NCBI GenBank assembly: GCA_000002435.2
Contig: CM018792.1
Origin: Giardia intestinalis
Lineage: Eukaryota
Direction: 5' to 3' (one strand)
DNA: 64,000 nt
The translations under genes and the position numbers were made by a program. Positions 1 through 64,000 of this stretch are shown here, one piece after another. The notes under the pieces were generated by a model. That model was not told where the DNA came from. It searched no databases and saw nothing but the letters and a program-made list of their open reading frames with translations. How positions within the stretch are numbered: position 1 is the first letter of the stretch; the number at the start of each line of letters is the position of its first letter.

Positions 1-39
1 ACCTGTCTAAGACTTGTGAACCTGTAGGCACCTGTAAAG

Positions 40-112
40 TGCTTCCGGTGGGGATCGAACCCACAGCCTTCGCAACGTAAATGCGACGCGCTAACCATTG
101 CGCCACGAAAGC
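40..112 (-). tRNA. tRNA-Val (anticodon TAC/UAC), 73 nt, CCA not encoded
   Basis: Hand-folded reverse complement GCTTTCG-TG-GCGC-AATGGTTA-GCGC-G-TCGCA-TTTACGT-TGCGA-AGGCT-GTGGG-TTCGATC-CCCAC-CGGAAGC-A. Acceptor stem is 7 bp with one G-U pair. D stem is 4 bp and anticodon stem 5 bp. T stem is 5 bp with a GTTCGATCC T-loop. U8, U33 and discriminator A are present. Confidence 0.8.
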
Positions 113-606
113 CTCAGCGCGGGCAAGGACATGTTATGGGTATATAGGATGTTCAGAGGGCAGATTTGGCAGTACTACGCCTTCTAAAAACATACTTCTT
201 TGGTCACGCCAAATCCCCCAGACAACGCAGAGTCTCTATCCGGCCTTGTCTGCTTCCAGGGCTATAGATGTCTGTCACTCTAAAAACGGAAAGCCATCCG
301 CCCCAAGCGCAGGCCTTTGGGGATGGACCGTCACTTTCGTGGCAGCTTCCCTCTGCCTTTTCCAGCACGAAGAATAAGCAAGTACCTGGGAACAATCACT
401 TTGGCGCGAGATTTCAGCACCGAGGAGAGCGTAGAAGCAAGCCAAAGTCCAAGGTGGCTCCAAGAACGCGGCCGGAGCACCTCAATAATAAGGCCACGCC
501 TGTTTACTAAGTGAACGCAGTACACCTGCTGCAGATGCTCACAGAGTAGTTCTCAGAGTAAACCTCTAATTACAGCGGTTGTGAAGAAACAATAAATTAA
601 AGAAGG

Positions 607-1905
607 ATGCTCCGGAAGGATTTTGTCATAACGACAAAGGAGGTACAAGAGCCTCACGGTAATAAAACGATATATGTACTTTCCAATCTCTACTCCTCGT
701 CTGCAGAGGATTTCCCTGCAAAGATCAAGTTAAAAGAGGGCCAGCCGATTACAGATGAGCAGATTAGCCAGGGCCTCTTTGTCTTCAATGTAACTGTGTT
801 CACGCTCTCCAAAACAATAATCCACCAGCACACATATAAGCTATTTGCGTCTGAAATCACTTTGCCCGATGAAGTCCCCAGGGAGCTTCAAGCAATATTT
901 GGGACAAGCATGGTCGGAGAAGGGTCTATCACGTATATACCAAACCCTGTGACATGGAGTCTTCCTGCCATACGCGTATTCTGTGAGCTTGAGGATATAA
1001 TTATGCCTCCAGAACGCAATCATCAAGCCGATATAAATAAGCTTCTCTATCTGAAGACAGGAAAGAGTCCTTCAAGCAAGCCAACTACCTCGATAAATTT
1101 GGACACAGTGCAGCTATTCCTTGAAGAAAGCGTTCAGATACGCGCTTCCCTGAAAGCAGAGTTGACGGACATCACGGTAGCGCCTTCCTTAACCGAGACT
1201 CCTGGTGACAACGAGTCTGGATCGCTCGACAAAGTGAGAGAAGAAGCTCGCGTCGCCCGCCGCAGAATCCTCAAGCAATACAATCGACTCATCTACGATG
1301 GCACAGCATTCCTTAAACCCTTCCGTCAGTGGCTACATCCAGTGTTTTTGGACAAGAACTGCTTCGTTCCCCTCCAGATTATCGTCTACAAATATCTAAT
1401 TAGCAAGGTCATCCAGGAGCAAGGCGATCATTCAGAGCAGGATTGCATTGTCGCTTTGCGCTCGAAGATGCTCTCACTGAATTTGCAGCTGGATGAAGAA
1501 GCAGAAATGGAAGTTGAAGCACAACTATCTGGTTTTGTCCTTTTCGTTAGGCTGTCAGCGGAGTTGGCCACGTTATATCTCAATACTAGCATAGTGTCTG
1601 ATTTGGTTGATCTTTCTAACGAAGAAAGCCCCAAAAAATCGCGTCCCCTTGAAATAGCGATCTGCATATGCAAACCCTTCACCAAAGCGTGGCTCAAGCT
1701 CGCCAAGTATCACAGGCGTGTCGGCAACATCTCCAAATCATTGAGCGTAATATCTTCTTGTGTAAGCCTTCTAGAGACCTATGATCATGAGCAGAATGCT
1801 TTGAAGCGAAAGGTGCTTTTAGAACATAGGTCAATTATCCAGCAACTATCAGAGACTGCTCCTCCCCCACTCAGCTTACCACGAGAAGAAGTGACCCCGG
1901 CATAA
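607..1905 (+). CDS. hypothetical protein (432 aa)
   Basis: Long uninterrupted ORF in an AT-moderate coding context. No recognisable domain. Confidence 0.45.
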   Translation: MLRKDFVITTKEVQEPHGNKTIYVLSNLYSSSAEDFPAKIKLKEGQPITDEQISQGLFVFNVTVFTLSKTIIHQHTYKLFASEITLPDEVPRELQAIFGTSMVGEGSITYIPNPVTWSLPAIRVFCELEDIIMPPERNHQADINKLLYLKTGKSPSSKPTTSINLDTVQLFLEESVQIRASLKAELTDITVAPSLTETPGDNESGSLDKVREEARVARRRILKQYNRLIYDGTAFLKPFRQWLHPVFLDKNCFVPLQIIVYKYLISKVIQEQGDHSEQDCIVALRSKMLSLNLQLDEEAEMEVEAQLSGFVLFVRLSAELATLYLNTSIVSDLVDLSNEESPKKSRPLEIAICICKPFTKAWLKLAKYHRRVGNISKSLSVISSCVSLLETYDHEQNALKRKVLLEHRSIIQQLSETAPPPLSLPREEVTPA

Positions 1906-4900
1906 CCGGCATATTTTGGTGGCACATTATCTCGTTGATGCGTCCATTGCGGTGTGCAGTTAGGACTAGGTCCAACTTGGCACTGCCAATGCGCAGTAGC
2001 GCATCACCCTTTTTGACCTCCTGGCCGACCATAACGAGGAGCTTCTCCACAACCCCTGGTATAGATGCTGCAACATGGGTCTCGTCGTTCACGTCTGCCA
2101 TTGGGCAACACGTTTGATTTGGTATGGAATACTTATACTTGCATGTGTGCTTATGAGATAATATTTGCTTAAGCATCAACCTGGATGGATCCTTGAAAGT
2201 GATCCTGCTCATGGTGGACGGTTCGACTAGATCGCCAGCCTCAAATAACTCCATGATAAATTCAAACTTCCTCTCTGTCTTCTGTAGATCCGTATTTTGA
2301 ACCCTTGAAAGTGTGATAGAGCCTACTATTCCTGTTTCAAACAAGAACCAGCAACTCTCTCCCACTGTGAGTCCCTTACAATATACACTGGAAGGCATGA
2401 GCCACAAGAGATCTGAATATTTCTCTATTCTCTCACGAAACTGGGTATATGGCTTAGGGTACATCGTGCTGCACAGGATTTCTGCATCTTCTGCAGTAAA
2501 GGATGCGCCTTCAACTGCAGTATTGTTTTCTTGTGTATATCTATGAGTCTGCTGTGAGGCTTCTAGTTCTGTACTGGCGCTCCTGTACGACTGCTCGAGA
2601 GATTGTAGGTGGGCCCTAGCATCAGCTTCTGACAGCTTCAACACATGCTTCACCACATGCAGAGGGAATCCGTGATGGGGGAGCCCTAGTTTCCCTTTTA
2701 GTAGATTGACTAAAGAATCGGGCCAGTCAATTGTCTGAGACTTTTGCTTATCTCGTAGAACTTCTGGTTCGAGATTTTTTGCAAGCAGAAATAGTGCTAA
2801 ATCCCCGACAACTTTTGACGAAGGGGTTACTTTTATCAGAAATCCTAGTTCGGCGTTACATCTTGCATATATATCCACAGCCTCATTCCATCGGTATTCC
2901 AGACCCATCTCGCAACATTGCTGATAAAGATTAGTAAGTTGTCCACCCGGCATTTCGTGTTTGTACACATCTGGAGAGGGTGCTGTAAAGTTTGTGTCTA
3001 GCTCCCTATACTCCTTGCGTAGCATTCTCCAATAACTGTCATACACACTTAGGGCCTCAATAATATCTCCGCAACAGTCACCCAATTTGAAGAATCGCGG
3101 TATACATTCTACATGCTCATGATTAGCCTGGTAGAGTCTTTCTTCTGTAGAGTGAACCTGAAGAAATGTTTGCAAGGACGGTTGAGATGTTGATCCCGCC
3201 AGTGAACTTGATGCTAGGTCAATGATATGACAACCCGCTTTTGCCATGGCAAGACATGTGCTTATGCCTGCTCCACTGGTGTCATGGGTATGAAAATGAA
3301 TCGGCTTGGTGGGTCCAATGGCCTCCTTGATCCTGGCTACTAGGGGTGCTGCATGTGCGGGTCTGAGCAGTCCTGCCATGTCCTTTATGCAGAGAATATG
3401 GAAATTCGGCCAGCGAGCAACTATTTCACTGCACAGATTACTGTAGTAGTCTAGCGTATATATGTTTTCCCTTTTAGTTGTATCTAGAAAATCTCCTGTG
3501 AAACATATGCAAATCTCACAGATTGATTTTTGACACCTAGAAAGAATGGTATCCACCGCAACCTCCATTTGCTGTAGGCTATTGAATGCATCAAATACAC
3601 GAAACACATCTAAGCCGGCGTCCGCTGTTTTGATTATGAATTGCTCGATGAAGCTCCTCTCATACGCCGTGTAACCCACTGCATTTGCGCCCCGAAAGAG
3701 CATCTGAGTCAACGTGTGTGGCATGGCCTCAGTAAAGAGCTTCAGACGGTCATAAGGATTCTCATCAAGAAATCGAAGCGACGTATCAAAGGTGGCTCCT
3801 CCCCAGCACTCAACACTAAAAAGAGGTGTCTTATCTATCGAGGGGATTGACGTATTCTGTAACAAAATAGCCCCCTCTATGAGCTCTCTGGTTCGAAGCC
3901 TGGTGGCAAGCAATGATTGGTGGGCATCTCGAAACGTTGTATCAGTGTAGAACAATCGTCCAGACTCGATTATATACTTGCAGACTGCTTCTGGCCCTTG
4001 GCTCTTGAGAATGGACTTGCAGGTGATCGGATGATCTGAGATCCGGAAGCTGAGCCTGTTGATTATGGTGTTTGGCACTGTAATATTACACGGCTCTTTA
4101 ACTGGAGGCAACGAAGTCTTACTGTTGTTCAGTACATCAAATAACTTGCTCCCTTTGAGATGTGCCACGTCAGTTAGATATAGCGTTACCCTCTTAAGCT
4201 GTTCTAAGTGCTCTTGCTGTGTTTCTGTTAACTCTGTAGCCCTTTCGAGTTTTGAAGAAACGATTTTTAGACCCTTTAACTGGGCAACCCACTGCTGTGC
4301 CCTTTCTGTAGTTAACTCATCGAAGACACTCAGGTTACGGTATCGAATATTCCTATGCTTTTTCAGGTTTTTAATTTGAGAGCACTTGATGAGCATCCTG
4401 GCCACAAAGACGGCAATTCTATTGCTGGTATCCTTGCAAGCGTCTCTTGTCTCTGAGTACTCAGGGCCGACGATGATATCATTCACGACTCCTGCGTTTC
4501 TTAGATCAATAGGATAGCACCTCTGCACATGTGCAAGTAGTTCAGCATCGCTGATGAAGTTCGCCCTCATTTCTGCAGTATTGTTCCGATATACAGATGG
4601 CTGCAAGATTGAAGCAGCTCCTTCTGGACTTATCACATTGTAGAATGCCTTCGATAGAATTCCCACATAGTTTCCCCCAGCCAGAGCTAGTGCGCCTCCT
4701 GATCCACCCTCTCCAGTAATAATACTTATAATTGGAACATGCACAGCCTGGAAGGCCAGTAGGCACTCTGAAATTGCTCTTGATTGGCATTGCTCTTCGG
4801 CTTCTGGAGAAGGAAGCGCACCAGCAGTGTCTACCAGTGTTATGACAGGGATACTCAATCTATTAGCAAGGTAGATTGCTCGGGCAGCAAAACGGTAGCC

Positions 4901-5887
4901 AGTGGGAGACCCCAATCCTGCCTCGGGGTCTAGTACATCTTCACGAGATGTAGCAATAGCAATCACAGGGAGGGTGTCTGCAAAGACACCAAACGCAACA
5001 GTGATGCACTTGTCCACACGAAGGCTTGCGGCCATGTCAACAAAGTTCTTCAAATAGTCACATGGTTGCGGGCGAGTTACATTTCTGGCATCCCTATAGA
5101 CGAAAGCATCCTGTACAAGAAAGGCGTCTTCTGTGTCCACTTCGGCCCCATGGGGGACACCCGTTAATCGCAGCAGTGCAGTCTTAGCTGCTGCCTCCAC
5201 GCTTTGCATCCCCTTTCGTTGAATAAGGACTTCCAGGATACCATGAATGCTCGCATATGCACTCTCAAGTGAGTCGAAGAGCTGATCTATCGCTCCCGTT
5301 GCAGCAGCTCTGTCCGTCGTCTGAAACCCTGCCGGAACACTACGATCGAACGCCTCATTACTTCCATTGAATATGGTGTTCTTTATGACGTTCTGGCCTG
5401 CGAATCCAAAGCGGCTTCCTTTGATGCCAAACGTAAGGTCCCCCAGCGTCGCGAAGCTTCCACTTGTCCCTCCATAGCACGGGTCTTTTATTACCACTAT
5501 TACAGGAATGCCCGCCTGCTTCACGCTTTCAATGCAAGACGTTGTGTTTGCCATCTGCATCAGCGCCACAACTCCTTCTTGCATTCGAACCCCGCCAGAT
5601 GCTGCCTCGATCACCAGGGGCATGCAGTGCTCCACGCAATACTCACAGGCACGGGAGAGTTTTTCTCCCTCTGCGCATCCCAGTGACCCGCCCATGAATG
5701 CGAATTCCTGTACAGCCCGTATATATTCTACAGGTTCTTTAACGTGGTAAACATGCATCGCGCAGAGTGAACCTGTTGCCTTGCGGGCAGCCTCTAGCTG
5801 CTTTTTATATGATACTCCTTTAAATACGAAGTCCATATGATCGGTAGAGCACAGGTTAATGAACAGCTCCTCACTCGTGGCTTGCAT
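1871..5887 (-). CDS. Carboxyltransferase / pyruvate-carboxylase-type carboxyltransferase / biotin-carrier fusion protein (Giardia 'acetyl-CoA carboxylase/pyruvate carboxylase fusion', transcarboxylase-like; no biotin-carboxylase ATP-grasp domain)
   Basis: 1338 aa. The N-terminal ~500 aa resemble AccD/AccA carboxyltransferase halves (GGSLGCAEGEK..., ITGEGGSGGALALAGGN). The middle carries the HMGL-like TIM-barrel motif IHFHTHDTSGAGISTCLAMAKAGCHIIDLASSSLAGSTSQPSL, as in pyruvate carboxylase/oxaloacetate decarboxylase alpha. The C-terminus is a biotinyl domain (VKKGDALLRIGSAKLDLVLTA, with AMKM replaced by SAKL). Confidence 0.85.
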   Translation of the reverse strand: MQATSEELFINLCSTDHMDFVFKGVSYKKQLEAARKATGSLCAMHVYHVKEPVEYIRAVQEFAFMGGSLGCAEGEKLSRACEYCVEHCMPLVIEAASGGVRMQEGVVALMQMANTTSCIESVKQAGIPVIVVIKDPCYGGTSGSFATLGDLTFGIKGSRFGFAGQNVIKNTIFNGSNEAFDRSVPAGFQTTDRAAATGAIDQLFDSLESAYASIHGILEVLIQRKGMQSVEAAAKTALLRLTGVPHGAEVDTEDAFLVQDAFVYRDARNVTRPQPCDYLKNFVDMAASLRVDKCITVAFGVFADTLPVIAIATSREDVLDPEAGLGSPTGYRFAARAIYLANRLSIPVITLVDTAGALPSPEAEEQCQSRAISECLLAFQAVHVPIISIITGEGGSGGALALAGGNYVGILSKAFYNVISPEGAASILQPSVYRNNTAEMRANFISDAELLAHVQRCYPIDLRNAGVVNDIIVGPEYSETRDACKDTSNRIAVFVARMLIKCSQIKNLKKHRNIRYRNLSVFDELTTERAQQWVAQLKGLKIVSSKLERATELTETQQEHLEQLKRVTLYLTDVAHLKGSKLFDVLNNSKTSLPPVKEPCNITVPNTIINRLSFRISDHPITCKSILKSQGPEAVCKYIIESGRLFYTDTTFRDAHQSLLATRLRTRELIEGAILLQNTSIPSIDKTPLFSVECWGGATFDTSLRFLDENPYDRLKLFTEAMPHTLTQMLFRGANAVGYTAYERSFIEQFIIKTADAGLDVFRVFDAFNSLQQMEVAVDTILSRCQKSICEICICFTGDFLDTTKRENIYTLDYYSNLCSEIVARWPNFHILCIKDMAGLLRPAHAAPLVARIKEAIGPTKPIHFHTHDTSGAGISTCLAMAKAGCHIIDLASSSLAGSTSQPSLQTFLQVHSTEERLYQANHEHVECIPRFFKLGDCCGDIIEALSVYDSYWRMLRKEYRELDTNFTAPSPDVYKHEMPGGQLTNLYQQCCEMGLEYRWNEAVDIYARCNAELGFLIKVTPSSKVVGDLALFLLAKNLEPEVLRDKQKSQTIDWPDSLVNLLKGKLGLPHHGFPLHVVKHVLKLSEADARAHLQSLEQSYRSASTELEASQQTHRYTQENNTAVEGASFTAEDAEILCSTMYPKPYTQFRERIEKYSDLLWLMPSSVYCKGLTVGESCWFLFETGIVGSITLSRVQNTDLQKTERKFEFIMELFEAGDLVEPSTMSRITFKDPSRLMLKQILSHKHTCKYKYSIPNQTCCPMADVNDETHVAASIPGVVEKLLVMVGQEVKKGDALLRIGSAKLDLVLTAHRNGRINEIMCHQNMPVMPGSLLLVVS

Positions 5888-6038
5888 GTTCGATATCAGA
5901 AAATAAAAAGATCCGGCTGCTAACGTCTACTATACCTACAAGTATATGGGTAGCAATTTACAGTACTAGCCAAACCCTCAACAGATAACAGTGGTCAATC
6001 CACACTGTAGCAAAGTGCACCGAACAAGTAAGTGCTAA

Positions 6039-6668
6039 TCAATCCATCCTGGTGGATATCGGTATGTCTGAAGTGGTACCATCTCGACGTAGAACAACAA
6101 CATGTGCTCCCCAGCCTGAATATGCATCGCGATTTGTGGCCGACCTTATTATCTGCTCCATCAATGGCAAAATCTCATCCTCGCTCATATCTGGCTTAAC
6201 ATGTGTCTCGCACAGCCCAAGCAAGAAGTCGCTGGCTGTGCCCGCTATTTGGAAGTTGGTGCAGTCATCCAGACAGCCGATTGTGTCCATGGCTCCTAAG
6301 TAGGGCTTTCCGTCGGCCTCAAAGCCTGCTATTATTGGGGAGATGAAATAAGGCCCGAACCTGTGCTTATAAAGAAAGGAGGAGATCATCTTGGCAGTAG
6401 CTCTTGGACGAATCTCTCGGTCTTCCTGTAAATGGTATAAGTTACTCTTCATGCGTATCTGACGGTAAGTCGTGAGCACATCTGTTTGCAAGCCTGCAAG
6501 CCCCAGTAGACAGCTCTGGGAAAGGCGGAATATACGCTCCTCGTTGCCTATCGTGAGCGTTTGGTAGCTACAGCCAAGCCTCTTGTCAGCAGCCAGAGCC
6601 ACGCAGTCCTTCCCCTTGATGCCAATGAGTGCGGAGCCGTTATATTCCCAGATGTTCCCCATGGTCAA
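6039..6668 (-). CDS. PSMB3: 20S proteasome beta-3 type subunit (non-catalytic)
   Basis: The 209 aa protein aligns along its full length to beta-3 subunits. [25 protein letters not shown] matches [46 protein letters not shown] and [17 protein letters not shown] are also conserved. There is no N-terminal Thr active site. Confidence 0.85.
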
Positions 6669-6696
6669 TGAACAGAAATTTATTTAAAAAAATCTT

Positions 6697-9600
6697 GTGA
6701 AAGAACCTCAAATGCAGTACAGTCTCTCAGCCGTGCGGATGTTCAATTTCAAAACATTCGTTGGGGAGCACAGTATCACAGATATTCCACGGCTTAGCTT
6801 CATCGTTGGCCCCAACGGATCTGGAAAGACAAACATTTATGATGCTATTCTCTTCGCCACGCTCTTTCCTGATCCTCGAGTGCGTATTTCGGATGGATAC
6901 ATCTCTGCAGGGGCGGACGGTGGATGCTGGGTTTCGTTAACCTTTACTGTAGCCTGTCAAGATACCGACACAGTAGAGCCTAGCCAGATAGGAGCTACGC
7001 TCTCCTTTCACCGTGGGTATCAACGCACTGGTGCAGAGATCTTTAAAATAGATGGCCGAACAGTCACCAGAGAGGTCTACAATTCTAAGTTGAAAGAGAT
7101 TGGCATACTGGGTCAGCGTCAGGTTCCATCCATATTTTATATAAGCAGCGATCAATTGGGGGAAAATATTAGGGCGGAGACAATAATTCAGTACATTGAG
7201 ACAGCGTCTGGAAGCTGCGAATACAACGAGGAGTGCACACATCTGTCAAAGGAGTATACCTCTCTTGAAGCTAAAGTAAAAGCCCAGAAAGCACGACTCA
7301 ACCTTCTCGCCCAAAGAAAAGAGCTGGCAAAGAAAGCAGAAGAAGACAACAAAAAGTATGCAGAGCTGAATCGTAACAGAGAGCTATTTTTTTTCAAGCG
7401 CTTTCTCCTTCCCTTGCTCTCTTACAAATACCATTGTCAGCTTATCGAGCCAAGGATTCTAGCTCTCACTAAGGATCTGTCTGATGCAGAGACAGCAAAG
7501 TCTGCAACTCAGCACCATTTAGCAGAGCTTCATAGCACGTCTCTTGAGCTAACCAAGATCATAACAGAGAGTGATGCAAAGAGTGTCTCGCTAGACAACT
7601 CTCTTAAGGATTTAGAGAGAAGACGCGCGAGTACCATCCTTGCAGAGCAGCAGCTCGCCATTAAAATTAAAAATGCCCATGACCAACAACTTACCTACAC
7701 AGAGAGAAAGCAGCAGAAAGAGCACGAACTTACCCAGATTGATCAGCAGTTACATTCAGTTAATAATGACTTGATAGAGCTGGAGTCACAGATGGGTCAT
7801 GGTTCGAACTGCCAAGTGAGCGCCTCTAAGTTTTTCACAGACGCTTATAAGAAAAGACAGCAAGAGTTCAGCGAATTAAAGGACGCCGATCTCAGGCTCA
7901 TCAGCAACCTGCGACAACGATATAACAAGCAACTACTACATAAAGAACAGCAGCAGCGAGCCGTTGATCAGTTGAGAGATGAGCTGGGGGCTCTGCAGGA
8001 AAGGCAAAGCGTGCTCGAACGGACCCAAAAGCAATGCAAACGATCCATGGATGACGCTCTGTCAAAGGTAAACGCCTGTAGCAGTGAGATAGAACAAATA
8101 AAGCAACAGAATAAAGACATAGACGAAAAGAAATGCGCCAATTTATTGACGCTCGAGAGCTTGCGTAACCAATTAAGCACAGCTATACAGGCTCAAACGA
8201 TGAGTAAGCATGAAGAGGAACTTAGACTGTCACTAAAGGAAAGCCAGGACGCCTTTCCACAAGACGTACAAGGGCTATTAAAGACTATGGTGACGCCCAT
8301 CAAAAAGGAGCACGGGCAGCTACTCCAAGATGCGCTGGGGGCCTATCAGAACGGAGTTGTTTGTTCCTCATCACTAGTCGCACAGAAGTGCATCACTACG
8401 CTAAAGCTCAAAATGAGACGCCCTCTGATGTTCCTTCCTGCGGACTCTCTTAGGATAACTGATCAAGCAACAGCTGCAGACAGAAATGCAGCAGCTAAAT
8501 TCCGCCAGTCACATCCAGGAATAGATATTAGACCCTTCATTGAAATAATAGATGTTAATAAAGTGGCAGAGAAAGCCACAAGGTTTGCGTTACATAACAC
8601 CTTTTACTGTGACTCTGCCTATGAATCCAGTGTTACCGACTTTGCGTGGAAAGACGGAGGCGGGCACAGGGTCATTATGAGTAACGGGGTTCAGCTGAGG
8701 CCAGGTGGAATTGTCTCTTGTGACTTTGGAGCAGATAGTTTTATTTCTTCAACCAGCGATCCTAAGTTAGCTAAACGGCGGCGCGCCAAAGATGTACCAG
8801 CAGGAGGCTTGGCTGATGCAGATGCCTCCCAACAAGCTACGCTTAAAGATGACAAGAAGTCAATGCGCCTCAGTGATGAGGAAGCGTCCCTTCAGTGCAC
8901 AAAACTTATGCAGCTACAGGACTCCCTTCTAGAACAAGCAACGCGAAATATGGAGCGGCTCCAGCGTTTGCAGTATACTGACTTGATCAATTATAATAGC
9001 GAGTATCAACGTGCCGAAAAGGCGTGGGACATGGTCAATCTTCAAATGGCATCTCTCTCTGCCAAATGTGCAGCAGCAAATAATAGCTATGAACAAGCTA
9101 CCAAATCTTTAGATGCTTCCATAAAAGACTGTGAGCAATTAGGGGACGCCCTCTGTGACCAAGAGGAAGCGCTCTGGAATGAAAAGGAAGAGTACTTTTC
9201 CGAGATAGTAGCCGAAATATCAGTTGCTATCAAGCAGGATTCCGATCCATCGCTGGCTAACTTGCGGAAAAAGGACCGGATATTTCTTAAAGATCTGGAA
9301 GAAGAAGATCAGCAACAAAGAGGAGAGATTGTTTTGCGATTCACCAAGTTGAAGGAGATGAAGTATTCTCTGGAAATGCGCAAGCAGTTGGCAGGAAAGT
9401 TTGATTATTCTGAGCAGATTGACAAATTGCGACAAATAATTAAAGAATCTACTGAGCATCGAGCCAAGATTGCCACTGAAAAGCGCACTCTTGATGACCA
9501 AATTGCAGAGACCCGCAAACTTCTTCTCGACCAATCAACGGCATCTAAAGATGCCACTATGCAACGAGCACACATAACTGACCGCATAGCACAGCAACAA

Positions 9601-10773
9601 ATTAAGTTAGGAGCCGCTGGCTCGAAGATTTTACAGTTGAGTACCCAACTAACAGTCATGCAGAGCGCGTTACGGGGTATCCAACGAGATATTCTCCACC
9701 TGTGCGAATCAGCACTTATGACCAATACCGTATTAATATTCGACTCAGTACAGGAAGAGATAGACGCAGAGAACGTGCGCCGGTCCAGAGTAAGGAGCAA
9801 AAAGAGGAATGAAACCTCTGATACCACTTCCCAGTGCATGGCACTTTTTGATGAATGCCAGAGACTACTGTCGTCATCCGAAGAAGACCTTGGAGAGCAG
9901 ATTGCAAGCACATGCAGTGCGCTCCTGGCACTACCTTTTCCATATCATTTTGTTGACCCAGATAGGCAATTGGAAAAGGCGTACACATTAGCTTTGCAGG
10001 CTAACGATTCTAGCTATAATAAATGCATAGAGCCTCTAGAAAAGCAATACAGTATCCTAGAAGCCAAGTTAGGGGATTTGAAGAAAGCGCTGGATAAAGA
10101 GATAGACTCTCTTGACGATTATGTGGCAGTGGACATTAGTCTCGATGATCTAGATAAAGAGCTTTCTAAGGAGACGGAAGAACTCAAGAGCCTACATAAA
10201 AAGAGGAGTGAAGCACATGCTCAATTGACTGTGGTAACTGAAAAACGGAGGAAGCACTTCTTGCATTGCTTTGACTTTCTCTCCAAGGAGATATCAGCGG
10301 TGTACTATGCTTTAGCGTACGATGATGTTGCAGATAGTGATTTGTCAACGCAAGTGGCGTCTCTGACCCTAACTAAGCGCCAAACGCCTTGGACCACTGA
10401 CTTCATTTTTACTGTCTTTCCTCCTAGCAGCTATGCAAAAGGGTTCGACGAGTTGTCCTCCGGCGAAAAGTCTATCGCTCTTTTGGCGTTGGTGTTCTGC
10501 CTTCACCGCTACAAGACTCTTCCATTTCTTCTGCTTGACGAAGTGGACAAGAACTTGGACTCAAGAAACGTTGAGAGGCTATCATATTACCTTTGTCGAG
10601 AGCGCGGATTTCATACTCTTGCCATATCTCACCAGGCGTCCATGTTTGTTAATGGTGACCTTCTGATCGGTGTCACCCGCGTGCGGACCTCACCTGGCGA
10701 GAAGGCGTCCGCCGGCTCATGGTGCGGCGCAGAGATATACCTGCTTGACATGACACACTACAATGGACCGTAG
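6697..10773 (+). CDS. SMC (structural maintenance of chromosomes) family ATPase
   Basis: 1358 aa. N-terminal Walker A is FIVGPNGSGKTNIYDAILFAT. Long coiled-coil arms flank a central hinge-like segment (TTLKLKMRRPLMFLPADSLR ... GGHRVIMSNGVQLRPGGIVS). C-terminal signature motif is LSSGEKSIALLALVF and Walker B is FLLLDEVDKNLD. Confidence 0.8.
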   Translation: MKEPQMQYSLSAVRMFNFKTFVGEHSITDIPRLSFIVGPNGSGKTNIYDAILFATLFPDPRVRISDGYISAGADGGCWVSLTFTVACQDTDTVEPSQIGATLSFHRGYQRTGAEIFKIDGRTVTREVYNSKLKEIGILGQRQVPSIFYISSDQLGENIRAETIIQYIETASGSCEYNEECTHLSKEYTSLEAKVKAQKARLNLLAQRKELAKKAEEDNKKYAELNRNRELFFFKRFLLPLLSYKYHCQLIEPRILALTKDLSDAETAKSATQHHLAELHSTSLELTKIITESDAKSVSLDNSLKDLERRRASTILAEQQLAIKIKNAHDQQLTYTERKQQKEHELTQIDQQLHSVNNDLIELESQMGHGSNCQVSASKFFTDAYKKRQQEFSELKDADLRLISNLRQRYNKQLLHKEQQQRAVDQLRDELGALQERQSVLERTQKQCKRSMDDALSKVNACSSEIEQIKQQNKDIDEKKCANLLTLESLRNQLSTAIQAQTMSKHEEELRLSLKESQDAFPQDVQGLLKTMVTPIKKEHGQLLQDALGAYQNGVVCSSSLVAQKCITTLKLKMRRPLMFLPADSLRITDQATAADRNAAAKFRQSHPGIDIRPFIEIIDVNKVAEKATRFALHNTFYCDSAYESSVTDFAWKDGGGHRVIMSNGVQLRPGGIVSCDFGADSFISSTSDPKLAKRRRAKDVPAGGLADADASQQATLKDDKKSMRLSDEEASLQCTKLMQLQDSLLEQATRNMERLQRLQYTDLINYNSEYQRAEKAWDMVNLQMASLSAKCAAANNSYEQATKSLDASIKDCEQLGDALCDQEEALWNEKEEYFSEIVAEISVAIKQDSDPSLANLRKKDRIFLKDLEEEDQQQRGEIVLRFTKLKEMKYSLEMRKQLAGKFDYSEQIDKLRQIIKESTEHRAKIATEKRTLDDQIAETRKLLLDQSTASKDATMQRAHITDRIAQQQIKLGAAGSKILQLSTQLTVMQSALRGIQRDILHLCESALMTNTVLIFDSVQEEIDAENVRRSRVRSKKRNETSDTTSQCMALFDECQRLLSSSEEDLGEQIASTCSALLALPFPYHFVDPDRQLEKAYTLALQANDSSYNKCIEPLEKQYSILEAKLGDLKKALDKEIDSLDDYVAVDISLDDLDKELSKETEELKSLHKKRSEAHAQLTVVTEKRRKHFLHCFDFLSKEISAVYYALAYDDVADSDLSTQVASLTLTKRQTPWTTDFIFTVFPPSSYAKGFDELSSGEKSIALLALVFCLHRYKTLPFLLLDEVDKNLDSRNVERLSYYLCRERGFHTLAISHQASMFVNGDLLIGVTRVRTSPGEKASAGSWCGAEIYLLDMTHYNGP

Positions 10774-10823
10774 GCGACCGTCTTCGTCGCCGCGTTTACT
10801 CACAGGTCCGTGCACGCGAGAGC

Positions 10824-11216
10824 TCAGTAGAAGTAGCCAATGACCTTGCCACCTATCTGACGGTGCTGAGCTTCGATGTGGTCCATGATGCCCTGGGAAG
10901 TAGTGAGGATGATGTGCCCGAAGAGACGCGACGGCAGAAGATTGACGACCCACTTCTCAATGTCGTTGGCGGGAATGTCGAAACGAGGAGATATGACACC
11001 AGCCTTGTTGAGTCTTCCGATGAGGTTCACGACGATCCTGTTTGAGCGGTGGTTATCCACGACTGCGAAGTCGCTTATGTAGCCGTTCTTCTGCATAAGT
11101 TGGAGGAACTCGATGATAACCTTCGAGGAAGGACGGACAATCACCTGTTTCTTCCCGATGCGTTGGGCGTTGCAAATGGACTTGAGTGCGTCACGGAGAA
11201 CGTTGATGCGAACCAT
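10824..11216 (-). CDS. RPS15A: 40S ribosomal protein S15a (uS8)
   Basis: [50 protein letters not shown]...GKVIGYFY is a canonical uS8 sequence. Start is placed at the MVRINVL Met inside the longer 141-aa track ORF. Confidence 0.85.
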
Positions 11217-11406
11217 GCCTACTGGATCTGCTTCCCAGCACGCCGGCACGCGATGTGCGCTCAGCGAGCTTGGTACTTGTTAGCGGGTGTTAGTACGGGG
11301 GAAACATACGCCTGTCGCTCTTGGTTTTATAACGATGTTAAATAGCAATTTAAAATTGATGGAATTTTTTATCTCATCCGAAGGACCCCAACCTGGCGGC
11401 CAGTAG

Positions 11407-12501
11407 ATGGTGCTAGACAGGGCCTCTGATATTGTCACAGCCGCGACGACGTCCAACGATGCGCTCCTTAGTAAGCTTTCGGCGCTCAGAGCAGGCTACC
11501 TAGTGGATCCTGCACTTCGGGCAATCTATACCAAGCCCTCCCTTCCTCGTAAAGACCCGATGATAAATAGGGGCACGTGGTTTCGGTTCACTTACATCGA
11601 GCAGATGGCAGTGGCTTTTGCGGCTAAGTATGCTGGAAACTGTGCAATTGTTAGTCTTGGAGCCGGTCTCGACACTCTTTACTGGCGTTTACAGCTCATC
11701 GCACAACAAGAAAGGAGCGAAGGGAAGCAAAGTTATTTCCATGTCAAGCACTGGATTGAACTGGACCTGCCATCAATTACAGAACTCAAAGCAAAGAAGT
11801 TTGACCTTATGCACGGGGAAACTATTGACATGCCTATGTCTGAGGACTGTGCTGTCCGGCCATTTCAGGAGGGCCAGGTAATTCTGTATCGTCCCAAAAG
11901 GGAGCATGCCGAAACTACCCCAGAGGCACTGCGCGTCGATCTGCCGGGCTATCAGCTTTATGCGGCCAATCTGGAAATGCGTAAGACATGGATGCCGCTG
12001 GTGCGAAAGATTGTAGCAGACGAAAAAGGGGATACGACGCTGCCCGTGCTCTTCTTGTCTGAGGTGTGCTTGTCGTACTTAGACGCCGACTCGACCGTAG
12101 GCATCATACGGGACCTTCCAACCTATTTCAACAATTTTGGGCTTGTCTGCTTTGAGATGGTCAACCCTTCAGACTCATTTGGGGAGATGATGCAGATCAA
12201 CATGGCAGAGCGTCAAGTCGTTATGCCCTCATTTGTGGAGCTGGGCTTTACGGCTCAGTATCGTAAGCTCTTCCAGCTGAGCGGCTATGAAGCCTCGTAT
12301 GCTAAAGAGGCGGGGGATGTGTATCGCAGCTTTTGGCCAGCTAGACGCCGCGAGATAGAACAGCTCGAGCTCTTTGATGAGTTTGAGCAATGGAATCTGA
12401 TTATGGGGCACTACGCATGTATAATGGGGTGGACCGGCATCGAGAATCTCGAGGAGATGCTGGCGTCTGTTGGGCAAAGCGCAGATTCCCCCGACAAGTA
12501 A
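11407..12501 (+). CDS. Leucine carboxyl methyltransferase (LCMT/PPM1-like, PP2A methyltransferase)
   Basis: 364 aa. The N-terminal [12 protein letters not shown]...[19 protein letters not shown] resembles the LCMT block (...INRGYYAR...). The SAM-MTase-like segment [14 protein letters not shown] follows. Confidence 0.65.
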
Positions 12502-13870
12502 ATATTCACTAGCGAGAATTTACGTTTATTGCATGGTCAGTTGTGTCGACAAGATCTTCTGCACCGCGTGTTGCAAGGCTCGGATTCGAGGATGTACAGT
12601 TTGTGCACAGAAATTCCTTGCGTATCTAATTTTTGGTCTTATACTTGCAGCTAATTTGGCGGGTGTAGTTGAGATATCAATTCTCTGGAAGCGGCCAGAG
12701 GTGGTTATACCCTTCCTTGTTGTGATTGGATACGCTTTGATCGTTGTCTCTGTACACTTCTGTTTCGCTGTGTGGCTTGACCCGGGATTCACAACACCTT
12801 CGTATGGAGGTATTCGGCGCAAGTGCTTGATCTGCGATAAAGCCAAGCCGATACGCGCACACCACTGTAAAATATGCAATCGATGCGTCCTTAAGTACGA
12901 TCACCATTGTCCTTGGATTGGGAACTGCGTTGGTCTCAATAACTACGGACACTTCTGGTGCTTTCTGCTCTGGGCCATCATTACGCAATGTCTTTGTATA
13001 CTCTATAACGTCCTGGGAACGGTCTTTGTTTTTCAGCTTCTTGTCGCCTATCTACCGATTGTTTCTATTGTTGTGGCTGCAATTGTAATCGCTGGTATAT
13101 CGATTCTCTTCAACATGCACGTCATTATGATACGCAACAACATGACCACTATCGAGTACTTCAAATGGAAGGATTCCAAAGCAAGTCTGCAGCACTATAC
13201 GAATCACTATACTCTCGGTTCTTCAGGAGCTAATATTGCACAGGTCATATCACCTATTTGGGCAATAGGGGTTCCGTGGCGCATTCGACCAAGGCACTCT
13301 GGATTGTGGACATACTGTTACGATCAAAATGTTGAGCTGGCTGTGCCAAAGGTAGAGACCAATCACTCTATTGAAGTTATGCACACACCTCAGCTATTTA
13401 CAAAGCAACTAGACGCCAATCCAACTGTACAGTTGGAGCCCACCGTTACAGCATCGATCACTCATAACGCGATGCCTAGTAATGCTAGAACATACCCCCA
13501 GCCTGTGAACGCACGCAAAAGACGGCATGAGCCTCCTAGAACATCGGTGCGGTTAGATGTTATGGGGCCATACACCATAGGGTCACTAAACTACCCGAGT
13601 TCTACCATAAACAATCCTACTACTCTCTCCCTTTATGCGTCTAGACCAAGAACCTCTGAATCAATTATTACAGCATCGTCAAGACCATCGTCAGCGGCAC
13701 CAAGTCGTGTAACTACTCCGCCGGTCATTCAAATGGACCCCATGGCCTACCACAGTAATAGCTTTTCTTCTCCTTCAAGAGTGGTCGCTTTTTCTCCTTC
13801 CAAAAGCCCAACCACTCAACCTAGATCACCGAACATATTCGATAGAATTGTCCAGGGTCTGGAAAATTGA
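12470..13870 (+). CDS. DHHC-type palmitoyltransferase (multi-pass membrane protein)
   Basis: DHHC-CRD motif [45 protein letters not shown] flanked by hydrophobic TM helices. The annotated start overlaps the LCMT 3' end by 32 nt. An alternative start is Met at ~12533. Confidence 0.85.
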
Positions 13871-14816
13871 CCATCGTTTCATCTGCTCGTTAGATCATCA
13901 AACTGGTGATATCGACTTAAATACCAAACATTTAGAAGTTCCAATGCTATTCTACTTTCTTATACTCTCAATACTTTCAGTGATTGAATTTCAACCGAGT
14001 GATGTGGGCATGGAGTATTCGCGTGTCAGCGAAGCAGAAATAACGATTATTCTAGGCATTAGTACCTTACGTGAGCAGCAAGGCATTATTATCAGAAATG
14101 AAAACTTAATGGGAAGCAATGGGGTTCGATATCCAATAGAGTTATTAATCACAGTGGAGCCCGTCTCAGTGATTGATATTCTTGTTAGTGAAATAAGCCC
14201 CTTCATACCCTCAAGAATTATTCAAGTAGAGGATATGCTATGTGGCTCTACTACACTGAACAATCCGTGCATGGGGAAAAAAACCCTATGCTGTGTGGAC
14301 CTGTACAAGGGGGTGAACTACTTTAGATGCTATGCTTCTGCTGACGTACGCTATAGAAGATATGAATGGGGTGATATCTCCTCAATTGTTGGCTTTAATA
14401 TTCATGTGAAAGGCATAACAGAGCAAGCTGAATATAAGCTTTTCAATCCTGACTACAATCTTATAACACAGATTGATAATCTAAGATTGCATTTTTCCTT
14501 CCGCGCTGACAACTCTGTGGAAGGGGTGCTCTCTTCCCTTCAGAAACACACCATAATTCAAACTTCTGACTCGGAATCAATCGATAGCTTGCGTGTCCTA
14601 TTTGCAGGAGACTTACTCATATCCACCGAAGATGAATGGGCCAGTCAGTCTTCATGCTACATAGAGGCTGACGAGGAATTCAATCTTGCTCGCGACACAA
14701 TTGGATTGTCTCAAATCGTGGGGAGCGAATATAGTGGGTTCTTATCAGATAACATAATCCACCTTGTAGGGAATTTAGACATGATCTTTTATCTCACTAT
14801 TTCAGCTAGTAAATAA
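13848..14816 (+). CDS. hypothetical protein (322 aa)
   Basis: Uninterrupted ORF with no recognisable domain. Start is uncertain and overlaps the DHHC 3' end. Alternative Mets are at ~13941 and ~14010. Confidence 0.4.
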
Positions 14817-14824
14817 AGTCCATG

Positions 14825-15772
14825 CTACTCCTGTTCTGGTTCGGCAGAGAGCGCCTGTATCTTTGCATCTATATCAGCAATTAGATCCTCGGCCACATTT
14901 TCTTCCAGATAGATATCCTTTACCTGAAGAAGGGCCTCCTTCGCGTCTTCATATTCTCCTGCCAAGTTATAGCACCATGCCAGGTCATGAAGTGCAACGG
15001 CATCTTTAGGGTTCTGTGCAAGTACTAGATCGCAGCACATGGCACCCTGTTCGTACATTCCCACTCCGGCGCATATCCGCGAGAGGGCCAGAAGAAACTG
15101 CTGTGTTGGCTGATTTTCATCTGAATGAACGGTGATCTCTTCCGAACCGTCCTCCGCCTGCTCAATTTTGTAGAATCCACGCTGCTCCATTAGTTCAAGA
15201 GCACACAAGGCTGCTTTTTCAGCCAGGTCGAATGATTCTGCTACAAGGTGCGCCCCAGCAAGACTTATATGAGGCTCAATAAAAGATGGGTTCATGCTGA
15301 TTGCTTCCTTTGCTGTCCTGATCGCGGCCTTAGTGTCTGGCGGGTCAAGACGAGTTAGATACGCATCCGCAAGTGTTGCCAGAGCTAATATTAGCGAGGT
15401 ACGAGACTCTTCTGTACTTGTGTGCTTTCTAAAGATACCTATTGCCGAATTCAGATTAGATGGATCACCTGTGATCTCATAGAGGGTCATGTATCGGACC
15501 CCAGCGGCATGAGTTAGGTGATCGTACCCAAGCGCCTTGGCATAGCAACTAGTTGCTTTCTGAAAATCTCCAGCAACGCTGAAAATTTCGCCAAGCGAGT
15601 CAAGCACAGATGGCTGATTGCAAAGGGGAAGCGCACGCTCTGCAATAGTAAGAGCTTTAGCAAAATTTCCCGCTTCCAGTTTTGCGTATGCTTGAGTAAT
15701 CAGTTCACTCACAGCCCCCTGTGGTGGTTGTGGCTTGCGTTTCACTGTATTATGCTGTCGAGCCTTGCCCAT
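14825..15772 (-). CDS. TPR-repeat protein
   Basis: 315 aa with repeated 34-aa TPR-like helices (AxxYxxLG...A..A, e.g. ALSRICAGVGMYEQGAMCCDLVLAQNPKDAVALHDLAWCYNLAGEYEDA). Confidence 0.6.
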   Translation of the reverse strand: MGKARQHNTVKRKPQPPQGAVSELITQAYAKLEAGNFAKALTIAERALPLCNQPSVLDSLGEIFSVAGDFQKATSCYAKALGYDHLTHAAGVRYMTLYEITGDPSNLNSAIGIFRKHTSTEESRTSLILALATLADAYLTRLDPPDTKAAIRTAKEAISMNPSFIEPHISLAGAHLVAESFDLAEKAALCALELMEQRGFYKIEQAEDGSEEITVHSDENQPTQQFLLALSRICAGVGMYEQGAMCCDLVLAQNPKDAVALHDLAWCYNLAGEYEDAKEALLQVKDIYLEENVAEDLIADIDAKIQALSAEPEQE

Positions 15773-17465
15773 GGTTCAATTATTTGAATTTAATCAAAGC
15801 GTCACCAAAATATGATGTGAGACCCAGCTGTGCCGAACACACAAAGCCAACATATCATCCTATCATAAATAGATTCTGACATATCGCTAGGTGGGCATCG
15901 TTCTTGAATATATCGTTTCAAGCATTTTAAGGTACTGTTTTTAGTGGACAGAACAACACGTATACCTCTTTTAGGTCAACAGTGACTTTACAATGCTCAC
16001 CATATCGACCATTGTTCAGTACTTAAAAAGCCGACGCACCCTTCTCTGCTATCGTGCAGCTGAGGATCACATCGGGATACAGCTCTTGTTCTAAGGAAGA
16101 GCCGGGCTGCACTTGTCCTGTATACTTGCGCAGCACAGAGAGCCTTGCAAGTCGTGGTGCTGGACCATGTAGTGCGCTGTTTTGCTTTCTTGCATGGACT
16201 GCGGGGCTTATGCAAGAAAGTTGATGGCAGGAAACGTGTACACACTGGCGCTTATATCGTTCCGCTTGATACAAGGCAGCAAGGACGCGTTTTTGTACAC
16301 ACAGTCTAGGATTAATGGCTAAGTACCTTCACACATTGCGTGCCCTGATTTCTGCTTGCTATGGGCCTGTCTGAGCTCTACAACCCTCTGAAGAGAGAGC
16401 TAATCTACCTAACGTTAGCCAAGGCCGCATTCTGACGCTGATAAGCTGGCCACTGACTCACCAATCAACAGCACATGCCACCTTGCACTTCTACCCATAG
16501 AAGCTGCATCTCGGTGTTCTGCTTAACCATAATGTACGGCCTCTCTGCAAGACACGCGTTCCCTGTCTCGGCGCAGCCATAGTAGGATCTGTGGTCAAAT
16601 GCGTAGAAGAACGTACCCAAAAGGTATCGTCTCGGCTCTCCATCTACTGTGATGCGTACTAGCATATGCCAAGTAACTAGTTCATGCGTATCTGTAAGAG
16701 TCTTCAGATACCGCGTAGATATGCGCAGAAGTACTTAACCCTGCCCGTACAGCGCGGCCCCTAGATCACAGATCTTTGCAAACAACCTGGACCGCTATCA
16801 CATGTGCTTCTCCGAGCAAGAAGGCAGTACCTCGGGCTCGCCTAAAAGTACCGCTATGGATCAGCAATCCTTTAAGGAGTGTCTCGCTAGCATCACACGT
16901 GCCTATTGATGGGTGGTTTGTACATCCGTGATATGGCTGTTCTTGTACCTCCAATTACTTCGAGAAAGAACCAGGGAGCGCTCCTTGCGGATTACAGCCG
17001 TGCCACATCAAGCATGCGGCCGCACACCCTTCCAACGTGAGTGACGCACACCGCTGAGACCCATGCACGTTGCTCCGCGGTGTTGCATTGGCACGCAAGT
17101 AGGCTATTCTGAAGACTGCAAACTGTTTCAAGCACCCTGTTACTCCATTCCATATCTTGCAGACGCGCCACAGCGGACGCTTTCACAGATGCCTATAGCA
17201 GAGGAGCTCCTTCGAAGCAAGGGTTGCCTGAAGGTCTTTCTTTATATTGAGGTGACTTGCTAGCCAGCTGGTATAGGCGTCGAAGGAGCCCCATACCTCG
17301 CCTCGGCGATATACCCACCTGCGCACTCGCCGCCCTTCAAGCCTGCCTGCGCTCCCAACGAACTCGGCGAAGGTGGGCAGCAGGCGCGCTGGGAAAGTTC
17401 GGCACCCCGTGTTCCCACGACGTCTCCGATCGCAGTACTGGCGGGGCCTGACGGCGCTTCTCTTC

Positions 17466-17499
17466 TTAATTCGGAACGAGTTAATTCGGAACGAGTTAA
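17466..17499. repeat. Direct tandem duplication of a 15-bp unit (TTAATTCGGAACGAG x2 plus partial)
   Basis: Seen directly. The sequence ttaattcggaacgag ttaattcggaacgag ttaa lies inside the 4.3-kb ORF-poor region. Confidence 0.9.
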
Positions 17500-20153
17500 G
17501 GAGTTTCCGCCGTAGGATGGCCGAACTGGCGGCCGGTGGGGCTGTGCAATGCACAAAAGACTTGAGCTTGTAAATCTAGCTTGTTACAATTGGTTTATCG
17601 CCGGGGCTGTGTACAAGGGCCGAATGATCGAAATGGGATAAGCGGAGCGGTCTCTTGTCGATGAAGGAGATAGTGCCCGAGGCAGTGCTGGAGTCGTTCT
17701 CGAGGGCAAACATCTGGACACAGCCGCCAACATGCGACCCCTGCCAACCAGCACACGGAATTTGGTCGATAAGCTGACTGGGCAGCATGCATCTAGGGGA
17801 TTAGCGTTTACCAAAGGACCACATGCAGCCTCTTGAATAGATGAGATGTCGCGTTTGGGTCGAAGGCAGTTGGGCAGCTTCTAGCCCCCAGAGTGCTAAC
17901 CAGTGCCCTGTAAGCTGTCTTGCTAGCACTTGCCTTTCTGCACCCACTGATTGCGGTGTGTCGAACGGATAGCTTCTAGAAGGTAATGCCAGATTCAGGA
18001 GGGATCACCGCGGAGCCCTTCTGCACATGCTTAGTCAATTAAGGGGTACTACTACGATGTGTATCACATGCTATAGCCAGTTACGCCAGCATGGGAGGCT
18101 AGCCATGTCTGGGAAGTAGTAGCTAGTGACACGGTCGACTGCCGGCCATGAGAGCTCCGCGGGGCTGTTCTACTGCGGCTCCATCCTTACACAGAAGGTG
18201 CTGCTATGGGCTAGGATGCGCTGCAGTCCATCAAAGCTTGATGGCGAGAGTCTCGATGAAGACAGAGACATGCGTGTTCTAAGAGCTGGTCCTGCTTCTA
18301 TTGGTACCTTATCATGCGCTGCTCTCCGTGAAGCAATAGGACTGCATGCCGGGAGCTTCATTTATATATACACATAACAAAGCAGGAGCGAGTCGTTCTC
18401 TTGGCTGCTGATCAATGACCCCTCTGTAGCCTACGTCGATCCGGTGGCGAGCCGGCTATTGAAGCTTCCTGTGTCCAATACTAATACTGCCTACGACGGG
18501 CGCCATACTAGCCAAGAATTTGGATAAACAATACCACGATTCATGGGTACGGAGAGTGGCTAGATCGCGTGACTATGCCTTCCAGTTCTCTACTCACCGC
18601 TGGCTGCGCACCAGCTATCTTGGATGCCACAAGAAAAGAGATCAAGCGTTATGCTCTCATTACAAGTATCTCTACGTGGCTCAACAGAATACCTGCCCCG
18701 GCACTGTATGCGTTCTAAGGGCCTCTTACTCAACGAGCAGGGCACAGACCCTGCGGTGCTACATCCAGACACAGGAAGGGTGGAGGCTGACTGCTAGAGA
18801 CAGTACGGGCCTGCACTGTCTGTCAGGCCAGTCGGATCCTCATGCGCTCTCCGGCCCCTCTGCTGGGCGCTGAGTCCTTGCTAACCTTAGTTACACACCG
18901 TCCGCGGAAGCACATGCGGCAGACCTCGCGGACATGCAGGTGTGCTCCGAAGTCTAGTAACCTGGGCACAGGATGCTGTGGCCATCTGGTTAGTATTACA
19001 GCTTCATCCTGGGCGCGTACAGGTGACCCAGATTGGCACGGGACGTACGGGAAACCGGTGGAAGCCATCTGGTGGCGGGATGCACCACAACCAGCCCCGT
19101 CACCCGATATAAGATACCTCCAGCTGGAAACAAAGTATTCTGTACTGATATGTGCTCGTTCAGAGGTGTGCCCTATTTATCACTTCCTGCTCGGGTAGTC
19201 GGGAGCTAGCTGTTTAGTGCATCTGCCTAAAGCTAAGTAAAGGCAATAGTGGGCACAACAGCCAAGAACGGCCAATCAGACAGCCACCGGACGCACCTCT
19301 TCGCTGTTATCATTGTCAAATCTGGAAGCAGCTGGTGCTTTATTGACACACTATGAGTGGCTGCCTGGTCCCAGCCTTCTCCCATGTTGCAGCACAATAC
19401 CCACACACCGCAAGGGGCGCATAAGTACTCGGTGCGTATGTTACAGGGCTTGTATGATCGTGGATGGCCGACATGAGGCTAATCTTTTTGCTTCAAGTAA
19501 CTTGGTTGGTGAAGGATATGGAGCTGTGGTCTTCAGGGATAGCCTCTGGTCCAGCATTGCGAGATCAGCCATAGATAAGCATGAGTATATCCAGTCACAC
19601 CACAGTGGAGCCCTTAGCCAAGGATGGCAAATGCTCAAGGCCCAACGTCCAAGAAAGATATACAAGTGATTGGTCCCTTTTTCTGAGAGCCCAGCATCCT
19701 CCCAGCAGGTCTGGAGGCCATGGTGCTCTTCATAAGGAAGGGTATAAGAGTCAGACGTAATTGCTGACTAGTCGCTGTTCTGAATGTGACTAGTAGGTAT
19801 GAGAGAATCAGGGTGGATCTAGTCAAGGAAGAGCGAGGAGATGCTATCAGAGGGAACGCAGGGAGACGTTAAACTGACGATCCTTAAGTGAGCGAGAGGC
19901 CGAGCTTAACACCACACAAACAGATAGAATCTTTGGAATGCACGTAGAAATGAGACAGCCTGTCTCTCCGGACGGGGATACAATGTGCTGGGATTGCAGC
20001 GATGGACTGCCATACAGGTTCCTCCGTCATGAAGGGCTACGGAGGAGCGCTGGTGTGGCGATTGACACTACTACTGGATGGAGTGCGCTGGAACATCCTA
20101 GAGAGGATCCTTGCGGGCTAATTGGCTGTTAAACATTCTTCTCCTGACGTCTC

Positions 20154-21356
20154 ATGTTACTGAGTGAAGCACACAAGCAACACGTGAATCGAGCACCAAT
20201 GTTACTACCAGCTCTCTGCTTTTTGATGAGCGGCCTCGCCGCGCAACGCACTAAACAACCCGCGCCCAGCTGCCAGGTCGACAACTGCGAGCAGTGTAAC
20301 GCCGACAATGTCCACTGCGACCGGTGCGTCCCCAGCGACGACACAAAGTGCGAGCGGTGCAACGAGGGCTTCACGGTCAGCGACGACAAGACGGTGTGCA
20401 ACCAGAGCCCTGCGCAGTGCAATACTCCCAACTGTAAGACCTGTGACAACCCCAAAACAGACAACGAAATCTGCACTAAATGTAATGATGGCGACTACCT
20501 CACCCCTACAAACCAATGCGTACCTGACTGCACAGCCATCAGCGGATACTACGGAGATACTGACAAGAAGTGTAAGGCATGCAACCCTGAGTGCGCTGAG
20601 TGCGTTGGACCGGCCAACAATCAGTGCACGGCCTGTCCTGTTGGGAAAATGCTTCAGTATACAGATACTAATACTCCTGTCAATGGGGGCACGTGCATGG
20701 ACCAGTGCAGCGTGAGTTCTACAAACGATGGATGCGCAGAGTGTGGGGCTCAGATAGGAGGAACTGCATATTGCTCAAAGTGCAAGAACACTCAACAAGC
20801 CCCCTTGAACGGCAACTGTGCGGCCAGTTCACGAGTAGCCTTCTGTGCAACAATCACAAGTGGGGCCTGTACAAAATGCAATGAGGGTTACTTCCTCAAG
20901 GACGGCGGCTGCTATCAGACAGATAGACAGCCTGGTAAGCAGGTGTGTAGTAATGCACAGGGAGGCAATGGTAAGTGTCAGACATGTGCCAATGGCTTAG
21001 CAGCAAGTGATGGCAACTGTGCAGAATGTCATTCTACTTGTGCTACGTGCTCGACTGCAGATGCGGCTGACAAGTGCAAGACCTGTGCCACTGGGTATTA
21101 CAAGGAAAACGGTGACGATACCACTGCTGGGTTATGCAAGAAGTGCTCAGAGAAGATCTCTGGATGCAAGCAATGTGTGTCGTCATCTGGCAGTTCAGTC
21201 ATATGCTTAGAATCAGAAGTAGGCACTGGTGGAAGCGTCAACAAGAGCGGCCTCAGCACGGGGGCCATAGCCGGTATCTCTGTTGCTGTGATTGTTATTG
21301 TAGGTGGTCTTGTCGGATTCCTTTGCTGGTGGTTCCTCTGCCGCGGGAAGGCGTAG
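20154..21356 (+). CDS. Variant-specific surface protein (VSP), short variant
   Basis: 400 aa with signal peptide (MLLPALCFLMSGLAA) and dense CxxC motifs. It has a GGCY motif (LKDGGCYQTD), a C-terminal TM helix and the invariant tail FLCWWFLCRGKA. The stop is followed by ACTTAGGTAGTAAAC, matching the VSP extended poly(A) signal ACTYAGRTAGTRAAY. An alternative start lies at Met16 (20199). Confidence 0.85.
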   Translation: MLLSEAHKQHVNRAPMLLPALCFLMSGLAAQRTKQPAPSCQVDNCEQCNADNVHCDRCVPSDDTKCERCNEGFTVSDDKTVCNQSPAQCNTPNCKTCDNPKTDNEICTKCNDGDYLTPTNQCVPDCTAISGYYGDTDKKCKACNPECAECVGPANNQCTACPVGKMLQYTDTNTPVNGGTCMDQCSVSSTNDGCAECGAQIGGTAYCSKCKNTQQAPLNGNCAASSRVAFCATITSGACTKCNEGYFLKDGGCYQTDRQPGKQVCSNAQGGNGKCQTCANGLAASDGNCAECHSTCATCSTADAADKCKTCATGYYKENGDDTTAGLCKKCSEKISGCKQCVSSSGSSVICLESEVGTGGSVNKSGLSTGAIAGISVAVIVIVGGLVGFLCWWFLCRGKA

Positions 21357-21368
21357 ACTTAGCTGTGT

Positions 21369-21383
21369 ACTTAGGTAGTAAAC
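21369..21383 (+). terminator. VSP-type extended polyadenylation signal (ACTTAGGTAGTAAAC)
   Basis: Exact match to the conserved Giardia VSP 3' motif ACTYAGRTAGTRAAY, 13 nt after the stop codon. The mirror copy lies at 42553-42567 on the minus strand. Confidence 0.75.
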
Positions 21384-21399
21384 GCGTTACTTTATGTAG

Positions 21400-22150
21400 C
21401 TCGTGTAGATGTGCTGCTGGAGCTATCTGAGCGCGATCCAGAGATCATGCGGGTAATCCTCGCTCTTTCCTGGCCGTCCGGAAACGATGGCTGGTCGTGG
21501 ATAATGTAACGAGGAGCTCCTCTCCAGTGATGCATCCAGAGCCCTGCGCGGTCCCCGGTCGGCCTCCAGGATCCGGCCTGCTTAGGGCCATACGAGCCGC
21601 GAGTGTGCCTCTCCTTGGCCTGCCGCCAGGATGAATGAAACTCAGGTCGTCCCTGCACTTCTTGACCTCCTCGCTGTGGTATCCATGCAGTTGCTGGATG
21701 ACACCCACGCCCACCGCCTTGCGTTTGTGTCGGGCTCTGCTCTGCTCTGGCCGCCGGGCTGGCCTGATCTCCAGCTTGCGTTGCACTCCCCGAGACACGG
21801 AGGCACAGGTACCGACGATTGCACTGGGCCCCTGGTCGTCCCTCTGCACCGGTGGAGAGGAGCCCCTGCTTGCTGTCTACAACCGCCCTCGGACTGGCCA
21901 AGAGTCGAACACGAGCTTATCCCGAGGCCTCCGAATGCACCGGAGACGGGCTCCGATGGCACAGCACTCGATGCGATTCTTCCTGCTTGCACCCTAACTG
22001 AGGCCTGTGCACTGAGAGGCCGGTGGCACCCACCCGCTGGGGGCAGGCCACGATCTGGTGGTCCGGAAGGCGCTTGCAAGGGGCTGGGCGTCAGTCCAGG
22101 GGATGATCCGGGCCCTAAGCATTCACTCTCTATGAGCTGCGGCCCGCCAG
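21400..22150 (-). mobile_element. Degenerate non-LTR (LINE-like) retrotransposon 3' fragment, arm copy
   Basis: GC-rich segment. Its minus-strand translation (ORF 21445-21849) aligns with the endonuclease region of the spacer LINE fragment. CASVSRGVQRKLEIR...VGVGVIQQLHGYHSEEVKKCRDD matches CLCLRVSGKFNAELEVK...VDVRVIQPRQMDAYYNEKVKKYRDG. Nucleotide similarity is also visible, e.g. cctgtgcctccgtgtctcggggagtgcaacgcaagctggagatcag versus cctgtgcctccgcgtctcggggaagttcaacgcagagctggaagtcaag. Confidence 0.5.
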
Positions 22151-22158
22151 CCGCAGAG

Positions 22159-31911: not shown

Positions 31912-33954
31912 TTACTCTGAGAGGAGGGCAATTATCTCATGGCGCCTCCATAGCTTGGCCATGTCAAGGGCAGTTTCGTCCATATTATCTCTAATATTCT
32001 TCTCCCTCACAAGGAGCCTCGCACACTCTATGTAGCCGCTCTGCGCAGCGACTGTGAGAGCGGGCCATCCGTGATTGTTTTGCATGCCACCCTCTTTTTC
32101 CACAAGTAATCTGACACAACCTGCATGACCATTCTTTGCAGCCCACATGAGGGCTGTCCATCCATCCCTCGATTGCACACAACTCTCCCTTTCCAAGAGT
32201 AGCTTAGCACAGTCTGTATAACCCTGTTCTGCAGCAATCATAAGAGCAGTCCATTTGCTGTTATCCTGTATACCGCCTTCCCGTTCCAGGAGCAACTCGA
32301 CGCAATCTCTATGGCCGTTCCCTGCTGCAGCCATAAGGGCGGTTTCCCCATCGTTATCCTGCATGCCAACCTCGTTCTTCAAAAGCAATTTGATACACTC
32401 TAAATGGCCAGCACTTGCTGCAGACATGAGAGCCGTCCGCCCCTTGTCGCTCTTCATGCCGCTTTCCTTCTCTAGCAGGAGCTTAAGACAGTCTGCGTGG
32501 CCAGTCCTTGCAGTATACATGAGGGCGGTCCATCCGTTGCTATCTTTCAGTCCCTTCTCTTTCTCCGCGAGCAGCTCCACGATCTCTGTGTATCCATATA
32601 CCGCCGCCCTTATCAGAGCAGTTCCCTCGTATATCTTCCAGTCACCTACAAGTGCGCATCCCTTCATCTTCGTGCCCCCCTGGAGCGGTATGAGAGCCTT
32701 CACGGCCTCCACGTCGTTTCTGTCGACAGCCCTCATGAGGTCGGTGGAGTCGTCCTCCTCTATTAGGTGCTTCTCTGGTTCTTCTGACTCCTCTGACTCC
32801 TCCATTTCGTCTGTCTCGTCTGTCTCATCCGTCTCTGTTTTAATCTCCTGCATCTCTTCGAATAGCTTGGCAGCAACAGCATAGTGTCTCCTAATAGAGT
32901 CCAATTTTGCGGCGCTATTAGTGGGATCCTTTTCGAGAGCTATCGTCTCGTCGTTGGCTCTATCCAGGGCAGCTGTAAAGGCTTCACGCATCTCCTTCAG
33001 TCTTGTGTCTTGGGCTTTCTGTTCATCAACAGAGATGCCAAGCCTCCGAATCAGATGAGCGAGCCCCTTGGCAGTCGGCCTCTCGGCGGGATCGAGGACG
33101 AGCATCTTCTCAAGGACGCTCCTTGCGAGGTCGTCTGCGATACCGCTCAGGTCCGGCCTCCACTCGGTGACGAAGACCTCTGCTGGCTCCTTGCCCCTCA
33201 GGAAGTCTGGCTTCCTCAGGGTGGCGAGCTCGTATGCGACGGCCCCGAGGCTCCAAACGGCGGACGCGGGGGTCACATCACCGCGGAGGAGTGTCTCGGG
33301 GGCCATGTACGCGGGGTCGCCAGCCTTCGCAGCTCCGCTCGATATGCCCTCGCAGAACCCGAAGTCTGCAAGAACAACACGCCGCCCGTCCCCAGCGAAC
33401 ATGATGTTGTCGGGCTCGAGAATAGCGCGGGGAAGCAGGTCGTCATCCACGTCTCCGCCGAGGCCGTGGAGATAGGCAAGGGCGCCAGCCAGCTGCCCCA
33501 GAAGGGAGAGGACCAGCTCGTTGGGGACAGACTCGTGAATGTCTCTGTGGTCGGTGATGAACTGCCGGAGGTCTCCGCAGCAGCGGTCTGTGACAACAAG
33601 GATCGTGTTGCCGTCTGTAAGTACCTGGTGGTATTTGAGAACGCCCGGGTGAGAGGCGCTTAGAAGAGCAGCCAGCCTACGCTTAATGGCATCCACACGA
33701 TGCTGGTCCAGACCATCAAGCTGGATCTTTCTCATAGTGAACTTTGGACGTTCGTTACTAGCATGGATAGTATAAAAGCCCCCTGTGCCTAACGGCTCGT
33801 CCTTGCATTCAAACAGCTTCTCGGGGTCGATCCCGAGGATGTCGCCTGTGCCCATAGTCCTTCCAAGGCCATCGCTTACGCCTCTACCGACGTCCCATAG
33901 AGTGCGTTCTGTGGGGGTCGAAGCAAAGGGATAAAGTCCGCAGTCAACAGCCAT
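31912..33954 (-). CDS. NEK-like protein kinase with C-terminal ankyrin repeats (predicted catalytically inactive)
   Basis: 680 aa. The N-terminal kinase fold has DFG (VVLADFGFCEG) and APE (PAYMAPETL). The catalytic loop reads LPRAILEPDNIMF instead of HRDLKPENI, so the HRD Asp and catalytic Lys are missing. An acidic ETDETDETDEMEESEESEE linker follows. The C-terminus has 6 or more ankyrin repeats (GWTALMYTARTGHADCLKLLLEKE, GRTALMSAASAGHLECIKLLLKNE...). Confidence 0.8.
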   Translation of the reverse strand: MAVDCGLYPFASTPTERTLWDVGRGVSDGLGRTMGTGDILGIDPEKLFECKDEPLGTGGFYTIHASNERPKFTMRKIQLDGLDQHRVDAIKRRLAALLSASHPGVLKYHQVLTDGNTILVVTDRCCGDLRQFITDHRDIHESVPNELVLSLLGQLAGALAYLHGLGGDVDDDLLPRAILEPDNIMFAGDGRRVVLADFGFCEGISSGAAKAGDPAYMAPETLLRGDVTPASAVWSLGAVAYELATLRKPDFLRGKEPAEVFVTEWRPDLSGIADDLARSVLEKMLVLDPAERPTAKGLAHLIRRLGISVDEQKAQDTRLKEMREAFTAALDRANDETIALEKDPTNSAAKLDSIRRHYAVAAKLFEEMQEIKTETDETDETDEMEESEESEEPEKHLIEEDDSTDLMRAVDRNDVEAVKALIPLQGGTKMKGCALVGDWKIYEGTALIRAAVYGYTEIVELLAEKEKGLKDSNGWTALMYTARTGHADCLKLLLEKESGMKSDKGRTALMSAASAGHLECIKLLLKNEVGMQDNDGETALMAAAGNGHRDCVELLLEREGGIQDNSKWTALMIAAEQGYTDCAKLLLERESCVQSRDGWTALMWAAKNGHAGCVRLLVEKEGGMQNNHGWPALTVAAQSGYIECARLLVREKNIRDNMDETALDMAKLWRRHEIIALLSE

Positions 33955-34030
33955 TGCTATTTTTAAATCCAGTCCTGATCTGCCTTTTGAAAGTGATTTT
34001 ACAGACTACTGTTCGAATGCGGTATCCAGT

Positions 34031-35300
34031 GTGATCTACTGGTGGTATGGCAGTACGCTCATCATGTTCCTCTTCTGCATGGCCATCGAGCGCCTCCTGA
34101 GACGCCTCAAGGAGAGAGGCATCACCTTCCTTGCTTATGCAGACGACATCATAGCGTTCCACGACGAGGCCTACCCAGCAGGCGTGATAACACAGCTGGC
34201 CATGGGCCTGACGATCAGGAGCGACAATGCAAGTCCACCATGGCGGGCGAGGAGGTGACCTTCCTCAGCCACCCGGTGTCCCCCACTCCTGCAAGCCTTA
34301 CCCCAAAGGCCATCGCAGGTGCTGAGACTGCCCTGAGGAAGATTGAGAACGCCCCCATAACCACCCACCAGAAGCTCATCCTGCTGTCACTCTGCGTGGT
34401 CCCGATGGTGAACTACGCCCCCCTGGTCGAGATAGCCTCGGACAAGGCGGACTACGAGGAGCTGACAGACATCGCACAAGGCTTCAGCACTAACCAACAG
34501 AAGCTGCGATCGCCTGGTCGACTTCCTGGCGTACCCGAAGGAGAAGGGCGGCCCGGGCCTGCTCATGCTGGGACTCTACCACGACGAGCTGCGGAGGGCA
34601 TGGGCCTCCCTGGACGTCAACAAGGGGGCCAGAGACCCGGTGGAGCTGTCGGTGGAAGGCCAGGCACTGCAAGGGAAGGGGGTCTACTTCAACCGCCTCC
34701 TCACGCATACACCAGCTTCCGGACAGAGCGGCGGCGTGCTGACCGAGGAGGAAAGGGCCCTGAAGCAGAGAGATGGCTCGATCATGGGGCAGACAAGAGG
34801 CACCTGCCCGGGCTGCCACACGGCGAGGACCCTCGACCACGAGGCACGACATGATCGTCGCGTGCCTGTGCCTCCGCGTCTCGGGGAAGTTCAACGCAGA
34901 GCTGGAAGTCAAGACCCACAGCCACCTCAGCGACCAGAACCAGAAGCCCGACACCTGGCTCGTTGACAAGTGCAGGGCAGTGGACGTGCGTGTCATCCAG
35001 CCCCGCCAGATGGACGCCTACTACAACGAGAAGGTCAAGAAGTACAGGGACGGGACGCTCCCGATCATCATGGGACGGACGGCTCCCTCCACCCCAGTCC
35101 AAGGGGCACCTCGAGGAGCTCCACGTGGACCTCTGTCCGGGCTGCCTTCGCTATCGCCTACATGGCTGCAGAGGCGAACGAGCACCCGACGAAGCTGGTC
35201 AGACGCGACCGGGCCGAAAGCCTGGCCACCCAGAGCGACCGCCTCCTGTCATCCTACTTCTGACAACCGAATGAGCCCATCCCCGGGACCCGACGACAAC
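34031..35300 (+). mobile_element. 5'-truncated, frameshifted non-LTR retrotransposon fragment (RT motif C to CCHC to REL-endonuclease)
   Basis: RT motif ITFLAYADDIIAFHD (YADD box) is followed ~600 nt downstream by the zinc-knuckle-like CPGCHTARTLDHEARHD. After a +1 shift come RHDMIVACLCLRVSG and KPDTWLVDK...VDVRVIQ, matching the RHD / KPDLV / D..V motifs of R2/GilM-type restriction-like endonucleases. No intact ORF remains. It starts abruptly beside the kinase gene start. Confidence 0.6.
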
Positions 35301-36435
35301 GATCGAGAAGGGGCAATGACCGGACACACAACCGAGTTGAATCCCAACCAGGAGAGAACGCCCCGCTAGCTGCTGCTGATATACATGGACAGTATTGAGA
35401 ATGACAACAAAGACCAGAGCTTCACTCACCGTGAAGGGAGAGCAAGGAGAGGCACCCTAGTAGACCAGCGAGCCTGCAGGACGGCCTGATCTCCAAAAGG
35501 ACCTATGTGCACACCTAGATCGAGCACACACCCGCAGAACAGTCGAGGAACGCAGATAGCTCCTCCCGTCCACTACTGTGGTCATTATCATATTCCATAG
35601 CCAACCCTCGTCTCTGGACTAGTCAGGGACTGAGCAAGAGCTTACCCGTGAGATCTCTGGACCATACCTGCAGGCGAGGGCCCCAGCAGCACACCACTGG
35701 AAGCAACCGGTGGGTGGAGTAAATCATCATCACCGTGGTTAAGTTGCATGCCAGCCAGCCGCTCATGGTGCCAGCCACTCCCGGTACTGGGCCCTTCGCC
35801 ACAGAGTTCACCGGCTTCACTTCTGAGTCGGAAGGCCCGCTGAACGTACAGGTACATGATGAACCGCGGACGGGGACGGGAAGGATAATCTTTACTAGCC
35901 CGAGTCCTTGCTGTCGATCCTTCGAGGAAGCCGGCATGTCTCTCCGTGCCACAAGCCCGAGGGTCTCGTCCCGGGGCTCGTTGATCTGGGCAAGGGCCTG
36001 GACGTCCTTGAAGACCTCCGACCCACGAAACTCGGCGAGGTAGCACAGAACCACCGCCAACGCTATACCTGGAGGTGCTGCGAGTGGTTATGCAATGGAC
36101 AGGGCCCTGTTTTGTCTATAACTTGTCAGAACCAGCCAATCCCACAGCTGCAGAGGGGCGATGTTTAGCACACGGGGTCCGCAGTTCTGGCCTCTGCACA
36201 GCACTGTCGGTCACTCGCGGAGCCGCGGACACGCAGGGTGCGTTGCTGAGGACCGGGCATCCACCTGCGTATCGGCAGCCATGAGAGCCGGTGCTCGCCC
36301 AGACCGGAGGCTCCAGTAGCAGAGTCCGCTGACCAATACGCATCAACACGCTTGGTGCACTGGCCGAGACCTGCCGTGCCGTGCCTGGCAGACGCAGAGC
36401 GCAGGATGGCACTGGGACGCGTTTACTACTTAAGT

Positions 36436-38547
36436 CTACGCCTTGCTTCGACAGAGGAACCACCGGCAGAGGAACCCGACGAGCCCCTCGACGATGACAA
36501 CAGCAACGACGATGCCTGCGATAGCCCCCGTGGAGAGGCCGCTCTTGTTTGTGTTCCTGCTATCCTTCATGAGATAGCAGAGGACAGGGCCAGTGTTGCC
36601 AGACGGGGGAGCGCAGCTCACGCAGCCATTGATACCAGTGACCCCATTGCTATTACCTTCGCAGAATGTGCACGCGCCTTCTCCCAATACAGTCTTGTAG
36701 TATCCTGTCGCACATACCTTACACGTTGTAGCTGCCCGTTGCATGTTTCACAGCTAGAATCACACTTTGTACATGTTTGGCTGCTTCCGATTTTTGCATA
36801 CCCATCTTTGCATGTCGTGCAAGTGCTTGAAGTAGTGCACTTTGCACAGCCATCAGAGCAAACCACAAGGTTAATACTACCGTCAATATAATAACCTGAA
36901 GCCATCAAAGTGCAAGTATCAGCGCCTGGTGCTGTTGTGCAGACACTCTTCCCAGGGAACTTGGTCGTTTCATAACAGTCCCCGTTTATACGAAGAAACC
37001 CATTGGTGCATGAGCTGCATGCGCCCTTGACAACATTTCCGGTCTTACAAGTGGCTGCGGCACGAGCAGTTGCTGAGGTACAGACCCCATTCTGAGGATA
37101 TTCTGTCCCCGCGGCGCACTCTGAACAATAGCTAGCTCCATCAATGGTTAGCCCACATGTTTTACGGGCACCACTACTTTGGCCTGTTGTGCATCCAGTT
37201 CCACAGGTGCCTTTGACTCCATCACTTTCGTACTTAAGTGCTCTTCCAGTGGGACATTCAGTGCAGTCATTAGCAGTACCTGCACTGCATGTCTTGCAGC
37301 TTTCGTGACACGGAGAGCAGGCATCACCATTTTTGTAAAATCCGTCTTTGCATATTTGACATTGCCCCTGATTATCACAGGCCTTACAGTTGGACACAGC
37401 ACACTTCTTGCAAGTTTGCTTTGCTCCTTCCGTTGCTCCGTAGTAATTCCCAACCTTGTTGCAGCTGTCTATGCACTGGCTCGCCGGGTGAGATAGTTTC
37501 CACTAGCATACTCTGTGCAGACCTCGTTCTCTTTGCCCTCGTTATTGCATGTCTTGCATCCAGGCGTCTTGCAATTACTTGCTGCTTCACACTTAGTTTC
37601 ATCAGCACTAAGTTTGTATCCTACTACATAAGTGGTGCATGTAATGAGGGCAGCCCCTGATTGACTAGTAACTAAGGCACACATGGCGCAATTGGCAATT
37701 CCGTCGGTGCTGTCATCCTTGGGGAAGAAGCCGTCTTTGCATTGGTCTTTTTGTACACATGATGTGTCTTCGCCTGTGGTTTTCAGATAGTTGTTACCAG
37801 TACACTTGATACATTTGATCTTCTTAGATTGCTAGTGATAGGTGCAGGTGTCACATTAGCAACGCCGCCATTAGGGCTATCACTGCAAGAAGCACACTTG
37901 TTGCCATTCTCAGAATCATCAACTGCAACGAACTTATTAGTGCTACCAGAATTACATTGGGCTTTATCTACGCACACGTTATCCTTGAGATACTTACTGA
38001 CTCCACACTTGGTACACGTTGCAACCTTGCCGGCCTCAGCGCCGGCTGTTGCGTCAGGGGCGCCGCACTCTGCGCAGTCAGCAATGCCCTTGTATGTGTT
38101 TCCGCCAGCTGTTATTGCTACTCCGGTCGTATAACTACATGCAACCACGGATTGCTCAGTATTTACCACTTCCGTGGGGATAAAGTATCCAGGAGCAGCC
38201 TCGGTGCATACTCAGCCACTAGCCACAAGGCAAAAGCTCTGCCCCGGCTTTCCGTCGTTGGGTTGGTAGCAGCCGTCCTTGTATTTAAAGGAGGTGCTTC
38301 CACATTGTGTGCATTTTCCGGCGCTATGTTACGGACAAAGCGTACTAGCTGGCGTTTGCCCAGCATTCGCACAGATCCCATCTACGGGAGCATAGTTGGC
38401 CCCATCATTGCATTCACTGCAATATTCACTGCCACCAATGGTGGCTCCGCACGTCTTGCAGCTCCCAGCACCACCTAATCCATTTGCTTCACATGCAGCC
38501 CATGTTAGCTGCAAGACAGCGCTAGCAAGTAAAAGTCTACCGAACAT
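36436..38547 (-). pseudogene. VSP pseudogene, inverted copy of 25381-27492 with identical lesions
   Basis: Identical fragment translations on the minus strand (ORFs 36436-36744, 36618-37397, 37783-38169, 38329-38547). Confidence 0.7.
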
Positions 38548-39698
38548 TGAGGTTGCTGATCAATGGCGGTCTGTAGGACGCAGCAACACGCACTTGAGGG
38601 GCACCCTTTCGCGGGGTCGACCCATTAAGTAATGCTCTCAATGTAAAGCCCGAGGCTCAGACGTACTACATGACGCCCTGCATGCCCACAAGAAAGTCCG
38701 ACGGCCTCGCGATACCGCCCGGCGTGCCTCACTCCCGTGAGAATGCCCACCCACACCCCTTCCTCACGCTATCCCTACACCACCATACATTCCTTCCTCC
38801 CTTCCTCCCTTCCTGCCTGGCTGTCCGGGTGTCCCTACCGTCCAACGCCTGACGGGAGACGATTCAAAAAATAGAAAAGGACCCCACGATTCCGGCTCCG
38901 TACTTTTCGCAAAAAATGGCAGATTAGCGCCTTGCATGGGCACGGAGGCCAATTTACGTTTTTTGCAAAAAATGGAAACTGAGCACCACGACAATAATAT
39001 ACTACTTACGTGACCAGAGCTGATTGCTTCCGAGGCCAGATTGCCGTCGCGATTGACGCAAGGCCCTAAGATAGTGAGTGCCCACTAGGTGCCAGGCAGC
39101 AGCCGGCCTCCAAGAGCTGGCTAGAAAAGAGAGAAATCCTAGAAGGCCCTGGGAAGAACCACATCGATGTCCGAAGGAAGTGAGGCATGAGGCCCTCTTC
39201 TCCCACCAGGATCCGAGGATATCCGAATTCCAGATTCTGGATTTGGATCTCAGATTCTGGGTCTTGCCAGAAGCAAGCGGGAGGTCCACCTGTCTAAAGC
39301 GGCAGCGGCTCGTACGGAAGATCTGTTCAGATAGCAGCTGGCAAGCTAACCTCGGAAATAATTTTGCGAATTAAAATGCCCCGCCCCTCCCTTCCTCTTC
39401 TGCCTCCAGGTCTGCCTGTGTGGCACATCACCCGTCCAGCACCAGGCTGGAGAGCAGGGGCGCGCTGATCAGCACAGGTCCGTGACGCAGGAGGCTCCCA
39501 TGGAGTGGTTCCATTTACAAGCTGAGCCCAGTGCGACTCCGGCTCAACGAGTCATCTCATCGTACCGCTAGTTGCCCTTCACGTTGTGCTTCAGACACGG
39601 GAATCTCAGTATGCGCACACGGATTCGCTAGCAGTTAATGTACTCGGTTGCAAGAAACCTTTTCGTTCTGTTGCAAAGGTGCGCCGGAAAATTCAGTG

Positions 39699-41777
39699 AT
39701 GTCGGTATTGTTTCTCTTCGGTCTAGCGGTTATCGGCTTAGCGGCCCAGCCGGGCGATGGCTCTACTCCGTACAAGAATGACTACTACGTTGCCTGTACA
39801 GGCTATAAGCCTAACTGCGTGCAAGACAAGTGCGTCATGTTCGGGCCAAGGACAACGTTGTGCACCGAATGCTTATCTGGAAAAGTGCCTATCAATGGTG
39901 CATGTGTAGGAAAAGACGATTCCCCTGCTGATCCCTCTATTGATCCAACTGTTTGTGTTACGGAATCAATTACAGGTAGTGACGCGTCACAACGGTGCAC
40001 ATCGTGTACTGGTGGCACCAAAGCTAGTGAAGCAGGAGGCTCGACCTATTTCTTATTCTACGGAGGTTGTTACAATAAAAATGAGTGGCCAGGTACGCAC
40101 ATCTGTGAGACTGTTTCAGATGGTGTTTGCAATACTTGTGCGGTTGCGCACGGTTTTGTTTTTGCAAACGACAGGAATTCTCAGGAGAAATGTATTCTGT
40201 GCGGGGACACTGCTGGTTTCAATGATAAAGTAGGCATAGCAGGATGTTCGTCTTGCATTTCCCTAGAATCTCCTTCCACCACAAGTGATAATACTAAACA
40301 GACTGCTGTCCGGTGTACATCGTGTGTGGATCCAACCAAAGCACCAATCGATGATGCATGCGCAGATACCACCTCCCATGTTTGCCAGAACGGATACTGC
40401 ACTCACTGTGCATCCACTCACGTTTGCTATAAGGGTGGGTGCTATAGCAAAGAGGGAAGTGGCGCATCTATATGTGCGTCAGACAACCTAATGGATATCA
40501 GTGGTTACTCTGCTTGCAAACAGTGTGTCAATCCCAACGAAGTTCCCCACAATGGCAACTGCAGACTGTCAAGCGAGTTTGGGGCCTGCAATAAGGACAG
40601 TACTGCTGGGAAGTGTACAGCATGTAATAGATCGTCCCCCGATCGTAGAGTCTTTTTCTATGAGGGCGGATGCTATACCACGAACGACCTCCTCGGGAGA
40701 ACTATCTGCACAGAGGCCTCTGGCGGAACATGCACCACTTGCAATGAAGCACAAGGATTCTTTGCGAAGGACTCGACGTGCAGCTGGTGTGATAGTACTA
40801 CAGCTGGTGCTATTGAAGATTGCGCTAGCTGTAGTATCAAGTCTGATGGGTCCAATAAGCTTGTGTGCACTAGCTGCAAGAATGATAAGTATGTCTCTGT
40901 AAGTGGCACTTCTTGTGTCACTTCTTGTTCTGCATCAGAATCTGGTAGCTGTGAAACTGGTACGTGTGTATGCAAATGTAACGTAGGTACCTATTTTGAT
41001 AACAATAGCAATAGCTGTATCCAGTGCGACTCAGCATGTCTGGAGTGTGACGGTTCAGGTCCTGACCACTGCACAAAGTGTTCTTCGGGAAAGTACACCA
41101 AGGTGGACGACTCTGGAACGGTTACATGTGTCGACGCATCTGAATGTGGCGATGGATACTATGCGGATCCAGAAGAGCTCCAGTGTGCCACATGTGGAAT
41201 TGAAAGCTGTCAAGCATGCACCCCTAAGGATAACAACCTCGTGTGCACACGGTGCTCCCCCGGACTTGTCTCCGTCGATGGTTTCTCGTGCCCACTCACA
41301 TGCACGGAGCTGAATCAGAGAGAGGAGGATGGAAAGTGCGTCTGTGCAGAGGGCTTCGAGCCCAGTAGTGATGGCGCATGCATAGCTAAGAACACCTGTC
41401 CATCAGACGCCACAGGGTGCTCGAGCTGCAGCGCAAGTGGCGAGTGCCTCTCATGTGCGGACAGCAATCACAACGTCCAGCCGAGCAAGAGATCCTGCGC
41501 CTCAGGCTGTCCAAGCGGATCAGAATCAGTCGGCTCTCTCTGCATATGCATGGAGGGGTACACCCTCAGGGGTGACACATGCGTCTCTCAGACCAGGAAG
41601 GCCAGCTCCGGCTCCACGACGGTCACCGTGGCAGTCGTTGTCTCCCTTCTCATTATAGCGGCCGTCGCCCTCACATGCTGGCTCGTCCTGCGGAGGCGGC
41701 GGGGATCGAAGCCGATCTCGAAGAAGAGGGCAGCGGCCGAGAACGTGGAGCTCATGGGGACGGTGGACGAGTTCTAG
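39699..41777 (+). CDS. High-cysteine membrane protein (HCMP), inverted copy of 22159-24237
   Basis: Translation is identical to the left-arm HCMP. The longer track ORF starts at 39648. Confidence 0.8.
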   Translation: MSVLFLFGLAVIGLAAQPGDGSTPYKNDYYVACTGYKPNCVQDKCVMFGPRTTLCTECLSGKVPINGACVGKDDSPADPSIDPTVCVTESITGSDASQRCTSCTGGTKASEAGGSTYFLFYGGCYNKNEWPGTHICETVSDGVCNTCAVAHGFVFANDRNSQEKCILCGDTAGFNDKVGIAGCSSCISLESPSTTSDNTKQTAVRCTSCVDPTKAPIDDACADTTSHVCQNGYCTHCASTHVCYKGGCYSKEGSGASICASDNLMDISGYSACKQCVNPNEVPHNGNCRLSSEFGACNKDSTAGKCTACNRSSPDRRVFFYEGGCYTTNDLLGRTICTEASGGTCTTCNEAQGFFAKDSTCSWCDSTTAGAIEDCASCSIKSDGSNKLVCTSCKNDKYVSVSGTSCVTSCSASESGSCETGTCVCKCNVGTYFDNNSNSCIQCDSACLECDGSGPDHCTKCSSGKYTKVDDSGTVTCVDASECGDGYYADPEELQCATCGIESCQACTPKDNNLVCTRCSPGLVSVDGFSCPLTCTELNQREEDGKCVCAEGFEPSSDGACIAKNTCPSDATGCSSCSASGECLSCADSNHNVQPSKRSCASGCPSGSESVGSLCICMEGYTLRGDTCVSQTRKASSGSTTVTVAVVVSLLIIAAVALTCWLVLRRRRGSKPISKKRAAAENVELMGTVDEF

Positions 41778-41785
41778 CTCTGCGG

Positions 41786-42536
41786 CTGGCGGGCCGCAGC
41801 TCATAGAGAGTGAATGCTTAGGGCCCGGATCATCCCCTGGACTGACGCCCAGCCCCTTGCAAGCGCCTTCCGGACCACCAGATCGTGGCCTGCCCCCAGC
41901 GGGTGGGTGCCACCGGCCTCTCAGTGCACAGGCCTCAGTTAGGGTGCAAGCAGGAAGAATCGCATCGAGTGCTGTGCCATCGGAGCCCGTCTCCGGTGCA
42001 TTCGGAGGCCTCGGGATAAGCTCGTGTTCGACTCTTGGCCAGTCCGAGGGCGGTTGTAGACAGCAAGCAGGGGCTCCTCTCCACCGGTGCAGAGGGACGA
42101 CCAGGGGCCCAGTGCAATCGTCGGTACCTGTGCCTCCGTGTCTCGGGGAGTGCAACGCAAGCTGGAGATCAGGCCAGCCCGGCGGCCAGAGCAGAGCAGA
42201 GCCCGACACAAACGCAAGGCGGTGGGCGTGGGTGTCATCCAGCAACTGCATGGATACCACAGCGAGGAGGTCAAGAAGTGCAGGGACGACCTGAGTTTCA
42301 TTCATCCTGGCGGCAGGCCAAGGAGAGGCACACTCGCGGCTCGTATGGCCCTAAGCAGGCCGGATCCTGGAGGCCGACCGGGGACCGCGCAGGGCTCTGG
42401 ATGCATCACTGGAGAGGAGCTCCTCGTTACATTATCCACGACCAGCCATCGTTTCCGGACGGCCAGGAAAGAGCGAGGATTACCCGCATGATCTCTGGAT
42501 CGCGCTCAGATAGCTCCAGCAGCACATCTACACGAG
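41786..42536 (+). mobile_element. Degenerate non-LTR retrotransposon 3' fragment, inverted copy of 21400-22150
   Basis: Mirror image of the left-arm fragment. The same REL-endo-like translation is found in ORF 42087-42491 (+). Confidence 0.5.
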
Positions 42537-42579
42537 CTACATAAAGTAACGCGTTTACTACCTAAGTACACAGCTAAGT

Positions 42580-49948: not shown

Positions 49949-52417
49949 CTATGAATACCATGAAGGCGGCAGAGTAAAGAGCATGCACTCTGTGGTACCT
50001 ATTCTAGTACGGTAGAAGTTTAGGGCTCGTTCGGCAGCAGCACTGTCGCCATAGAAAAGAGCGATTCCCTTCGGAGATTCCTGATACGTATCTGGTTGTG
50101 CAATGCTTCTCGATTCAACACTACGCTTGAGCTCTTGTATTCGAAGCTTTTTGAGGGAAACCACCGTACACGGATTTGGAAGGTTGTCTGGTATAAAGCA
50201 AGCTATACTCCTCTGCGCATCTGAAATATCAACAGATTCTGTACTAATCTCGCACTTTAGTGTGTAATTCATAAATTTGGTATCATTCACCGTGCTAGCA
50301 ACACGCGTTGCGTCTTCGTGGTTCGCACAGACTAGAAGCCAAAAGTTGTCATTTCCAAATCCCTTTGCACTAGAGCGAATAATGGGCCCCTTGCTGCGAG
50401 ACAGAACACAGTATTTATTCCATGCTAAAAGATCTAGAAGCTTAAGAGACGCGAGAAACGAGTTCAGATCTTTTGCCTGGGCTGTATTAGCACCTTTTAG
50501 TCGGATACATACGACCTCATTAGAGTGAGGCATAATGTATTCTCTCGAGGGTTGTCCATAGGTGTATCGAGACGGTCTACTCGTCGCAGATCCCTCTCCA
50601 GATGTATATGTTACAGTGCTTGGAGAGGTATTCCATGCTTGATGAGGCCTGTGCTTCCGATAAGCAGAGTTAGTGTTATAATAATGTGCGTCACCTTCTG
50701 GTCGCCCAGGGCCGCTGGCCGTTGTGCTGAGGTGATTACTATAGTTAGCGTAAGTGTTATGACTATGCCCGCCATAGCTGCCATATGATGGTCCATGCGC
50801 ATGGGGCTGATGAGATCCATGAGATAAGTATGGACTGTGCATGGAGTGGTCTATATCCTTGGGCACATGGATCACTCCATACCTTAGAAGTGCCAAAGCT
50901 TGGCTTTCTGTGAAGTGTACGCAATTGGAGAGATGCTTCGATTTGATAAGAAACTGATAGACGGCATCGTTTGGCTGTGTTGACGAATTGATGCTAATGT
51001 GGAATGGGTACATTATATTAACCGATGTCTGCAGAGACACGCGGTATGTGTCCTCCTTTTTTTCTTGTGCTGGCATATTGCTCACAAGATTGGTGACACT
51101 GCAGGGTATTGTTTCTATGGAAAATTTATTTAGAACTAATGGGAAAGCATTTGATTGACCTTCTTTATTGGCACGCTTTTGTTGAAATATATTGTGCAAG
51201 CTTTGAGTAAGATCGGGAGCCATTATATTCAGGAATACAGTGGCTCTCGGTGTCATCGGCCACATGGATACTTGCATGGGTGGGACATACTGGGTAAAGC
51301 CTTTAGTAAGAGATGGATTGTCAAAGAAGTTAATCAAGTAACTAGGAGACTGGGACACGACAGGCGCCTGAGTAGCAAGCTGGGTTTTGGGAGGATGCGC
51401 CACAGCAAACTGGTCGGAAAAGTAGGCTAGCCCCCGATCTAGTTCGCTAATTGATTCAAATAGCAAAAACGATAAGCCATGCAAGGAGTGCCTTATCCGC
51501 TGTACCTTCAAGTCAGGGCAGTGTTGAGACAAATATTCTTGAGTTACATATCTGTCTGCTTCCACTCTAAGAATTAGAGGGCTGTCCATTGTCTCAAAGT
51601 TGGGTATAGTTAGAGTATGGGACATATAAAAGTACAGATACCTCTCGAATGAATCCCTGTACTTGGACAAAAGAATTTTGAGGAGCTCTATGGTTCCGTC
51701 GACTGTTTTTAGCGTTATTCCTGTTTGTGATCGTGTCATGCTACTAGATGACTGGACCAGGGAGCTCTGGTGACTAAGTAGTGGGCTCTGCTTGAGCGTA
51801 GGCTCAATTCCAACGTCTCCAGACACGCTGCTGTGGTCCTTCTTCACACGCTTTTCATGTTGCTTCGCTGTCATGACTGAAAAATTAATGGTCGTCTCAA
51901 TTGCGCTCACAGTGTGCAAAGTTGGAGACGTGGTAAGTGCAGTGAGCTGAGTATTTAGGGGATGCGAAAAGCTACTTAGAAGAGCAGACTTTGCTATATT
52001 CATTACGACAGCTGTTGAAAGAAAAAGAACAGGAAACTTGTAGAGTGGCGACTTGGACAGGGAGACCTCGGTGATAAGGGCGTGATAGGTATCGATATTG
52101 GAGGCGAGCAACAAGGGCTTTTGGCGAAGTATCCGCATACTGGCATCTGCATTGGTGTAGGCGTTGGGGATAGCCGTGTAGATAAAGTCTGCATAATCAA
52201 TATACTTAGAAATGAGCTCGTTTGTCAGCGAGAGAGAGCGAAGCTCTTCGTCTGTAATTCTACAGCGAGGGCGCGTCCGCTGGTGTTCTTGGACCGACTG
52301 CTCCGATGAGCCTTCACTATACGTTACCCGGCACACTCTAAGGACTCTATTATTAAGATCCACTGATGATAATCGATCCATGTTCAAAAAGGAAAGCTCT
52401 AGAACAATGAAGCTCAT
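49949..52417 (-). CDS. hypothetical protein (822 aa), His/Tyr/Ser-rich low-complexity middle
   Basis: Long ORF in an AT-rich coding context. The low-complexity segment reads HSPYLSHGSHQPHAHGPSYGSYGGHSHNTYANYSNH. No confident domain. Confidence 0.5.
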   Translation of the reverse strand: MSFIVLELSFLNMDRLSSVDLNNRVLRVCRVTYSEGSSEQSVQEHQRTRPRCRITDEELRSLSLTNELISKYIDYADFIYTAIPNAYTNADASMRILRQKPLLLASNIDTYHALITEVSLSKSPLYKFPVLFLSTAVVMNIAKSALLSSFSHPLNTQLTALTTSPTLHTVSAIETTINFSVMTAKQHEKRVKKDHSSVSGDVGIEPTLKQSPLLSHQSSLVQSSSSMTRSQTGITLKTVDGTIELLKILLSKYRDSFERYLYFYMSHTLTIPNFETMDSPLILRVEADRYVTQEYLSQHCPDLKVQRIRHSLHGLSFLLFESISELDRGLAYFSDQFAVAHPPKTQLATQAPVVSQSPSYLINFFDNPSLTKGFTQYVPPMQVSMWPMTPRATVFLNIMAPDLTQSLHNIFQQKRANKEGQSNAFPLVLNKFSIETIPCSVTNLVSNMPAQEKKEDTYRVSLQTSVNIMYPFHISINSSTQPNDAVYQFLIKSKHLSNCVHFTESQALALLRYGVIHVPKDIDHSMHSPYLSHGSHQPHAHGPSYGSYGGHSHNTYANYSNHLSTTASGPGRPEGDAHYYNTNSAYRKHRPHQAWNTSPSTVTYTSGEGSATSRPSRYTYGQPSREYIMPHSNEVVCIRLKGANTAQAKDLNSFLASLKLLDLLAWNKYCVLSRSKGPIIRSSAKGFGNDNFWLLVCANHEDATRVASTVNDTKFMNYTLKCEISTESVDISDAQRSIACFIPDNLPNPCTVVSLKKLRIQELKRSVESRSIAQPDTYQESPKGIALFYGDSAAAERALNFYRTRIGTTECMLFTLPPSWYS

Positions 52418-52590
52418 TTAATTTTAAACACCCATTCAGACTTTTCTCAAACGAAGTCCTAATATCAAGAGACTCAGCACTGCACATGAGATCTGTTACC
52501 GGGTGCATGCTGGTGAGGGATAGCCCTATTGCTCATAGACAGACTGGCTAGCTCTTGGCTTTCCTATAGACTTTTCAAAAAATAATTGCA

Positions 52591-54006
52591 TTGTTGGCCG
52601 CCATGAACGCTCACACCGATTTCAAGCCTCCAATTTTGGACGGATCCGGAGTAAGTAATCCCTTTACATGTATCATATGTAGACTCAAATTCAATACTTT
52701 TGAAGATCAGCGGCTGCACTTCAAAACACGATTCCATGCAGAGAATTCCCACCGCAAAGCCAAGGGCCTCCCCCCGCTGACAAACGAAGAGTATATGGAG
52801 CTATTAGAACAGCGGAGTGCAGCTACGCCGCAGCCAGTCAAGAAGGTCAAATATATCTGCGAGCCCTGCGGAAAGTTGTTTTCATCGCAAAATGCCTACA
52901 AGCAGCATGAGCAGTCCACAAAGCACCGAGAAATGGTTATGAAGTTGTGTAGAGAAGGACCTCTACGGAAACCTGTCCTAGGAACTGATGCACAGCTTGG
53001 CGACGCAGTTGATGATGGAAACGTGCGAATAAATTTAGAGATGGCCATACAAGAAATCGTCGATTCCATTCCAACGCTTCCAGCCTTTATCGGAGATGAC
53101 GAGGCCGATAAGTGGGAAAAAATTCAGAAGGCACTTCTCGCTGCTAAATCGGAGGATCAACGCGACGACATCATCTGGGAGAGCATTATTTCCAAACGCC
53201 CCGTTCGACCCGACAATGAATGTTTGTTCTGTGACCATACAGTGGACCAAGCTAAAGATGACTGGTTTACGGAGTTACTGAAGCACATGGAAATACACGG
53301 ATTTATCATCCTGCGAGCCAATTATTGTACAGATCCACAAGGCCTGGTCAACTATATGAGAAAGGAAATATCCCTTACTTGGAGCTGCCTGTTATGCGAG
53401 AGGGGATTCAGATCTGTCGACGCTGTTAAGGGGCACATGCGTGCTGCAGACCATTGTATGTATGAACTTAATGATCAAGCATACGAGTTCTTAGGCTATT
53501 ATGATCATTCTCCAAGCTATCCGGATGGATTCATAGAAGAGGTTCATACTATTGCAGAGACGCCAGAGGAGCTAGAAAGCATGCTGTCTGAGATACGGAG
53601 GACTATGTGGTCTTCATCGCTACCCATTATTGGTCGCACGACTGCTGCTGGGCGCGTTGTATCAGTCAAAGACTACGAGAAAAACTATGCGCCCCAAGTT
53701 CCTGACTGGGCGGTGGAGAAGTATCAGCGTGCACAGATGCTCAAGACCCTACCCTACTATGAACGCGAGATACTAATGCGCAATTTAACAGAGGCACAGA
53801 GGGAAACTGCGTTAGAAAAGGCTCGTGCAGAGGCTGGCCAGCGCATCCAGTCCTGGCTCAAGTCTAAATGGATGGTCGTTAAGGGGCAAATCCTAGGTCC
53901 CTTAGCACGCTATGACCCGCGTGTGCAGGCTCGAGATGCAATGAGTGCAGGTATCAACCATTATAAGAAGTTCTTCAAACGTTCAACCTTGCATATATAC
54001 AACTAG
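52591..54006 (+). CDS. C2H2 zinc-finger protein, REI1/ZNF622-like (pre-60S cytoplasmic maturation factor candidate)
   Basis: The N-terminal FTCIICRLKFNTFEDQRLHFKTRFHAENSHRKAKGLPPLTNEEY resembles the REI1/ZNF622 first finger (C-x2-C...H-x3-H followed by ...LPP..). Three further U1-like C2H2 fingers follow (YICEPCGKLF...HEQSTKH, CLFCDHTV...LLKHMEIH, WSCLLCERGF...HMRAADH). Confidence 0.55.
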   Translation: MLAAMNAHTDFKPPILDGSGVSNPFTCIICRLKFNTFEDQRLHFKTRFHAENSHRKAKGLPPLTNEEYMELLEQRSAATPQPVKKVKYICEPCGKLFSSQNAYKQHEQSTKHREMVMKLCREGPLRKPVLGTDAQLGDAVDDGNVRINLEMAIQEIVDSIPTLPAFIGDDEADKWEKIQKALLAAKSEDQRDDIIWESIISKRPVRPDNECLFCDHTVDQAKDDWFTELLKHMEIHGFIILRANYCTDPQGLVNYMRKEISLTWSCLLCERGFRSVDAVKGHMRAADHCMYELNDQAYEFLGYYDHSPSYPDGFIEEVHTIAETPEELESMLSEIRRTMWSSSLPIIGRTTAAGRVVSVKDYEKNYAPQVPDWAVEKYQRAQMLKTLPYYEREILMRNLTEAQRETALEKARAEAGQRIQSWLKSKWMVVKGQILGPLARYDPRVQARDAMSAGINHYKKFFKRSTLHIYN

Positions 54007-54012
54007 CTAGCG

Positions 54013-55062
54013 TTACTCCGCTTGTTTCCTATCTCTAAAATAGAAGTAAATGGTCTCTTCTGTCAGAAATACGAGGAAGGTGGCCGTTTCTGCCATGCCT
54101 ATGATCATCCCGTCAGTTCGAAACTCACTGACACGCTCCTTACTACCTTGCTGCTGTGTGGTTACCTCGTTAGAGACTGCCGCGATGGTAATTCGTTCAG
54201 TGCCTGTCGTCCCTCTGGAGTCCAATACATAGAGCGGTTCGTATTTGCTCACCTTACACCATGTGGAAACAGACGCTCCTGTCTTATCTACTGCGCAAAC
54301 TTGGCGCGTATTCAGACCTAAAAGGAATATTCCCGAGTGAGAAAATCGCGAGCAAAGGACCCGCGCGCCGTTCAACGGCAGCCGTGCGAAGGACTTAAAC
54401 ATCACGCTAACAGAGGTATCCTGTTGATAGACGACATCATAAGCAATGAGAGACTGCCTACAAACTAGGTATAGATTGCTACCAGAAAATACACCTGAAA
54501 CAGGAACATCGACATCAATACAGGTCTCAAATAGCAGCGTGGCCTTTTCTACGTCAAAGATAAATAGGTGCGATGCACTCGTGCATAGAACGCCAAGGAG
54601 TTTTCGACCCTTGACAATCCCCGACAGAAAGGCTTTTGCCCCATAACATTCTGTTTGATGGAGCATCGCCAAATAAAGCATTGAGTCTGCCAGTTCTGCA
54701 AGATACACAGCTCCACCAAGCGTGGCTAAGGCAACGTGCTTCTTTGGTGCGTCTGGAAGAGCATGTAGGACGATGATGAGGTCGGAATCTGTAATGGCTT
54801 CCCTTTGGTCTAGAAAAATGAGTTGGAGAGGTTCTATGGCGGTACCAGGGGTTTCTTCCTGCTTTTGAGAGTCTAACTCCTTAATCATGTACACGCTGCA
54901 GCCGTCTGAATACAAAAGAGTGTCCTGGAGGGCAGTACAAAGAGTACATCCACGAATGAAAGTGATGGGCCGAGAAAACCCAGTAGGGCATACAACACCA
55001 TTAAAGTCCATGACTAATTTACCCAAAATTTTAAAGGCTAAAAGCCTTGACATGGGACGCAC
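54013..55062 (-). CDS. hypothetical protein (349 aa)
   Basis: ORF only. Start is uncertain (MRPMSRL / MSRLLAF / MDFNGVV). Confidence 0.4.
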   Translation of the reverse strand: MRPMSRLLAFKILGKLVMDFNGVVCPTGFSRPITFIRGCTLCTALQDTLLYSDGCSVYMIKELDSQKQEETPGTAIEPLQLIFLDQREAITDSDLIIVLHALPDAPKKHVALATLGGAVYLAELADSMLYLAMLHQTECYGAKAFLSGIVKGRKLLGVLCTSASHLFIFDVEKATLLFETCIDVDVPVSGVFSGSNLYLVCRQSLIAYDVVYQQDTSVSVMFKSFARLPLNGARVLCSRFSHSGIFLLGLNTRQVCAVDKTGASVSTWCKVSKYEPLYVLDSRGTTGTERITIAAVSNEVTTQQQGSKERVSEFRTDGMIIGMAETATFLVFLTEETIYFYFRDRKQAE

Positions 55063-56126
55063 TCCCTTCCGGTGACACAGTTGAGGGGTGCAGTGCCGGC
55101 TGGCGTTGCGCCGAGATTAATGTGTGTGAATGTTCCGATAGTGACACTCTTATTTAAAAGATCTGCCTCCCTTTCAATCAAATTAGGCTTGGTTGCAGTG
55201 ATAGGCGCAGTTTTATCATGAGGCCGTAGATTTGATTTATAATCCGAGTATGCAGTGGGATGGTTACTGGGATGTTGAGGATATACTGTCCTAGATTTAA
55301 TTTGGGTCGAGGTAGGATTGAGGTAGTCTATCTGATCTGCAGTTGCAGCCCGTGTGCGAGCAAGGTTGCTATGTGGGCGAGCATAATAGTCACTATACAT
55401 ATGGTTAATGTTGCGGGAAACAGGGCGCCGCTCATTGTTCATCGGTACGTCCTCCTTCATCCTGGGTCGGTGGTCAGAGTAAGCCAGAGATGGCCTCCAA
55501 CGACAGTTGGACTCTGGCAGGTGCTCCAGTCTTGTCTGCTCGCGGCGCATCTCACATAGCTCTTGCTTGTTCGGAACATACCTAACGTGTGTTGTGGCCC
55601 CCCACCCGGTCATGTCTGGGTGACACATGCGATAGTTAGAAGCACGGAACCTTTGCCCGGCCTGCGACGTTCGAGGAAACGTTGCTGTGAGATCTGGATA
55701 TGGATTCGGCCGAGAAGTCACAGTTTGTGCCCGCTCTATAGCACGCTGACTCCCAATAACCGTCGGCACCGGGTCTCCTCTCTCTGCTGCATCTAAAAGA
55801 GGGTTAATATGGGTGTAAGAATTCGACATGGGAAGCTGCTCTGGTGGCGGATGAAATGATGTAGGTCGGATCATGTAGGAGCGGGGAATAGTCCTTCTGC
55901 TAACATCTTCCATGCTTATGCCCACATTATCAGTTACCGGCTCACACTGCAGTGGCGGGCACGGACTCATTGTCTGTTGATTCCACTGCGGCACATTATC
56001 CGCTGCGTCAAACGAGCCGCATCCACACACCCCGTGAAAGGGATATGGGCACCCGGGTGCATGCCTAGGCTCAACACAATCCATACAGCCACGCGCATTA
56101 GCACAGCACAAAGACCCCGCTTGCAT
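55038..56126 (-). CDS. H-x3-C-x7-C-x-C family protein A (362 aa), tandem paralog cluster
   Basis: N-terminal ...RHAPGCPYPFHGVCGCGSFDAADNVP shares the motif found in the neighbouring ORFs. Pro/His/Tyr-rich. Confidence 0.5.
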   Translation of the reverse strand: MQAGSLCCANARGCMDCVEPRHAPGCPYPFHGVCGCGSFDAADNVPQWNQQTMSPCPPLQCEPVTDNVGISMEDVSRRTIPRSYMIRPTSFHPPPEQLPMSNSYTHINPLLDAAERGDPVPTVIGSQRAIERAQTVTSRPNPYPDLTATFPRTSQAGQRFRASNYRMCHPDMTGWGATTHVRYVPNKQELCEMRREQTRLEHLPESNCRWRPSLAYSDHRPRMKEDVPMNNERRPVSRNINHMYSDYYARPHSNLARTRAATADQIDYLNPTSTQIKSRTVYPQHPSNHPTAYSDYKSNLRPHDKTAPITATKPNLIEREADLLNKSVTIGTFTHINLGATPAGTAPLNCVTGRECVPCQGF

Positions 56127-56239
56127 TTTTTTCTACAGCATTCCGCGCATGCACTCCCAAGAAAGGTTATAAGCGCACACATAGACAGCCCCAGTTTACA
56201 GTCAAGTGGCAATGCCTCCACAATCGATACCCGAAGAGC

Positions 56240-56959
56240 TTATTCTTTTGCAATACGCTTTATCAACTCTTCCTTTAGATATCGAGCATCTGCGGGATCA
56301 CCGCACTCATAACAAGTAACACCATCTTCCCACTTTGTCGATACAGCGTACTTCTGGATGACGGGTTGAGGCTTGTTGTATGGGCAAAGAGAGAACCCGT
56401 CATCGAATGGCTCAAAGAGCTGATCCTTCTTAGGGGTCACGTCCAGAGTTGTTCGGCCACGTGTCCCAGGAACTTCCTCATTCAGTCTGAAGTTTGATAT
56501 TCGTCCAGGCCAGTGACAAAGGCGAGCTGCTGGAGCAACCGTGGTATGGAGATCCTCGCGTCTATACACGGTTGAGGCAGGTCTTTGATACGCTTCGTGG
56601 CTCTGAATACAACAGATCTTTGTTGGGATAGTGTAGGGGTCTCCACGCAACAACCCCACGCACCCCATGGAGTCTGGTCCAAACGCATGTGTCTCGCAGT
56701 TCTCGCCAGGAATGGGATATTTAAAGTACCTATCTGGACCGATACTATCGCAATGTGGAGGTACTGATGTATGTGCTAGCAGGGGCCTGACCGGTCTGGA
56801 GAAGCTCTTGCAGTCGACAGGTCCAGGCTTCCTCCACCCAGGTGGGCACTCAACATCAGCAGCGCATGTACATACACCTGCGGTATATACTGGGCAGTCT
56901 GATGCATGCTGTGGTCGTTCAGAATAGGTGCTTCTGATGTATTCTGTCGCTTGTCTCAT
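56240..56959 (-). CDS. H-x3-C-x7-C-x-C family protein B (239 aa)
   Basis: N-terminal QHASDCPVYTAGVCTCAADVECPPGW, and a middle block LLRGDPYTIPTKICCIQSHEAYQRP. The latter is paralogous to C (LYGRDPYADLPCVMRTYQGERV). The C-terminal SLCPYNKPQPVIQKY is paralogous to D (VMCPYLYETYKYAL). Confidence 0.55.
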   Translation of the reverse strand: MRQATEYIRSTYSERPQHASDCPVYTAGVCTCAADVECPPGWRKPGPVDCKSFSRPVRPLLAHTSVPPHCDSIGPDRYFKYPIPGENCETHAFGPDSMGCVGLLRGDPYTIPTKICCIQSHEAYQRPASTVYRREDLHTTVAPAARLCHWPGRISNFRLNEEVPGTRGRTTLDVTPKKDQLFEPFDDGFSLCPYNKPQPVIQKYAVSTKWEDGVTCYECGDPADARYLKEELIKRIAKE

Positions 56960-57004
56960 TTTTAATTGGCGCGCTTACAGACTCAACAACGTTTACTGAC
57001 TCAC

Positions 57005-57580
57005 TCACAAATGATAGCGAACGCGAACTGGCGCATAACTGCTTGTAGGACGCAGCTTGTCAGATAGGATCGCTGCCGGAACTAATCCTCTGGTTAATGT
57101 TGCAATCTTTCTATTAGCCATATCGTTTAAGGCGTACTTATACGTTTCATACAAATAAGGGCACATAACATTATCTCTATCAAGCGCAAGCTTAAACACC
57201 TGAGTGGGGACCCTGCTGCGTGAAGACGAAGAATGCAACACACGGGTGTAGCCAGCCTGGTAAGAGGGATCAGACTCAGTCAGCAAAGATTCCGGGAGAT
57301 ACTGGTTGTAGTTGTCAATACAAGAATTGCTCCCTTCTTGTAGGTCAATGCCATGTCTGTGCGATGCAAGGTTGGGTTTGCCTGTAATAGGCCCTGTCCA
57401 GTCGACACCAATCACATTAGAAGGTCGCTGAGTTCCATATGCTGTCAATTCTTGAGTGCTTGAAGTACGCACAGGGTCGTTAGTGCCAAGCGGATGAACA
57501 CACGAACAACTTTTCATTTTACTCCTATCACTCACCCCTGTTTCAAGCTTCCTTTGGGCCTCCAAATGGCCAAAACCCAT
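57005..57580 (-). CDS. H-x3-C-x7-C-x-C family protein D (191 aa); possibly the 3' half of C after a frameshift
   Basis: Contains KMKSCSCVHPLG and a MCPYLYETYKYAL block matching the C-terminal part of B. It overlaps the 3' end of C by 38 nt in another frame. Confidence 0.4.
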   Translation of the reverse strand: MGFGHLEAQRKLETGVSDRSKMKSCSCVHPLGTNDPVRTSSTQELTAYGTQRPSNVIGVDWTGPITGKPNLASHRHGIDLQEGSNSCIDNYNQYLPESLLTESDPSYQAGYTRVLHSSSSRSRVPTQVFKLALDRDNVMCPYLYETYKYALNDMANRKIATLTRGLVPAAILSDKLRPTSSYAPVRVRYHL

Positions 57581-58196
57581 TTTGGACTCCGTTGCGGCCG
57601 CTAACTCCTGCTGGCTTAAAGAATGTGCCGCAGAAGGAGTTCTCCTTTTGCAAAATCTCGAGGTATTCCTTTGTATAATCTCTTGGCTCCCTCAGCTCGA
57701 AGGAATTTCGAAAGCCCCAGCCATATGGCGGTTCCCTCTGCGGGATCTTGTGTGGGACGATTACCCTTTCTCCTTGATAGGTCCTCATAACGCAAGGTAG
57801 GTCAGCATATGGATCTCTTCCGTAGAGCTCTTTTGGGCGATGACGAGTCATCCGAGCTTTGCATTGAGCTCTCTCTTGCTCTGATATGCGGAGCATGTTA
57901 CACCAACATTGCGGATCATCAGTCCACGCTCGATCACACAAGTGAGGGGAATGGCCCGTATCTCTTTGATGTGTAGATAAGCTAGAAGAGTAACGAGGCT
58001 CTAATCCCATGGGATCACGCCACATCTGCTCTCTGTCGAACATGTATGCCAAGTTCCGCGTCTGTGGAGGCAGATTGGTAGTAGGCATCTTATTTCCAAT
58101 ACCACAGGTGCAATCTTCGTTTTTATAGTACAGGCAGTCCCGTGCGTGCATAGATAGGTGACGGATCTTCGATCTGTTATACGCGGCAGTGCTCAT
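57543..58196 (-). CDS. H-x3-C-x7-C-x-C family protein C (217 aa)
   Basis: N-terminal HLSMHARDCLYYKNEDCTCGIGNKMP. An AT-rich promoter (taatttatatagaagcctaattttattagtaaatgcagcaaaaag) lies directly upstream. Confidence 0.5.
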   Translation of the reverse strand: MSTAAYNRSKIRHLSMHARDCLYYKNEDCTCGIGNKMPTTNLPPQTRNLAYMFDREQMWRDPMGLEPRYSSSLSTHQRDTGHSPHLCDRAWTDDPQCWCNMLRISEQERAQCKARMTRHRPKELYGRDPYADLPCVMRTYQGERVIVPHKIPQREPPYGWGFRNSFELREPRDYTKEYLEILQKENSFCGTFFKPAGVSGRNGVQNGFWPFGGPKEA

Positions 58197-58260
58197 TCAG
58201 GTCTCCGGTAATCTGTATCTTTTTGCTGCATTTACTAATAAAATTAGGCTTCTATATAAA
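58197..58260 (-). promoter_or_regulatory. AT-rich Giardia-type core promoter/initiator region for family gene C
   Basis: A 64-bp intergenic stretch of >75% AT between the stop of E and the ATG of C. It is typical of Giardia short AT-rich promoters. Confidence 0.4.
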
Positions 58261-58929
58261 TTACATCTCACGGACTACATCCCCAATGGGGCAATGTGCC
58301 CTACGGAATCCGCCATCACGCTCTGGATGCGGCGACATGCTATATCCATAGACTATCTGATTTTTAGTATCAGCATAGAATGCCTGATAGCCTTTTCGCT
58401 CAACACTTGATGGAGTCTGACTTACTGGTGAAGAGCTCAAGCCCACTGTGGCCCTACTAGGCTCTGGGTTAGATTGAGATCTCCTTGCCACCAGCGCTCG
58501 TATGGGCGGCAATTGAACATCAGGTTTGACTCTAGAGTAGCCCGCATCCAACTGTTCAAAGATGCTATGTTTCTGCAACGACCTTACTGGTTTTCCAGGA
58601 TTGGTGCATACGTTGATTAGCTTGGCGTTGGGAGTTTTATTATGTTCTAGGGATTTTAAGGACATTGAGGCAGAGTTAGAACGACATAGTCGTGGAAGCT
58701 CAAAAGTGTCGTTGAGGGGCGAGCAACTTGGCGCATTTCGCTGATTGGAATAACTTCGAGATGGGATTGTTGTGGTATCTTGACCGGCGCTGTTCTTGAC
58801 AGGCTGTGGAGCAATCTTAGCTTGTACACTCTGGTTTGTAGTATGGCGCAGAGCCCGAAGAACAGGATCAGCTGGCGTCTGTGTGATAAGCTTCATAGCA
58901 CCATTATTGCACCCGCTTACAACACGCAT
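58261..58929 (-). CDS. hypothetical Ser/Pro-rich protein E (222 aa), last member of the tandem cluster
   Basis: Ends ...YGYSMSPHPERDGGFRRAHCPIGDVVREM. The C-terminal RAHCP echoes the HxxxC start of the family motif. Confidence 0.4.
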   Translation of the reverse strand: MRVVSGCNNGAMKLITQTPADPVLRALRHTTNQSVQAKIAPQPVKNSAGQDTTTIPSRSYSNQRNAPSCSPLNDTFELPRLCRSNSASMSLKSLEHNKTPNAKLINVCTNPGKPVRSLQKHSIFEQLDAGYSRVKPDVQLPPIRALVARRSQSNPEPSRATVGLSSSPVSQTPSSVERKGYQAFYADTKNQIVYGYSMSPHPERDGGFRRAHCPIGDVVREM

Positions 58930-59214
58930 TTTTATTAATCTTTAGGCGTTGCTTTTGAAAGAAGTCGTAATGGCGCCTCCTTATGTAAAGTATATCTAAG
59001 TGTATTATGCATTAAACAGAGTCAGTCGATGAAGTTAGTTATTAGGGCAGTAAGCGTTTCCTCTTTATTACTGTCAATTAAAAGCTCCATTTCTCGTTCT
59101 AGTGCAAGGCTTTGTTGTCGCTATGCTGTTATTTAAGGCACTTTGCAATCTATTAAACATTGTGATTAACCAACAACCCATAGGATCTTCCTACAACTTG
59201 TGGAAGAATTAAGT

Positions 59215-64000: not shown

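What the first reader, a model, noticed from the sequence alone, without database searches (positions are those of the whole stretch)
34031..35300. Degenerate non-LTR retrotransposon fragments at three places in the VSP locus
The spacer holds a 5'-truncated LINE remnant in three shifted frames. It has RT motif C (FLAYADDIIAF), a CCHC-like CPGCH...LDH and RHD / KPDTWLVDK / VDVRV restriction-like endonuclease motifs. A more decayed copy of the same 3' region sits between the VSP 3' end and the HCMP 3' end in each arm (21400-22150 on the minus strand, 41786-42536 on the plus strand). It shows clear nucleotide and protein similarity to the spacer copy. The fragments lie next to the VSP genes and near the inner breakpoints. 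This fits retroelement-mediated rearrangement and growth of the surface-antigen locus, and the elements resemble the dead GilD type.
Basis: partly seen in the sequence, partly recalled or inferred. Interest (0 to 1): 0.65.

Follow-up and report, generated by a model that had tools for sequence, protein, structure and literature searches.

The report
Dead GilD-type retrotransposon remnants, Giardia
The region holds decayed copies of a known, extinct jumping gene (GilD-type, R2-like LINE) of Giardia, next to its surface-antigen genes; this is real but ordinary and already described for this genome.

Summary
The window comes from Giardia intestinalis WB.

**Spacer copy.** Positions 34056-35723 (+) hold a frameshifted remnant of a non-LTR retrotransposon. 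It keeps RT motifs B-E, the thumb, a damaged CCHC knuckle, the RHD/KPD/VDV nuclease motifs, a 3'UTR and an AGTAAA terminus. Relatives are Giardia 'reverse transcriptase/endonuclease' fragments (E to 1e-145). The reconstructed family protein hits Pfam RVT_1 (96 bits). It matches R2 proteins best, both by sequence and by predicted fold.

**Arm copies.** An older remnant sits at about 42016-42552 (+), mirrored at 21384-21920 (-). Only about 540 of the claimed 750 nt are supported.

**The 5' end.** It is not a classical 5' truncation. The orthologous locus in isolate DH shows a 1,855-bp deletion between 11-nt microhomologies. A 38-bp internal deletion has the same signature. Both match the published description of GilD: dead copies, microhomology deletions, location next to VSP genes.

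**Link to the inverted repeat.** The element's 3' terminus lies 9 bp from the inner edge of the right arm of the 7.8-kb inverted repeat. A causal role in the rearrangement is not shown. The arm remnants look like passengers. The WB genome paper already notes RT remnants between inverted VSP pairs.

Low novelty, modest interest.

The parts
34056..35723 (+). Spacer copy: remnant of a GilD-type non-LTR retrotransposon. It corresponds to consensus positions ~1439-3195 of a ~3.2-kb unit and is 93% identical to the family consensus, with 13 indels.
34056..34066 (+). Deletion scar, CGCTCATCATG. This 11-nt microhomology joins the NEK-upstream flank to RT motif B. The DH orthologue carries 1,855 bp here.
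   Evidence: L002 4706-4716 and 6572-6582 compared with the window
34056..35263 (+). Broken ORF remnant running from RT motif B through the stop codon after ...SSYF. At least 4 frame switches are needed to read it.
34127..34159 (+). RT motif C (FLAYADDIIAF).
   Evidence: weak RVT_1 hit; full RVT_1 hit on the family consensus
34805..34850 (+). CCHC knuckle remnant (CPGCH...LDH) followed by RHD. A 38-nt deletion after 34839 removes the last Cys and shifts the frame. The deletion is flanked by GACCACGA/GACCGCGA.
   Evidence: invariant columns
34842..35075 (+). Remnant of the restriction-like endonuclease domain: RHD, KPD at 34944-34952, VDVRV at 34980-34994, and EKVKKY.
35264..35723 (+). 3'UTR. 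The last ~190 nt (35534-35723) are the family's terminal repeat. The terminus reads ...GGTGGGTGGAGTAAA, with AGTAAA at 35718-35723. There is no poly(A) tail.
35724..35732 (.). The 9 nt (TCATCATCA) between the element terminus and the inner edge of the right IR arm, which starts at 35733.
42016..42552 (+). Right-arm old remnant, lying between the HCMP stop (41777) and the VSP stop (42580). The nuclease-coding part (42117-42288) is fused to the 3'UTR/terminal-repeat part (42288-42537) by a ~360-nt internal deletion. Weak protein-level similarity extends back to ~42016.
21384..21920 (-). Left-arm mirror copy of the old remnant. It is identical because it lies inside the perfect inverted repeat.

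Best explanation
These are inert fossils of one extinct family of R2-like non-LTR retrotransposons of Giardia. The family has a single ORF with a restriction-like endonuclease. It is the family published as GilD and, from my memory of Burke et al. 2002, probably also as Genie 2.

**How the element worked when alive (inferred from relatives).**
- A single ORF encoded N-terminal C2H2 zinc fingers, an RT, a thumb, a CCHC knuckle and a PD-(D/E)xK nuclease.
- The transcript ended just after the element's own AGTAAA signal.
- The protein nicked the target and copied the RNA by target-primed reverse transcription. One DH copy shows a 17-bp target-site duplication.
- In assemblage A the propagated unit is about 3.1 kb and has 120-170-nt terminal inverted repeats.

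**History of the spacer copy.**
- It inserted beside a NEK kinase gene before the A1/A2 split, because isolate DH has it at the same site.
- It then decayed by point mutations, small indels and microhomology-mediated deletions: 1,855 bp at the 5' side and 38 bp in the CCHC motif.

**The arm copies.** They belong to an older, more diverged lineage. They were duplicated passively along with the [remnant + VSP tail] module and with the 7.8-kb arm.

**Present function.** None is implied. The coincidence between the 3' terminus and the right arm's inner edge is shown. Any causal link to the inverted duplication is inference.
For: **Family identity**
- Hits to Giardia RT/endonuclease fragments at E 1e-145.
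- All copies examined are frameshifted. That covers 6 DH loci, 1 GS locus and the window.
- The reconstructed family protein hits RVT_1 at 95.9 bits, E 3.5e-27.
- Its best PDB sequence relative is an R2 protein (9nl2, E 8e-12), with collinear RT, thumb and CCHC+nuclease stretches.
- Across relatives down to ~20% identity, C-C-H-C, RH and PD columns are invariant or nearly so.
- An AF2 model (pLDDT 70-91 over the nuclease) matches only R2 proteins at E<=1e-3. Next come PD-(D/E)xK PA-N endonucleases.

**Distinct from the other Giardia RT family**
- Identity to P0061/P0067 is 28-34%.
- The window holds no telomere repeats.

**Orthology and deletion**
- DH contigs are collinear with the window up to 34066, and the microhomology junction is resolved to the base.
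- A second microhomology deletion is documented.

**Termini and insertion mechanism**
- Terminus, terminal repeats and TSD.

**Arm remnants**
-. The [remnant 3' end + VSP tail] module is shared with L001.

**Literature**
- psiRT between inverted VSP pairs in WB; GilM is 5,474 bp (PMC7000408).
Against: - No direct alignment to the deposited GilD, GilM or GilT reference sequences was possible, and the primary papers are not held. The name 'GilD' therefore rests on properties and on exclusion.
- The window copy alone fails the Pfam gathering threshold.
- Identity between the window copy and DH's orthologue is only 92% ungapped, against 99% for distal flanks. The last 1.1 kb of flank is similarly diverged, at 87-95%. 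Phylogenetic support for orthology is slim: 11 privately shared sites with L002 against 8 with L004.
- The AF2 model is only moderately confident overall (pLDDT 64.5). TM-scores to R2 are low (~0.4) because of inter-domain uncertainty.
- The majority consensus still contains shared frameshifts, so the 809-aa protein is a hand-stitched reconstruction.
Confidence: 0.9

Rival explanations
1. Driver hypothesis. The retroelement, or its ends or terminal repeats, caused the inverted duplication that built this VSP/HCMP palindrome. One route would be a break or fold-back at the element's 3' junction.
For: - The element terminus (35723) lies 9 bp from the right arm's inner edge (35733). A random position within the 7.5-kb spacer would fall this close in well under 1% of cases. 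By analogy with L005, where the TSD starts 7 nt after AGTAAA, this is essentially the element/target junction.
- In DH locus L001, an ~890-nt-armed palindrome of VSP tails has the element body as its spacer and the element's terminal repeats as the innermost part of its arms.
- The WB paper reports RT remnants between 4 of 7 divergent duplicated VSP pairs (PMC7000408).
Against: - Only one of the two inner edges touches an element. Nothing element-related lies at 28196, and there is no residual inverted homology inside the spacer edges.
- The left arm/spacer junction is shared with DH.
- L003, L004, L005 and L006 show no palindrome beyond their own terminal repeats.
- The element is old (7% from consensus, shared with DH), whereas the arms are 100% identical.
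- The arm remnants are 6.3 kb from the inner edges.
- The right junction could not be checked in any second assembly.
Confidence: 0.2
2. The copies belong to one of the active telomeric Giardia families (GilM/GilT), displaced to an internal site.
For: They share the overall architecture (zinc finger, RT, CCHC, restriction-like endonuclease) and the same host. GiardiaDB-style names ('Reverse transcriptase/endonuclease, putative') do not distinguish the families.
Against: - The other Giardia RT family found (P0061, and P0067 with its intact 883-aa ORF) is only 28-34% identical.
- The unit length is ~3.1 kb, against 5,474 bp reported for GilM (PMC7000408).
- The window holds no tandem array and no (TAGGG)n.
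- Every copy is frameshifted.
Confidence: 0.03
3. The similarity is a compositional artefact of GC-rich sequence, and the motifs are chance matches.
For: The region is 60% GC. The window copy alone gives only E 1e-3 to Pfam RVT_1.
Against: - E 1e-145 to independent database proteins.
- 86-88% nucleotide identity over 1.7 kb to five other loci, all ending at the same terminus.
- Profile E-values of 1e-33 and 7e-10 for the arm remnant.
Confidence: 0.01

Closest known systems
GilD, the 'dead' non-LTR retrotransposon family of Giardia lamblia (Arkhipova & Morrison 2001, PNAS 98:14497)
   Same: - Same host isolate (WB).
- Every copy is dead, with frameshifts and internal deletions.
- The deletions are microhomology-mediated.
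- The copies are interstitial and sit next to VSP genes (PMC2861651).
- The family is distinct from the two telomeric families.
   Different: No contradiction was found. Direct sequence comparison with the deposited GilD consensus could not be made.
Genie 2 (Burke, Malik, Rich & Eickbush 2002, Mol Biol Evol 19:619). From memory: ~10 degenerate, non-site-specific copies with inverted repeats up to 172 bp.
   Same: Relatives of the window copy carry terminal inverted repeats of 119-170 nt. They are degenerate and inserted at different sites.
   Different: The window copy has lost its 5' repeat to the 1,855-bp deletion. The equation GilD = Genie 2 is my recollection and was not verified here.
R2 elements (Bombyx mori R2Bm, R2Tg; PDB 8gh6, 8ibw, 9nl2, 9dou)
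   Same: - Single ORF with N-terminal C2H2 fingers, RT, thumb, CCHC and a C-terminal PD-(D/E)xK restriction-like endonuclease.
- R2 is the best sequence match and the best fold match.
- A TSD consistent with target-primed reverse transcription.
   Different: - Only ~15-25% identity.
- Not rDNA-specific.
- Carries terminal inverted repeats.
- Ends in the host polyadenylation signal without an A-tail.
- All copies are dead.
GilM/GilT (Genie 1), the telomeric Giardia LINEs
   Same: Same host and the same domain architecture.
   Different: - Only 28-34% identity to the presumed representatives P0061/P0067.
- GilM/GilT are intact, occur in tandem arrays, are subtelomeric and measure ~5.5 kb.

Membership tests
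Non-LTR retrotransposon with restriction-like endonuclease (R2/NeSL/CRE/Genie group) | Reverse transcriptase domain with the YADD catalytic motif | tested here: met
   The window copy keeps motifs B-E, including YADD, but hits RVT_1 at only 19.2 bits. The family consensus hits RVT_1 at 95.9 bits against a cut-off of 29.6. P0002, P0012, P0015 and P0034 carry PF00078.
Non-LTR retrotransposon with restriction-like endonuclease (R2/NeSL/CRE/Genie group) | CCHC motif between the RT/thumb and the nuclease | tested here: met
   C163, C166 and C178 are invariant and H174 nearly invariant across 19 relatives. In the window copy the motif is truncated by a 38-nt deletion.
Non-LTR retrotransposon with restriction-like endonuclease (R2/NeSL/CRE/Genie group) | C-terminal PD-(D/E)xK (restriction-like) endonuclease fold and motifs | tested here: met
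   RH and PD columns are conserved. The region aligns collinearly with the R2 restriction-like endonuclease, although that stretch alone is weak. The AF2 model has alpha-beta-beta-beta-alpha-beta topology with pLDDT 70-91. Foldseek finds only R2 proteins at E<=1e-3, then PA-N endonucleases.
Non-LTR retrotransposon with restriction-like endonuclease (R2/NeSL/CRE/Genie group) | Insertion by target-primed reverse transcription (target-site duplication, no LTRs) | tested here: inconclusive
   One relative (L005) has a 17-bp TSD. None was found for L001, L003 or L004. The window copy cannot be tested because its 5' end is deleted.
GilD | Only dead copies, with frameshifts, substitutions and internal deletions | tested here: met
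   The window copy needs at least 4 frame switches and carries 13 indels. All 7 other loci are frameshifted.
GilD | Deletions flanked by microhomology | tested here: met
   The 1,855-bp deletion lies between CGCTCATCATG and CGCTCAGCATG. The 38-bp deletion lies between GACCACGA and GACCGCGA. The criterion comes from PMC2861651.
GilD | Interstitial location next to VSP genes, not telomeric | tested here: met
   The window holds no TAGGG repeats. VSP/HCMP genes are adjacent in the window, in L001 and in L008.
GilD | Sequence identity to the deposited GilD consensus | not testable with these tools
GilM/GilT | Intact ORF, head-to-tail subtelomeric arrays, ~5.5-kb unit | tested here: not met
   The ORF is frameshifted, the copy is single and the unit is ~3.1 kb. 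There are no telomere repeats. Identity to the other Giardia RT family is 28-34% (PMC7000408).
Genie 2 | Inverted repeats (up to ~172 bp) at the element ends | tested here: met
   Relatives carry terminal repeats of 119-170 nt. The window copy retains only the 3' repeat (35534-35723). The criterion is recalled from memory.

The most novel reading that the evidence does not exclude
The ends of GilD-type elements (the terminal inverted repeats or the element/target junction) are preferred breakpoints. They would seed palindromic duplications of VSP-bearing DNA, so that a long-dead retroelement keeps shaping the antigen repertoire. Three observations are compatible with this. In WB, the inner edge of the arm lies 9 bp from the element terminus. 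In DH locus L001, a VSP-tail palindrome is centred on an element. The WB genome paper reports RT remnants between inverted VSP pairs.
Probability: 0.15. Interest if true: 0.55.

Novelty: already known. Interest (0 to 1): 0.25.

Why it matters
The finding mainly serves annotation. It fixes the true limits and lesions of three pseudo-RT segments in the WB reference.

It also gives a base-resolved example of the microhomology-mediated deletions that inactivate GilD, dated by the WB/DH comparison.

The one point that could matter more is the coincidence between an element terminus and a palindrome boundary, seen here and in one DH locus. If that holds genome-wide, it would link retroelement relics to the inverted duplications that diversify the VSP antigen repertoire.

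Tried and rejected
- **Pfam and PDB sequence searches with the raw window copy.** Sub-threshold or empty. They worked only with the reconstructed consensus.
- **TSD for the window copy.** Impossible, because the 5' end is deleted. The flank upstream of the DH orthologue shares no TSD-like match with the window's 3' flank.
- **Forced global alignment of the arm remnant to the consensus.** Over-gapped and inconsistent with the local profile hits, so discarded.
- **Exact look-ups of the window's NEK protein and of an ORF spanning the element/arm junction.** Not on record, so the right junction has no independent check.
- **Primary papers** (Arkhipova & Morrison 2001; Burke et al. 2002). Not held.
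- **Search for a poly(A) or TA-rich tail.** None. The element ends in AGTAAA.
- **Search for further family fragments in the window.** None beyond the three at E<=1e-2. Two weak tblastn hits (20011-19874 and 53308-53553) were treated as chance.
- **Fold-back at the element's own terminal repeats as the origin of the big IR.** Considered, but it does not fit. The left arm is 5.8 kb away from where the 5' repeat was, and no complementary sequence lies inside the spacer edges.

Full report
**Source and setting.** Two conserved proteins of the window are exact matches to Giardia intestinalis ATCC 50803 / WB clone C6: GL50803_0093693 and IFT complex B. They lie on a 2.76-Mb chromosome contig.

The finding sits in the 7,537-nt spacer (28196-35732) of a large inverted repeat. 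The repeat's arms are 20412-28195 and 35733-43524. They form two blocks that are each 100% complementary, with an 8-nt register shift between the blocks.

A NEK kinase/ankyrin gene (31912-33954, minus strand) lies immediately upstream of the finding. Each arm carries an HCMP-type gene and VSP genes.

**Check of the observation.** All quoted motifs are present on the + strand in shifted frames:
- FLAYADDIIAF at 34127-34159
- CPGCH at 34805-34819
- RHD at 34842-34850
- KPD at 34944-34952
- VDVRV at 34980-34994

Taken alone, the copy is too decayed for the curated libraries. Pfam RVT_1 gives 19.2 bits against a cut-off of 29.6. A PDB sequence search gives nothing relevant.

Against the large protein collection, the frameshift-corrected translation gives E 7.9e-145 to 1e-9. 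All 33 hits are Giardia proteins or come from unnamed ENA contigs. Many are named 'Reverse transcriptase/endonuclease, putative', and none exceeds 595 aa.

**True limits of the spacer copy.** I compared the window with six loci of isolate DH (assemblage A2) that hold family members.

The homology always starts at window 34056. It ends at 35723-35731, at a sharply conserved terminus...CCGGTGGGTGGAGTAAA, followed by unrelated flanks. In the window this terminus ends at 35723.

The ORF remnant ends at 35263 (...SSYF stop). The remaining 460 nt are 3'UTR.

There is no poly(A) or A-rich tail. AGTAAA is, to my knowledge, the Giardia polyadenylation signal.

**The 5' end is a deletion scar, not a 5' truncation.** DH contig AHGT01000124 (L002/L007) is collinear with the window from 25394 through the NEK gene to 34066. 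It then carries 1,855 nt that the window lacks, and re-aligns from 34056 onward. At base level:
- DH flank: ...GGCAGTA CGCTCATCATG AGGAGG...
- DH inside the RT ORF: ...GGCGACC CGCTCAGCATG TTCCTC...
- Window: ...GGCAGTA CGCTCATCATG TTCCTC...

The RT reading frame continues upstream across this point in DH, so the DH state is ancestral. WB lost about 480 nt of flank, the element's 5' terminal repeat and about 1.37 kb of element, between two 11-nt microhomologies.

A second lesion has the same signature. It is a 38-nt deletion after 34839 that removes the last Cys of the CCHC motif. It is flanked by GACCACGA/GACCGCGA.

In all, the copy is 93.1% identical to a family consensus and carries 13 indels.

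One caveat concerns orthology. Identity between the WB and DH element copies is 92.4% ungapped, while distal flanks are 99% identical. However, the last 1.1 kb of flank is itself only 87-95% identical. L002 is the closest copy, but only by a slim margin.

**What the element is.** Full-length DH copies are about 3.1 kb and 91-93% identical to one another. They carry terminal inverted repeats of 119-170 nt, the 5' end being the reverse complement of the 3' end.

One copy (L005) is flanked by a 17-nt target-site duplication that starts 7 nt after AGTAAA. This is the mark of target-primed reverse transcription.

A majority consensus still has shared frameshifts. Stitching the frames gives an 809-aa protein with these parts:
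- an N-terminal C2H2 finger (CWLCGLPCESAKQLTEHL...H)
- the RT and thumb
- CCHC
- the nuclease motifs

Tests on this protein and its relatives:
- It hits Pfam RVT_1 at 95.9 bits, E 3.5e-27.
- Its best solved-structure relative is an R2 retrotransposon protein (9nl2, E 7.9e-12). Three collinear stretches cover the RT, the thumb and CCHC+nuclease.
- In an alignment reaching relatives of about 20% identity, C163, C166, C178, R188 and H189 are invariant. H174, P223 and D224 are nearly so.
- An AlphaFold2 model of the intact C-terminal half (P0005) is confident over the nuclease (pLDDT 70-91) and has alpha-beta-beta-beta-alpha-beta topology.
- In the PDB, that model matches only seven R2 proteins at E<=1e-3 (1e-7 to 8e-6). 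Influenza PA-N PD-(D/E)xK endonucleases follow at about 1e-2.

The architecture is therefore R2-like: zinc finger, RT, CCHC and a restriction-like endonuclease.

**Which Giardia family.** An exhaustive search with the longest relative (P0034) finds the next Giardia RT proteins at only 33-34% identity. These are P0061, 'Reverse transcriptase/endonuclease' from DH, and P0067, an intact 883-aa ORF from GS. Against the consensus they are 28-34% identical.

The window has no telomere repeats and no tandem element array. GilM is reported as 5,474 bp (PMC7000408), whereas this unit is about 3.1 kb.

[quoted passage not shown] Every one of these properties is met here.

From memory, Burke et al. 2002 described Genie 2 as degenerate copies with inverted repeats up to 172 bp. 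That matches the terminal repeats seen here. The deposited reference sequences could not be consulted, so the name is assigned by properties and by exclusion.

**The arm copies.** A profile built without the window detects two segments in the right arm. They are mirrored exactly in the left arm (21819-21648 and 21648-21397).
- 42117-42288 matches the nuclease-coding part, E 1.3e-33.
- 42288-42537 follows directly and matches the 3'UTR/terminal repeat, E 6.6e-10.

The two segments are joined across an internal deletion of about 360 nt.

Protein-level similarity extends back to about 42016 (P0033, E 1.8e-10). Nothing supports 41786-42016.

The remnant is only about 71% identical to the spacer copy. 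It is closest to the most diverged DH lineage (L006/P0033), so it is older.

Its degenerate terminus (AGTAA at 42545-42549) lies about 30 nt from the stop codon of the convergent VSP gene (42580-42582).

The segment made of the remnant's 3' part plus the VSP tail (42394-42696) is also found, at 73% identity, at an unrelated DH locus (L001). This indicates that the remnant travelled as a passenger of VSP duplication.

**Relation to the inverted repeat.** What is shown:
- The spacer copy's terminus (35723) is separated by only 9 nt (TCATCATCA) from the inner edge of the right arm (35733).
- In DH locus L001, a palindrome with arms of about 890 nt (VSP tail + old remnant + terminal repeat) has the element body as its spacer.
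- The WB genome paper reports RT remnants between 4 of 7 divergent duplicated VSP pairs, and a NEK kinase in one (PMC7000408).

What argues against a causal role:
- Nothing element-related lies at the left inner edge, and no residual inverted homology lies inside the spacer edges.
- The left arm/spacer junction is shared with DH.
- Four other DH copies show no palindrome beyond their own repeats.
- The right junction could not be verified in a second assembly.

I therefore rate 'retroelement-mediated rearrangement' as possible but unproven, at about 0.15-0.2.

**Verdict.** The boundaries, the nature of the 5' end and the extent of the arm copies need correction. The rearrangement hypothesis is not established. 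The family, its decay mode, its association with VSP genes and the presence of pseudo-RTs between inverted VSP pairs in this genome are all published. The finding is already known and of modest interest.

Noticed in passing
window 20412-28195 and 35733-43524: A 7.8-kb inverted repeat made of two blocks, each 100% complementary (4,725 and 3,094 nt), with an 8-nt register shift between the blocks. It encloses a 7,537-nt spacer. Against isolate DH, the innermost 2.8 kb of the arms (the part the DH contig covers) is only 94.6% identical. This suggests either a very recent duplication or ongoing homogenisation within WB.
   Followed up: partly
window 43394-46093 (VSP ORF 42580-46350, minus strand): A tandem array of a 120-bp unit: 19 consecutive identical 300-nt windows plus two flanking ones at 71%. 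It encodes 40-aa repeats in a 1,256-aa VSP. The outer boundary of the inverted repeat (43524) falls inside the array. The left-arm partner VSP (20154-21356) is only 400 aa. From memory, it is reminiscent of the CRP136 repeat VSP.
   Followed up: no
window 32958-34066 (5' half of the NEK gene and its upstream region): WB-DH identity drops from ~99% to 87-95% over the last 1.1 kb next to the element. This is a locally hyper-divergent stretch inside a coding gene.
   Followed up: no
window 42544-42559: A near-palindromic AAGTAACGCGTTTACT. It provides AGTAA on the + strand at the end of the old remnant, and AGTAAA on the minus strand 21-26 nt after the VSP stop codon. It looks like a shared bidirectional polyadenylation site.
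   Followed up: no
L001 (DH AHGT01000170) 163-1052 and 3887-4773: A palindrome of VSP tail + old remnant + element terminal repeat. Complementarity declines from 99% at the outside to 86% in the terminal repeat. The 2.8-kb element body forms the spacer, and the arms run to the contig end.
   Followed up: partly
L008 (GS-B AHHH01000232) 1-3327; protein P0034: The assemblage-B relative has a 1,108-aa open frame with two extra N-terminal C2H2 fingers. The ~3.1-kb assemblage-A units therefore lack about 300 N-terminal codons, which are replaced by an inverted copy of the 3' end. How such a unit was propagated is unclear.
   Followed up: no
PMC7000408 Table 2, compared with L003-L005: Twelve convergent duplicated VSP pairs in WB are separated by 2.5-2.8 kb with no gene annotated between them. 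That spacing is close to the 2.79-2.84 kb between the terminal repeats of the element. This may be coincidence.
   Followed up: no
L002 4801-5037 (DH), upstream of the orthologous element: An older inverted remnant lies between the NEK gene and the element in DH. It includes a 59-nt match to the window's arm remnant (42052-42110). It was lost from WB in the 1,855-bp deletion.
   Followed up: partly

Follow-up and report, generated by a model that had tools for sequence, protein, structure and literature searches.

The eight basal bodies of Giardia organise the flagella, the ventral disc and nuclear positioning, and many of their components are lineage-specific "hypothetical" proteins that offer no handle for study. 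A cluster of five minus-strand ORFs in Giardia intestinalis WB raises the question of whether adjacent genes of this kind belong to one protein family, and what a Cys/His motif near their N-termini might do. The cluster lies within a 64 kb window (the whole stretch of DNA that was analysed). In the original prediction, made from the letters of this window, the ORFs A to E were read as five rapidly diverging paralogs sharing an N-terminal H-x3-C-x7-C-x-C motif.

The five ORFs were confirmed at the coordinates and lengths first given for them, and all are already annotated as "hypothetical". The features are listed below, where "module" refers to the approximately 30 N-terminal residues common to A, B and C, with the core H-A-x2-C-x7-C-x-C.

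Gene A, GL50803_17375: 55038..56126, minus strand, 362 aa; module and well-conserved central domain
Module core in A: 56019..56063, minus strand, HAPGCPYPFHGVCGC, residues 22-36; pattern match
Gene B, GL50803_4692: 56240..56959, minus strand, 239 aa; module; listed basal-body protein
Module core in B: 56864..56908, minus strand, HASDCPVYTAGVCTC, residues 18-32; pattern match
Gene D, GL50803_4690: 57005..57517, minus strand, 170 aa; fast-evolving, no detectable paralogy
C-D spacer: 57518..57542, minus strand, 25 nt; AGTAAA immediately before the ATG of D
Gene C, GL50803_4689: 57543..58196, minus strand, 217 aa; module; listed basal-body protein
Module core in C: 58104..58148, minus strand, HARDCLYYKNEDCTC, residues 17-31; pattern match
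Gene E, GL50803_4687: 58261..58929, minus strand, 222 aa; no detectable paralogy

A to E are five independent, tightly packed protein-coding genes that all lie on the minus strand and run E-C-D-B-A. Four G. intestinalis lineages (assemblages A, B and E plus one more) keep all five ORFs open and in this arrangement. Third codon positions carry an excess of substitutions, and dN/dS was 0.08-0.22 in frame versus 0.8-1.9 out of frame. The individual values were 0.08 for gene A (against assemblage E), 0.12 for B, 0.10 for C, 0.22 for D (0.8 out of frame) and 0.145 for E (1.3 out of frame). The description of the cluster as rapidly diverging was not borne out for A, B and C, whose identity between assemblages is 75-85% and whose dN/dS is 0.08-0.12; fast evolution is limited to D and E. 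The product of gene A is an exact match to XP_001705372.1 and is 79-89% identical across the G. intestinalis lineages.

Transcript or protein support, on which the original prediction was made to depend, exists for A, B, C and D. Gene A is among the genes down-regulated with culture time in RNA-seq, and D is present in the same RNA-seq table (PMC4670223). RNA-seq values were 222/222/100 at 48/60/96 h for gene B and 118/124/67 for gene C, and B was also detected in a proteome study (PMC5070761). Of the short AT-rich promoters proposed for each gene, AT-rich tracts immediately precede the start codons of E, D, B and A, but the situation was less clear for C. The five products are alike in composition, being basic, rich in proline (7-11%) and poor in hydrophobic residues (GRAVY -0.5 to -1.0), and both flanking genes differ in this respect.

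The N-terminal strings on which the motif was first recognised are present in A (RHAPGCPYPFHGVCGCG), B (QHASDCPVYTAGVCTC) and C (MHARDCLYYKNEDCTC). In a six-frame translation of the 64 kb, the pattern HA..C.{7}C.C had exactly three matches, one each in A, B and C, compared to 0.03 expected from composition shuffles. Smith-Waterman alignment of the first 40 residues against shuffles gave z=7.6 for A-B, z=7.6 for B-C and z=3.2 for A-C. When HMMs were built with one paralog left out and searched against 1068 segments, the left-out A, B or C ranked first each time (E 1e-7 to 9e-4; 7e-5 for the module of A and 1e-7 for that of B), while the best background match was 0.1 or worse. Profile-profile comparison (hhalign) always aligned the same 18-35 columns, with E=6e-4 for A-B, 9e-5 for B-C and 8e-3 for A-C. 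No substitution of the His or of any of the three Cys is seen among 11 sequences, which represent three paralog groups and two species, and the module core of A is invariant in the four G. intestinalis lineages.

The similarity between A, B and C is confined to this module, and nothing significant was left between them after its removal. An internal "GDPY...C" block proposed as a second link between B and C dissolved once the module was taken out (z=-1.3, hhalign E=0.18). A-B similarity beyond the module reached z=3.5 on single sequences but only E=0.2 by hhalign with profiles, and was treated as unproven. Since nothing else is detectably common to them, A, B and C are best described as module-sharing paralogs; judged from their sequences, the remaining parts have either diverged beyond recognition or are unrelated.

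The G. muris locus contains orthologs of C, D, B and A in the same order, and the core order C-D-B-A predates the split of G. intestinalis and G. muris. In both B and C, the invariant His and three Cys sit in the stretch best conserved between the two species. The B ortholog (GMRT_12258) is 39% identical and keeps H18, C22, C30 and C32, as well as C38, C50, H63 and C70. The C ortholog (m182, z=28) is 63% identical over the first 30 residues and 0-23% in mid-protein, and only H13, H17, C21, C29 and C31 of the 16 Cys/His residues of C are kept. The A ortholog (GMRT_12257) shares 41-49% identity in the central region and lacks the CxC half of the module, so that either A can do without the module in at least one species or the module is an acquisition of G. 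intestinalis A.

Family membership was defined by H-[AT]-x2-C-x7-C-x-C within the first 40 residues together with recognition by a profile of the other paralogs. By this definition A, B and C and the G. muris orthologs of B and C are members (E 1e-7 to 9e-4); the family profile gave no score for D, E, the G. muris A ortholog or the G. muris proteins m267, m379 and m294. The N-termini of m267 and m379 resemble variant motifs (HAGKCPRCAGGVYTGCRC, AHGCGYQGGPCVCAQC), but these proteins scored neither by Smith-Waterman nor by HMM and were therefore not counted. A search with the B profile against 1.84 billion representatives, and one with the A profile against a collection of 5.8 billion proteins, returned only Giardia sequences. 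The prediction of a lineage-specific small-protein family thus stands, with homologs found only in G. intestinalis and G. muris and with negative Pfam and PDB searches. As only three of the five genes carry the motif, two of them known basal-body proteins, it marks a small Giardia-only family and not a five-member one.

The smaller family has to be weighed against other readings of the cluster. According to one suggestion, a frameshift or sequencing error near 57540-57585 might divide a single gene into C and D, and WB does contain a 191-aa ORF for D that overlaps the end of C in another frame. This overlapping form occurs only in WB and is an artefact of an upstream ATG found only there; in all other lineages D has 169-170 aa, the 170-aa form being the current annotation, and it starts at 57517, 25 nt after the C stop. 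C ends with GGPKEA-stop in all four G. intestinalis lineages, its C-terminus is among its best-conserved parts, and the conserved ATG of D (MKxCxC) follows a spacer of 23-39 nt that always ends in AGTAAA (G. muris: GAGTAAAAAAG). With a C-to-D frame offset of 1, 0, 2, 2, 0 and 0 at six loci, and with C and D likewise two separate genes in G. muris, the split gene is refuted and has practically no chance of being correct. The idea that all five genes arose by tandem duplication, with D and E reduced to traces (the CxC and "CPY" of D, the "HCPIG" of E), has more in its favor, as the genes are alike in strand, packing and unusual composition, and any similarity of D and E could have been erased at the rate at which they evolve. 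Within G. intestinalis, the N-terminus of D varies except for an invariant M-K-x-C-x-C, and hhalign aligns the CxC of D to that of A and C and the CPY block of D to that of B. The latter is the same stretch that had been proposed to match the C-terminal third of B, but the alignments reach only E=0.12-0.26 (0.12 for D-B, 0.26 with G. muris included). Moreover, whereas alignment scores of A, B and C exceed those of shuffled sequences, every pair involving D or E was at chance by Smith-Waterman (z -1.2 to 1.4), and hhalign of D and E with the array genes gave E of 0.12-0.9 (at least 0.12 for D against A, B and C, and at least 0.14 for E), in line with the silence of the module HMM. The G. muris D ortholog (m108, z=12) has no N-terminal Cys and an Arg in place of the Cys of the WB "CPY" block. 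E has a conserved C-terminal block (KNQIVYGYSMSPHPERxGGFRRAHCPIGD) and no detectable ortholog at the G. muris locus (z<=2.5 against the array genes there). Common descent of all five is accordingly regarded as improbable, and the five-paralog claim holds for A, B and C through the module but not for D and E, which by sequence comparison are unrelated neighbours of similar composition.

For the motif itself, coincidence among Cys-containing Giardia ORFs could be argued from the fact that the pattern was defined only after the sequences had been viewed, and that the looser H-x3-C-x7-C-x-C has three further matches in non-gene frames of the window. Against this, the matches of the HA-anchored pattern, three against 0.03 expected, all fall at residues 17-36 of adjacent genes, the leave-one-out E-values are clearly separated from background, and B and C of G. 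muris still have the motif amid diverged flanking sequence; a chance origin is therefore very hard to sustain. A more serious competitor is that the conserved Cys are sites of S-palmitoylation or other lipidation, or redox or disulfide sites, that tether or regulate the proteins and do not bind metal. Cys clusters lie at the extreme N-terminus of A (SLCC..C..C), D (MKxCxC) and the G. muris A ortholog (MQCTNGMCACSC), A ends in a CaaX-like tail, C-Q-G-F, that is conserved in G. intestinalis, and CxC spacing is unusual among zinc sites. However, an invariant His at a fixed x3, followed by fixed x7 and x1 spacings in three paralogs and two species, resembles coordination geometry more than acylation sites, and the table of the review that lists B and C places them at basal bodies, not membranes (PMC4931700). 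Modification of the Cys was thus considered unlikely, although less so than descent of all five genes from one ancestor.

The reading preferred here is that A, B and C form a genus-specific family of basal-body proteins with a probable metal-binding knuckle. In the review table, B and C are both given as "all basal bodies" on the basis of proteomics and epitope tagging, with no Pfam domain (PMC4931700). No localisation data for A, D or E were found in the literature. It is conservation that points to the His and three Cys as a probable, still putative, metal-binding knuckle. They would bind one metal ion, most likely Zn2+, and so make up a small knuckle while the rest of the protein is extended or disordered, and the knuckle would dock these proteins onto a basal-body component; A would be a third basal-body protein, and the array would have originated by tandem duplication. 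Structure prediction did not return the zinc knuckle that had been suggested, since AlphaFold gave no confident knuckle and pLDDT was 22-40 over the module. The AlphaFold2 model of B, from 3 sequences, and that of A, from 5 with G. muris among them, had mean pLDDT of 30 and 32, respectively, with no confident segment. These values and the basic, proline-rich composition are consistent with proteins that have no autonomous fold, although low pLDDT may merely come from alignments of 3-5 sequences. Taken as a whole, including the array, docking and tandem duplication, this reading is given an even chance.

A bolder and rather doubtful extension, though one that we rate slightly above the modification of Cys, is that the module is an undescribed metal-binding knuckle that evolved in Giardia as a portable basal-body docking element. 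On this view the E-C-D-B-A array would be a "basal-body cassette" under common regulation, made up of extended proteins that associate with microtubules and may be lumenal or linker proteins of the unusually stable Giardia basal bodies, and D and E would be functionally linked, non-homologous partners. For mutagenesis the analysis supplies a concrete target (H, C, C, C), and it adds a candidate for a third basal-body protein (17375) and two co-located fast-evolving genes of interest (D and E); the five-member family is corrected and the suspected frameshift disappears. It holds no major surprise, in that all five genes already had annotations and Giardia commonly has lineage-specific cytoskeletal families.

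Comparison with known families places the module apart from described Cys/His sites. Pfam searches with A to E, seven G. muris array proteins and the isolated modules gave nothing above cut-off; at E<=1 no family was found for A or B, and there were only sub-threshold, unrelated matches for C, D and E. The isolated modules had no zinc-finger match even at E<=10, and the H-x3-C-x7-C-x-C spacing fits no known zinc-finger family in Pfam. PDB sequence searches with A to E and the module profile returned nothing, or noise at E>=0.018. The CCHC zinc knuckle (PF00098) has the pattern C-x2-C-x4-H-x4-C, and was rejected on spacing and the lack of a Pfam match. In the TAZ-type HCCC site, H-x3-C-x12-C-x4-C is repeated three times in a helical domain. 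The module is like such sites in having one His and three Cys within 15 residues and in opening with H-x3-C, in its case within a protein of little predicted structure. It is unlike both CCHC and TAZ in its x3, x7, x1 spacing and terminal CxC pair, and it is a single site with no zf-TAZ match. The only Pfam match to the module region was 4HPAD_g_N (PF18671), the N-terminal domain of the 4-hydroxyphenylacetate decarboxylase gamma subunit, where one His and three Cys ligate a [4Fe-4S] cluster. This match (C residues 17-33, E=0.05, 13.8 bits versus a cut-off of 25) shares the ligand set, but it is sub-threshold, was obtained for one of five module sequences (WB C) and comes from an unrelated biological context, and is therefore taken as noise or at most a lead.

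The VSP and HCMP proteins of Giardia carry numerous CXXC repeats together with a signal peptide and a C-terminal transmembrane anchor, and VSPs end in a CRGKA tail. Genes A to E resemble them in being Giardia-specific, Cys-containing and, as those often are, clustered. Membership was rejected on the negative GRAVY of the products, their low content of Cys (2-6%) and CXXC (at most two each) and the lack of a hydrophobic segment, and the cytoskeletal localisation listed for B and C in the review table (PMC4931700) is a further difference. "Oxidoreductase/hemocyanin" labels assigned by I-TASSER to 4692, 17375 and 4690 (PMC4670223) were dismissed as threading artefacts, because identity is only 7-13% and one very large hemocyanin entry is assigned to several unrelated hypotheticals in that table as well. 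B and C belong to the Giardia-specific "hypothetical" proteins of the basal-body proteome (Lauwaet et al. 2011), as tabulated by McInally & Dawson (2016, PMC4931700), where they are listed as two separate, unrelated proteins. No description of their adjacency, the common N-terminal module, the third member A or the conserved G. muris array was found in the literature. The present results tie together these two orphans, 4692 and 4689, already known from basal bodies, and connect both with gene 17375 by means of a strictly conserved 15-residue His/Cys motif.

All five ORFs predicted between 55038 and 58929 were present, and an exact-sequence look-up assigned them to Giardia intestinalis WB, assemblage A. 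They lie on the minus strand in the order E-C-D-B-A:

A, GL50803_17375, 362 aa, annotated as a hypothetical protein
B, GL50803_4692, 239 aa, annotated as a hypothetical protein
D, GL50803_4690, annotated as a hypothetical protein; current form 170 aa, starting with MKSCSC at 57517
C, GL50803_4689, 217 aa, annotated as a hypothetical protein
E, GL50803_4687, 222 aa, annotated as a hypothetical protein

For D, the current annotation gives the 170-aa form instead of the 191-aa ORF originally called. No Pfam domains and no sequence relatives in the PDB were found for A-E.

The locus was compared with the syntenic loci of assemblage B (L002, plus a second B-type contig, L001/L003), assemblage E strain P15 (L007), a fourth lineage represented by read-archive assemblies only (L004-L006) and G. 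muris (L009). The same order and orientation of all five genes, without internal stops, was found in every G. intestinalis lineage compared. Against P15, where synonymous sites are unsaturated (dS 0.43–0.78), dN/dS was 0.08 for A, 0.12 for B, 0.10 for C, 0.22 for D and 0.145 for E. Out-of-frame reading of these alignments gave 0.8–1.9, and most substitutions fell in third codon positions, indicating that all five genes are protein-coding and under purifying selection. Identity between assemblages was 75–85% for A, B and C and 45–59% for D and E, so that the rapid divergence predicted for the whole array holds for the latter two and not for the former three.

A 1265-nt read-archive contig encodes a 158-aa variant of B (P0049) that is identical to B over ~108 residues and then switches frame; the remainder matches a 68-aa alternative-frame ORF at 56482-56688. 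An indel from sequencing or assembly of that sample is the probable cause. A 349-aa GTG-start ORF at 54013-55062 (minus strand), overlapping the end of A, is a mechanical ORF-calling artefact; its orthologs start with MDF(N/D/G)G, comprise ~331–339 aa and lie 17 to ~30 nt past the A stop. No Pfam domain was found in the product, whose composition is unlike that of the array genes. Downstream of the array, at 52591-54006 (plus strand), lies a gene for a C2H2 zinc-finger protein (zf-C2H2_2, E = 5e-26; zf-C2H2_jaz), which looks like a ribosome-biogenesis factor of the REI1/ZNF622 type. This gene is syntenic in all G. intestinalis lineages and absent at the G. muris locus.

Further features were observed elsewhere in the window:

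40-112, minus strand, tRNA gene (Rfam, 69 bits)
17394-17528, minus strand, 5S rRNA gene (Rfam, 76 bits)
20412-28195 and 35733-43524, perfect (100%) inverted duplication with arms of ~7.8 kb
44000-50000, GC-rich region (GC 0.63–0.67 vs 0.45–0.55 elsewhere)

The two RNA genes were the only Rfam matches in the whole window, and no Rfam family matched within 44000-50000. The inverted duplication consists of two abutting pairs (20412-25136/38800-43524 and 25102-28195/35733-38826), its arms being ~7.5 kb apart around a symmetry centre at 31.97 kb. The GC-rich region shows a strong AT skew (−0.41) at 44–46 kb, and GC falls sharply to 0.45 at ~50 kb.

It had been proposed that C and D are one gene split by a frameshift. 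The C stop (GFWPFGGPKEA-stop) is conserved in all four G. intestinalis lineages and is followed by a spacer of 23–39 nt and the conserved ATG of D. The C-to-D frame offset across six loci was 1, 0, 2, 2, 0 and 0, and the upstream in-frame ATG that gives the overlapping 191-aa form of D was present in WB only. These results refute a single frameshifted gene: C and D are two genes, with no hint of a sequencing error. At 57518-57542, and in the equivalent spacers of L001, L002, L004, L007 and L009, AGTAAA directly precedes the ATG of D (in G. muris, GAGTAAAAAAG). The end of the spacer resembles the Giardia polyadenylation signal, AGTRAAY, so that one stretch seems to serve both genes, as 3'-end signal for C and as AT-rich initiator region for D.

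All five genes had been regarded as paralogs. In full-length Smith-Waterman comparisons, with significance estimated from 500 shuffles, A-B (z = 8.3) and B-C (z = 3.5) stood out, and every pair containing D or E was at chance. The first 40 residues gave z = 7.6 for both A-B and B-C and 3.2 for A-C; when these residues were removed, the B-C and A-C signal was gone and that of A-B was weak (z = 3.5). When all 64 kb of the window were translated in six frames, the pattern HA..C.{7}C.C matched three times (shuffle expectation 0.03), with a single match in each of A, B and C.

When ortholog alignments were compared profile against profile, all three pairs of A, B and C aligned over the same 18–35 columns, with E-values of 1.8e-3, 1.5e-3 and 2.1e-2, which improved to 6e-4, 9e-5 and 8e-3 when G. 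muris was added and worsened to E ≈ 0.2 when this N-terminal module of ~30 residues was cut off. The cleanest result on the relatedness of A, B and C came from leaving out one paralog at a time, with an HMM built from the other two groups and run over 1068 stop-to-stop segments taken from the window and the G. muris locus. The left-out paralog was the top non-training segment, the best background segment having an E-value of 0.1–0.4.

Table. Recovery of the left-out paralog by HMMs built from the other two paralog groups.
Left out; G. intestinalis E-value; G. muris ortholog
A; 7e-5; not recovered
B; 1e-7; 5e-6
C; 9e-4; 3e-5

D and E had no score with the module HMM and reached only E 0.12–0.9 in hhalign. 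The N-terminal CxC of D was paired by hhalign with that of A and C, and the 'CPY' stretch earlier thought to link D and B was also picked, in both cases at E 0.12–0.26 only; moreover, an N-terminal Cys is absent from the D ortholog of G. muris, in which Arg replaces the CPY-block Cys of WB. Since D and E failed in Smith-Waterman, module HMM and hhalign comparisons, the family as judged from sequence comprises three members here, defined by one short module, and not five.

In the 11 module sequences compared, drawn from three paralog groups and two species, the His and three Cys were invariant and the Ala that follows His was nearly so. Between C and its G. muris ortholog, five of 16 Cys/His are conserved in the whole protein and all five within the module, and identity is 63% over the first 30 residues vs 0–23% in mid-protein. 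In B the first 90 residues are best conserved, with eight conserved ligand-type residues (H18, C22, C30, C32, C38, C50, H63 and C70). In both B and C, the module is the part under the strongest constraint. Because the G. muris A ortholog is without the CxC-bearing segment, the module of A was either lost in G. muris or gained in G. intestinalis.

A B-ortholog profile searched by HMMER against 1.84 billion representative proteins recovered nothing beyond G. intestinalis B itself and a single protein with 39% identity, a member of the G. muris GMRT_12258 cluster. The A profile found Giardia sequences only, among them GMRT_12257, in line with the predicted lineage specificity. The G. muris chromosome locus contains seven packed same-strand genes without Pfam matches, the last four being, in order, the orthologs of C (z = 28), D (z = 12), B (z = 57) and A (z = 57); no counterpart of E was detectable there. 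Two extra same-strand genes upstream of the C ortholog (m267 and m379; 7049-7852 and 7901-9040 of L009, CM016925.1) have Cys/His-rich N-termini (MHSSLPPEYCYATHAGKCPRCAGGVYTGCRC and ...KAHGCGYQGGPCVCAQC) that are motif-like by eye, and were not significant against the module in Smith-Waterman or HMM tests. They may be degenerate family members.

A review table (PMC4931700) lists B and C among the basal-body proteins, on the strength of proteomics and epitope tagging, and B was detected in a trophozoite proteome study. A, B and D are among the genes tabulated in an RNA-seq study as declining in expression over time in culture; normalised expression at 48, 60 and 96 h ran in parallel for B (222, 222 and 100) and C (118, 124 and 67). 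In the searchable literature, no mention was found of a relationship between B and C, of their adjacency or of a motif common to them and GL50803_17375.

The products of A-E have a pI of 7–10, 7–11% Pro, a GRAVY of −0.5 to −1.0 and 18–22% aliphatic/aromatic hydrophobic residues, unlike those of the two flanking genes (pI 5.4–5.5, 3–6% Pro, 29–33% hydrophobic). AlphaFold2 gave no confident structure from very shallow alignments (mean pLDDT 30 for B and 32 for A), which fits extended proteins that would fold on a partner or may reflect the shallow alignments. The C-terminus of A (55038-55049) is a CaaX-like CQGF tail preceded by ECVPC, and further conserved cysteines (SLCC..C..C) lie near its N-terminus (56070-56126). 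All three are invariant in G. intestinalis lineages, and the G. muris ortholog ends in CSCTVAGV instead.

Almost certainly, then, the array is specific to the genus and encodes small proteins; three of them carry a rigidly spaced His-Cys3 module, and two, B and C, are listed at basal bodies. The four invariant residues would chelate one metal ion, most likely Zn2+, and thereby give the otherwise extended chains, which are basic and rich in proline, a small rigid N-terminal knuckle; the putative knuckle would dock the proteins onto a basal-body component, making A a third basal-body protein. The main rival for the chemistry is that the conserved Cys serve as lipidation or redox cysteines. The tail and N-terminal cysteines of A hint at possible prenylation or acylation, and the N-terminal Cys clusters of A and D likewise favour lipidation or redox roles; that the His is invariant, that the spacings are fixed and that the listed localisation is cytoskeletal all speak against them. 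Taken whole, from array to a basal-body location of A, the metal-knuckle proposal has about an even chance of being right, and its metal-binding and docking part is perhaps somewhat doubtful.

The original observation was thus confirmed in part and its interpretation partly supported: the family is small but real and lineage-specific, has three members here and is marked by a new putative metal-binding motif linked to basal bodies, and the conserved array in which it lies also holds two unrelated fast-evolving genes, D and E. The finding should be useful to specialists of the Giardia cytoskeleton and is not a major surprise.

As had been predicted, the module belongs to no known family; no Pfam zinc-finger model matched it even at E ≤ 10. 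The sole faint Pfam match was of the C module to 4HPAD_g_N (E = 0.05; 13.8 bits, cut-off 25), an Fe-S-binding domain with a His and three Cys, and was taken as noise, or at most a lead. Neither the spacing of the CCHC knuckle nor the TAZ-type HCCC spacing is present in the module, which is also unlike the VSP and HCMP cysteine-rich membrane proteins of Giardia. What comes closest among known systems is B and C themselves, as orphan proteins of the basal bodies that are specific to Giardia.
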